In this document: piece by piece, positions 1-64,000 of the stretch | How positions within the stretch are numbered: position 1 is the stretch's first letter | How the letters are laid out: each line of letters starts with the position of its first letter | NCBI GenBank assembly: GCA_964016885.1 | Contig: OZ024740.1 | Location: 416,516,001 to 416,580,000 of the forward strand | Length of the DNA stretch: 64,000 nt | Origin: Eledone cirrhosa | Taxonomy: Eukaryota | Direction of reading: 5' to 3' | The notes under the pieces: generated by a model | Database searches by the model: none | What the model saw: the letters and a program-made list of their open reading frames with translations, nothing else | Told to the model about the DNA's origin: nothing | Translations under genes and position numbers: made by a program

Positions 1-3000
1 GGTGAAGGAGAGGTATTATTGGAGAGGTAGTGTTGGTGAAGGAGAGGTATTGTTGTAGAGGCAGTGTTGGTGAAGGAGAGGTATTGTTGGAGAAGTACTG
101 TTCGTGAAGGAGAGGTATTATTGGAGAGGTAGTGTTGGTGAAGGAGAGGTTGTGTTGGTAAAGGAGAGGTATTGTTGGAGAGGTAGTGTTGGTGAAAGAG
201 AGGTATCATTGGAGAGGTAGTGTTGGTGAAGGTGTGGTATTGTTGGAGAGGTAGTGTTGGTGAAGGAGAGCTATTGTTGGAGATGTTGTGTTGGTGAAGG
301 AGAGGTATTATTGGAGAGGTAGTGTTGATGAAGGAGAGGTTGTGTTGCCGAAGGAGAGGTATTGTTGGAGAGGTAGAGTTGGTTAAAGAGATTTAGTTTT
401 GGTGAAGGAGAGGTAGTGTTGGTGTAGGAGACGTATTGTTGGAGAGGTGGTGTTGGTGAAGGAGAGGTAGTGTTGATGAAGGAGAGGTAGTGTTGGTGTA
501 GGAGAGGTATTGTTGGAGAAGGAGAGGTATTATTGGAGAGCTAGTGTTGCTGAAGGAGCGGTAGTGTTGGAGAGGTAGTGGTGGTGAAGGAGAGGTAGTG
601 TTGTAGAGGGAGAGGTATTTTTGGAGAGGTAGTGTTGGTGAAGGAGAGGTAGTGTTGGATAAGGAGAGGTATTGCTGGAGAGGTAGTTTTGGTGAAGGAG
701 AGGTGTTGGTGGAGAGGTAGTGTTGGTGAAGGAGAGGTATTGTTGGAGAGGTAATATTGGTGAAGGAGAGCTTGTGTTGGCGAAGGAGAGGTATTGGTGG
801 AGAGGTAGAGTTGGCGAAGGAGAGGTATTGTTGGAGAGGTAGAATTGGTGAAGGAGAGGTATTGTTGGAGACATAGTGTTGGTGAAGGAGAGGTATTGTT
901 GGAGAGGTAGTGTTGGTGAAGGAGATGTATTGTTGGAGAGGTAGAGTTGGCGAAGAAGAGGTATTGTTGGAGAGGTAGTGTTGGTGAAGGAGAGGTATTG
1001 TTGGAGAGGTAGAGTGGGTGAAGGAGAAGTATTATTGGAGCGGTAGTGTTGGTAAATGAGAGGTATTGTTGGAGAGGTAGTGTTGGTGAAAGAGAGGTAT
1101 TGTTGAACAGGAAGTGTTGTTGAAGGAGAAGTATTATTGGAGAGGTAGTGTTGGTGAAGGAGAGGTATTGTTGGAGAGGTAGTGTTGGTGAAGGAGAGAT
1201 TGTGTTGGCGAAGGAGAGGTATTGTTGGAGAGGTAGTGTTGGTGAAGGAGAAGTTGTGTTGGAGAGGTAGTGTTGGTGAAGGAGAGGTAGTGTTGGTGTA
1301 GGAGAGGTATTGTTGGAGAAGGAGAGGTATTATTGGAGAAGTAGTGTTGGTGAAGGAGACGTAGTGTTGGTGAAAGAGTGGTAGTGTTGTAGAGGTTGTG
1401 TTGGTGAAGGAGAGGTTTTGTTGGAGAGGTAGTGTTGGTGAAGGATAGTTCTTGTTAGAGAGGTAGTGTTGGTGAAAGAGAGGTGTTGTTGGAGAGGTAG
1501 TGTTGGTGAAGGAGAGGTATTGTTGGAGAGGTAGTGTTGGTGAAGGAGAGGTATTGTTGTAGAGGTAGTGTTGGTGAAGGAGAGGTATTGTTGGAGAAGT
1601 AGTGTTCGTGAAGGAGAGGTATTATTGGAGAGGTAGTGTTGGTGAAGGAGAGGTTGTGTTGGTAAAGGAGAGGTATTGTTGGAGAGGTAGTGTTGGTGAA
1701 AGAGAGGTATCATTGGAGAGGTAGTGTTGGAGATGTAGTGTTGGTGAATGTGTGGTATTGTTGGAGAGGTAGTGTTGGTGAAGGAGAGCTATTGTTGGAG
1801 ATGTAGTGTTGGTGAAGGAGAGGTATTATTGGAGAGGTAGTGTTGATGAAGGAGAGGTTGTGTTGCCGAAGGAGAGGTATTGTTGGAGAGGTAGAGTTGG
1901 TTAAAGAGATTTAGTTTTGGTGAAGGAGAGTTAGTGTTGGTGTAGGAGACGTATTGTTGGAGAGGTGGTGTTGGTGAAGGAGAGGTAGTGTTGATGAAGG
2001 AGAGGTAGTGTTGGTGTAGGAGAGGTATTGTTGGAGAAGGAGAGGTATTATTGGAGAACTAGTGTTGCTGAAGGAGCGGTAGTGTTGGAGAGGTAGTGGT
2101 GGTGAAGGAGAGGTAGTGTTTTAGAGGGTGAGGTATTTTTGGAGAGGTAGTGTTGGTGAAGGAGAGGTAGTGTTGGATAAGGAGAGGTATTGCTGGAGAG
2201 GTAGTTTTGGTGAAGGAGAGGTGTTGGTGGAGAGGTAGTGTTGGTGAAGGAGAGGTATTGTTGGAGAGGTAGTATTGGTGAAGGAGAGCTTGTGTTGGCG
2301 AAGGAGAGGTATTGGTGGAGAGGTAGAGTTGGCGAAGGAGAGGTATTGTTGGAGAGGTAGAATTGGTGAAGGAGATGTATTGTTGGAGACGTAGTGTTGG
2401 TGAAGGAGAGGTATTGTTGGAGAGGTAGTGTTGGTGAAGGAGAGGTATTGTTGGAGAGGTAGAGTTGGCGAAGAAGAGGTATTGTTGGAGAGGTAGAGTC
2501 GGTGAAGGAGACGTATTGTTGGAGAAGTAGTGTTGGTGAAGGAGAGGTATTATTGGAGGGGTAGTGTTGGTGAAGGAGAGTTTGTGTTGGCAAAGGAGAA
2601 GTATTGTTGGAGAGGTAGTGTTGCTGAAGGAGAGGTATCATTGGAGAGGTAGTGTTGGAGATGTAGTGTTGTTGAAGGTGTGGTATTGTTGGAGATGTAG
2701 TGTTGGTGAAGGAGAGGTAGTGTTGGTGTAGAGGAGGTATTGTTAGAGAGGTAGTGTTGGTGAAGGAGAGGTAGTGTTGGTGAAGGAGAGGTATTGTTGG
2801 AGGGGTAGTGTTGGTGAAGGAGAAGTAGTGTTGGTGTAGGAGATGTAGTGTTGGTGTAGGACAGGTATTGTTAGAGAGGTAGTGTTTGTGAAGGAGAAGT
2901 AGTGTTGGCGAAGGAGAGGTATTGTTGGAGAGGTAGAGTTGGATAAGGAGAGTTAGTGTTGGTGAAGGAGAGGTAGTGTTGGTGTAGAGGAGGTATTGTT

Positions 3001-6000
3001 AGAGAGGTAGTGTTGGTGAAGGAGAGGTAGTGTTGGTGAAGGAGAGGTATTGTTGGAGGGGTAGTGTTGGTGAAGGAGAAGTAGTGTTGGTGTAGGAGAT
3101 GTAGTGTTGGTGTAGGACAGGTATTGTTAGAGAGGTAGAGTTGGATAAGGAGAGTTAGTGTAGGTGTAGGAGAGGTATTGTTAGAGAGGTAGTGTTGATG
3201 AAGTAGAGGTTATGTTGGCGAAGGAGAGGTAGTGTTGGTGAAGGAGATGTATTGTTGGAGAGGTAGTGTTGGTGAAGGAGAGGTAGTGTTGGTGTAGGAG
3301 AGGTATTGTTGGAGAAGGAGAGGTATTATTGTAGAAGTAATTTGGGTGAAGGAGAGGTATTGTTGGAGAAGTATTGTTGGTGAAGGAGAGGTATTGTTGT
3401 AGAGGTTGTTTTGGTGAAGGAGATGTATTGTTGGAGAGGTAGTGTTGGTGAAGGAGAGGTATTGTCGTAGAGGTAGTGTTGGTGGAGGAGAAGTATTGTT
3501 GGAGAGGTAGTATTGGTGGAGGAGAAGTATTGTTGGAGAGGTATTATTAGAGAGGTAGTGTTGGTGAAGGAGAGGTATTGTTGGAGAGGTAATGTTGGTG
3601 AAGGAGAGGTATTGTTGGGGAGGTAGTGTTGGTGAAGGAGAGGTATTGTTGGAGAGGTAGTGTTGGTGTTGGAGAGGTATTGTTGGAGAGCTTGTGTTGG
3701 CGCAGGAGAGTTATTGTTGGAGCGGTAGAGTTGGCGAAGGAGAGGTATTGTTGGAGAGTTATTGTTGGTGAAGGAGAGGTAATGTTGGCGAAGGAGAGGT
3801 ATTGTTGGAGAGGTAGAGATGGTGAATGAGAGGTAGTGTTGGCGAAGGAGAGGTATTGTTGGAGAGGTAGAGTTCGATAAGGAGAGTTAGTGTTGGTGTA
3901 GGAGAGGTATTGTTAGAGAGGTAGTGTTGATGAAGGGGAGGTTATGTTGGTGAAGAAGAGGTAGTGTTGGTGAAGGATAGGTATTGTTGGAGAGGTAGTG
4001 TTGGTGAAGGAGAGGTATTGTTGGACAGGTAGTGTTGGTGAAGGAGAGGTAGTGTTGGTGTAGGAGAGGTATTGTTGGAGAAGGAGAGGTATTATTGGAG
4101 AGGTAGAATTGGTGAAGGAGAGGTATTGTTGGAGACGTAGTGTTGCTGAAGGAGAGGTATCATTGGAGAGGTAGTGTTGGAGATGTAGTGTTGTTGAAGG
4201 TGTGGTATTGTTGGAGATGTAGTGTTGGTGAAGGAGAGGTAGTGTTGGTGTAGAGGAGGTATTGTTAGAGAGGTAGTGTTGGTGAAGGAGAGGTAGTGTT
4301 GGTGAAGGAGAGGTATTGTTGGAGGGGTAGTGTTGGTGAAGGAGAAGTAGTGTTGGTGTAGGAGATGTAGTGTTGGTGTAGGACAGGTATTGTTAGAGAG
4401 GTAGTGTTTGTGAAGGAGAAGTAGTGTTGGCGAAGGAGAGGTATTGTTGGAGAGGTAGAGTTGGATAAGGAGAGTTAGTGTTGGTGAAGGAGAGGTAGTG
4501 TTGGTGTAGAGGAGGTATTGTTAGAGAGGTAGTGTTGGTGAAGGAGAGGTAGTGTTGGTGAAGGAGAGGTATTGTTGGAGGGGTAGTGCTGGTGAAGGAG
4601 AAGTAGTGTTGGTGTAGGAGATGTAGTGTTGGTGTAGGACAGGTATTGTTAGAGAGGTAGAGTTGGATAAGGAGAGTTAGTGTAGGTGTAGGAGAGGTAT
4701 TGTTAGAGAGGTAGTGTTGATGAAGTAGAGGTTATGTTGGCGAAGGAGAGGTAGTGTTGGTGAAGGAGATGTATTGTTGGAGAGGTAGTGTTGGTGAAGG
4801 AGAGGTAGTGTTGGTGTAGGAGAGGTATTGTTGGAGAAGGAGAGGTATTATTGTAGAAGTAATTTGGGTGAAGGAGAGGTATTGTTGGAGAAGTATTGTT
4901 GGTGAAGGAGAGGTATTGTTGTAGAGGTTGTTTTGGTGAAGGAGATGTATTGTTGGAGAGGTAGTGTTGGTGAAGGAGAGGTATTGTCGTAGAGGTAGTG
5001 TTGGTGGAGGAGAAGTATTGTTGGAGAGGTAGTATTGGTGGAGGAGAAGTATTGTTGGAGAGGTATTATTAGAGAGGTAGTGTTGGTGAAGGAGAGGTAT
5101 TGTTGGAGAGGTAATGTTGGTGAAGGAGAGGTATTGTTGGGGAGGTAGTGTTGGTGAAGGAGAGGTATTGTTGGAGAGGTAGTGTTGGTGTTGGAGAGGT
5201 ATTGTTGGAGAGCTTGTGTTGGCGCAGGAGAGTTATTGTTGGAGCGGTAGAGTTGGCGAAGGAGAGGTATTGTTGGAGAGTTATTGTTGGTGAAGGAGAG
5301 GTAATGTTGGCGAAGGAGAGGTATTGTTGGAGAGGTAGAGATGGTGAATGAGAGGTAGTGTTGGCGAAGGAGAGGTATTGTTGGAGAGGTAGAGTTCGAT
5401 AAGGAGAGTTAGTGTTGGTGTAGGAGAGGTATTGTTAGAGAGGTAGTGTTGATGAAGGGGAGGTTATGTTGGTGAAGAAGAGGTAGTGTTGGTGAAGGAT
5501 AGGTATTGTTGGAGAGGTAGTGTTGGTGAAGGAGAGGTATTGTTGGACAGGTAGTGTTGGTGAAGGAGAGGTAGTGTTGGTGTAGGAGAGGTATTGTTGG
5601 AGAAGGAGAGGTATTATTGGAGAGGTAGAATTGGTGAAGGAGAGGTATTGTTGGAGACGTAGTGTTGGTGAAGGAGAGGTATTGTTGGAGAGGTAGAGTT
5701 GGCGAAGAAGAGGTATTGTTGGAGAGGTAGTGTTGGTGAAGGAGAGGTATTGTTGGAGAGGTAGAGTGGGTGAAGGAGAAGTATTATTGGAGCGGTAGTG
5801 TTGGTGAAAGAGAGGTATTGTTGAACAGGAAGTGTTGTTGAAGGAGAAGTATTATTGGAGAGGTAAGGTTGGTGAAGGAGAGGTATTGTTGGAGAGGTAG
5901 TGTTGGTGAAGCAGAGATTGTGTTGGCGAAGGAGAGGTATTGTTGGAGAGGTAGTGTTGGTGAAGGAGAAGTTGTGTTGGAGAGGTAGTGTTGGTGAAGG

Positions 6001-9000
6001 AGAGGTAGTGTTGGTGTAGGAGAGGTATTGTTGGAGAAGGAGAGGTATTATTGGAGAAGTAGTGTTGGTGAAGGAGACGTAGTGTTGGTGAAAGTGTGGT
6101 AGTGTTGTAGAGGTAGTGTTGGTGAAGGAGAGGTTTTGTTGGAGAGGTAGTGTTGGTGAAGGATAGTTCTTGTTAGAGAGGTAGTGTTGGTGAAAGAGAG
6201 GTGTTGTTGGAGAGGTAGTGTTGGTGAAGGAGAGGTATTGTTGGAGAGGTAGTGTTGGTTAAGGAGCGTTAATGTTGGTGAAGGAGAGGTAGTGTTGGTG
6301 AAGGAGAGGTGTTGGTGGAGAGGTAGTGTTGGTGAAGGAGAGGTATTGTTGGAGAGGTAGTGTTGGTTAAGGAGCGTTAATGTTGGTGAAGGAGAGGTAG
6401 TGTTGGTGAAAGAGAGGTGTTGTTGGAGAGGTAGTGTTGGTGAAGGAGAGGTATTGTTGGAGAGGTAGTGTTGGTTAAGGAGCGTTAATGTTGGTGAAGG
6501 AGAGGTAGTGTTGATGAAGGGGAGGTTATGTTGGTGAAGAAGAGGTAGTGTTGGTGAAGGATAGGTATTGTTGGAGAGGTAGTGTTGGTGAAGGAGAGGT
6601 ATTGTTGGACAGGTAGTGTTGGTGAAGGAGAGGTAGTGTTGGTGTAGGAGAGGTATTGTTGGAGAAGGAGAGGTATTATTGGAGAGGTAGTGTTGGTGAA
6701 GGAGAGCTATTGTTGGAGAGGTAATTTTGGTGTAGGATAGTTTTTGTTGGAGAGGTAGTGTTGGTGAAGGAGAAGTATTGTCGGAGAGGTAGTATTGGTG
6801 GAGGAGTGGTTGTGTTGGCGAAGGAGAGGTATTGTTGGAGAGGTAGAGTTGGTGAAGGAGAGGCAGTGTTGGTGAAGGAGAGGTAGTGTTGGCGAAGGAG
6901 AGGTATTGTTGGAGCAGTAGAGTTGGCGAAGGAGAGGTATTTTGGGAGAATTATTGTTGGTGAAGGAGAGGTAATGTTGGCGAAGGAGAGGTATTGTTGG
7001 AGAGGTAGTGTTGGTGAAGGAGAGGTAGTGTTGGTGAAGGAGAAGTATCGTTGGAGAAGTAGTGTTGGTTTAGGAAAGGTATTGTTAGAGAGGTAGTGTT
7101 GGTGAAGGAGAGGTATTTTTGGAGAGGTAGTGTTGGTGAAGGAGAGCTTGTGTTGCTGAAGGAGAGGTATTGTTGGTGAGGTAGAGTTGGCGAAGGAGCG
7201 GTATTGTTGGAGAGTTAGTGTTGGTGAAGAAGAGGTTGTGTTGGCGAAGGAGAGGTATTGTTGGAGAGGTAGTGTTGGTGAAGGAGAGCTTGTGTTGTCG
7301 AAGGAGAGGTATTGTTGGAGAGATAGTGTTGGCGAAGGAGAAGTATTGTTGGAGAGGTAGTGTTGGTGAAGGAGAGGTATTGTTTGAGAGGTAGTGTTGG
7401 TGAAGGAGAGGTATTGTTGGAGAGGTAGAGTTGGCGAAGAAGAGGTATTGTTGGAGAGGTAGATTTGGTGAAGGAGAGGTATTGTTGGAGAAGTAGTGTT
7501 GGTGAAAGAGAGGTATTATTGGAGAGGTAGTGTTGGTGGAGGAGAATTTTTGTTGGCAAAGAAGAAGTATTGTTGGAGAGGTAGTGTTGGTGAAGGAGAG
7601 GCATCATTGGAGAGGTAGTGTTGGAGAGGTAGTGTTGGTAAAGATGTGCTATTGTTGGAGAGGTAGTGTTGGTGAAGGAGAAGTATTGTTGGAGAGGTAG
7701 TGTTGGTGGAAGAGAAGTATTGTTGGAGAGGTAGTGTTGGTGGAGGAGTGCTTGTGTTGGCGAAGGAGAGGTATTGTTGGAGAGTTAGTGTTGGTGAAGG
7801 AGAGGTAGTGTTGGTGAAAGAGAGGTGTTGTTGGAGAGGTAGTGTTGGTGAAGGAGAGTTAGTGTTGGTGAAGGAGAGTTAGTGGTGGTGAAGGAGAGGT
7901 GTTGTTGGAGAGGTAGTGTTGGTGAAGGAGAGGTATTGTTGGAGAGGTAGTGTTGGTGAAGGAGAGCTTGTGTTGGCGAACGAGAGGTATTGTTCGAGAG
8001 GTAGATTTGGCGAAAGAGAGGTATTGTTGGAGAGGTAGAATTGGTGAAGTAGAGGTATTGTTGCAGAGGTAGTGTTGGTCTAGGAGAGGTATTTTTGGAG
8101 AGGTAGTGTTGGTGAAGGAGAGGTATTGTTGGAGAAGTAGTGTTGGTGAAGGAGAGGTATTATTGGAGAGGTAGTGTTGGTGAAGGAGAGTTTGTGTTGG
8201 CAAAGGAGAAGTATTGTTGGAGAGTTAGTGTTGGTGAAGGAGAGTTATCATTGGAGAGGTAGTGTTGGAGATGTAGTGTTGGTGAAGGTGTGGTATTGTT
8301 GGAGAGGTAGTGTTGGTGAAGGAGAGGTAGTTTTGGTGTAGGAGAGCTACTGTTGATGTAGATGAGGTATTGTTAGAGAGGCAGTGTTGGTGAAGGAGAG
8401 GTTGTGTTGGTGAAGGAGAGGTAGTGTTGGTGAAGGAGAGGTATTGTTGGAGGGGTACGTTTGGTGAAGGAGAGGTAGTGTTGGTGTAGGAGAGGTAGTG
8501 TTGGTGTAGGAGATGTATTGTTAGAGAGGTTGTGTTGGTGAAGGAGAAGTAGTGTTGGCGAAGGAGAGGTATTGTTGGAGAGGTAGAGTTCGATAAGGAG
8601 AGTTAGTGTTGGTGTAGGAGAGGTATTGTTAGAGAGGTAGTGTTGATAAAGGAGAGGTTATGTGGGTGAAGGAGAGTTAGTGTTGGTGAAGGAGAGGTAT
8701 TGTTGGAGAGGTAGTGTTGGTGAAGGAGAGGTAGTGTTGGTTTAGGAGAGGTATTGTTGGAGAAGGAGAGGTATTATTGGAGAAGTAGTTTGGGTGAAGG
8801 AGAGGTATTGTTGGAGAGGTAGTGTTGGTGAAGGAGAGGTATTGTTGGAGAGGTAGTTTTGGTGGAGGATAGTTCTTGTTAGAGAGGTAGTGTTGGTGAA
8901 GGAGAGGTATTGTTGGAGAGGTATTGTTGGTGAAGGAGAGGTATTGTTGGAGAGGTTGTGTTGGTGAAGGAGAGGTATTATTAGAGAGGTAGTGTTGGTG

Positions 9001-11945
9001 AAGGAGAGGTATTGTCGGAGAGGTAGTGTTGGTGGAGGAGTGGTTGTGTTGGCGAAGGAAAGGTATTGTTGGAGAGGTAGAGTTGGCGAAGGAGAGGTAT
9101 TGTTGGAGAGTTAGTGTTGGTGAAGGAGAGGTATTTTTGGAAAGGTAGAGTTGGTGAAGGAGAGGTAGTGTTGGTGAAGGAGAGGTTTTGTTGGTGAAAG
9201 AGAGGTATTGTTGGAGAGGTTGTGTTGGTGAAGGAGAGGTATTATTAGAGAGGTAGTGTTGGTGAGGGAGAGGTATTGTTGGAGAGGTATTGTTGGTGAA
9301 GGAGAGCTTGTGTTGGCGCAGGAGAGGTATTGTTGGAGCGGTAGAGTTGGCGAAGGATAGGTATTGTTGGAGAGTTATTGTTGGTGAAGGAGAAATTGTG
9401 TTGGCAAAGAAGAAGTATTGTTGGAGAGGTAGTGTTGGTGAAGGAGAGGCATCATTGGAGAGGTAGTGTTGGAGAGGTAGTGTTGGTGAAGATGTGGTAT
9501 TGTTGGAGAGGTAGTGTTGGTGAAGGAGAAGTATTGTTGGAGAGGTAGTGTTGGTGGAGGAGTGTTTGTGTTGGCGAAGGAGAGGTATTGTTGGAGAGTT
9601 TGTGTTGGTGAAGGAGAGGTAGTGTTGGTGAAAGAGAGGTGTTGTTGGATAGGTAGTGTTGGTGAAGGAGAGGTATTGTTGGAGAGGTAGTGTTGGTTAA
9701 GGAGAGTTAGTGTTGGTGAAGGAGAGGTATTATTGGAGAGGTAGTGTTGGTGAAGGAGAGTTTGTGTTGGCAAAGGAGAAGTATTGTTGGAGATGTACTG
9801 TTGGTGAAGGAGAGTTTGTGTTGGCAAAGGAGAAGTATTGTTGGAGATGTACTGTTGGTGAAGGAGAGGTATCATTGGAGAGGTAGTGTTGGAGATGTAG
9901 TGTTGGTGAAGGTGTGGTATTGTTGGAGAGGTAGTGTTGGTGAAGGAGAGGTAGTGTTGGTGTAGGAGAGCTAGTGTTGGTGTAGAGGAGGTATTGTTAG
10001 AGAGGCAGTGTTGGTGAAGGAGAGGTTGAGTTGGTGAAGGAGAGGTAGTTTCGGTGAAGGAGAGGTAGTGTTGGTGTAGGAGAGGTAGTGTTGGTGTAGG
10101 AGAGGTATTGTTAGAGAGGTAGTGTTGGTGAAGGAGAAGTAGTGTTGGCAAAGGAGAGGTATTGTTGGAGAAGTAGAGTTGGATAAGGAGAGTTAGTGTT
10201 GGTGTAGGAGAGGTATTGTTAGAGAGGTAGTGTTGATGAAGGAGAGGTTATGTTGGTGAAGGAGAGGTAGTGTTGCTGAAGGAGAGGTATTGTTGGAGAG
10301 GTAGTGTTGGTGAAGGAGAGGTATTGTTGGAGAGGTAGTGTTGGTGAAGGAGAGGTATTGTTGGAGAGTTAGTGTTGGTGAAGGAGAGGTAGTGTTGGCG
10401 AAGGAGAGGTATTTTTGGAGAGGTAGAGTTGGTGAAGGAGAGGTATTTTTGGAGAGGTTGTGTTGGTGAAAGAGAGTTATTGATGGACAGGTATTGTTGG
10501 TGAAGGAGAGGTATTGTTGGAGAGGTATTGTTGGTGAAGGAGAGGTAATGTTGGCGAAGGAGAGGTATTGTTGGAGAGGTATTGTTGTGAAGGAGAGGTA
10601 GTGTTGGCGAAGGAGAGTTATTGTTGGTGAAGGAGATGTAGTTTTGGTGAAGGAGAGGTGTTGTTGGAGAGGTCGTGTTTGTGAAGGAGAGGTATTGTTG
10701 GAGAGGTAGAGATGGTGAAGGAGAGGTAGTGTTGGCGAAGGAGAGGCATTGTTGGAGAGTTAGTGTTGGTGAAGGAAAGGTAGTGTTGGTGAAGGAGAGG
10801 TGTTGTTGGAGAGGTCGTGTTTGTGAAGGAGAGGTATTGTTGGAGAGGTAGAGATGGTGAAGGAGAGGTAGTGTTGGCGAAGGAGAGGCATTGTTGGAGA
10901 GTTAGTGTTGGTGAAGGAGAGGTAGTGTTGGCGAAGGAGAGGTTGTGTTGGTGAAAGAGAGGTATTGTTGGAGAGGTTGAGTTGGTTAAGGAGAGTTAGT
11001 GTTGGTGAAGGAGAGGTAGTTTTGGTGAAGGAGAGGTGTTGTTGGCGAGGTAGTGTTGGTGAAGGAGAGCTTGTATTGGCGAAGGAGAGGTATTGTTGGA
11101 GAGGTTGAGTTGGTTAAGGAGAGTTAGTGTTGGTGAAGGAGAGGTTGTGTTGGTGAAAGAGAGGTATTGTTGGAGAGGTTGAGTTGGTTAAGGAGAGTTA
11201 GTGTTGGTGAAGGAGAGGTAGTTTTGGTGAAGGAGAGGTGTTGTTGGCGAGGTAGTGTTGGTGAAGGAGAGCTTGTATTGGCGAAGGAGAGGTATTGTTG
11301 GAGAGGTAGAGTTGGTGAAGGGGAGGTATTTTTCGAGAGGTAGTGTTGGTGAAGGGGAGGTATTGTTGGAGAGGTTGTGTTGGTGAAGGAGAGGTATTGT
11401 TGGAGAGGTTGTGTTGGTGAAGGAGAGGTATTGTTGGAGAGTTAGTTTTGGTGGAGGATAGTTCTTGTTAGAGAGGTAGAGTTGGTGAAGGAAAGGTATT
11501 GTTGGAGAGGTATTGTTGGTGAAGGAGAGGTATTGTCGGAGAGGTAGTGTTGGTGGAGGAGAAGTATTGTTGGAGAGGTATTAGTAGAGAGGTAGTGTTG
11601 GTGAAGGAGAGGTATTGTTGGAGAAGTAATGTTGGTGAAGGGGAGGTATTGTTGGAGAGGTAGTGTTGGTGAAGGAGAGGTATTGTTGGAGAGGTAGAGT
11701 TGGCGAAGGAGAGGTATTGTTGGAGAGGTAGTGTTGGTGAAGGAGAGGTATTGTTGGAGCGGTAGAGTTTGTGAGGTAGTGTTGGTTAGGTATTGTTGGA
11801 AAGGTAGAGTTGGCGAAGGAGAGGTATTGTTGGAGAGGTAGTGTTGGTGAAGGAGAGGTAGTGTTGGCGAAGGAGAGGTATTGTTGGAGAGGTAGATTTG
11901 GGGAGGTAGATTTGGTGAGGTAGTGTTGGTAAATGAAAGGTATTG
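1..11945. repeat. Complex satellite/minisatellite array: GGAGAGGTA(G/T)TGTT 14-mer with optional GGTGAA 6-mer; common 34-bp unit; ~1.52 kb higher-order repeat
   Basis: Continuous tandem GGTGAAGGAGAGGTATTGTT/GGAGAGGTAGTGTT units. Variant blocks recur at offsets of 1518 (ORF ends 530/2048) and 1522 (identical ORFs at 3626/5148). The array runs off the window start. Confidence 0.97.
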
Positions 11946-12090
11946 TAGCAAAGAATTACGGCCCTTTATTATCTGAGTTCAAATCCTGCCGAAGTTAACT
12001 TTGCCTTTCATGTTTACGGGGTCGATAAAAAATGTACCAGTAATACACCAAGATAATTGCTGGCCTTGTGCCAAAAGTAGAAACAATTTT
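11946..12090 (+). mobile_element. tRNA-derived SINE (5'-truncated) inserted in the satellite edge
   Basis: B-box-like GAGTTCAAATCC, then GTTAACTTTGCCTTTCAT..GGGGTCGATAAAA..CTGGCCTTGTGCCAAAAGTAGAAACAAT. Same family as 51140, 53490 and 55156. Confidence 0.85.
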
Positions 12091-12092
12091 TA

Positions 12093-12226
12093 GCGAGGTA
12101 TTGTTAGAGAGGTAGTGTTGGTGAAGGAGAGGTAGTTTTGGGGAGGTAGTGTTTGTGAAGGAGAGGTGTTGGTTATGAGGTGTTGTTAGAGAGGTGCTGG
12201 TGGTGAGGTTTTGTTAGAGAGGTGTA
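12093..12226. repeat. Degenerate tail of the satellite array
   Basis: Diverged GAGAGGTAGTGTTGGTGAAG units resume after the SINE. Confidence 0.8.
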
Positions 12227-12227
12227 A

Positions 12228-13990
12228 TAGCTAGACGTACTGGCTTATTCTTAGCTAGGAGATTTTGTTGTAGTTGCCTTATTAGTAAGAGGGCATCCAT
12301 TGTACTCCTCCGTGGTACAAACCGAACTACATCTCATTTAATTTGACTTTTTTCTTAATTAGTTTTGTTAGATATCTTTCTGCCACTTTCATAACTTGGG
12401 ACATTAATTTCATTGTAGTTTCTTCTTTCCAGAGCATCACATTTTACCTTGTAGCAATTGATGAGTATATTACTATAGCAGTGATTGGGTATGGCCCCTT
12501 CATGCATTACCTGATACATTATGTGGCTTTACCATTTTTCAACTCCTTGATTGCTTCTTTGACTCTATAACAGTCAATTTTGATAGCTGGTCCATTTGTT
12601 AGGTCTGATGGGGGTAGTCTCTCTTCCTCCACTCTTTCCCCACATTCATTAGCTTCTCATAATACCATTTCAAGACTTCTTTCTTTTGAGCATCAGTGGT
12701 GCTGTGCACCTTTGTCATTTCAAACACACTTCTCTCCCCCAACAACATCCTGATTCACACCAATACACTGCTTTGTGATCCTCACATGACAGGACATTGA
12801 CAAACCTGCTTTCAGCATCTTTGCATGCTATGTATACCTGTCATATAGCTTCTCTTTTAGCTATCTAGTATTGATCTTTGCTACCCCCCATTTTTTCATT
12901 CTTTCCATACCTTTTAATAGCTCTATCCATGGTGCTGGTGCTTTACTTCAGCCACAAGTCTCAACAGTTGCATTTAGTAACTTGTCCAGTAGGAACATAC
13001 AAGTGACCTCTATACCATATTTATCACTCCTCCTCCCTTTTATAATATGCACTACGGATTGCTTTTCTGAACCTATATTTAACAGAGAGGTCCTTTAGCT
13101 TCTATATTCTTTACTTACAGATTTTTCTGCATTTCTTGTTCAGTCATGTGTTTATTCTGTAGTCACTAATAACTAACTTATGTGTGGTGCATTCTTCTCC
13201 AAGGAAATACTTAGTATTTATAACCATTTATCTGTCTTGTTTTCTAACAAGTAAGAAGTCAATCTGACTTGTGTATTTGCCTGATTGGTATGTGATCAGG
13301 TGGCTGACTAGTTTCCTGAAGTTAGCGCTACAAATGGTTAGTTCATTTGCATCACAGAATTCTAGGAGCCTTGCACTCTCTTCATTTCTTGAATCATAAC
13401 CACAGCCATAACCACAATAATGTACTCCAGTGTAGCCATCTGGTGCTTCCCAAGATGTCCAATGAAGGCATCAGCTAGGATGATGAGATCTCTATCATAT
13501 GTAACTGTAGTTATCAGCAGGAGTTCCTCATAGAACCTGTCCTTCTGTTCTGTACTTAGACCTGCTTGTGGTGTGCAGGTAGAGATATTAGTTGTCAGTC
13601 TATTACCTATGATTATTCTAAACTTGATAATTCAGTCACTTACTCTAACTACTTCAGTTACCTTATGTTATCTGTCTACATTTCAGCTAGAAGATTGTCT
13701 ACATTATTACTATTTCTCACTCTCCTGTAGTAGATTGTCTACTCCACCTACCTCCTTGTCATTTCCTACCCAGAAAAGCTTGTATCTACTCTGTTTGCCT
13801 ATCAGTAGTCTTACTGAGGTACCCTTCAATCATACCTCTTGAACACAGCATACAATCACTCGTCTCCTTTCAAGTAAACAATTTCTTCAGAGAGTCCACA
13901 TTGAGTGTGGCACCCCTGAGACATATTACTTCACAGTGGTGTGTAGGTCATCATTTGGTTGTAGTTCTCTGTACTTGAAAGTAAATATGA
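12228..13990 (-). mobile_element. Degenerate RTE-clade LINE fragment (APE endonuclease plus start of RT)
   Basis: Minus-strand translation gives RNEES.RLLEFCDANELTICSANFRKLVSHLITYQSG (APE domain) and LNEM*FGFVPRRSTMDALLLIRQLQ (RT start), with many stops and frameshifts. Confidence 0.85.
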
Positions 13991-14259
13991 GGGTGCATGC
14001 GTTTGATGATGATAAAGGGGTTTGTCCTGCATACAACACTGTCCTGTTTTTTTTTGTTTTTTTTAATGTAAGTTTGATACTCTCAAAACAGTATAATATA
14101 ACAACACATGAAGTCATAAGGCTGGTTAAATTTGAGGTGCTATTGAAAGTCTATTGATAAATTGAATTTCAGGTTACAAGGGAAATAGTTCCTTTGTCAG
14201 ATTTATGCTACAATAATCAAGAAAAATAAAATTCTAAATTAAGACATAAATAAACTCAC

Positions 14260-14330
14260 CAAAGAGGACAGCAAAGTTAACACCAATATTTGAAGCCACA
14301 ATGTCGAATGATGAAGTTGTACTAGAGAAT
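14260..14330 (-). CDS. Internal exon (71 nt, phase 2 to phase 1) of an LBP/BPI-family gene: (L)FSSTTSSFDIVASNIGVNFAVLF(G)
   Basis: Poly-T + CTCTTGCAG acceptor and G|GTGAGT donor. Frame-compatible with the exon at 41782-41904. Matches the FD..V..I.....L.LG strand pattern of the BPI N-terminal domain. Confidence 0.85.
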
Positions 14331-14684
14331 CTGCAAGAGAAAAAAAAAAAAAATTCTTAACATTATTTAAAATCTCTCTCTCTTACACACATGATGCATA
14401 CACAAACATAATATATATATATATACATATATATATATACATATATACATAATATATACATATATACATATGTACATATATACATATGGTTGGCAATTTA
14501 AAACTCTACTTCGGAGATTTGATTCTGACTTAGTTTTCTATTTAATTGCCAACCTGTAGGTGTCGTTTTCCATACAGTAACGGTTAAACTCACATGTAAT
14601 AATTCTTTACACACATCTCACTGTGTAATATATTTGTATACACACATAAATTCTTTACACACATCTCTCTGTGTAATATATTTG

Positions 14685-14737
<53 letters not shown>

Positions 14738-14744
14738 GGTACTC

Positions 14745-15168
14745 AGTAACAGAGAAGACCCGCCTTACCTAAATACATAGTAAAACCTACTACAGCCAGT
14801 AGGCATCTCTAACAAAATACACCCCGTCCCACCACCCCACCCCATCCACACCACCCCCTTCTATGTAAAGTTATGTCGGTGCCACGCCATCCAGGCCGAA
14901 ACAAATGAGATCGTGTAGGTGTCACGACAAAAAAACACACAGTCCACACTGTAATGTGGCCGTGTAGGCAACACGGTAAAAACCTCCCAGACCCACACTG
15001 TAAATGTGGTTGGTGTTAGGAAGGGCATCCAACTGTAGAAAACCTGCCAGACAGTCCTATGCGAGCAAGACAATCACTCTTGCCTCAAGTGGGAATACCC
15101 CCGTCCAAACCCATGCAAGCGTGGAACACGGACGTTAAACGTTGATGATGATGATGATGATGATGATC
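14745..15168 (+). mobile_element. RTE LINE 3' end with (GAT)n tail
   Basis: Shares 3' UTR (GGTGTTAGGAAGGGCATCC..CCCATGCAAGCGTGG..ACGTTAAAC) and (GAT)n tail with the longer RTE copies. Confidence 0.85.
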
Positions 15169-15179
15169 ATATATATATA

Positions 15180-15256
15180 TTTGCTATAGCGTTCTTATAT
15201 ATTTGATATATATTTATCCTTATCGAACCCTCTTTGGATTTTAGTCTTCAAATTTA

Positions 15257-15301
<45 letters not shown>

Positions 15302-15474
15302 GTGGTTACACAACAGTTAGTTCACCAATTGTTTCACCTTCGCGGATCTTCAGCTCGGGATGTGTATGTTTATAGGAACAGGAAGGACAACCGTACGAAC
15401 GCGCATGCGCAGAAACTCGGTCACAAATTAAAGCAGCAATTCTTTGCTTAAACTTTAATCTGTTATTTTAATAA

Positions 15475-15478
<4 letters not shown>
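15180..15478 (-). mobile_element. PLE pseudo-LTR fragments between (TA)n tracts, with a damaged hammerhead at 15325-15358
   Basis: Homologous to 57470-57537 and 63030-63360. Minus strand reads GAG-CTGAAGA-TCCGCGAAGGT-GAAA-CAATTG, with the UH/stem I 3' arm deleted relative to the 57470 copy. Confidence 0.6.
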
Positions 15479-15562
<84 letters not shown>

Positions 15563-15639
15563 GCATGTAAATATATATATATATATACGCATGTGTGTAT
15601 ATATATATAAATAATTTATTATTGAACAAAACACAAGCT

Positions 15640-18429
15640 TGTAGTGAACTACATTCCGCGGGCTCACATACATTCTCTGTGCGTGATTTGGCTCAGTTCA
15701 GCTAATCAGCGCCAGTAGAAGAGGATGTATCCCTACGCGCCCTGAGGAAGAAATTCCCCGCGAGGATTTGAAGAATCTCTCTCTTGTACCAGAAACTTCG
15801 AGCCAGTAACACGCATGTTGTAACGGTGAGATTTTGCACCCTAGCCTCGCCGGCTTTTCGGCGCAATGGCACATTCCCTTTTGTAACCTCTTCTTATCTG
15901 TAACGTCAACCATATAAGTTAACAAACATTGTTTGTGCTACATCAAACATAAACATACATTTCATCCCTAATTTCTGCTGTTGAAATCATTTTTATGTTA
16001 CTCGTGTCTCAATAACATCTATAATCCATGCTGCTGGAATTGGCGACCTGACGAAAGGAATGTTGTAAATATAAAGATGGTAAATAGATCGAGGGACCTT
16101 CCCTCACGTCTATGTCGACAAGATAATCCAACGAGGATACTATCACTTACCACACTGGCAACTAACGACCCTTCATTCTACTACCCTGCTAAAGTGGTGA
16201 ACACGACGACTCATTCCATCCTGCTAAAGTGGTGACCGACGTAAGAATTTAACGCAGCCCTTCTTTTTTATTCAGTTGAACTTTTATTGCCACGTTGCCA
16301 ACCTTTTCGCAAATTGCGAAAATAAAAAATATTCCTTTTAAGATTTTTGAAAAATTAGCAGTATTTCAAAAACTTTTCGCCACGAAGAAATTTCAAAATG
16401 GCTACTGACAGGTCCTGTCTACGATCAACAAAGACAGCAGCAGCAGCGACAACATTGTTTAGCCACTGACCAAAACAGGGAATAGTGAGTGGCAGCTTCA
16501 TAGCCTTACCGACGCAAACCACCACACATCGGAAATTTCAGGACGGCTTGTAGCTTTACCGACGCAACCACCATACATACCTTCTGTCTCGTTACCACAG
16601 GGACTCGAGAAATTGAGACAGTAGTTTTCTCACCATTATGGCGTCAGACGTGGCTGCCATGTTTGGTGACTGCTACTCTACAGAAGATTCTTTGACTTTG
16701 CTTTAACAATAAGCAACACAACCGTGTGGCGGGACGTTAAAATGGCCACGAAAACTCACAAAAACACCATACATCTAACCCCTAACGGCATTAACAAACT
16801 TCTTTTTCAGTTTTCAGATAGAACTAGTGTCTGTACACTGGTGATGTGTGAACTATTTGACTTTGAAAAACTTTGAACTTATTGAGCAATTTCTCTGCTC
16901 CCTTAGATTGACTTTGAATTATCAGTTTGTTACATTCACATATTTCTTTGTAGAATGCATTTACTTGTTTTGTGTTCTTTTGCTATTTGCTTGCTCATGG
17001 TTTTTGTTCATTCACATTCTTTGCTGTTTTACATGCCTGCATATGCACACATTTTTTTTTGTCACACACCAACATGTTCTTGGTATATGTTCTTCAAACA
17101 TAATATTCTGCGAGTCCTTTTTCACCTGGTTGAGATGCTGTCACATGCTAGCAGCTCACAGAGCTTAATCCACTGGATTCAAACAGGCACCGCAACACGA
17201 GAATACTAATTGCAGCTGAACTCAAACAGCTTCGCATCTCGTTGCACACTGATCGTTCATGACGGCTATCCGTCTTGTTGTTTTTGCCCGACTCGCTGGG
17301 AAAGCAACACATTGAACTGGACTTGTCAGCATTTCGGCCACTTCTGTGGATTCGCCCGAATATGGAATTTACACTGCAACCCACCTACAGATTAAACTTG
17401 TTTTTTTTTTTCTTTACAAAGCAACCAGCCATTTTTTCCTGGCTCCACAGCACATTCGGCAATACATCTGGGAGGCCAACATTTTCTCGCCTACCCATCA
17501 TCTCCTTGCCAGCACTGCCATAATAGCTTCGTCCGCAGCTACTGGTGCAGCACTTGCCATTAACATTTAAAGCAAGAACAGCAACTTCGCCCATGTCAGA
17601 CTTTATCTGTTTTCTGGTAGGCCCTTGAGGGTCTCGTTTAAACTACAAAACAGCTAGTCATTTGACAGCGGCTCAACACGGCCCGTCGCGCTTAATTTTT
17701 TTTGTTCTTGCATGAATCTTTCTGCTCAATTATTTTTTCACTGATGTGCTCTTTCAGCATTTGTTCTTGCTGATTCAATGATGTGTGGGTCCTTGGTTTC
17801 TTCGTTATCGATTTTCGGCTGAAAATCTGCTCGGAGGTGATGTAGTGAACTACATTCCGCGGGCTCACATACATTCTCTGTGCGTGATTTGGCTCAGTTC
17901 AGCCAATCAGCGCCAGTAGAAGAGGATGTATCCCTACGCGCCCTGAGGAAGAAATTCCCCGCGAGGATTTGAAGAATCTCTCTCTTGTACCAGAAACTTC
18001 GAGCCAGCAACACGCATAATGTAACGGTGAGATTTTGCACCCTAGCCTCGCCGGCTTTTCGGCGCAATGGCACATTCCCTTTTGTAACCTCTTCTTATCT
18101 GTAACGTCAACCATATAAGTTAACAAACATTGTTTGTGCTACATCAAAAATAAACATACATTTCATCTCTAATTTCTGCTGTTGAAATCATTTTTATGTT
18201 ACTCGTGTCTCAATAACATCTATAATCCATGCTGCTGGAATTGGCGACCTAACGAAAGGAATGTTGTAAATAAAAAGATGGTAAATAGATCGAGAGACCT
18301 TCCCTCACGTCTATGTCGACAAGATAATCCAACGAGGATACTATCACTTACCACACTGGCAACTAACGACCCTTCATTCTACTACCCTGCTAAAGTGGTG
18401 AACACGACGACTCATTCCATCCTGCTAAA
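15640..18429 (+). mobile_element. Non-autonomous LTR retroelement: LTRs 15640-16228 and 17841-18429, tRNA-Trp-like PBS, 4-bp TSD AGCT
   Basis: Two 589-bp direct repeats starting TGTAGTG, with about 9 substitutions counted by eye. TGGTGACCGACGT follows the 5' LTR and purine-rich CGGAGGTGA precedes the 3' LTR. AGCT at 15636-15639 and 18430-18433. The 1.6 kb interior has no recognisable gag/pol. Confidence 0.88.
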
Positions 18430-18908
18430 AGCTGAACGACTAAAACACACAATAACAGTTAATATGAAAAGAACTACATACACAAAAGTGAACGAACTTT
18501 ACAGACAGAAACGCATTAACGGTAAGGAAGTCTGAAATCTCACGACACCAAACGAGGGGGATGACTTCATGAGCGTCATTCGACGTGAAACGAAATACGC
18601 CCGAAACGAATGCAATAGGCATTTCAATAAGAAATTAGAATGGATGAATAAGAAAAAAACTAGAAGAAAGAAAAATGGAATATTCACAAAAATACCCAGA
18701 TAACATCAACAATATCCGTATGACTGATGTAAAACTACCGGAAGAATTTACCAATGACCACACAGTAAATATTTATGGGAACACTTTAATCAGTGAACAA
18801 GAACAACAAATCCTGCAGCTACCACCAAAATTTGCCATCTACAAAAAGATTAACCCTATTGAGTGCAAAACGGAGCTGGAAAAGTGTTCACAAAAATACG
18901 TTAGAATG

Positions 18909-19729
18909 CAACACTACCTCTCCAATAATACCTCTCCTTCTCCAACAATACCTCTCCTTCACCAACACTACCTCTCCAATAATACCTCTCCTTCTCCAAC
19001 AATACCTCTCCTTCACCAACACTACCTCTCCAACAATAACTCTCCTTCACCAACACTACCTCTCCAACAATACCTCTCCTTCACCAACACTACCTCTCCA
19101 ACAATACGTCTCCTTCACCAACACTACCTCTCCAACAATACCTTTCCTTCACCAACACTACCTCTCCAACAATACCTCTCCTTCACCAACACTACCTCTC
19201 CAATACTACTTCTCCTTCACCAACACTACCTCTCCTTCACCAACACTACGTCTCCAACAATACCTCTCCTTCACCAACACTACCTCTCCAACAATACCTC
19301 TCCTTCACCAACACTACGTCTCCAACAATACGTCTCCTTCACCAACACTACCTCTCCAACAATACCTTTCCTTCACCAACACTACCTCTCCAACAATACC
19401 TCTCCTTCACCAACACTACCTCTCCAACACTACTTCTCCTTCACCAACACTACCTCTCCTTCACCAACTCTACCTCTCCAACAATACCTCTCCTTCACCA
19501 ACACTACCTCTCCAACACTACTTCTCCTTCACCAACACTACCTCTCCTTCACCAACTCTACCTCTCCAACAATACCTCTCCTTCACCAACACTACCTCTC
19601 CAACAATACCTCTCCTTCACCAACACTACCTCTCCAACAATACCTCTCCTTCACCAACACTACCTCTCCAACACTACCTCTCCTTCACCAACACTACCTC
19701 TCCAACAATACCTCTCCTTCACCAGCACT
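18909..19729. repeat. Inverted ~820 bp copy of the 1-12 kb satellite inside the PLE-1 ORF
   Basis: Units CAACACTACCTCTCCAACAATACCTCTCCTTCAC are the reverse complement of the left array. Confidence 0.97.
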
Positions 19730-21626
19730 TGTATGGGCTCCGCAAAGACCACAAGACAGTCGACGACCCGACAACAGGACCCCCAACAAGACCCGTATGC
19801 GAAGCTAATATAGCTAGCAACTACAGGATCTCCTACTTCCTCTCAATGGTTATACGCCCCATAATCAAGATGTCCCCAGATGTATGTGACAGTACAGAGG
19901 ACCTCCTCAGCAGAATCAGTGAGTGCAACAAAAACAGGAACCTATCCAACTGCATAATAGGCAGCATGGATGTGGTATCACTGTACCCATCCATTAACAT
20001 TGATTTTGCTGTGGAAAAATGTGTGGTGATGATCATTGAGAGTGAGGTGGAGTTCTGCGACGTCGACACAGACGAACTGGGCCTCCTACTTAGACTTAAC
20101 TACGACACTGACTATCTAGACAGCCATGACATTAGACGTTTCTGCCCCAGTAGACCCATAAGAGGTAAACCCCCCACCATAACCTCAATGGCAAAAAGAC
20201 TCCCATGGGAAGGTGGATTGGGTGGACCAAAGCTATACGGACCCCCCCAAAACAATGATCAGGTAAGAAAAATGGTCGCACATGCAATAGGGGCTAGTAT
20301 CAAAACTACCCTAAAGGGCCACATATTCAAGTTCAACGAGAAGATCTACACCCAAAATGAGGGAGCAGCCATTGGCGTCAGCATAGCTGGTGACGTTGCC
20401 AACCTTTTTATGGTATGGTGGGACTCAAAGATCTCCTTGATGAGAGCTCCATAGACCTCATCATGTACTCTCGTTACGTAGACGACATCAATATAATAAT
20501 AAGGACATCCCCACATCCTAACAAGTTTAATTTAGAACGTAGCACAATGGAAAGCATCCAGCAGATAGCTAATTCCATACACCAGAGTAAAACTGTAACT
20601 ATCGATTACCCTTCCAAACACCCTAACAATAGACGACCTGTATTAGACACAGAACTCTGGATTAACGCTATAGACGAGAGAGCCCAAATTCTCCACCCAC
20701 ACTATGCTAAACCCATGGCCTCCAAATACCTGATACTCAAAAACTCAGCAATGTCCAGTAGTGCTAAGTTTAATATTCTGATCGCAGACTTGGTACGAGT
20801 GATAAAGAACGTGTCCCGCATGTGCGACCCAACAGAAATGGAAAGACACATCCAACACTTCATCAACCGCATGCAGTTCTCTGGCTACAACCAAAGAGAC
20901 AGAATCAGAGTATACGAAGGAGCCACAGAGAAGTATAAGACCCTCATAGAACTGGACATGAAAGGAATTTGCCCATTATACAGCAGCAAATCAAGGAATA
21001 GCTTAGATAGGGCTAGACATAAGATAGGGAAAGCCACCTCATGGTACGACAACCAGAGATACCAGAGTGTCATGTTTGTGGACGCTACGCCTGGAGGGAA
21101 ATTAGCTAACCAGTGTAGAAAGGCCCTGAGAAAGACCCACTTAAAGATTAAGGTGGTAGAAAAGCCAGGAACCACCATAAAATCCCTGATCAGCAAAACC
21201 TACCCTTTTAAGAAAACCCACTGTACTAATAGGAAATGTATCATATGTAGAGTAAACCCCCGGATAAACTGTAAAACTAGAAACGTAGTCTATAGCATAA
21301 GATGTACAGAGGGTACTTGCAGAAATATGACAACAACATACATAGGCGAGACAGCTCGTAGTATAGGTGAAAGGATAGACCAACACTGGGGGGAAGTAAA
21401 AGGACGAAAAAACGGTTCAGTACTATACGAACATGCCAGACAACAACGCAACGGTAACATAGACAACATAGAAGTTAGAATAATATCTAAACATAGAAAT
21501 GACCCAGCAGATAGGCAAATCAGAGAGGTCAGCGAAATAGAACTTAGAAGGCCAAGGCTAAACAGAAAAAATGAATGGAATAACAACAACACCCAAACAA
21601 ACAACATTGACCTAAGAGAAGTATAA

Positions 21627-22218
21627 ATAGATATGTTTCTTTATTAGCCACAGGGGCACAAAAGAAGGGGACAAATACAAAGGGGGAAGTTTACATACAA
21701 TAAAAATGTGTAAAATATTATCACAAATGTAATTTAAAAATTAGTCGATTTTCCCCAATTGGGGGAGACAGTTCATATGGGTAACACATACCCCCGAAAA
21801 AAATGTGCAACCCTCATCTTCAGGAATACGAAGAGTTTGTACCCCTTTCCTCTCCTCCTCTTTTTCCTAAACCTACAGGCTGATATAGAGAGAAGGCCCA
21901 TTCACTCGGGCCATTCTCGCCACTTTCACCCACCTTTCATAAAACTTGCTGGGGTACAGCACCTCTCTCTCCATCCTGATTCTTCTTCCAAAGTGGTATT
22001 TGAAAAAAAGAATCAGTTGTTGGCCGGAGAGAAAGGTGTCTGACCTCAGCCCTTTCAACCTTGTCCACCATACAACCTCTTTCGCCATAGCTATCACACA
22101 AAGGAAAACCGCTTCTCCTTCGTTTTTGAAGGAGGGTGGCGGTTTGATCATGACAATGGACTCGGTGGTCAACCGGATTGGTCCCACCCGCGACAATAGT
22201 CGTTCTACATAGCCCCAC
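21627..22218 (-). mobile_element. L1/Tx1-like LINE 3' fragment (ORF2 C-terminus + 3' UTR)
   Basis: LWGYVERLL..FLCVIAMAKEVVWWTR..ERW resembles the L1/Tx1 ORF2 tail. AATAAA near the end. A similar 3' end occurs at ~47280. Confidence 0.7.
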
Positions 22219-24066
22219 AGGATGTTGTTGGAGATAAATGTGTCCGGGATGATGCCGGTGTACTTAGTGTCACGAATGATCAGAAAAAGGAGGCCTGGAA
22301 ATGTCATTATGAGAGACTGATGAATGTGGAGAACGAATGGGAGAGAGAGAAATTACCCTTAGTAGATCCGACAGAATTACCAGCTATTGAGATTGACGAA
22401 TATAGTGTCCAAGAGGCGATTAAGGATATGAAAAATGGTAAGGCTGCTGGACCATCGGGAATAGTTGCTGAGATGCTGAATGCATCAGGGGACGTAGGCA
22501 CTAAACTGGTTGCACGCATCATCAATCAGGCTATATATGGTGGTGTCATACCCAAAGACTGGTGCAGCAGTATTCTCATAAATTGCTACAAAGGTAAAGG
22601 GGGTGCTCTGGAGAGGAGCAATTATAGGGGTATAAAACTGATGGATCAGGTTATGAAAGTGGCAGAAAGGATATTAGCACAACTAATTAGAGAAAGGGTC
22701 AAACTAGATGAGATGCAGTTTGGTTTTGTGCCTGGGAAGAGTACAACAGATGCCCTCTTCTTGGTGAGACAATTGCAAGAGAGGTTCTTAGAGAAAAATA
22801 AGCCACTATACTACGCCTTTGTTGACCTAGAGAAGGCCTTTGATAGGGTACCCCGATCTCTCATCTGGTGGTCCCTAAGGAAGCTAGGTGTTGAGGAATG
22901 GCTTGTGAGGACAGTGCAAACTTTGTACAGAGGTACTCTCAGTAAAGTCAGGGTAGGAATGGAGTTTAGTGAGGAATTCCAGATACAAGTAGGAGTACAT
23001 CAAGGTTCGGTCCTCAGCCCGCTCTTGTTCATTATAGTCCTCCAAGCCATAACAGAGGAATTTAAGACTGGCTGTCCATCGGAACTTCTCTATGCTGACG
23101 ATCTGGTTCTTATAGCAGAATCAGTAGAGGAGCTAGAGAATAAATTCTGGCTATGGAAACAGCAGTTGGAAGCAAGAGGACTGAGAGTGAACCTAGCTAA
23201 GACAAAAGTGTTGAGTAGAAAAGAGGACAAAACCCTGATTCCGTCAGGGAAATGGCCATGCTCGATATGCAGAAAAGGAACTGGCATAAATTCTATAAAA
23301 TGCACACAATGAAGATCCTGGGTACACAAGAGATGTAGCGGGATAGCAGGCAAACTAACAGGGAGAGAGAAATATGTATGCAGTAGTTGTACAGGGAAAT
23401 TAGACAGTAGAAGTCGCATTGATAGACACATTTTTCAAATGCAGGAGGGCGCTATAGAAGTGGTGGATAGCTTCCGGTACCTAGGAGATCAGATTAGCAT
23501 GGGAGGAGGGTGTTCCGAGGCCATAGTATCTAGAATAAGGAAGGTTGGAAGAAGTTTAGGGAGCTGCTTCCTCTGCTGACGAAGAAGGGTTTCTCCCTGT
23601 GTACGAAAGGCCGGTTGTATGATGCCTGTGTGAGGAGCGCGATGCTGCATGGTAGTGAGACATGGGCAGCAACTGCAGAGGATATGCGACGGCTGGAGAG
23701 AAATGAGGCAAGCATGCTCCGTTGGATGTGCAGTGTAAATGTGCGTGAACGACCCAGCATAAATGTGTTGAGAGAGAAACTGTGTCTGAGAGGGATAGAA
23801 TGTAGTGTGCGGGAGAGGAGACTGAGGTGGTATGGACATGTGATGCGCATGGAGGATGACCAATGGGTGAAGAAGTGCCAGGAAATGCCAGTTGAAGGAA
23901 GACGTGGTAGAGATACACCACAAAAAAACATGGGTGGAGGTGGTGAGAACAGACCTCAGATCATTGAAGCTCACGGTGGAGATGACGAAGGACCGTGACG
24001 AGTGGAGAGATGCTGTGCTGAATAAGACCCGTCCCACCCTTGTAAGCAGGGAAAAACGGACGTAAA

Positions 24067-24107
<41 letters not shown>
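22219..24107 (+). mobile_element. RTE LINE, 5'-truncated (RT + PHD-like finger + C-terminus), (GAT)n tail
   Basis: NYRGIKL, QFGFVPGKST, FVDLEKAFDRVP, GVHQGSVLSP, LLYADD, C-terminal RRLRWYGHV. Contains a stop and frameshifts. Confidence 0.95.
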
Positions 24108-24131
24108 ATATATGCATATATATATGCATAT

Positions 24132-24716
24132 ATCATCATCATCACCATCATCTTCGTTTAATATCCGTTTTCCACGCTAGCATGGGTTTAGACGTTGTCC
24201 CACTTGAGGCAAGGCTGGTCGTGTGACCGTGTCTCGCTCATATAGGACTATCTGGCAGGTTTTCTACGGATGGAAAGCCTTCCTAACACCAACCACATTT
24301 ACAGTGTGGAATTGGGAACTTTTTACCGTGTTACCTACACGGCCACATTACAACGTGGACTGTGAGTGTTTTTTGTTGTGACACCTACATGATCTCGATC
24401 TCATTATCTCGTGCTGTTGGTGGGAGTGGGATGATAGGTTAGGGGTAGTGGAGTGGGGTGTATATTTGGTTAAGAGGTGCCTACTGACTGTAGGTTTCGC
24501 TTTGTACATAGGCAAGGCGGGTCTTCTGTATTACTGCGTAGCGCCAAAGATCTCGGCCCAGAGACATTGTCTTAGAGAGATGTAAGGTGTAAGGTCGGAA
24601 TTTATCAGATCATCCCAGGTTTTTCTGGGTCTACCTACTCCGTAACTACCATCAATTTTGATCGCCCTGCACTTTGTTATGCAGCTGTCGTCTTTCATGC
24701 GCATCACGTGACCACG
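24132..24716 (-). mobile_element. RTE LINE 3' fragment
   Basis: (CAT)n tail, shared 3' UTR and GHVMRMKDDSCI coding end. Confidence 0.9.
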
Positions 24717-24749
24717 CCAACGTCATATATATATATGCATATATATATA

Positions 24750-24818
<69 letters not shown>

Positions 24819-24819
24819 T

Positions 24820-26880
24820 CTGCTCTGCGCGAGCATCGAGTGCTCAACCGGCACACCACCTACAGACGCATTTACCTGCAACCCTACAACAACTATATAT
24901 AGTCCGCTAACAAGGAAATCTTTGATAACAACGCGGAATATTACAACGCAGCTCTAAGTAAGGCGGCACATAGCCAAAATATAACATAGTTTGAAACGCC
25001 GGGATGGGGATGGCCCAACGGACACCCACACCCGCGTTGTCCGGGAGGGGGCGAACCCTAACAATACAGGCAGAACAGAAACAAATAAACACCATGAGCC
25101 CGACACCACCACACGGGCGATGGTGACGAGTACTCTTAATGAGATGAAACCCAATATGAGTAGCAGTTTCAGGGGTGATGATAACCACCTCGGGCCCGAC
25201 GACCCCAACCGCAGGAAACGGGGGGGGGGGTAACGGGGGACCACCCCACAGTGGATCTCCCAGCGTAGGCAACGACCACCCCACATATTCGGGCCGTGGA
25301 GATAGCAAAACGCATAGCGCCCAAAGGGGAAACAGCAATACGGGAACCACCAGCAACCCAACAACTCTCCAACAACTCACGACGCCCCAACTCACCCATA
25401 TAGGAGTAGACGCAGAAAAATCACGTGGTACAACCCACCCTACTCAGCGGCCCTAAAGAACAGCTTGGCCCGATTATTCTTTGGAGCACTTGATAAATGC
25501 TTCCCGAGGGACCATAGATACCACAAGATCTTCAACAGACACACTGTGAAGCTCTCGTATTCCACCACGAAAAATCTGGCCCAACACATAGCTAGCATCA
25601 ACAGGAGTAGGCTTAAAAAACACACACAACCAGAAGATTGCAATATAAGCACCCAGCAGAACCATGTGGAAGGAGGGAGGGGGGGGTCTAGTGCCCACCC
25701 AAGAAACTCAAACTGACCCGGGGAACCCCCACCGTGCCCGCGGGAATACCACCATGCAACATGTAACGAGAACCCCACACTAGGCACGGAGAGGTCGACC
25801 ACACTCTGCAACTGCAGAAACCCTGAAACATGCCCCCTTAGTAATGAATGCCTTAAGAAGAACCTAATATACGGATATATGGTTAAAATCCCCAACTCCG
25901 AACACCTCTACATAGGAGCCACATCAACGAGCTCTAAATACCGTTGGTATAACCATCGCCATTCCTTCAACAAGGAGGCCAAAAGGAAAAGTACGGCTCT
26001 TTCCGATCTGATCTGGAAGCTGAAGCTGGACAGGACCCCGTACTCTATGGCCTGGTCCATAATCAGGAAGGTACCACCCGATACAGGGGGATCTGGCATA
26101 TGCAAACTATGTCTGAACGAGACCCTCGAGATACTAAGAGGTGGAAGCCGCCTGATAAATCTCAGAACTGACTTCTTCGGGACATGCAGACACCTCAGTG
26201 CCGGGACCTTCCTCAAGCTATATGGACAGTAGCAACACACTGAGATGTGAACTCCCCTCAAGCTATAGGGACTTCTCCAGAACATGTAGACACCTCTCGG
26301 CCAGACCTCCCTCAAGCTAGTGACAACACCATAGGTTGGGAACTCCCCTCAAGCCATAGGGACCTACCCAGGCTGAGCAGACACCATGATAGCCTAGAGA
26401 TTGATTCTGACACAGCCTTTCTAATTTGGCCAACATCTTTATAACACACACACACATTTTATTTTACTTGATTTTTCATTGATTTTTCATTGATTTTTCA
26501 TTGATTTTTCATTTGTTTTGTTTTCTTCACCCTATTGCCTTATATTTAAGTTGAGAATGGTTATAACACACACACTTTCTATTTAATTATCTTATTTCGT
26601 TTTATTCTTTTACCATCTTGTTCCTCCTACCACTTTATCCAACATCTTTCTGACCTTGAGGTTGGTTATAGCACACGCACATTTTATTTTATTTGGATCT
26701 TCACTTCTATTTTCCACTTTCCATTCTCATATTTCATTTTTCATTTTTCAATTTCCATTTTCATTTCTCATCTTTCATTTTTCATTAATTAATTTTTCAT
26801 TTATTTTCTATTTATTATTTATTTTCTGTTTTCTTCATTTTATTGCCTTCTATCCCCCCCCCCCACCACCACCACAAGAG
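24820..26880 (+). mobile_element. Penelope-like element 3' part (probably Hydra-type clade): RT thumb, CxCx5Cx5C linker, GIY-YIG, pyrimidine-rich 3' UTR
   Basis: WYNPPYS..LDKCFP..KIFNRHTVKLSYS, CNCRNPETCPLSNEC, LIYGY..YIGATS..RWYNH, C-terminal CKLCLNE. Starts at a (TA)n tract. Confidence 0.85.
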
Positions 26881-27003
26881 ATGGTGGCAGGATGGGTGAA
26901 GAAACACACACAGATGCTTATAAATGTCAGCAGCAGCAAGACAGGCTGACCAAAACACCAACAACACTACCAAATTAAGGGTAGAGGTCAGATGTACTTA
27001 ACA

Positions 27004-27060
<57 letters not shown>

Positions 27061-27061
<1 letters not shown>

Positions 27062-28273
27062 AGATCAAAGGATGGTTAAAAGAGTTCCATGTATTCTATT
27101 ATGCGCATTTCAAAAACAAATATCATCATGCGATGACATTTGCGTTTTCGTCAGATAAAATAGGGAGACATGATATGAAGGTTAAAAAACACTTGTGAAT
27201 AGTGCAGATTTGAATCAACATATGAAAAGAAATTTAAGATTGATGTGTGATATTGGGGAAAAAAATGAGGGGGTGGGGGGAAAGGATGAAAAAGAGGAGG
27301 AGATGAGAGTAAGAATGGTGGGGGAGGAGTATAATAAGGAAGGATGAGAGATGGGTGATAGAAAGAGAGAGATAGCCTTTATAACTGAGAAAAATATTGT
27401 TTCACAGAGAGAGGTTAAAAAGCCGTTGGAAGATAATATATAATTTAAAAGAATTTGAAAATTGATGAAGAGAAAAAAAATTAATGAAGAGAAAAAAAAT
27501 TAAGAATAATGTTAAATTAAGGTTTGTATATTGAAGGGTTTAATAATATGTGCGATGAAAAGAAATTGTTAATATGTATTATTAAAATAAAAATATTAAT
27601 GTTATTAAGGATATAATGTGAAAAGAAGTAGAAGAGTGGATGAATTATGAGAGGAATTAGTTAGTGTTTAAGTTTGTTTTTATGTAATGCAATATGTATG
27701 CGTAATATATGTAAATAGTTTGTTTACAAATGAGCGTAGAAAGCAAAGAAGAAAATAGTGTTTAAGGAAGAGAAGACTCTAACAACAAAATATATATGTT
27801 TATGAAGTATTTCCTAATGGTAATAGTATAATGTAATAAAGGAGATTAGTTAGGGTTTAAGTTTGTTTTTATGTATTGTGATATGTAATATGTAAAAGTT
27901 AGACGAGCATGAAAGGGAGAAAAAAATATAATGAATTGAGGAGGAATAATCAACGTCAAAAAATGTTTATGTTTACGAAGGATTTTTAGAAGTAATACTA
28001 TAAAGTATTTAAAAGGTAATAATAAGTTTTATGGCCAATGATATGAAGGAAGAAGGAAGAGTGGCTATATTGTGGTGAGTAATAATAAGAATTGAGAAGT
28101 ATCTAGGAAGAAAAAGTACAGATTAGAGGTTAGAAATTAAAAGAAGAGAGGAAGAAAGGGAATTGATAAATAGGAAAGATATAGAATGAGTAACTAGTGT
28201 TATATAATGTATAATAAACATCATTGAAATAAGGTAGAAAGATGGGTATATTTTTAAAGAAATATACATATAT
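27061..28273 (-). mobile_element. Probable 3' UTR/pLTR of the minus-strand PLE at 34545-36830, separated from it by the PLE-2 insertion
   Basis: Pyrimidine-rich on the minus strand, ends in a hammerhead next to (TA)n. AATATACATATATG (28261-28274) and AATATATATATATG (34531-34544) flank PLE-2. Confidence 0.65.
27092..27162 (-). ncRNA. Type I hammerhead ribozyme, intact core
   Basis: UAUUUUAU-CUGACGA-[~15-bp stem II, GCAU loop]-GAAA-UGCGCA-UA-AUAGAAUA. 8-bp stem I and palindromic helix III. Confidence 0.88.
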
Positions 28274-28459
28274 GTCGTTTCTGAATTTGTTTAGCAAGAT
28301 TCTTTATCTGAAATCGTGTGTTGAAACCGATATTGTTATACTTTGGGAGGGTCATGTTGCCAATAAGAAACACACGCACCAGTTGCTTTCACTTTAATTT
28401 ATTATAATAAATTTATAAATTTCTGGTTGGTTCCACAACCAGATAGTTGTTTATATATT

Positions 28460-28502
28460 GTCATAGTTCTTTCGTCACACACTCTGTGACCTCTTCAGTG
28501 AA
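28460..28502 (-). ncRNA. Minimal type I hammerhead-like motif in the PLE-2 pLTR
   Basis: UCA-CUGAAGA-G-GUCAC/GUGAC-GAAA-GAAC-UA-UGA. Extra G before stem II and very short helix III. Confidence 0.65.
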
Positions 28503-30313
28503 TGGGGATTCTTTTCTTTGTTTTGTGCCTCTCCTTTGTTCTGTCCTACGCCATTTTGTTTCTGTGTGTGTGTTGTGTGCTCAGTCTGCGCATGCACCAC
28601 ATCCGGGTGTCTGTGTGTGTTTATGTTCATTTATATATTTGTTTATTTACATGTTACTGGTTGGTTGTTTGTTCTATGTGTGTGTGTGTTTTCATTTTGT
28701 CCTTAATTGTAAGTTGTGATGTTGCTGTTCCACTCATATTTTCTATTTAATTTTGGTTGTAATTCTTTTATGTTTATTGCCTCTGTGATTTGTCTAAACA
28801 TTGCGTCTTTTCTGTGTGTAGATTCTATTTTTATTTCTATGTTCTCTAATTTACCCTTGTGTTCTATTTTAGCATGTTGGTAGAGTACAGATGATTCTTT
28901 ACTATCTTGAAGGTCTCGCCAGTGTTCATTTATCCGTTCCCCTACACTACGAGCTGTCTCACCTATGTACACTATATTTTTGTCTCTACATTGTCCTTCA
29001 GTACATCTTATGCTATACACTACATTTCTAGTTTTACAGTTAATATGGGGGCTTATTTTACAGGTTATACATTTCTTATCTATACATGAGGGTCTTTGAA
29101 AAGGGTATGTCTTGCTAATAAGTGTTTTTACGGAGGTACCTGGTCTTTCTACTATCTTAATATTGAGTTTATGTTTATCTAGGGCCCTTCTAAATTTGTA
29201 AGCTAATTCACCTCTAGGGGTTGTATCGATGAACATTACACTCTGGTATTTATTGCTATCATACCATGAGTTTATTCTATTAGCCTTGTTCCTAGTTCTT
29301 TCTATTCTATTCCAAAATTTGCTCCTATACAAGGGGCAGGTCCCATTTATGTCATTATTTACCATTTTTTCCCATTTGGTTCTGGCTCCTCTATACACTC
29401 TGATTTTATCTCTCTGATTGTAGCCAGAGAACTGCATACGGTGGATGAAGTGTTGTATGTGTCTCTCTAGTTCTTCGGGGTTGCACATGCGGGACACGTT
29501 TCTCATCACCCGTACCAAATCCGCAATCAGTATGTTGATTTAGGTATGGTCCGAAACGGCCGAGTTTCGGTGGATCAGATGTTTGGAAGTCATGGGTTTG
29601 GCATAATGGGAATGGAGGATTTGTTTTTTGTTATAAATGGTATCTAACCAGAGCTCTGTGCCTAGTACAGGTAATCGATGGTTGGGGTGTTTAAAAACAC
29701 TTATTAGCAAGACATACCCTTTTCAAAGACCCTCATGTATAGATAAGAAATGTATAACCTGTAAAATAAGCCCCCATATTAACTGTAAAACTAGAAATGT
29801 AGTGTATAGCATAAGATGTACTGAAGGACAATGTAGAGACAAAAATATAGTGTACATAGGTGAGACAGCACGTAGTGTAGGCGAACGGATAAATGAACAC
29901 TGGCGAGACCTTCAAGATAGTAAAGAATCATCTGTACTCTACCAACATGCTAAAATAGAACACAAGGGTAAATTAGAGAACATAGAAATAAAAATAGAAT
30001 CTACACACAGAAAAGACGCAATGTTTAGACAAATCACAGAGGCAATAAACATAAAAGAATTACAACCAAAATTAAATAGAAAATATGAGTGGAACAGCAA
30101 CATCACAACTTACAATTAAGGACAAAATGAACACGCACACACACATAGAAAAACAACCAACCAGTAACATGTAAATAAACAAATAAATAAATGAACATAA
30201 ACACACACAGACACCCGGATGTGGCGCATGCGCAGACTGAGCACACAACACATACACAGAAACAAAATGGCCAGAACAAAGGAGAGGCACAACAACAAAG
30301 AAAAGAATCCCCA

Positions 30314-30356
30314 TTCACTGAAGAGGTCACAGAGTGTGTGACGAAAGAACTATGAC
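30314..30356 (+). ncRNA. Minimal type I hammerhead-like motif in the PLE-2 pLTR
   Basis: Same motif as 28460-28502, on the plus strand. Confidence 0.65.
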
Positions 30357-31301
30357 AATATATAAACAACTATCTGGTTGTGGAACCAACCAACCAACCA
30401 GAAATTTATAAATTTATTATAATAAATTGAAGTGAAAGCAACTGGTGCGTGTGTTTCTTATTGGCAACATGACCCTCCTAAAGTATAACAATATCGGTTT
30501 CAACACACGATTTCAGATAAAGAATCTTGCTAAACAAATTCAGAAACGAAATATCGTAAGCCTTAGCCAAGCTAACAAGATACTGAAAACCACCATGTTC
30601 TGTTGTCTACGAAAAACCATAACATCTCGACAACTACACTTCATAAAAGAATGTGCCTCGTCCCGAGTTTACACCAACACCATCAACACCAACGTAAGAA
30701 GATTACAACTCACCAAAAAACAAGCAGATAGGCTAAAACGAACACTAATTCTAAATATAAAAAAGAAGATCTATAGAGAATTATGTCACCAAGAAAAACA
30801 TAAGCGTAACCTAATACAAGAAATAGCTAGGATCACCACACCAAGAGAGAAACTAATATTTTAAGCCTTATACGTCCTGAAGAACAGTACATTACTCAAG
30901 AATGTGATAAGCACTTTAACAAGAAACTAAAGTGGCTTAAGCAGATAAAGCTAAATCAGGATACTGTAGAGAATACCAATAGATATCCCGACAAAATTGA
31001 CGGTATAAATATGGCCGACACCTCATTAACAGATGAGTTCAACAACAACAACAACACAAATATATACGGCAACACGGTAATAGATGACGATGAGTTATCT
31101 GTATTACTTCTACCACCGAAATTTGCGACATTCAAGAAGGTAAATATGATTAGTTGTCTGTCAGAAATAGAAAAATCATTTACAAAACTACGTTGGAGCC
31201 TCAAAAACAAAAACAAAAACAAAATTAACATTATACGCACACACATATACAACAACAACAGACACACAGACACAAACAACAATAACAACAACACACACAC
31301 C

Positions 31302-31334
<33 letters not shown>

Positions 31335-34300
31335 AATAATAACATACCCAGAAACAACAACAACAGACACGCAGACACAAACAACAATAACAACACACAC
31401 AACAATAATAACACACACGGAGACAACACACATCAACAACAGCACACATCAACACAACAACACACACACATTCAATGCCTCTTACCACCACCACAATCTT
31501 AACAAACACACAGACACAGAAAACAAGTAATGACAGTAGCACAGAAATCACAGAAATAAGGGAAAGTAATAGGATTAAAAGAAGGGAGACTAAGGACAAA
31601 GAAAATAACCAAGACGAACACACAGACACACAAAACAATGACCCAGTGGAAAGAGACAGGAGTAATTATGAGAGACATAGAAACAACCATGAGGCTGTTG
31701 GTGGAAATAGAAATAGAAACAACACAACTAACAATAACAATAGCACTAGTACACATAAAGCAGCAGCCTGGAACTCTACTTTTTATAATCCCTCCGATAA
31801 ATCGTTCGACCTGCGACGAGTCCACGCCACGACTTTACCATTTAACAAATGCACGCAATTACCGTCGCAAGTCGATGAACAAACAGAAGCACAATTTAGT
31901 ATAGCTAGATCCGAACTTAGAAATATTATAGAACAGTATAGCAAGAAGCATAATAGAATGGAGGCCCAGCAACTGGGAGAAAAATCTGCAAATGGCTTGC
32001 GTAAGCTCATGCAGCGCTCGCGTAATGGAGAGATAGCATGCTTTCCAACAGACAAGTCTGGCAGAATGTCGGTTGACAGCCTGCCAAATTACATCCAGGC
32101 AATGCAACCCCACATCACAAACACAAGAGAGGTAACACCACAGGAGCATGAGGATAGAGAAAAAGCCCTCAATGCCCATATGGTGATGTGGACGAATATA
32201 ATGCAGCCCAACAAAAGGACTGCCAACAACTTCCAGGCCTGGAACAGTGACGTGCCGGCGTTGTATGGGCTTCGAAAAGACCATAAAACGGGCAGTGACC
32301 CTGTCACGGGACCACCAACATGGCCAGTCTGTGGAGCTAACATTGCTAGTAACTACAGACTGTCCTACCTCCTCTCCCTGATCATACGCCCCATCATTGA
32401 AATGTCCCCAGATGTATGTGACAGCACGGAGGACCTCCTCAGCAGAATCGCCGAGAGTAACCGATCTAGGGATCTAACAAACTGCATAATAGGTAGTATG
32501 GATGTTGTGTCCCTGTATCCATCTATTGACGTGGATTTTGCTGTGGAGAAATGCGTAGAAATGATCAGTGAGAGCAATGTTGAGTTCCGTGGGATTGATA
32601 CCAGTGAGCTGGGACTCCTACTTAAACTTACCTATACTAATAATTACCTAGACACATATGACCTTAGCAACCTGTGCCCTACAAGACCAGCAAGAGGCAG
32701 ACCACCTACCATTACCTCAATGGCCAAGAAAACCCACACAGATAGATGGAACGGGTGGACCAGAGCCATACGGACACCCGAAAACCACGATGAACTGAAG
32801 AAAATGATTGCACATGCGGTAGGGGCCAGCATAAAACTAACCCTTAAGGAACATATGTTCAAATTTAATGGAAAAACATATGCCCAAGAGGAAGGAGCAG
32901 CCATTGGTGTTAGCATTGCAGGCGACATAGCTAACTTATTCATGGTATGGTGGGACAGTTAACTTAAACTTAAACTTAAAGAACAATTAGAAGACCCCTT
33001 AACCCTGATAATGTACTCCCGCTACGTTGATGATATAAACATCGTAATTAAGACACCCCCACTAGAGAACAGTCAGGAACTAGAGAAAAACACAATGGAA
33101 AGCATCCAGCAAATAGCTAACTCCATCCACCAGAGTATTAGAGTTACTATAGACTACCCAAGTAAACACCCCAACCATCGATTACCTGTACTAGACACAG
33201 AGCTCTGGTTACATACCATTAATAACAAAAAACAAATCCTCCATTCCCATTATGCCAAACCCATGACTTCCAAACATCTGATCCACCGAAACTCGGCCGT
33301 TTCGGACCATACCAAAATCAACATACTGATTGCGGATTTGGTACGGGTGATGAGAAACGTGTCCCGCATGTGCAACCCCGAAGAACTAGAGAGACACATA
33401 CAACACTTCATCCACCGTATGCAGTTCTCTGGCTACAATCAGAGAGATAAAATCAGAGTGTATAGAGGAGCCAGAACCAAATGGGAAAAAATGGTAAATA
33501 ATGACATAAATGGGACCTGCCCCTTGTATAGGAGCAAATTTTGGAATAGAATAGAAAGAACTAGGAACAAGGCTAATATAATAAACTCATGGTATGATAG
33601 CAATAAATACCAGAGTGTAATGTTCATCGATACAACCCCTAGAGGTGAATTAGCTTACAAATTTAGAAGGGCCCTAGATAAACATAAACTCAATATTAAG
33701 ATAGTAGAAAGACCAGGTACCTCCGTAAAAATACTTATTAGCAAGACATACCCTTTTCAAAGACCCTCATGTATAGATAAGAAATGTATAACCTGTAGAA
33801 TAAGCCCCCATATTAACTGTAAAACTAGAAATGTAGTGTATAGCATAAGATGTACTGAAGGACAATGTAGAGACAAAAATATAGTGTACATAGGTGAGAC
33901 AGCTCGTAGTGTAGGGGAACGGATAAATGAACACTGGCGAGACCTTCAAGATAGTAAAGAATCATCTGTACTCTACCAACATGCTAAAATAGAACACAAG
34001 GCTAAATTAGAGAACATAGAAATAAAAATAGAATCTACACACAGAAAAGACGCAATGTTTAGACAAATCACAGAGGCAATAAACATAAAAGAATTACAAC
34101 CAAAATTAAATAGAAAATATGAGTGGAACAGCAACATCACAACTTACAATTAAGGACAAAATGAAAACACACACACACATAGAACAAACAACCAACCAGT
34201 AACATGTAAATAAACAAATAAATAAATGAACATAAACACACACAGACACCCGGATGTGGTGCATGCGCAGACTGAGCACACAACACACACACAGAAACAA

Positions 34301-34354
34301 AATGGCGTAGGACAGAACAAAGGAGAGGCACAAAAACAAAGAAAAGAATCCCCA

Positions 34355-34397
34355 GTCACTGAACAGGTCACAGAGTGTGTGACGAAAGAACTGTGAC
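34355..34397 (+). ncRNA. Inactivated hammerhead motif in the PLE-2 3' pLTR
   Basis: CUGAACA (G8C) and UG at the cleavage position; stems retained. Confidence 0.55.
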
Positions 34398-34544
34398 AAT
34401 ATATAAACAACTATCTGGTTGTGGAACCAACCAACCAACCAGAAATTTATAAATTTATTATAATAAATTGAAGTGAAAGCAACTGGTGCGTGTGTTTCTT
34501 ATTGGCAACATGACCCTCCCAAAGTATAACAATATATATATATG

Positions 34545-36830
34545 CCTTTGAGAAAAAGGATTTTAAACTGGTAAAGTATTAGATATTAGCTGTATATTTT
34601 ATAGAATGTTCTGTGGAATTTATGCAAGCAGAGAGAAAATAAGTCAGTGCGTCTATTTATTATAGAATCTAAATTAGATATAATGGTAAATTTCTCACAT
34701 AAACAAAGATTACATGTTTTGTATAGAGAGGCATTCTTCAAGTAGGGAGAGGCAGAACAAACTTTCCTGCAAGAGATGTTATAGTTAATATTTTTGTCTT
34801 TCAAGGACCATATGAGTTCTGAGAGTGGTGTTGGTTCTTTTAAGTTGGTATTTAAAAGAAGAATGATGATTATAAAGACGGGCTTTAAAGGAGTTGGAAG
34901 TGGAGCCAAAATAGGTAAAGGAATTGGTGTCAGTTATAACTTTACATTCATAGATTAAGTTTTTTTCAAGACAATTGTTGTTGAGAGGACATTTATTTTT
35001 AACAGGGCAATTACAATTGCGATTAGAGAGATTAACAGAGTTATTAACAAGTGACCTAGTGTTATCTATAGGAGGAATTGGAAGTTATTTACGATAGGAA
35101 TAATAGTTTCCTGATTTAGATTGGTATTAAGAACATTTGACGAAGTTACGTTTGACGTCGTATTTGGGTTTGCAGAAACTAGCCCAGAGTTAACAATGAC
35201 GTCGGGAGTACTATTACTATTATTATGATATTCAGTGTTGGAAGGAAGTGATTTAGTATTTAATATTTTATTGTTGTGTTTAAAGATAATATTGGAGATG
35301 TTGGAGGAAATCGAATAGGAAAATTTTATAGTATGTTTGTTAAATATTTTACTATAGATATGTGAGGGAGGGAAGCATTTATTTAAAGCACTAAAGAATA
35401 ATTTAGGAATATTATTATTAATAGAGATGGAGAAAGGAGCATTATACCAGATTATATTTTTGTATCTAGGTCTTTTATTAAAGTTATTAGAATGATCATA
35501 ATTAAATATTTTACTGTAAGATCTTCTAGGATTGATTTCTTTACTGTATTTGATTTTATCAGGATAACCGGCTTTAGAAAGCGCGTTATTATAGTAATTG
35601 GCGTTAGCATCAAAAATATTTTTATTAGATGATAGGTTTGATATTCTTTTTCCAATATTACTAACTATAGCATTTTTAATGTTAGTGGGGTGGTTAGATT
35701 TAAAATTAACATAATTTAGATTCTCATTGTTTTTATGGTAAGGGTAATATAGGCCAGTGTCAAGATTAAGGGATATATCCAAGAAGTTAGCTAGTTTGAC
35801 GTTGTTATCAAATTCAATTTTTAAGTTATGTTGGTTAAAGAGATCACGTATAGTGTTCTTAATATTAAGGTTAACTATGTTGCAATTTAAGATAGTAAAA
35901 AGTCCATCGTCCCGATAAATTCCACCGCGAAGTTGAGGAATTTTCCGATTCAAAGAGTTCAAAATAAAGATACCAATTAAATCTGTCAATTGAGATGAAT
36001 CGGATGCACCCATTGTAATGTCAAAGTTGTTGGAGGTATCAGCTCTAGTCCAGTAATCATTGTTGAGAAGTGAGGGTGAAATAGAAGAATAGTAGCTGGC
36101 AATATCAAATTGAATAAATTTTTGTTTGTTTTTCTTATTCAAGTTGTTGAACCAGCCAATTACTTCAGATGTACCAAACCATAAATTTAAGTTAGAAGTA
36201 GAGCAATTAGAACGAACCTGTGGGATAATTCTATTCAAGATGGCTTTGCTAACAACCCCCAAATCTGATTTAGAGGGGGCGATTAGTTTAACAGGTAGTT
36301 CCGTACGAAAGTTGTTTTTGTGATCCTTGAGATTTATCCTCGGAGTTCTTGCGAGGAATGGTTCGGTCTTTTTTTCGATGCCAAGTTTTGACATAATCTC
36401 AGAAGCTTCAAAGTTTATGGAATCTAAATTATCATGGTTAGTTTTGCGATATTTCTTCCTTAGTTCTTTAAGGATAAGGTTGTTATAGTTATCCTTAGAT
36501 ATACCATATAAATTATTTGTTTTGTTGGAGTGGACTAAAACATTTTTTGAGGAATTAAGGTTTAAAATCGTATTCTTGAGATTTACAAGGTGCTCTTGTC
36601 TTCTATAAGGGTTTCTCTTGAATTTAAGATTTTTTATAATGTTAGTTAACTCTTCCTCGAATTGCACTAAATTTTTGTTGGAAGGAGGATTCCTTCTAGA
36701 GTTAAATAAATGATCGAGAAAGTTATGTTCCTTGGTATAGAAGTTCCCTTTTAGGCGCTGGTCATAGTAAAATGTATTCGGCCAATTCTATCTTAAGATA
36801 TAATTAACCTGTAATTGTAAGATAGCATTG
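34545..36830 (-). mobile_element. Penelope-like element (probably Hydra-type clade), AT-rich, degenerate
   Basis: QFDIASYYSSI, ITMGASDS, GGIYRDDGL, NFLDISLNL, WYNAPFS, CNCPVKNKCPLNNNC linker, CNLCLCEK. Apparent internal RT deletion and frameshifts. Confidence 0.88.
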
Positions 36831-37257
36831 TGATTTTTTTAATTCATTTCTCACTATCTAATTTTATATATTTTTTTATTTCTTTATTGTCTCCTTCTCT
36901 CATTTGATTTACCTATTCTATAACCTCCCTCCTCCACTTCATACACTATCCTTAGAATCTGCTGTACACATATCACCTTCAACGCTTGACCGCTCCACTC
37001 ACTCCCCTATTGTTCTACAGGCAAGTTCAGCCACCCTTAGCTCCCACCAAATGCCATGATAGACTTATTTGTGTTTACAACAAATTTTAACCAATCCTCT
37101 TGACAAGTTCGGCTAAAAATTCTAATTTAGTCCAGAAATAGCCGTCTTGAGGTCTGCCGTCGGGGGTCATACTTTTTCCTATTTCCCACTCTACCACCCT
37201 AAGTATTGAGTACTCTGGTGCGTTATGGTCCATCTGGTTCCTTACCACAATTCCTTT

Positions 37258-37300
<43 letters not shown>

Positions 37301-37313
37301 GTATATACACATA

Positions 37314-37823
37314 TCATTATCATCATCATCACCGTTTAACGTCTATCTTCCGCACTAGCATGGGTTTAGACGGGAATTGTCCCACTTGAGGCAAAATTGG
37401 TTGTCTTGCTCGTATAAAGCTGTCTGGCAGGTTTTCTACAGCTGGATGCCCTTCCTAACAGCAACCACGTTTACAGTGTGGACTGGAAGATTTTTACCGT
37501 GTTACCTACACAGCCACATTACAGCGTGGACTGTGAGTTTTTTTTTGTTGTGACACCTACACGACCTCATTTATTTAGGACTGGATGTTGTGGTACCAAC
37601 ATAACTTTACAGAGAAAGGGGTGGTGTTGATGGGGGTGGGAGTAGTGGTAATGGGATGGGGGTGTAGTTTTGGTTAAGAGATGCCTACTGACTGTAGGTT
37701 TCGCTTTGTACATAGGCAAGGCGAGTCTTCTGTATTACTGCGTAATGCCAAAGATCTCGGTCCAGTGACATTGTCTTGGAGAGGTGTAAGTGTGTAAGGT
37801 CGGAATTTATCAAATCGTCCCAG
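37314..37823 (-). mobile_element. RTE 3' segment (from WDDLINS to tail), inverted relative to the adjoining copy
   Basis: (CAT)n tail, 3' UTR and WDDLINSDLTHLHLSK. Confidence 0.9.
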
Positions 37824-39886
37824 ACTATCAAGTGGCCAGGAGGGAAGCTAGGAGACAAGTGCACTTCACAAGAAGGGAAGCAGAGGGAAGAAAGTTCAAG
37901 CATGTTCTACAATGCGAGGACCAAAAACGTGAGGTGTTCAGGATTGCTAGGCAATGTGTCAAGGAAAACCGTTATTTTGTCGGGGAGAAGTGTGTCCTTA
38001 ATAATGATGGTGTACTTGCCATCACTGATGCTGATAAGAAGGTAGCTTAGAAGTGTCACTACGAAAGGCTACTAAATGAGGAGAATAAATGGGAGAAAGA
38101 CAGTCTCCTCCACATCGATCCAATAGAGGGACCAGCAGTGCAAGTTGAAGGTAGTATAATAAGTAAGGCAATCCAAGATATGAAGACGGACAAGGCAGCT
38201 GAGCCTTTGGAAATAGTTGCTGAAATGCTGAAAGCATCTGGAACGGTGGGACACACTATGGTCACCCAGATAGTAAACCAAGTCATACAGAATGGGGTCG
38301 TACCGAAGGACTGGCGTAGCAGCATCATCATTAACTGCTACAAGGGTAAATGAGATGCCCTAGATAGGGGAAACTATAGAGGCATTAAATTAATTGACCA
38401 GGTCATGAAGGCCACAGAAAAAGTAATAGCGCAACTAATCAGGGAGCGAATTGATCTGGATGAAATGCAGTCCGGGTTTGTATCAGGTAAAAGTACCACA
38501 GACGCTCTTTTCATTGTACGACAACTACAGAAGTACCTAGCTAAAAGTAAACCCCTATACTTAGCTTTTGTTGACTTGGAGAAAGCCTTTGACAGAGTCC
38601 CCCGCTCCATTATCTGGTGGACTCTCAGAAAACTAGGTGTTGATGAATGGCTTGTGAGAGCTATACAAGCCATGTATAAAGAAACAGTCAGCAAGGTTAG
38701 AATTAACAACGAATATAGTGAAGAGTTTAGCGTAAAAGTTGGTGTTCATCAAGGCTCCGTCCTTAGCTCCCTCCTATTTATTATTGCCCTTCAGGTCAAT
38801 AATAAATAGGAGGGAGTTAAGGACGGAGCCCTGATGAACACCAACTTGGGAGTTCAAGACCGGCTGCCCATGGGAACTCCTATATGCTGATGATCTAATG
38901 CTTATAGCTGAATCAATGGCTGAACTAGAGAAGAAATTCCAAACATGGAAGCATGGCCTAGAATCAGAAGGCCTTAAAATTAACCTGTCTAAGACTAAAG
39001 TTCTAGTATGTAGGAAGGAAAATAGGGCACTGGTCCCATCTGGGAAATCGCCATGCTCAGTGTGTAGGAAAGGAGTAGGCAGAAACTCCATTTTATGTCC
39101 CAAATGCAAAGTATGGGTGCATAAAAGATCTAGTGGGATCACAGGTAAGCTAACTAAGAATATAGATTTTATATGTGGCCGGTGCTCAGGTGCAATAAGT
39201 AGCAGCAAGTGCCCACAGAATACTAGCTCATTCCATTGCACAGATGGTTCTATAGAAACAGTGGACACCTTCCGTTACCTGGGTGACAAAATCAGCAGTG
39301 ATGGAGGGTGTTCCGAAAGTACAGTAGCTAGAGTCAGAATGGGATGGAAAAAGTTCAGAGAGCTTATTTATACCACTATTGGCTGCTAAAGGTTTCTCTC
39401 TAAAAATGAAAGGCAGGCTGTATGATGCCTGCATACGAACAGCAATGTTACATGGCAGTGAGACTTGGGCATTAGTGCAGAGGACATACGCAGACTGGAG
39501 AAGAATGAAGCTTGCATGCTCCATTGGATGTGTAATAGTAATATATGTGAACGGCAAAGCATAAATGAACTAAGTGAGAAATTAGGAATAAGAGGGATCA
39601 GATGCTGTTTACTCGAGAGAAGACTACGTTGGTACGGTCACATGATGCGTATGAAAGACGACAGCTGTATCAAAAAGTGCAGGGCGATCAAAATAGATGG
39701 TAGCCACGGAGAAGGCAGACCCAGAAAAACGTGGTTGGTGTTATGAAGGACATCCAGCCGTAGAAAACCCGCCAAACAGTCCTATATGAGCAAGACAACC
39801 AATCTTGCCTCAAGTGGGAAAATTCCCGTCCAAACCCATGCTAGCGTGGAAGATGGACATTAAACGATGATGATGATGATGATGAT
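37824..39886 (+). mobile_element. RTE LINE, 5'-truncated, with internal fold-back and 3' deletion
   Basis: RT motifs, PHD-like finger and RRLRWYGH. Jumps from RPRKTW into the distal 3' UTR at ~39733. (GAT)n tail. Confidence 0.93.
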
Positions 39887-39929
39887 ACAATATATTAATA
39901 AATGGAAACTATATTTATAAAACCATAAT

Positions 39930-39995
39930 TATTTTATTATATATATTTCAAGGGCAACCAAGGCAAATTATGGTGCGCTCTCATCAGATAAAATA
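39930..39995 (-). ncRNA. Type I hammerhead ribozyme, intact core, in a solo PLE-type terminal repeat
   Basis: UAUUUUAU-CUGAUGA-[GAGCGCACCA..UGGUUGCCCUU]-GAAA-UAUAUA-UA-AUAAAAUA. Perfect 8-bp stem I. Confidence 0.88.
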
Positions 39996-40138
39996 CAGAT
40001 TTGTTTTATAAATAAATATTGACATACCCAGAAAAAAGACAACCTTAATGGTTGAAGTTCTCTGGATAGAGAACTTCAACCATTAAGGTTGTCTTTTTTC
40101 CGGGTATGTCAATATTTATTTATAAAACAAATCTGTAT
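39993..40138. repeat. Near-perfect palindrome (~70-bp arms) adjoining the hammerhead
   Basis: ATACAGATTTG..GAAGTTCTCT-GGAT-AGAGAACTTC..CAAATCTGTAT. Same family as 63460-63746. Confidence 0.9.
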
Positions 40139-40219
40139 CTCAATAGCTGTTGAGTGCTTTATATCAGTTATACAATTTTTAAGGTTGTTGAATCCCAACA
40201 AATTAAATATAACCTCTGC

Positions 40220-40277
<58 letters not shown>

Positions 40278-40855
40278 ATATGTATATACCCTGGGTTATA
40301 TATACATGTACAATCGTGGGGGTGGGGTTGTTTGAAGGTAGACATGTACAATGATGGGAGGGGGTGATGGTAGACTGGTAGACATGTACAATGACATCAA
40401 GGATGGAACTTGGCAGGGTTAGTGGCCTTGACATAGGCCACTTCTCAGTAGGGTGTTGTAGTATTCTCCAAATATTTCAATTGGTAATATTGGATATTTA
40501 GTAATTAATCTAAGCCTTTATTTGTTAGTTATGTAATATTAAGATTTGAGTAGAGTTTCTGTTGCATATTTTATTCAATCTATTATCTTTCCAATTATGG
40601 TTAATACTCAATAGTCCTTTTGCATTGTCATGTCAATAACATACTTCATTAAGTAAAGGTTTTGTGTCATGTCATGTTTTATTTGCTTCTATCTAGTTTA
40701 TTATTTCCTTTATTCTGTTCAGGCTGTGGAAACAGAACTTAGAATCAAAATGATTTAAGGCAAATTTGGATTAACCCTTTACCATTTACATTACTCAATT
40801 TATACTATTGTATTTTCACATTAAAGGCTTTACCTTACATAATTATCTCACATAA

Positions 40856-41505
40856 TATTGCATGCTCCAATGGATGTGTAATAGTAATATATGCGAAAGG
40901 CAAAGCATAAACGAACTGAGAGAGAGACTGAGCATAAGAGGAATCAAATGCTGTGCGCAGGAGAGGAGGTTACGTTGGTATGGACATGTGATGTGTATGA
41001 AGGATGACAGTTGCATAAAAAGGTGTAGAGCACTAGAAGTTGATAGAAGCCGCGGAGTGGAGAGACCCAAGAAGACCTGGGATGAGGTGATAAAAGCCGA
41101 CCTTACCCAATTGCACCTCTCAAGGGTGATGACACATAACTGTGACCTCTGGCGTCACACAGTAATACAGAAGACCCGACTTCCCACAAGAACAAGCCGA
41201 AGCTGAAGCATATAGACAATATGCCCCCACACCCTCCCACTGCAAAGTGGCTGTGGAGGTGCCATGGCAATGAAGCACCCAGCCTACACTGTAAAGTGGA
41301 CGTGTAGGCGCCACGGAAAAAAGCACCCAGCACTAAAATGAGGTTGGTGTTAGGAAGGGCATCCACCTGTAGAAATCAAGCCAGAAACAGTTCCTGTATG
41401 AGCAGGACAAGGTCAGCCGACTGGAAACTGCCCACAACAGGACAACCCGTCTAACTCATGCTAGCGTGGAAGAATGGATGTAAAACAGTGATGATGATGA
41501 TGATG
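40856..41505 (+). mobile_element. RTE LINE 3' fragment
   Basis: ERRLRWYGHVMCMKDDSCI, 3' UTR, (GAT)n tail. Confidence 0.9.
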
Positions 41506-41781
41506 AATATCGAATCTATGAGATTTTGATATTATTTATTTTGAGAACAATACCTTAAAGTTGGTATGAGCAGCCAGTTATGAAAAAGGTGAGAGAGTTC
41601 TGGCTGGATATGGCTGGTTTAAATGCTAAAAGGTTAAGGTAAATTTGGTTTAAACCAAAGTTATATTAAATAAGAAAGAAGACAGGATCTTGATCCCATC
41701 AGAGAAGTCTCATTGTTCGATATTACTCTATCACTCCAACAGGCTGAGGCCATGCTGAAAATATATTTAAATCTAACTTAC

Positions 41782-41904
41782 AATGCTTTTCCAGTGAAAG
41801 TTCCAGTCAGATGGATTTTGAGACCAGGTAGTATAAATTGGACTTGTGACCCAGGGTTAAACTTCATAGAAGGAGATCCATAAGTGAAATCTTTTATCTT
41901 TAGG
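41782..41904 (-). CDS. Internal exon (123 nt, phase 2 to phase 2) of the LBP/BPI-family gene: (N)LKIKDFTYGSPSMKFNPGSQVQFILPGLKIHLTGTFTGKA(L)
   Basis: TTTTTATTTATTTCAG acceptor, GTAAGT donor, open frame, phases match both neighbouring exons. Confidence 0.88.
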
Positions 41905-43800
41905 CTGAAATAAATAAAAATATTTGTATACATTTTTTTGTCAAACTTTAATGAGTTTAGTTGCAGATAGTTTTATGAAGTTATATCTATGAAATTATAT
42001 ACACACTTATTAAAAAAACATACACATACATACATACATACATATATACATACATACATATATACATGATGGCTGCTCCCTCGTTATCGAGTATGGCCAT
42101 TGCACGATATAACATTATTAATAATTATTAATTAATGCTATCGTGCAATGCCTGTGCGTGAAGATTTTTTTTTTAAAGTGAAGAAAGACTGTACACTGAG
42201 CCAATCCCACTCTCTGAGTGACAGTAGCTATAACCCGAAAGAAGAAAAGATCAACATCATCGGTAACTACTGAGCCACAGGTTTTATGTCGGAGTTATCC
42301 CAGTTTCCGGGGTTACCTTCTCGTAGAAGAATGCCCTGACAAAGACTAGGGGTCCTTCACTCACAGTGGTTTAACCAGTGGGTATCCAGCCCAACTATTT
42401 CTATGTCCCCACCCATATACTTACACATGCACACACATATACATACATATGTATAGACATATTTACACATTTTTGGATGGCCATTCACTCTTATGAGTTC
42501 TTCTGCCTTTTGCACATGTATACATACATACATGGTGTGGCTGCCAACTCGTTTTCGAGTACGGCCACTACTTTATATCCATGTAGGAAAACCCCTACCG
42601 ATGCGCTGAACGAGTGTGACTTTTTAGTCCAGCCAGCCACTTGAAAACTCTGGTACAAACACTACACTTGTGACAATTATTGACACATAGTGTTGGGCCC
42701 ATGGTACCATGTGATGACAAGTGCAGAGAGATCTCCAGATACAAAGCAATGCATGTGCCGTGAAGCTTTTATAGTGAGCAAAGGCACTGCACAAAGCCAG
42801 TCTCACTCTCTTAACCAAGATGATATTTACCAAAAAGAAGAACAAGTCAACATCATTGGATACCATCAGGGTTGCAGGTGTTATATCAGAGTTTTCCTTC
42901 TCCTAGAATTCTGCCTTGACAAAGGCTAAGGGGTCATCTCTCCCAGTGATTTTGGATGGCCATTGACTCTTAAGAGCTCCTTTGCCCTTTCACAGGTTTT
43001 GTTTTTAGTCCTGCAGGATGTCCAAAGTCACCCTCCTCACCAAGAAACCTTGGTGGGGTTGCCAGTTTAGTCGCCAATGACCCGACCATGAGACAGGTTG
43101 TACTGGGATACATGTTACCAGTAGCACCAACTGGTGACCTGACATACATACATACATATATACATACATACATGTATACATATATACATACATGTATACA
43201 TACATATATACATACATGTATGAGGATTGCAGAGTTTTCACAGACAATTGCTGTCTCATTGTTTCTTCATTGTCATCCCATCCGCATCTATACATACATT
43301 ATATATATACATATATATATATATAAAAATCATCATCATTTAACGCTAGCATGGGTTAGACTGGTTTGTCCCATTTGAGGCAAGTTGGGTCAGGTGACTG
43401 TTTTTTGCTCATGTAGGACTGGCTGGTTTTCTATGGCTGCCCTTCCTAAAGCCAACCACATTTGCACATCATCATTTAACGTCCTTTTTTCCATGCTAGC
43501 ATGGGTATCTTGCTTTCATGGGCTGCTTTATCCATGGAAAATTGTTATACTTAGATGTCCTTCCTGAAGCCAATCCTTATTTTCCAGTATAGTAGTGATT
43601 CACTGAATTAACGTGTTTTGGAGATAGACGGACATAAACACATATACACATATACATACATACAAATAGCAGCCTGTCAGAATTACTATCAAATAAAAAG
43701 TCATAGATCTGCCCGAAGCTATAACAGATGACACATGCTTTAGAAGCAAACTTCTAAACCACACACCCTTGAATTAATATATATATATATATATATATAT

Positions 43801-44466
43801 CATCATCACCATTTTACGACCATTCTTCTACACTAGCATCAGTTAGACAAGTTGTCTTGTTGTGAGCAATGTCACGTCAGGTGACAGTGTCTTGCTCATA
43901 CAGAAATGATTTTGGCTTGGTTTGTACAGCTGGATGCCCTTCCTAATTCCAATCTCATTTACAGTGAGTACTGGGTGTCTTTTGTTGTCACCTACACGAG
44001 CACTTTACAGTGTGGATGGGTGCTTTTTGTCGTGACACCTACATGACCACTTTGCAGGGTGGGCTTGGGGTTTCACTGGATGCATTTACTTTGGCCTGTC
44101 CTCATGGGGGTGTATGGGAGGGTGGGGTGAGGCATACTGTATATATGCTTCAGCTTCGGCTTGTACCCGTGGGAAGTCTGGTCTTCTGTATACTGCGTAA
44201 TGCCAGAGGTCTCAGTCCTGTGTTATCACCTTTGTGACATGCAATTGGGCAAGGACGGCTTTTATCACCTCATCCCAAGTCTTCCTGGGTCTCCCCACCC
44301 TGAGGCTTCCATTGACTTTGGGTGCTCTGAACCTTTTTATGCAGCTGTCATCCTTCATACATATCACATGTCCATACCAATGCAGTCTCCTCTCCTGCAC
44401 ACAGCATTTGATTCCTCTTATGCCTAGTTTTTCTCTCAGTTCATTTATGCTTCACCATTCACGTAT
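43801..44466 (-). mobile_element. RTE LINE 3' fragment
   Basis: QERRLHWYGHV..RPRKTWDE, 3' UTR, (CAT)n. Confidence 0.88.
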
Positions 44467-44469
44467 ATT

Positions 44470-46315
44470 CATCATCACCATTTTACGTCCGTTCTTCCAC
44501 GCTAGCATGGGTTAGACGGGTTGTCCTGTTGTGGGCAGTGTCTGGTCGGCTGACCATGCCTTGCTCATACAGGAACTGATCTGGCTTGATTTCTACAGCT
44601 GGATGCCCTTCCTAACACCAACCTCATTTACAGTGAGTGCTGGGTGCTTTTTCGTAGCGCCTACACGTCCACTTTACAGTGTGGGCTGGGTGCTTTTTTG
44701 CCGTGGCACCTCCACGACCACCTTGCGGTGGGGGGAGTGGGGGCATATTGTTTATATGCTTCAGCATGTACCCATGGGAGGTCGGGTACCCTGTATTACT
44801 GCGTGACGCCAGAAGTCACGGTCGTGTGTCATTGACTTTGAGAGGTGTAGTTGGGTAAGGTCGGCTTTTATCACCTCATCCCAAGTCATCTTGGGTCTCC
44901 CCACTCCGCGGTTTCCATCAACTTCTAGTGCTCTGCACCTTTTTATGCAGCTGTCATCCTTTATACGCATCACATGTCCATACCAGCGTAACCGCCTCTC
45001 CTGCACGCAGCATTTGATTCCTCTTATGATCAGTCTCTCTCTCAATTCCTTTATGCTATGTCGTTCACGTATATTACTGTTACACATCCATCGGAGCATG
45101 CAGGCTTCGTTTCTCTCTAATTTACGTAAGTCTTCCACCTTCAGCGCCCAGGTCTCACTACCATGCAACATTACTATTACATATCCATCAGAGCATGCAA
45201 GCTTCATTTTTTTCAAATCTACGCAAGTCTTCTGCACACAATGCCCAGGTCTCCCTACCATGCAACATTGCTGTTCATATGTACACATCATACAGTCTGC
45301 CTTTCATTCTGAGGGAAAAGCCTTTTGTAGCTAGCAGTGGTAGTATCTCCCTGAACGTCTTCCATCCTGTTCTTACTCTGGCTACTGTACTCTCAGAACA
45401 CCCACCTCCACTGTTAATTCAGTCACCTAAGTAGCAGAAGCTGTCTACTATTTCTACCGAGCCCTCCCAGAATTTGGCAGCACTTGTTTCCTGTGGTTGT
45501 TTGTTGCTTACTGTCCTAGTGCAGCTGCTACATGTAAAGCCTACATTCTTAGTTAAACTTCCTGAGATCCCACTACATCTCTTGTGCACCCACAGTTTGC
45601 ATTTGGGGCAGAGGATGGAATTTCTACCAATACCTTTCCTACATACTGAGCAGGCCATTTTCCTGAGAGGATCTGGGTTCTGTTCTCTCTTCTACTTACT
45701 AGGACCTTAGTCTTTGTCAGGTTGACTTTAAGTCTCCTTCTTTCTAGGCCCTGATTCCATGTTTGGAATTTCTTCTCTAGTTCCACCATAGATTCAGCTA
45801 TGAGTGCAAGATCATCTGCGAATAGAAGTTCCCATGGGCAGCCAGTAATAAACTCCTCTGTTATACCCTGCAATACGATAATAAACAGGAGAGGGCAAAG
45901 AACAGAGCCCTGGTGGACACCAACCTGTATGCTAAATTCCTCGTTATAGCCATTGTTATCCTAACTTTGCTGACTGCTCCCTTATTACATGGCTCATACA
46001 GTCTTCACAAGCCACTCATCCATTCCTAGTTTTCTATGAGCCTACCAGATTATGGCACTTGACACTCTGTCGAATGCTTTCTCCAGATGCCAGGTAGAGC
46101 AGCTTGCTTTTAGCTAGGTACTTTTCCTGTAACTGCCTCACAAGGAAGAAAGCATTAGTGGTGCTTTGCCTGGCACAAATCTGAACTGCATCTCATCTAG
46201 ATTTACTCGGTCCCCAATCAACTGTGCTATAACTTTTTCTGTTACTTCATGATCTGGTCCATCAGCTTTATACCTCTATAGTTTGTTCTGTCTAATGTAT
46301 CTTCTTTACCCTTTA
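44470..46315 (-). mobile_element. RTE LINE, 5'-truncated, degenerate
   Basis: WELLFADD, CSVC..CPKC..HKRC finger, RRLRWYGHV. ~105-bp local duplication near 45070-45270. Confidence 0.9.
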
Positions 46316-47162
46316 CCCATGTACAGTATATATATACTTAAGCCCCCATCCTAACCTCAAAACTGTAACAGAAGCTCTGAATATAGTCATGAAATGATTA
46401 AGATGTTAGTGTAAGATTTAAGGAAAATTTGGTTGCTATTTCTAGCAAGTTGAGCATCCACATAAATGTTCCCTCTTGGTCGAAGAAAAAGTTTTTATGA
46501 GATATTAGAGTGAGATGTAAGATCAGTTGGTGATATCCACACATGAATCTATCTGGATTGTTTGGAGGTGAATAGGAATTATTGCAATGTAAATAAGGTC
46601 AATTATTTGGATATCACTATTGAAAAGAATAATGTGGTGAGTAGTGATGAGGGTTTACAATAAATTTAGGGATTTTAGTTTTAATGTAGAAGCTTGGATG
46701 CCTTTTACCTCCAGCTACATATTCATTTTAATGGGTTAAAATGTATTTCCTAGTCAAATATTAAGGTTTGGTAGTAAACGTGGCTGAAATGGGGTTCCTC
46801 TGAAGGGTTTTTGGAGTATTATTACTTGACAGAATGTGTAGCTGAGAGATGAGAGAGTCACTCCAGGTAGAGCCACTATTTCTTCAAATTGAGAGATCAC
46901 AGCTCTGATATTACAGACATGTGGTTAGAATGTCTCAGGAAAAAATCGTTGGACAAATTTTACGGGCTAAACCAACCAGCAGAAGACCCAGGGGTAGACC
47001 CCGAGCAAGATGGTTGGATAACATCCATGAGCTTGGCTGGTTGCTTGGGGATTCAGTTGGAGACGGTTGCTTCTAACAGGACCAACTGAAAGGAGTGTTT
47101 GAGGATTCTACCCAACGACCTTCTCAGGAAAAAAAGAAGAGAAAAGAAGAAAGAAGGAGAAA

Positions 47163-47216
47163 AAGAAGAAGAAGAAGAAGAAGAAGAAGAAGAAGAAGAA
47201 GAAGAAGAAGAAGAAG
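47163..47216. repeat. (GAA)n microsatellite
   Basis: Direct observation. Confidence 0.95.
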
Positions 47217-47391
47217 GTGGTAGTAGTAAAAAGTAAGCAGGTTAAGGTGGGATCATGAAATGGAATATAATTCTTTCATTTATTGGCCACAAGGGCCAAC
47301 ATGTAGGGGACGATACAAAGACAGCTTGAGAAAATAAAATACAATGAGCATCATTGATTGTGGAATAGCAACATTTAAAAGTTTATCTTAC

Positions 47392-47491
47392 TTGTAAACA
47401 TTATATGTAAAGAAACTGTAGTGCCCACTTTGAGATGGAATGTGTTGCTTGAGAATAAATTTCTTTGCCATTGCCAGACCAATATGGCTTC
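47392..47491 (-). CDS. Internal exon (100 nt, phase 1 to phase 2) of the LBP/BPI-family gene: (G)SHIGLAMAKKFILKQHIPSQSGHYSFFTYNVY(N)
   Basis: Poly-T + TAG acceptor, GTAAGA donor. IP..SG....Y..YN motif typical of the BPI/LBP N-terminal domain. Confidence 0.88.
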
Positions 47492-47540
47492 CTAAAAAAA
47501 AAAAAATGAAATAAATTATACATTCAAAAATAAAATATAT

Positions 47541-49220
47541 CATCATTATCATCATTATCGTTTAACGTCCATCTTCCACGTTTGCATGGGTTTGGACGGG
47601 AGTTTTCCCACTTGAGGCAAAAGTGGTTATCTTGCTCGCATAGGACTGTCTGGCGGGTTTTCTACGGCTGGATGCCCTTCCTAACACCAACCACGTTTAC
47701 AGTGTGGACTGGGAGGTTTTTACCGTGTTACCTACACGGCCACATTACAGCGTGGACTGTGTGTTTTTTTGTTGTCATGACACCTACACGACCTCATTTG
47801 TTTCGGACTGGATGTTGTGGTACCAACATAACTTTACATTGAAAGGGATGGTGTGGATGGGGTGGGGGCAGTTGGACGGGGGTGTATTTTTGTTAGAGGT
47901 GCCTACTGACTGTAGTAGGTTTCACTTTGTACTTAGGTAAGGTGGGTCTTCTGTATTACTGTGTAGCGCCAAAGATCTCGGTCCAGTGACATTGTCTTGG
48001 AGAGGTGTAAGTGTGTGAGGTCGGAATTTATCAAGTCGTCCCAGGTTTTTCTGGGTCTGCCTACTCCGTGGCTACCGTCTATTTTTATTGCCCTGCACTT
48101 TTTTATACAGCTATCGTCTTTCATGCGCATCACGTGACCGTACCAACGTAGTCTTCTCTCGAGTAAACAACATCTGATCCCTCTTATTTCTAATTTTTCC
48201 CTTAGTTTGTTTATGCTTTGCCGTTCACGTATATTACTATTACACATCCAGCGGAGCATGCAAGCTTCGTTCCTCTCCAGTCTGCGTAGATCCTCTGCAC
48301 ACAATGCCCAGGTCTCACTGCCATGTAACATTGCTGTTCGTATGCAGACATCATACAGCCTGCCTTTCATTTTTAGAGAGAACCCTTTAGCGGCTAATAG
48401 TGGTATAAGCTCTCTGAACTTTTTCCATCCAGTTCTGACTCTAGCTACTGTACTTTCAGAGCACCCTCCACCACTGCTGATTTTGTCACCCAAGTAACGG
48501 AAGGTGTCCACTATTTCTATAGAACCATCTGTGCAATGGAATGAGCTAGTATTCTGTGGGCACTTGCTGCTACTTATTGCACCAGAGCACCGGCTACATA
48601 TAAAATCTATATTCTTAGTTAGCTTACCTGTGATCCCACTAGATCTTTTATGCACCCATACTTTGCATTTGGGACATAAAATGGAGTTTCTGCCTACTCC
48701 TTTCCTACACACTGAGCATGGCCATTTCCCGGATGGGACCGGTGCCCTATTTTCCTTCCTACAAACTAGAACTTTAGTCTTTAGCCAGGTTAATTTTAAG
48801 GCCTTTTGATTCTAGGCCATGCCTCCATGTTTGGAATTTCTTCTCTAGTTCAGCCATTGATTCAGCTATGAGCGTTAGATCATCTGCATATAGGAGTTCC
48901 CATGGGCAGCCGGTCTTGAACTCCACTGTTATAGCCTGAAGGGCAATAATAAATAGTAGGGGGCTAAGAACGGAGCCCTGATGAACACCAACTTTTACGC
49001 TAAACTCCTCACTATATTCGTTTTTAATTCTAACCTTGCTGACTGTTTCTTTATACATGGCTTGTATAGCTCTCACAAGCCATTCATCAACACCTAGTTT
49101 TCTAAGAGCCCACCAGATAATGGAACGGGGAACTCTGTCAAAGGCTTTCTCCAAGTCGACAAAAGCTAAGTATAGGGGTTTACTTTTAGCTAGGTACTTC
49201 TCCTGTAGTTGTCGTACAAT
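47541..49220 (-). mobile_element. RTE LINE, 5'-truncated
   Basis: EKAFDRVP, GVHQGSVLSP, LLYADD, finger, C-terminus, (CAT)n tail. Confidence 0.93.
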
Positions 49221-49722
49221 GCTATTCTATAATTCTGTCTGGCTGTTCTAAATAATCTTGTGTATTTTAAAATCCCAGTATATCGCTTGTTACTGTTATA
49301 TGCTTTATTTAAAACCTTCTCCTCGCTTTGGCCGAAATTTTCCATGATTCATAAAAATGGCCGCTAAATCTCTATCCCCCCCCCTCCTCTTTATCACATA
49401 CGTGCCTGTTGGTCTCTCTCTCTCTCTCTCTCGATCACTCCCTACTCGCACCAAATATAAATAAACCTGTTACGAGGTACGAATCTCAGAATTTGTCAAC
49501 TCTTATTAATGGTCAGTCCACTTCTACGAAATGCAATGTAAAAATACCATTTTCGTCTTGTCTCCCCACCCTTCGGTCCATTCATCCATATATCTGTATA
49601 ATCGCCCAGAATCCAATCCTACTTTCTCAATGCTATTCTATAATTCTGTCTGGCTGTTCTAAATAATCTTGTGTATTTTAAAATCCCAGTATATCGCTTG
49701 TTACTGTTATATGCTTTATTTA
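49218..49722. repeat. ~95-bp direct repeats flanking a ~315-bp spacer (unclassified element)
   Basis: AATGCTATTCTATAATTCTGTC..TATGCTTTATTTAA at ~49218-49312 and ~49629-49722. Confidence 0.8.
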
Positions 49723-49761
49723 ATTATATATAAATATCTATATGCATTCAATTATATACAA

Positions 49762-50101
49762 GTTGCATGGCTTAGGGGTTAGAGTGTTGGGCCTACAATT
49801 GGGAGGTTGTGAGTTTGATTCTCAGATCGGGCTTTGCGTTGTGTTCTTTAGCAAGACACTTTATTTCACATTGCTCCAGTTCACTCAGATGTAGAAATGA
49901 GTTGCGATGTCACTAGAGCTAAGTTGTATCAGCCATTGCCTTTCCCTCAGACAACATCAGTGTGATATGAAAGGGGAGACCGATATGCATGGGTGACTGC
50001 TGGTCTTCCACAAACAAGCTTGCCTGGACTGATGCCTCAGAGGGGAACTTTCTAGGTGCAAATCCCATGGTCATTTGTGACCGAAGGGGGTCTTTACCCT
50101 T
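49762..50101 (+). mobile_element. tRNA-derived SINE with CORE-like segment
   Basis: A-box-like TGGCTTAGGGGTTAG, B-box-like GAGTTTGATTC, then TGTGTTCTTTAGCAAGACACTT. Related copy at 61110-61258. Confidence 0.8.
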
Positions 50102-51139
50102 TTGTAAATGTGGTGTGTGGTCAATTATCACACTTGATGGTTTTTGTTTTTGCTTTCTTTTTTCTTCTTTCTCTCGCTCTGGTCATATATTTTGGTGTGT
50201 TATATTTGTAAGGTTCCATCAATAGTTGATTGTATTTATTGTATGTGCTTATATTTGTGTTTATATTTTCATTCTGAAAGAATTGTGGACGATTTGTAAT
50301 GTTATTTATACAACTGTGAATAAAATTTACACATTTTTCTGTATTAATCTTTAAAATTTGCCTTTTGGTGTGAAGGTCGTTGTGTTTTTAATTGATTTTT
50401 GACAAAAACCATGTCTCTTGAAGAAGGTTGACTGAACTGTTATCTTGAACACAGTTAGGGTCGAATCATTTTAGAGGTGAGTAGTGCAACTTAAGGTAAA
50501 GACTATATCATTGAAAGCACTTTAACAAAATGGTACATTGGCAAAGTACAGCTCCCATGACTTTCAAATATATTTGTTCATGACCAGAGTTGCTGAAGAA
50601 TGGAACAAACTACCCACATCTGATGTTGGGAGAATGCATCCATCAAAACTTCCATGATTCCCGAAATTGACCAACACTACACTTGATATTCTCCCTCCAC
50701 ACACACGTGTGTGTATCATGACCCATATACTGTTCACTTTCCTGACATACGTTATTCTATGTACTATATATGCACCTTTGATGAGTTGTAGTGCACCTGA
50801 GCACTGTACACAATTTTCATTTCATTATATTATTGTACGAAATTCATATTGTATGCATTGGCATATTAGCATTCATAAATTTCGGTGCAATACCCGCAAA
50901 AGTTTGCAAATAGACCATGAAATCTCCTTTTGTTATAAAAGACAATGTTATTAAGCTCGCTAGCTCACAGACTTCGATAGCAGCAGTGACTCTCAGCCTA
51001 CTGCTAGCTTTCATATATATAAAGGTAATGTACAAGAAACAGCTTTTAGACCCATTCTATCTTATAAACACACATATACACCAGTTCCAAACACAAAGGA
51101 ACCAACTCCCATTGCCTCCGTCTCTCCTCATCTCTCATT

Positions 51140-51288
51140 GGATTGGCAGTATCGGACGCCATGCTTTGCAGCATAGAGTTACGCTCCTTTATGATATGAG
51201 TTCAAATCGCGCCGAGGTTAACTTTGACTTTCATCATTACAGGGTCGGGATAATTGCTGGCCTTGTGTGAAAAGTAGAAACAATTATT
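51140..51288 (+). mobile_element. tRNA-derived SINE (internally deleted)
   Basis: Same family as 53490-53676. Confidence 0.8.
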
Positions 51289-51289
51289 G

Positions 51290-51390
51290 TGAGCAAACGG
51301 GGGCCCATGCACTGGACGCCCCTTGGCTCCGGTGGACAGAATAGAGAAGGTGTTTGCCCAGAGGATGGTGAGGGAGATACGACAGCCTGT
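51290..51390 (-). mobile_element. CRE-like LINE extreme 3' fragment
   Basis: RISLTILWANTFSILSTGA resembles RVSLAVLRGNAFSILSAGA at ~52430-52480. Confidence 0.6.
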
Positions 51391-51989
51391 AATGGCTATC
51401 ATTTCTCACTCTTTCTAAATTATTCACTCATACCATTAGCCTATGTTCTGTCTTGTTTATTTCCTTAAATTAAATAGGGTAGGTTATTGAATAGAGAAGA
51501 GTAAATTACAAATGTCTATTTCGACACAATGAAGCACAATGACCTGTTTAAGCGAGGATGTAACAATAATAACACTGAATAGAATTCTGTGGCGTCAGAA
51601 ATAATTGTGTACTCCCGAAATCATCAGACTAAACTTCGAACCTGTAGGCTAGAATCATGTACCCCCGTTTAGCTGAAGCATAATAGGCAAAAACATGAGC
51701 ACACTTGAAACACGTGATTGTGATGTGATTGGTTGTCGTTAAATAATTAAACAATTACACAGCATTTGTTAGATAACACTCAATACGAGTTCAATAGGTG
51801 CCAATCTATCTGTTTCTCTTGCATTCAAGACATCTACACAAACATTTTCTGTAGTTTAAAATTTTGCTTTATCAATTGTCATGATTTTCTTATTGAATTA
51901 TACGAATATTTGAACGAAATTTCAAAACCGATATTTGACAAACAGATGCATACGTTTTCTATCTTAACTTTTCTCAGCCTTTACATCAA

Positions 51990-52630
51990 AACACAAATAA
52001 CGAGCACCCGCTTTCCTGTCGCCATAGTGGCAGCCGCCTTCCACGTCATGCTGCCCTTAACGAGGTCATAAAGCATGGCGTGGACGTTGGGACTGGACTG
52101 AGGGGACGACAAAAGGCCAGATGGCATGACCATCTTCCCGTTCTGCGGTGGCAAACCCCTCATCTGGGATGCCACTTGCACCGACACTTTCTCCAGCCGC
52201 AACCTGGTGCAGTGTGCAACTAACCCAGGTTCTGATGCACGTCAGGCTGAGGAGGCCAAACTCTTCAAATACCGGTCGCTCTCCGACAGGTTTGCGGTTG
52301 TACCCTTGGCAGTGGAGACTTCTGGTGTCCTCGGCCCTAGGGCCACCTCCCTACTCACCACCATAGGCGCTGAGCTGGCCAGCCGCAGGTGTGAGCCTCG
52401 CGAGTTGGAATGGCTTTTCCAGCGTGTCTCCCTTGCCGTCCTCCGGGGAAACGCCTTCTCCATTCTGTCCGCCGGGGCTGTGGGGAGGCCACCAATATGA
52501 TTGACTGACTTGTCATTTTATCAGTCAGATGATCCATGCTTTTCCATATATCTATTTACTGTTCCCCTACCCTTAGTCCTATCCTTTCTACATCTATCTA
52601 GCTATCTTCATGTCTCTCTCTTTCTCTCAA
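51990..52630 (+). mobile_element. CRE-like non-LTR element 3' fragment (restriction-like endonuclease)
   Basis: KRPDGMTIFPF..GKPLIWDATCTDT..AEEAKLFKY..PLAVETSG..LFQRVSLAVLRGNA. Confidence 0.82.
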
Positions 52631-53489
52631 TAACGAACATGGAATGAAATTTCATGAATCTCTCAGACTTACAAACTTACATTAATTTCATCATTCATAA
52701 CAATCCTGTTTCTTCTTCACGTTATATTCAACATCGCATCTCCGTTAAATGGCAATTACTTGGTTGATTTCCTGCTTTATGTTGGTAAAGAGAGGGGAAG
52801 GAACGAATGGACAGGTGGCGCGGTTGAGTTTCCAAATGGTATTGGAGTTAATCGAATCAACGTTAAATAAAAAAAATGTTGACACTTCATTGCATCCACC
52901 AAACTTTATAGAGCAAATAATATTCTCGCCCACCATTGCTGTTGGTAATTCGATAACTGAGGAAATTATCTAACATATTGGCGAAGAAACGTACAAAAGC
53001 GTTAGTTTCTAGGATAATGAACATAATTTGTACAATTATCCAACTAGACAGGTGTAACTTTGGTAGAGTGTCGGATCCCTCCCCCACCCCTACTTTAAAC
53101 TCGATAAAGGGAAATATAAATAAATGAACAAAGTAGTATAGTTTGGTTATTATAACGGCTCTGCGCATGCCTATTTCAGACACGTAGACCAGTTAGGAAA
53201 GAACACATCGATCATTCGTTTTTGTTTTGAACCATTTCCATTTCACATTTGAAAAGAGGGTTATAGCTCTGAAATATCATGTTGAAATATATTGGGTCAA
53301 ACATTACTTTGTTTTGTTTTATTTGTCAGTCTTTGCCCCTTTATATATTTCTACCACATTGTACCGTGTTTCTGAAACCTGTCAGTTCGTTTATTACAAA
53401 TCTAAACAGGTTTTATAACGAAACAAGAACTTAAAGAATACATTTTATATGAACATGTGATTAAAGATGACATTATTACAGAAGGTAAG

Positions 53490-53676
53490 GGGCGGTGGAT
53501 TGGCAGTATCGGTAGAGGGTCGGACACCATGCTTTGACGCATAGAGTTACGGCCCTTGCCATTCTGAGTTTAAATCCCACCGAGGTTAACTTTGCCTTTC
53601 ATCCTTATGGGGTCGATAAAATAAAGTACCAGTAATGCACTGGTTAATTGCTGGCCTTGTGCCAAAAATAGAAACA
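53490..53676 (+). mobile_element. Full-length tRNA-derived SINE with 18-bp TSD
   Basis: GGCGGTGGATTGGCAG head and GAGTTTAAATCC B box. TSD ATTATTACAGAAGGTAAG at 53472-53489 and 53677-53694. Confidence 0.92.
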
Positions 53677-54641
53677 ATTATTACAGAAGGTAAGTTATGG
53701 AAAATGTCACTGAGAAAAGAATTATTCCCAGGTCTTGAATAATCGTCCCTCCCTCACCTTATTAATTTCGCAGCCCCCCCCCCCCCCCCCTCACTTCGTT
53801 TATCAAATTGTGCAAATCTATCTCCAGCGAAATTCTATTGTAAGTCATTCATACAGCAGCTGGAGAATTTAAGAATGATTTTATTTTACATTAAAAAAAC
53901 ATTACAAGAAATTCCATATTTACGAACGTACACTATACAATTACCCCCCCCCCCCTCACCATTATTTGGGACATGACATTCTGATACAACTGTCATTTCC
54001 CCTTACGTAATTTATTGCTTCTGGATTGAGTGACTTCAGTATTAACAATTTATAAAATCTGAATTATTGAGTAAAGTAGGTTTGTTTCTCTCAACTATTG
54101 ATATTTGTTGTTCTGTCAAGAATGATGTAGTACTCAGCATCACCTCTTATCAGTAAATACATCTATTTGATAACTGACCAACGAAAGGAAAAGAGAATCT
54201 AAACTATAATAAAGTAAGGCGTGCGGGACTGCGTCCAGAATATTTTTTTTTTTATCCCGTTTGTAAAATAAGTTGGATTACCTTGAATAATGAATGAATA
54301 TTACATAATTTATCTACTAAATTTTCGTTATTCTTGATTAAATATAAATAATTTTATTGCTTATTTTAAGATTCATTTCTTTAAAATTTTCAAATGTCAA
54401 CACTTCCGGTTAGCGATCGCTTAAATAAACATTCATATATTTCCGTCACTAATTTTCTCCTAATGCAGTTTATATATAATATCTTTTTTTAATGTATCAT
54501 GGATTACGTTACTGATTACATAAGAGTGTAACGCAGTCTTCGTTCAATTTCTGTGTATATTGTCAATTACAATGTTATTTGATGTATCATATCTACATGC
54601 ATGTATACTTGCGTATAATATCAATATGCACATTGCACATG

Positions 54642-54680
54642 CTAGCAGAAAAACCACCCGAAGGGTGGTTTTTCTGCTAG
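54642..54680. repeat. Perfect 18-bp-arm hairpin ending in CTAG (Helitron-terminus-like)
   Basis: CTAGCAGAAAAACCACCC-GAA-GGGTGGTTTTTCTGCTAG. Confidence 0.7.
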
Positions 54681-55155
54681 TATCATTAATATAGTTTAAG
54701 ACTTTCAACAATTACCGTAAAAAATACTTAATTATGAACAAGTTAGGTGCTCTTGCTTATTCATTTTTCAGATTTTTTCCACCACTCCGCTCTTATTCCA
54801 CACCACTGCACCGCTTATTAATTTTTTTATCTATCTCCGACGAAATTTTATTTTAAGTGGTAGCATTCCCAAGACAATTTTCTTTAGACATTAAAAAAAC
54901 ATTATAAATGACAAAAAAGAACATTACTAGAAATCCCATACGTTATAAAATATATAGGATGAGTTTGTGGGTGGGGGTCTTAATATGTAAACAAAACGAC
55001 TAATTCTGTTTTTTTTTTGTTTTGTTTTTTTAATCAACAGAGAAAACCTAGAAAAATGACTGATTTTTCACCCCCTACGGCTTATTTCACCCACCCACCT
55101 CCTTATTTGGAACCCGAGAGTATAAGAAATATACAAATGAGTAAATATATAAAAT

Positions 55156-55330
55156 AATTGTTTCTACTTTTGGCAAAAGGCCAACAATTATCCCCAGTGC
55201 ATTACTGGTGCTTTATTTTATCGACTCCGTAAGGATGAAAGGCAAAGTTAACCTCGGCGAGATTTGAACTCAAACCGTAAAGGGCTGTAACTCTATGCTG
55301 CAAAGCATGGCATCCGAAAGCTCTTGCCAA
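55156..55330 (-). mobile_element. tRNA-derived SINE
   Basis: Reverse complement of the 53490 family. Confidence 0.85.
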
Positions 55331-55409
55331 CACCTTAACATCTGTTTTAAAGACGTCGAAAAATAGCGCCTGGAAGCAAAATGAGTCAGAAAGGTGTAGG
55401 TAGTTATAA

Positions 55410-55465
55410 AGGTGTAGGTAATTATAAAGGTGTAGGTAGTTATAAAGGTGTAGGTAGTTATAAAG
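55410..55465. repeat. 18-bp tandem repeat AAAGGTGTAGGTAGTTAT, 3-4 copies
   Basis: Direct observation. Confidence 0.85.
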
Positions 55466-55676
55466 ATTCAGAGCAGCGTTTTATATCTTTTGAACAATAG
55501 AATAGAAAACCAGCTGTTAACATCAATCACATGCTTAAAGACATTGTTTAAAAACAAAAAAGGTAGAATAGAAAAGGAAGGTGACCCCTGTGTGAACATA
55601 CATACACACACGCGTACAAGCATACATACGGGGACACATACGTGCATGCATACATACAGGCAGACACACACACACC

Positions 55677-55766
<90 letters not shown>

Positions 55767-55861
55767 AAGAGAAACGATTATTAGAAAGAAAAATATATTT
55801 TTTCCATTATTTTTTTCTTTTTCAGGGTTAGAGAATGTTTAAAACAAATTATTTTACTTTC

Positions 55862-55909
55862 TGTGAAGTGTCAAAGTATTAATTTATTTATTTATCAATT
55901 AATAATAGC

Positions 55910-55945
<36 letters not shown>

Positions 55946-55993
55946 GGTATTATTAATTGATAAATAAATAAATTAATACTTTGACACTTCACA
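55862..55993. repeat. Inverted repeat (~50-bp arms) centred on (TA)n
   Basis: TGTGAAGTGTCAAAGTATT..(TA)n..AATACTTTGACACTTCACA. Confidence 0.88.
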
Positions 55994-56071
55994 ATATATG
56001 TATTGAAGTTTCCGTTGAAAAATGAAAAAGTCATAGGAGTGAAGAGTGCTCTATGTAAGTACCAGAGCTAA

Positions 56072-56137
<66 letters not shown>

Positions 56138-56319
56138 CTTAACAAAATTAACAGAGGACAAGACAACGAACGAAAATAAGGCAAAACAAAAAACAGTTTT
56201 TTAAGAGGAAATTTCAGTAGCACTGAAGAACTACCTCACACACACACACACACAATGAAAAATAAAATGAACGACACGAATTCTGACGAAATTCACTCCA
56301 TCTGCTTACATATAACAGT

Positions 56320-57125
56320 AGCAAAGTTAGACCCAGACTCTCCACCTCGGCTTCCACCCTCACGCACCAGACGTCTTGCCTACCCAGAATGATCAAAAGG
56401 AGAGTCGAAAGTTTCGCTCGAACGCAGACAGTCCTACACTCTCTGCTTCCGTCTATCCTCATCAGTGTCGGGAACTAACAAACCCAGCTCTCTCTCCATT
56501 GTAGTAAATCTTCATCCATCTTCCTGGTGGAACTAGTCCATGTTGGAAAGGAGAGGATGTCCCCCACTAAAGGGGAGCAGGCGTGGATGGAAGAAAGAAA
56601 GTAACGTAGAGACAAAGACGGGCATTGTGCAAACCAAGACCTCTAAACCGTTTGGGTAAGGTAGCCTGGTCGAGTGAGGCGGACATTGACCAGACCATCG
56701 AACTCACTGGATATTAGGTCGTCAAAGCTTTGGAGAGACAACGACAATATGTAAGAGGGACTACATCCGAGGAAATACAACAACTTAGGAATTGACAAAT
56801 ACTTCCTAAGTATAAAAAAACTTTGATGAGGCTCAATGGCTTCGAGGTTTTTTTTTAAATTTGCTCGAGTTTCGTCAACTTAGATGGAAAGACGGTAATT
56901 GGGGGTCAAAGGGAGCAGCACCTTGATGGAGAAACCGCGGTGGAGGGGAAATACTCTGTAAACAGGTCAGCAACCTGCTGATGTAAAGCTGTGTGATTGA
57001 GAGGCCAGAGCTCGCATTCGGAACCGTTGACGTGAAGGCCGCTACGACCCAGTTCCTCAATCATCGTATTCTCGGTTGCAAGAACCTTGTCTGGAGGACA
57101 CCCCAAACAGGCACCATCCAGATAC
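56320..57125 (-). mobile_element. CRE-like LINE internal fragment (RT end and downstream region), degenerate
   Basis: YLDG..LG..GLHVNGSECEL, FFILRKYLSIPKLLYFLGCSP, FLSSIHACSPLVGDIL. Confidence 0.72.
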
Positions 57126-57534
57126 AAGACATTCAAATCCAGGTCAACTTAGCTTCTACCTTCAATGAGTTAGGACTTAGGATAACAGTAGCCACCAACC
57201 TCTCTAGCGGAGATTTCTTAGACATTAATTTAGACCTTCGCACACACATCTACTGACCCTTCCATAAGCTTAACGAAATACTCAATTACATTCACAAGGA
57301 CTCATGCCACTCTCCCACTGTTTTTAGAAACTTCGTAAATAATATCAGTCTAGAATCTCAAACCTCTCCTCTAATAAGGCTATCTACTATAACACGGCAT
57401 TAGCTAACAGCGGTTTCTCGCAACTTATCACTTACTCTCCCACTAACAACAGCAATAAGAAAACATTACAAGCTGAGGATCTGCTAAGGTGAAACAAGTG
57501 TTCTCAGTATGGTGAACTAACTGTTGTGTAACCA

Positions 57535-57537
<3 letters not shown>
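57126..57537 (+). mobile_element. Hydra-type PLE RT fragment followed by a pLTR piece with a hammerhead motif (57470-57505)
   Basis: FNELGLRITV..DFLDINLDL..YIHKDSCH. AG-CUGAGGA-UCUGCUAAGGU-GAAA-CAAGUG-UU-CUC. Confidence 0.72.
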
Positions 57538-57587
<50 letters not shown>

Positions 57588-57589
<2 letters not shown>

Positions 57590-58438
57590 TGTTATACTTT
57601 GGGAGGGTCATGTTGCCAATAAGAAACACACGCACCAGTTGCTTTCACTTCAATTTATTATAATAAATTTATAAATTTAGGAATTTATAAATTTCCGGTT
57701 GGTTGGTTGGTTCATATATTGTCAAAGTTCTTTCGTCATACATTCTGTGACCTCTTCAGTGACTGGGGATTCTTTTCTTTGTTTTTGTGCCTCTCCTTTG
57801 TTCTGTCCTACGCCATCTTGTTTTTGTGTGTGTTGTGTGCTTAGTTTGCGCATGTGTTACATCCGGGTGTCTGTGTGTGTTTATATTTGTTTATTTATTT
57901 GTTTATTTACATGTTATTGGTTGGTTGTTTGTTCAACCAAAATTAAATAGAAAACATGAATGGAACAGCAACATCACAACTTACAATTAAGGACAAAATG
58001 AAAACACACACACACACAGAACAAACAACCAACCAGTAACATGTAAATAAACAAATAAATAAACAAATATAAACACACACAGACACCCGGATGTAACACA
58101 TGCGCAAACTAAGCACACAACACACACAAAAACAAGATGGCGTAGGACAGAACAAAGGAGAGGCACAAAAACAAAGAAAAGAATCCCCAGTCACTGAAGA
58201 GGTCACAGAATGCGTGACGAAAGAACTTTGACAATATATGAACAATCATCTGGTTGTGGAACCAACCAACCGGAAATTTATAAATTCCTAAATTTATAAA
58301 TTTATTATAATAAATTGAAGTGAAAGCAACTGGTGCGTGTGTTTCTTATTGGCAACATGACCCTCCCAAAGTATAACAATATCGGTTTCAACACACGTTT
58401 TCAGATAAAGAATCTTGCTAAACAAATTCAGAAACGAA

Positions 58439-58440
<2 letters not shown>
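57588..58440. mobile_element. Inverted pair of PLE-2-family pLTRs (no ORF body) inside (TA)n; hammerhead motifs at 57721-57763 (-) and 58190-58232 (+)
   Basis: Homologous to the PLE-2 terminal repeats (30060-30550, 34100-34533). GUCA-CUGAAGA-G-GUCAC..GUGAC-GAAA-GAAC-UU-UGAC. Confidence 0.9.
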
Positions 58441-58514
<74 letters not shown>

Positions 58515-58618
58515 GAATGTATATATAGTGTATTTTGCAATACACTGTATGCTTAATTAAAATCATTTCGAAGACCTTACGCTATTGTTTTAGAGTAGTG
58601 ACAGTCTCACTTACTTTA

Positions 58619-58715
58619 AATTTTCAGCAAACAGGGGAGATAAAGCTGACAGAGCTCTGTTTCGTACTTTTTGGTACTTATCAAAGCTAACTACTCCACC
58701 TGTTTGCTGAAAATT
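58619..58715 (-). ncRNA. Extended type I hammerhead ribozyme with U3-A8 core variant
   Basis: AAUUUUCAGCAAACAGG-U-GGAG-UAGUU-AGCU-UUGAUAA-GUAC-CAAAAA-GUAC-GAAA-CAG-AGCU-CUG-UC-AGCU-UUAU-CUCC-CCUGUUUGCUGAAAAUU. All three helices pair; GUC cleavage triplet. Confidence 0.85.
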
Positions 58716-58944
58716 CACGAGTTTCGAAATCATCAGGAAACAAACGGTTACCAAAAACACATATATATATATATATGGCTCTGTCACCCATGCTAGCGTG
58801 GAAAACGGACTTTAAACGAAGATGATGATGATGATGATGATGATGATATATTTGATAATCTCCCACATGGTTAAGAAACAATTTAGGCAGTATTCGGCTG
58901 CGCTCTCTAGCACCTAGCCCACTCGCCGTAAGGCTCCAATCACA

Positions 58945-60790
58945 AAGGTTTCGCTTTGTACTTAGGCAAGGCGGGTCTTCTGTATGATTGTGTAGCACCA
59001 AAGATCTCGGTCAAGTGACATTATCTTGGAGAGGTGTAAGTGTGTGAGGTCGGAATTTATCAAGTCCTCCCAGGTTTTTCTGGGTCTGCCTACTCCGTGG
59101 CTACCGTCTATTTTGATCGCCCTGCACTTTTTTATACAGCTGTCGTCTTTCATGCGCATCACGTGACCGTACCAACGTAGTCTTCTCTCGAGTAAACAAC
59201 ATCTGATCCCTCTTATTCCTAATTTCTCCCTAAGTTCGTTTATGCTTTGCCGTTCACGTATATTACTATTACACATCCAGCGGAGCATGCAAGCTTCGTT
59301 CCTTTCCAGTATGCGTATGTCCTCTGCACACAATGCCCAAGTCTCACTGCCTTGTAACATTGCTGTTCGTATGCAGGCATCATACAGCCTGCCTTTCATT
59401 TTTAGAGAGAACCCTTTAGCGGCCAATAGTGGGATAAGCTCTCTGAACTTTTTCCATCCCGTTCTGACTCTAGCTACTGTACTTTCAGAGCACCCTCCAG
59501 CACTGCTGATTTTGTCACCCAGGTAACGGAAGGTGTCCACTATTTCTATAGAACCATCTGTGCAATGGAATGAGCTAGTATTCTGTGGGCACTTGCTGCT
59601 ACTTATTGCACCAGAGCACCGGCCACATATAAAATCTATATTCTTAGTTAGCTTACCTGTGATCCCAGTAGATCTTTTATGCACCCATACTTTGCATTTG
59701 GGACATAAAATGGAGTTTCTGCCTGTTCCTTTCCTACACACTGAGCATGGCCATTTCCCGGATGGGACCGGTGCCCTATTTTCCTTCCTACAAACTAAAA
59801 CTTTAGTCTTAGACAGGTTAATTTTGAGGCCTTTTGATTCTAGGCCATGCTTCCATGTTTCGAATTTCTTCTCTAGTTCAGCAATTGATTCAGCTATGAG
59901 CGTTAGATCATCTGCGTATAGGAGTTCCCATGGGCAGCCGGTCTTGAACTCCACTGTTATAGCCTGAAGGGCAATAATAAATAGTAGGGAGCTAAGAACG
60001 GAGCCCTGATGAACACCAACTTTTACACTAAACTCTTCACTATATTCGTTGTTAATTCTAACCTTGCTGACTGTTTCTTTATACATGGCTTGTATAGCTC
60101 CCACAAGCCATTCATCAACACCTAGTTTTTTAAGAGCCTACCAGATAATAGAGCGGGGGACTCTGTCAAAGGCTTTCTCCAAGTCAACAAAAGCTAAGTA
60201 TAGGGGTTTGCTTTTAGCTAGGTACTTCTTCTCTAGTTGTCGTACAATGAAAAGAGCGTCTGTGGTACTTTTACCTGACACAAACCCGAACTGCATTTCA
60301 TCTGGATCAATTCGCTCTCTGATTAGTTGCGCTATTACTTTTTCTGTGACCTTCATGATCTGGTCGATTAATTTAATGCCTCTATAGTTACCCCTATCTA
60401 GGGCATCTCCTTTACCCTTGTAGCAATTAATGGTGATGCTGCAACGCCAGTCCTACGGAACGACCCCATTCTGTATGACTTGGTTTACTATCCGGGTGAC
60501 CATAGTGTGTCCCACCGTTCCAGATGCTTTCAGCATTTCAGCAACTATTTCCAAAGGCCCAGCCGCCTTACCCGTCTTCATATCTTTGATTGCCTTACTT
60601 ATTATACTACCTTCAACTTGCACTGCTGGTCCCTCTATTGGATCGATGTGGAGGAGACTGTCTTTCTCCCATTTATTCTCCTCATTTAGTAGCCTTTTGT
60701 AGTGACACTTCCAAGCTACCTTCTTATCAGCGTCAGTGATGGCAAATACACCATCATCATTCAAGACACACTTCTCCCCGACAATATCAC
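58945..60790 (-). mobile_element. RTE LINE, 5'-truncated, 3' UTR missing
   Basis: 380-aa ORF piece with LLYADD, finger and C-terminus; upstream RT pieces with stops. Confidence 0.93.
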
Positions 60791-60920
60791 GGTTTATATA
60801 TATATATATATATCATATATATAAATATATATATATATATTATATATATATATATCATATATATAAATATATATATTATATATATATATATATCATATAT
60901 ATAAATATATATATATATAT

Positions 60921-61090
60921 CATCATCATCATCATCATTTCTACGTCCGCTTTTCCCTGCTTGCAAGGGTGGGACGGGAACTGATTCTGGCTGCATTTCT
61001 ACAGCTGGATGCCCTTCCTAACACCAACCTCATTTACAGCGAGTACTGGGTGCTTTTTTCCGTGGCACCTCCACGTCCACTTTACAGTGG
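60921..61090 (-). mobile_element. RTE 3' UTR fragment
   Basis: (CAT)n plus the shared GGATGCCCTTCCTAACACCAACC segment. Confidence 0.8.
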
Positions 61091-61109
61091 AATTATAGGG
61101 ACCCCAGTA

Positions 61110-61258
61110 CCTATCATCTCATTTCTACAGCTGAGTAAACTGGAGCAATGTGAAATAAAGTGTCTTGCCCAAGGACACAACACATGACCCGGTCCGAGAA
61201 TTGAATTCACAACTTTCCGATTGCAAGGCCAATGCTCTAACCACTAAGCTATGTGCCT
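61110..61258 (-). mobile_element. tRNA-derived CORE-like SINE (5' part)
   Basis: Reverse complement resembles 49762-49900. Confidence 0.8.
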
Positions 61259-61297
61259 CCATTCATATATATATCATATATATATCATATATATATA

Positions 61298-61368
<71 letters not shown>

Positions 61369-61425
61369 ATATATATGATATATATATATATATATATATG
61401 ATATATATATATATATATATATATA

Positions 61426-61473
<48 letters not shown>

Positions 61474-62290
61474 GGGATAACAGGTTATCGTTATGGCAGT
61501 CCACTTAGATGTAGTCCAGTTGGAGTAGTTCTTGTAGTGGATAGTATTAACGTGTGGCTTAGTTTGACTCAACAAGACGTTTCCATAGTAATGCTGCGAG
61601 TTCGCGATGCTTTCTATGTAGTTTATACTTGGAGCAATAATAATTCAAGAAAGAGGAGTGACATGGTTGACTATACAATAAGGGCTTTATTCACATTGCT
61701 GACAATTGTTTCTTTGATCTGGCAGGTCTAGAGTTGCTATACGCCTGATTGTGTGCCAATCGATCTCTAATACTTTGTTTATAACCAGTCTGTTTCATCG
61801 GAGCGGGTGAAATGAAGAAAATACATAAGGCATGGTTTTTATATAAGTGTGGTATTAAACCAAAACAATAATATCAATAATAAAATAAAATAACTAGATA
61901 GCATACAATTAAAATAAAATAATAACATCAATGTAAGTAAGAGATAGAGTATAATGGAGAATCTAGCATGTTAAACAGACTGATATGATACTCGAGACCC
62001 GAGAGTATAACTCAATAACATTACAGAATAATCAAAACTATGTTAATGCTTTGAACATAGTTTTGATTGTTCTGTAATTTATATTCCTGCTCTGTAAGAC
62101 ATTTCTTATATTTACATTCAGCTATTTTTCATACTGGTATTAAGGTGGTAAAAAATAAAAAAATACTGACCCTTCCTGTTTATGATTATATAAAGTGTAT
62201 ATATAAGTATAAATATTATTATTAACATTAATATAAACAATTTCTTTTATAACAGTAAAGGGAAACCTTTTAATAATTTCTTGGTATTTA

Positions 62291-62320
62291 TTAAAAAATG
62301 TCATCTGCAGCTTGGTAAAC
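62291..62320 (-). CDS. Candidate terminal coding exon of an upstream gene (VYQAADDIF*)
   Basis: Strong polypyrimidine + TGCAG acceptor at 62321-62365; stop overlapped by AATAAA. Protein not recognised. Confidence 0.4.
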   Translation of the reverse strand, partial: VYQAADDIF

Positions 62321-62572
62321 CTGCACACACAAAAAAGGAAAAAAGAAAAAACGAAAGAAAAAGATCTCTGTTATGCCCCTTCCTCCCCTAGCCTAAACAC
62401 GTGCTTATTTTACTTAATCTGGCCTTACACAGATTACATTTACTGCTTCTGTGGATTAGATTATTGTTTCTATCTTTCGTTTCAACTATGGCTTCTTTAA
62501 GTAGGTACGGTCAGGTTTTTAAAGGAGATTGAAGTGCCTGTCAGTGTAAGGATTTACTGTATACTAAACCAC

Positions 62573-62602
62573 CTGCAACCCGTTGGGGTTCTGAATCTTT
62601 TC
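62573..62602 (-). CDS. Candidate 30-nt penultimate exon (EKIQNPNGLQ)
   Basis: TTCAG acceptor after (TA)n and weak CAG|GTGGTT donor. In frame with 62291-62320. Confidence 0.3.
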
Positions 62603-62748
62603 CTGAATATATATATATATATCCAAAATTAAGATAAATTAAATGAATTTAATCTAAATCAAAATTATGGGTGTCATGCCAGCAAGACATGCGCCATATC
62701 ACCCGGAAAATAAGCTCTAAGATTCTAACGAGTAGGTCCGAGCATTTT

Positions 62749-62970
62749 ATAATAACTAGAAATTGATTAACATATAAATAAACATGAATAATCACAGGAG
62801 ATAATTTTTACAAGCGTGTAACCACATGATTAATCATATTATAAGGTATCTATTTTTGAAGTTCTGGTCAACTTTATTTAGTTACCTACCTAGCTATGTG
62901 TGGTTACACACTTGTAAAAATTATCTCCTGTGATTATTCATGTTTATTTATATGTTAATCAATTTTTAGT

Positions 62971-62975
<5 letters not shown>
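62749..62975. repeat. Inverted repeat (~80-bp arms) ending at (TA)n
   Basis: ATAATAACTAGAAATTGATTAAC..GTAACCAC / GTGGTTAC..GTTAATCAATTTTTAGTTATTAT. Confidence 0.88.
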
Positions 62976-63012
<37 letters not shown>

Positions 63013-63029
63013 ATATCCCGTTAAGGGTG

Positions 63030-63211
63030 AAAGCAGCGATTCTTTGCTTAAACTTTAATCTGTTATTTTAATAAATGTTTGCTCTAGGGTTCTTATATAT
63101 TTGATATATATTTATCCTTATTGAGCCCTCGTTGGATTTTAGTCTTCACATTTATTATTATTACTATATATAATATATATATTACTATATATATATATAT
63201 ATATATACTAC

Positions 63212-63263
<52 letters not shown>

Positions 63264-63360
63264 ATAATAATAAATGTGAAGACTAAAATCCCAAAAGAGC
63301 TCAATAAGGATAAATATATATCAAATATATAAGAACCCTTGAGCAAATATTTATTAAAAT
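63030..63360. mobile_element. Inverted pair of PLE pLTR fragments around (TA)n
   Basis: 63064-63170 and 63258-63360 are reverse complements, homologous to 15180-15270 and 15431-15478. Confidence 0.75.
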
Positions 63361-63410
63361 CGTCCCATGAACTGATATATATATATATACCGTTTATGAG
63401 ACGCAAAATT

Positions 63411-63455
<45 letters not shown>

Positions 63456-63459
63456 TAGA

Positions 63460-63741
63460 CCAACTTAACGGTTGGAGTTTCCTGGATAGCTATCCAGGAA
63501 ACTCCAACCGTTAAGGTTGTCTTTTTTCCGGGTATGTCAATATTTATTTATAAAACAAATCTGTATTTTATCTGATGAAAGCGCACCATAATTTGCCTTG
63601 GTTGCCCTTAAAATATGTATAATAAAATAAATATGGTTTTATAAATATAGTTTCCATTTATTAATATAGTGTATATTTACTCCACACAGCTGTTGAGTGC
63701 TTTATATCAGTTATAAAAAATGTTAAATTAAATATAACCTC

Positions 63742-63746
<5 letters not shown>
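63460..63746 (+). mobile_element. PLE-type terminal repeat with 5' palindrome and inactivated hammerhead (63564-63629, GAAA to AAAA)
   Basis: Homologous to 39890-40220. Palindrome centred on GGATAGCTATCC. Confidence 0.82.
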
Positions 63747-63780
<34 letters not shown>

Positions 63781-64000
63781 GTGTGTGTTATGTATATATA
63801 TAAATGTGTGTATGTGTATACACATATATATATATGTGTGTGTGTATATATATATATGTGGGTGTATGTGATCTATATACACTGGTCATAGACACACACA
63901 TATACACACACACTCACATATATGTATACACAACACCACCACTAGGTCTCCTTCACTGCCTCCTCTCCCTCTCTTTATGTCTCTTTTTCAATCTACTCTC

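Follow-up and report, generated by a model that had tools for sequence, protein, structure and literature searches.

A U3-A8 hammerhead ribozyme lineage carried by non-LTR retrozymes of Eledone cirrhosa, with insertion footprints resembling those of Penelope-like elements

The window analysed in this study is a stretch of 64,000 nucleotides from the genome of Eledone cirrhosa (contig OZ024740.1, positions 416,516,001 to 416,580,000, forward strand). At 58619-58715 it carries, on the minus strand, a hammerhead motif that belongs to a truncated copy of a 320-bp repeat, placed between a (TA)n tract and a short unrelated piece, with a palindrome of a Penelope-like element (PLE) next to the tract. 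The features of the locus are as follows:

57578..58439, unstranded: head-to-head pLTR palindrome of a Penelope-like element, a neighbour outside the unit
58440..58513, unstranded: (TA)n tract against the 3' end of the arm, the putative target
58505..58713, minus strand: solo arm of the 320-bp retrozyme unit, truncated at its 5' end and matching the L029 monomer at 97-98%; numbered from the cut site, it holds unit 255-320 followed by 1-143
58619..58715, minus strand: type I hammerhead with an interrupted stem I of 25 pairs, assigned by sequence, fold and Rfam comparison
58647..58648, minus strand: predicted cleavage site 3' of C17 (GUC, C17 = 58648), by hammerhead numbering
58649..58660, minus strand: helix III, ACAG/CUGU, a perfect 12-nt palindrome (4 pairs and a 4-nt loop)
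58664..58677, minus strand: stem II, GUAC/GUAC capped by loop CAAAAA; covariation across subfamilies at pairs 2 and 4
58678..58684, minus strand: core UUGAUAA, with U3 = 58684 and A8 = 58679, from the constrained fold and family counts
58716..58760, unstranded: unrelated segment of the 5' junction, present in one copy at ≤1 mismatch

Read along the minus strand from 58715 to 58619, the motif runs through the 5' arm of stem I, UUGAUAA, stem II, GAA, helix III, GUC and the 3' arm of stem I. All the parts listed in a preliminary description of this DNA (the UUGAUAA core, a 4-bp stem II with a CAAAAA loop, ACAG/CUGU, the GUC site and a stem I of about 25 bp) were found on this strand, and the cut that it placed between 58648 and 58647 agrees with the hammerhead numbering. 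When the fold is constrained to a hammerhead, stem I is built of 17+4+4 pairs flanking an internal loop; three helices are present with the open end at stem I, stem II and distal stem I covary, and the core fits N3-UGA-N-N8-A (UUGAUAA), with GAAA, U16.1-H17 (GUC) and a Watson-Crick 3-8 pair. The stability of the fold (z = -7.9) was equalled by none of 200 shuffles, and by this modelling the hammerhead layout is beyond chance. The top Rfam match is Hammerhead_HH9 (RF02275), with 21.7 bits against a gathering score of 52 and an E-value of 0.0027 on 201 nt. With regard to a possible tertiary contact between loops I and II, loop II is identical in letters to that of HH9 and the loop of stem I is similar; unlike HH9, the motif has a shorter proximal stem I, which in the window subfamily contains U-U mismatches, and carries no sign of domestication.

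The lowest-energy fold predicted is not a hammerhead: it pairs the core strand with helix III and lies 3.5 kcal/mol below the hammerhead fold, in a nearest-neighbour model that leaves out tertiary contacts. The gap between the two folds is similar across lineages, with medians of 2.65 in 24 C3-G8 motifs and 2.9 in 75 U3-A8 motifs. Proximal stem I of the window subfamily has 4 Watson-Crick pairs and two U-U mismatches, against 6 pairs in most C3-G8 sisters, and pairing has been regained there in the oldest U3-A8 subfamily. The idea that U3 was favoured by weakening a misfold draws on one natural C3-A8 copy only (gap 5.5 versus 3.5 kcal/mol) and remains speculation, because the lineage medians do not differ. 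The motif had been expected to fold as a monomer; a monomer fold is indeed possible, but a dimer is open too, since helix III is a perfect palindrome. Positions 3 and 8 form a Watson-Crick pair in the C3-G8 form, as stated in the available text of PMC3884650, and the part of PMC3088659 consulted describes several natural U3-A8 hammerheads as active in vitro, in keeping with the earlier statement that such swaps can retain activity. The variant hammerhead is real and likely functional.

The unit around the motif had been estimated at about 250 bp. It proved to be a 209-bp piece of a 320-bp unit, and the adjoining 58716-58760 (~45 bp) is unrelated to it. The minus strand of this junction piece reads CUGAUGA followed closely by GAAAC, resembling a collapsed hammerhead remnant. 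Complete units are repeated three times in L029 and about 18 times in L095, so that the hammerhead lies inside tandem repeats with a 320-bp period, within the 150-450 bp of retrozymes, and the window copy is a sub-monomer. Its GC content is 33%, under the 45-50% limit; its longest stop-free frame is 53 aa, consistent with the absence of an ORF noted before; its longest purine run is 6, and it has no LTR-internal-LTR layout. The monomer RNA is predicted to form a stable self-paired structure (z = -5.5; 0 of 100 shuffles). A tRNA-derived SINE was considered and ruled out, as ARAGORN found no tRNA gene in the unit and simple Pol III A and B box patterns were absent from it.

The copies of this repeat are numerous. 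A DNA search of the animal's own genome (3.0 Gb) returned 2,645 candidates, and the 40 that were scored are mostly 94-100% identical; the 320-base repeat occupies more than a thousand places, with a 26-nt anchor outside the ribozyme matched exactly at 1,576. The window copy shares 99.5% identity across 200 bp with L002 on another contig. Two intact tandem cores are present in only 2 of 71 loci, and for this reason most copies, including that of the window, are dead ends; the window copy, which has a single ribozyme and falls short of one unit, would be unable to give a circle alone.

The surroundings are rich in other repeats. The palindrome at 57578-58439 contains C3-G8 minimal hammerheads at 57759 (minus strand) and 58194 (plus strand), with a tail of about 60 nt on its right arm. 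Taken together, 28247-34545 and 57578-58439 show a Penelope-like element with reverse transcriptase and endonuclease frames (31412-34153), head-to-head pLTR palindromes that carry C3-G8 minimal hammerheads, and a one-sided tail of ~60 nt. Further PLE reading frames lie at 35066-36787 (minus strand) and 25717-26232 (plus strand), the latter with a Hydra-type CxCX5C linker. An RTE-type LINE fragment with RVT_1 and PHD matches (58946-60795, minus strand) lies upstream of the ribozyme on their shared strand, and a transcript that continued past the fragment would be predicted to reach the cut site. Over the 12 kb of positions 1-12000 the GC skew is extreme (~+0.93), which may reflect a long simple tandem repeat.

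We then asked how the 3-8 pair is distributed among the copies. A genome search with the exact 32-nt core pattern gave 272 matches, and the reversed control gave 0. Within the stem II context of the window, exact patterns gave 272 U3-A8, 0 C3-G8, 1 C3-A8, 1 A3-A8 and 1 U3-G8; the preliminary description had named as a refutation the case that all sister copies carry CUGAUGA, and by these counts that case does not hold. Looser patterns on the same scaffold found U3-A8 at a minimum of 886 places and C3-G8 sisters at a minimum of 548, arms and tandem units being counted, while controls gave 0. A sample independent of the core was taken from 71 loci fetched by the anchor (places 1 to 100 in the list for contig C1, one array left out), with 94 anchors, 63 of them spanning the core. 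These 63 comprised 57 U-A, 2 U-G, 2 A-A, 1 G-A, 1 gap and no C-G, and pair 2 of stem II in the same sample was U-A in 45 and C-G in 16.

Many copies, tandem arrays and covariation, all proposed as checks at the outset, were recovered. In a comparison of 12 representatives picked by hand from the subfamilies, both sides had changed in 10 of 29 pairs, including the 3-8 pair (7 C-G, 5 U-A); none of 500 shuffles reached 10 pairs, a result that is not a probability because relatedness inflates it, and slid controls reached 1-3 pairs. The 132 nt that follow the cut were used for a tree of 65 rows, rooted on a 310-bp sister family as outgroup. In it, C3-G8 subfamilies form a ladder and all 34 U3-A8 rows sit on a nested branch (95/87, from a bootstrap that had not converged), into which one C3-G8 copy (L270) also falls. 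A one-clade test (p 0.456) neither rejects nor proves the monophyly of U3-A8. From this topology it follows that U3-A8 is derived, probably arose once, and was followed by several subfamilies. Earlier trees had given a clean split between U3-A8 and C3-G8 because the oldest U3-A8 subfamily was absent from them, and the rooted tree that includes it supersedes that split. As judged from the genomic copies, U3-A8 is fixed in the lineage and derived, and compensatory changes in stem II followed. The expectation of an undescribed retrozyme-like family is supported by a non-coding tandem unit of 320 bp with U3-A8 fixed.

The comparison with other organisms was restricted to contigs at least 80% alike. 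In the X4 and X6 contigs (organisms B and C) units are joined in tandem and stem II shows compensatory substitutions, and no variant letter is listed for positions 3 and 8. Loose ends bearing C3-G8 cores occur in X4 and X8. One deep contig spanning the ribozyme in run X5, whose type is not on record, was not counted as evidence. Three unrelated C3-G8 hammerhead loci were seen in viral contigs.

The outgroup is a distant sister family with units of 310-311 bp, 68% identical, a C3-G8 core and 18,142 pattern matches. This family (L229-L253, for example G000:C1:1239928-1244213) is far larger and forms long head-to-head arrays, and its hammerhead has a short palindromic helix III and a GUA site. 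Its junction motif is present in contigs of four other organisms. In its arrays the short end was seen in two, with the tailed end opposite it in one.

The anatomy of the insertions is described from the same core-independent sample. Of its 71 loci, 69 were scored and 47 of these are two-armed and head-to-head, with 3' ends pointing outward. These ends are concentrated at unit 141-145, within the TA run of the unit itself, or at 167-177; where both ends of a two-armed locus are canonical, 29 of 32 combine one short and one tailed end (p 1.3e-6), the tail being 26-29 nt and confined to one end. The (TA)n tract abuts 85 of 95 canonical 3' ends. In a second sample selected by the core, which partially overlaps these loci, 100 of 101 loci were scored: 65 are two-armed, 33 of 38 pair a short with a tailed end, and 113 of 133 canonical ends lie at (TA)n, while 5' ends are scattered and abut (TA)n in only 5 of 35 cases. 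Target-site duplications are unreadable because the insertions sit inside (TA)n. Inverted 5'-truncated arm, one-sided tail and microsatellite target together compose a footprint of the PLE type.

No step in 5' truncation was found at the cut site, through which 66 of 84 arms pass, with a stop rate of 0.18 before and 0.19 after it. The missing step is compatible with circles and equally with uncut multimers. Separately, 12 of the 84 arms stop at unit 11-19, which is 22-30 nt upstream of the anchor and inside the 3' strand of stem I; these stops suggest stalling or switching of a reverse transcriptase at the hairpin.

Seven retrozyme arms are joined to PLE sequence with no spacer. The partners of five are of the Hydra type with a CxCX5C linker (L018 and L019 inverted; L002, L026 and L046 in tandem), and two, L101 and L146, are Neptune-like, with a CX4CxxC linker in their family. 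These fusions came to light when two sets of junction flanks, 65 and 22, were compared with a library of ten elements, and the 65 also among themselves; the ratio of Hydra to Neptune fusions is accordingly rough. They span more than one PLE clade, and neighbouring insertions followed by deletion could be their source. No homology was detected between the unit and the ends of PLEs in eight PLE ends, 25 Hydra-type loci and 25 loci of a second Hydra-type family. As a separate observation, one Hydra-type family (L274-L298, L002:2142-2300, L046:1738-3032) has in its 3' region a minimal hammerhead-like motif that is itself U3-A8 (UUGAGAA), with 29 exact pattern matches and a weak stem I; this family is fused to the retrozyme at two loci and has no detectable homology to the unit.

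The reading that we hold with good confidence is that the window contains a 5'-truncated copy of a non-LTR retrozyme with U3-A8 fixed, whose ribozyme likely still cleaves and which was likely copied into (TA)n by PLE enzymes. Under the proposed mechanism, tandem source loci would be transcribed, and the U3-A8 swap, by keeping the 3-8 pair, would let the RNA cut itself to 320-nt monomers, which a host ligase would close into circles. A PLE endonuclease/reverse transcriptase, most likely of the Hydra type, would then nick a (TA)n tract, and each of the two target ends would serve as a primer, one at the (UA)n run of the unit and the other 26-29 nt further 3'. Copying would cross the cut site and halt at scattered points, leaving head-to-head arms, and the window copy would be a dead-end product. 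We put forward more tentatively, at somewhat less than even chance, the fuller account in which a single C-G to U-A switch kept cleavage and gave rise to several subfamilies across related species, Hydra-clade enzymes insert by two-ended (TA)n priming, and the short/tailed asymmetry and the fusions record the mechanism and name the partner.

One alternative, which we regard as unlikely, is a repeat family spread by PLEs with a slow or dead U3-A8 ribozyme, in which uncut multimers serve as templates and RNA shape or recognition by a PLE protein is the reason why the fold persists. The lack of a step in 5' ends at the cut site, the competing fold with the weaker proximal stem I, and the Xenopus retrozymes tested, 8 of 9 predicted dimers of which failed to cleave according to the consulted portion of a 2026 preprint (bioRxiv 10.64898/2026.07.22.740005), would all suit it. 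It is opposed by the change of both 3-8 partners with single changes rare, and by the constancy of the remaining core while stem II went on to acquire compensatory changes in several subfamilies and other organisms.

We give a small chance to the possibility that an autonomous PLE still to be discovered has the 320-bp unit as its pseudo-LTR and that the copies are its 5'-truncated ends. The insertion anatomy is PLE-like, and the same preprint reports, in the part available, that Xenopus retrozymes are similar to pLTRs. As against this, no ORF with reverse transcriptase and GIY-YIG bounded by the repeat was found in the loci sampled, long arms enter the previous unit and not an ORF, and the fused PLEs come from several unrelated families, join the unit at differing positions and have dissimilar ends of their own.

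It is very improbable that the motif is a domesticated ribozyme controlling a nearby BPI-like host gene, as had been suggested earlier. An intact core would be predicted to cut any minus-strand read-through transcript, but the copy is young and truncated, 99.5% identical to one on another contig and set among other repeats, and scanning 8 reading frames of the window gave no BPI-like match; a genome-wide BPI search was uninformative, its controls also giving no match. The reading of the motif as a dead CUGAUGA-family copy with two transitions by chance, for which the C3-G8 sister families of this genome could have been the source, can be dismissed as refuted by the 272 exact U3-A8 matches against 0 C3-G8 with the same stem II and by the 57 of 63 core-independent copies.

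Natural U3-A8 cores and retrozymes have each been published separately. In the retrozyme model, as given in the accessible parts of PMC7229834 and PMC7761336, tandem transcription is followed by self-cleavage, ligation into circles and reverse transcription by an autonomous element; the latter, a 2020 review, states in the text available that no motif in metazoan retrozymes reveals the mobilising element, while the 2026 preprint, in the portion consulted, treats retrozymes as derived from PLEs and argues for PLEs as mobilisers from co-occurrence and pLTR similarity, thereby proposing them as partners (bioRxiv 10.64898/2026.07.22.740005). The metazoan non-LTR retrozymes of coral, mussel and axolotl, as presented in those parts of PMC7229834 and PMC7761336, share with our family the type I hammerhead, a stable helix III and low-GC non-coding tandem repeats of 150-450 bp, from monomers to multimers. 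Ours differs in the fixed U3-A8 pair, the mostly sub-dimer head-to-head insertions, the one-sided tail, the (TA)n target and the PLE fusions. The Schistosoma mansoni hammerheads (PMC4209133, in the sections available) show the same compensated 3-8 swap, with about 1,300 matches, although they are minimal, PLE-borne and mostly single, whereas here the motif is full-size in a tandem unit with C3-G8 ancestors in the same genome.

EN+ PLEs of the Hydra and Neptune clades offer the closest parallel in insertion. As far as the text available goes (bioRxiv 10.1101/2021.04.23.441226), PLE insertions have an inverted 5'-truncated copy with a 30-40-bp tail on one end, and all Hydra families insert at (TA)n and have a CxCX5C linker. 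Alike are the 5' truncation, the inverted copy, the tail on one end, (TA)n and a hammerhead near the 3' end; in contrast to these elements, the unit has no reverse transcriptase or GIY-YIG ORF, repeats itself, has a tail of 26-29 nt instead of 30-40 bp, and has no homology to the PLE ends tested. Neither this retrozyme family nor a head-to-head layout of retrozyme insertions had a prior report in the literature searched, which consisted mainly of open-access main texts. What is new is a full-size retrozyme lineage on the U3-A8 swap, together with insertion footprints that point to a mobilising partner.

These results provide a natural series of ribozymes within one genome, from C3-G8 ancestors through rare single-change copies to U3-A8 descendants, and thus a testbed for the way in which a core pair may be swapped without loss of function. 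They also imply that screens relying on CUGANGA alone would overlook a large U3-A8 family. Finally, the insertion footprints constitute a separate and more mechanistic line of evidence on the mobiliser of retrozymes, and indicate a PLE clade in which it can be tested.
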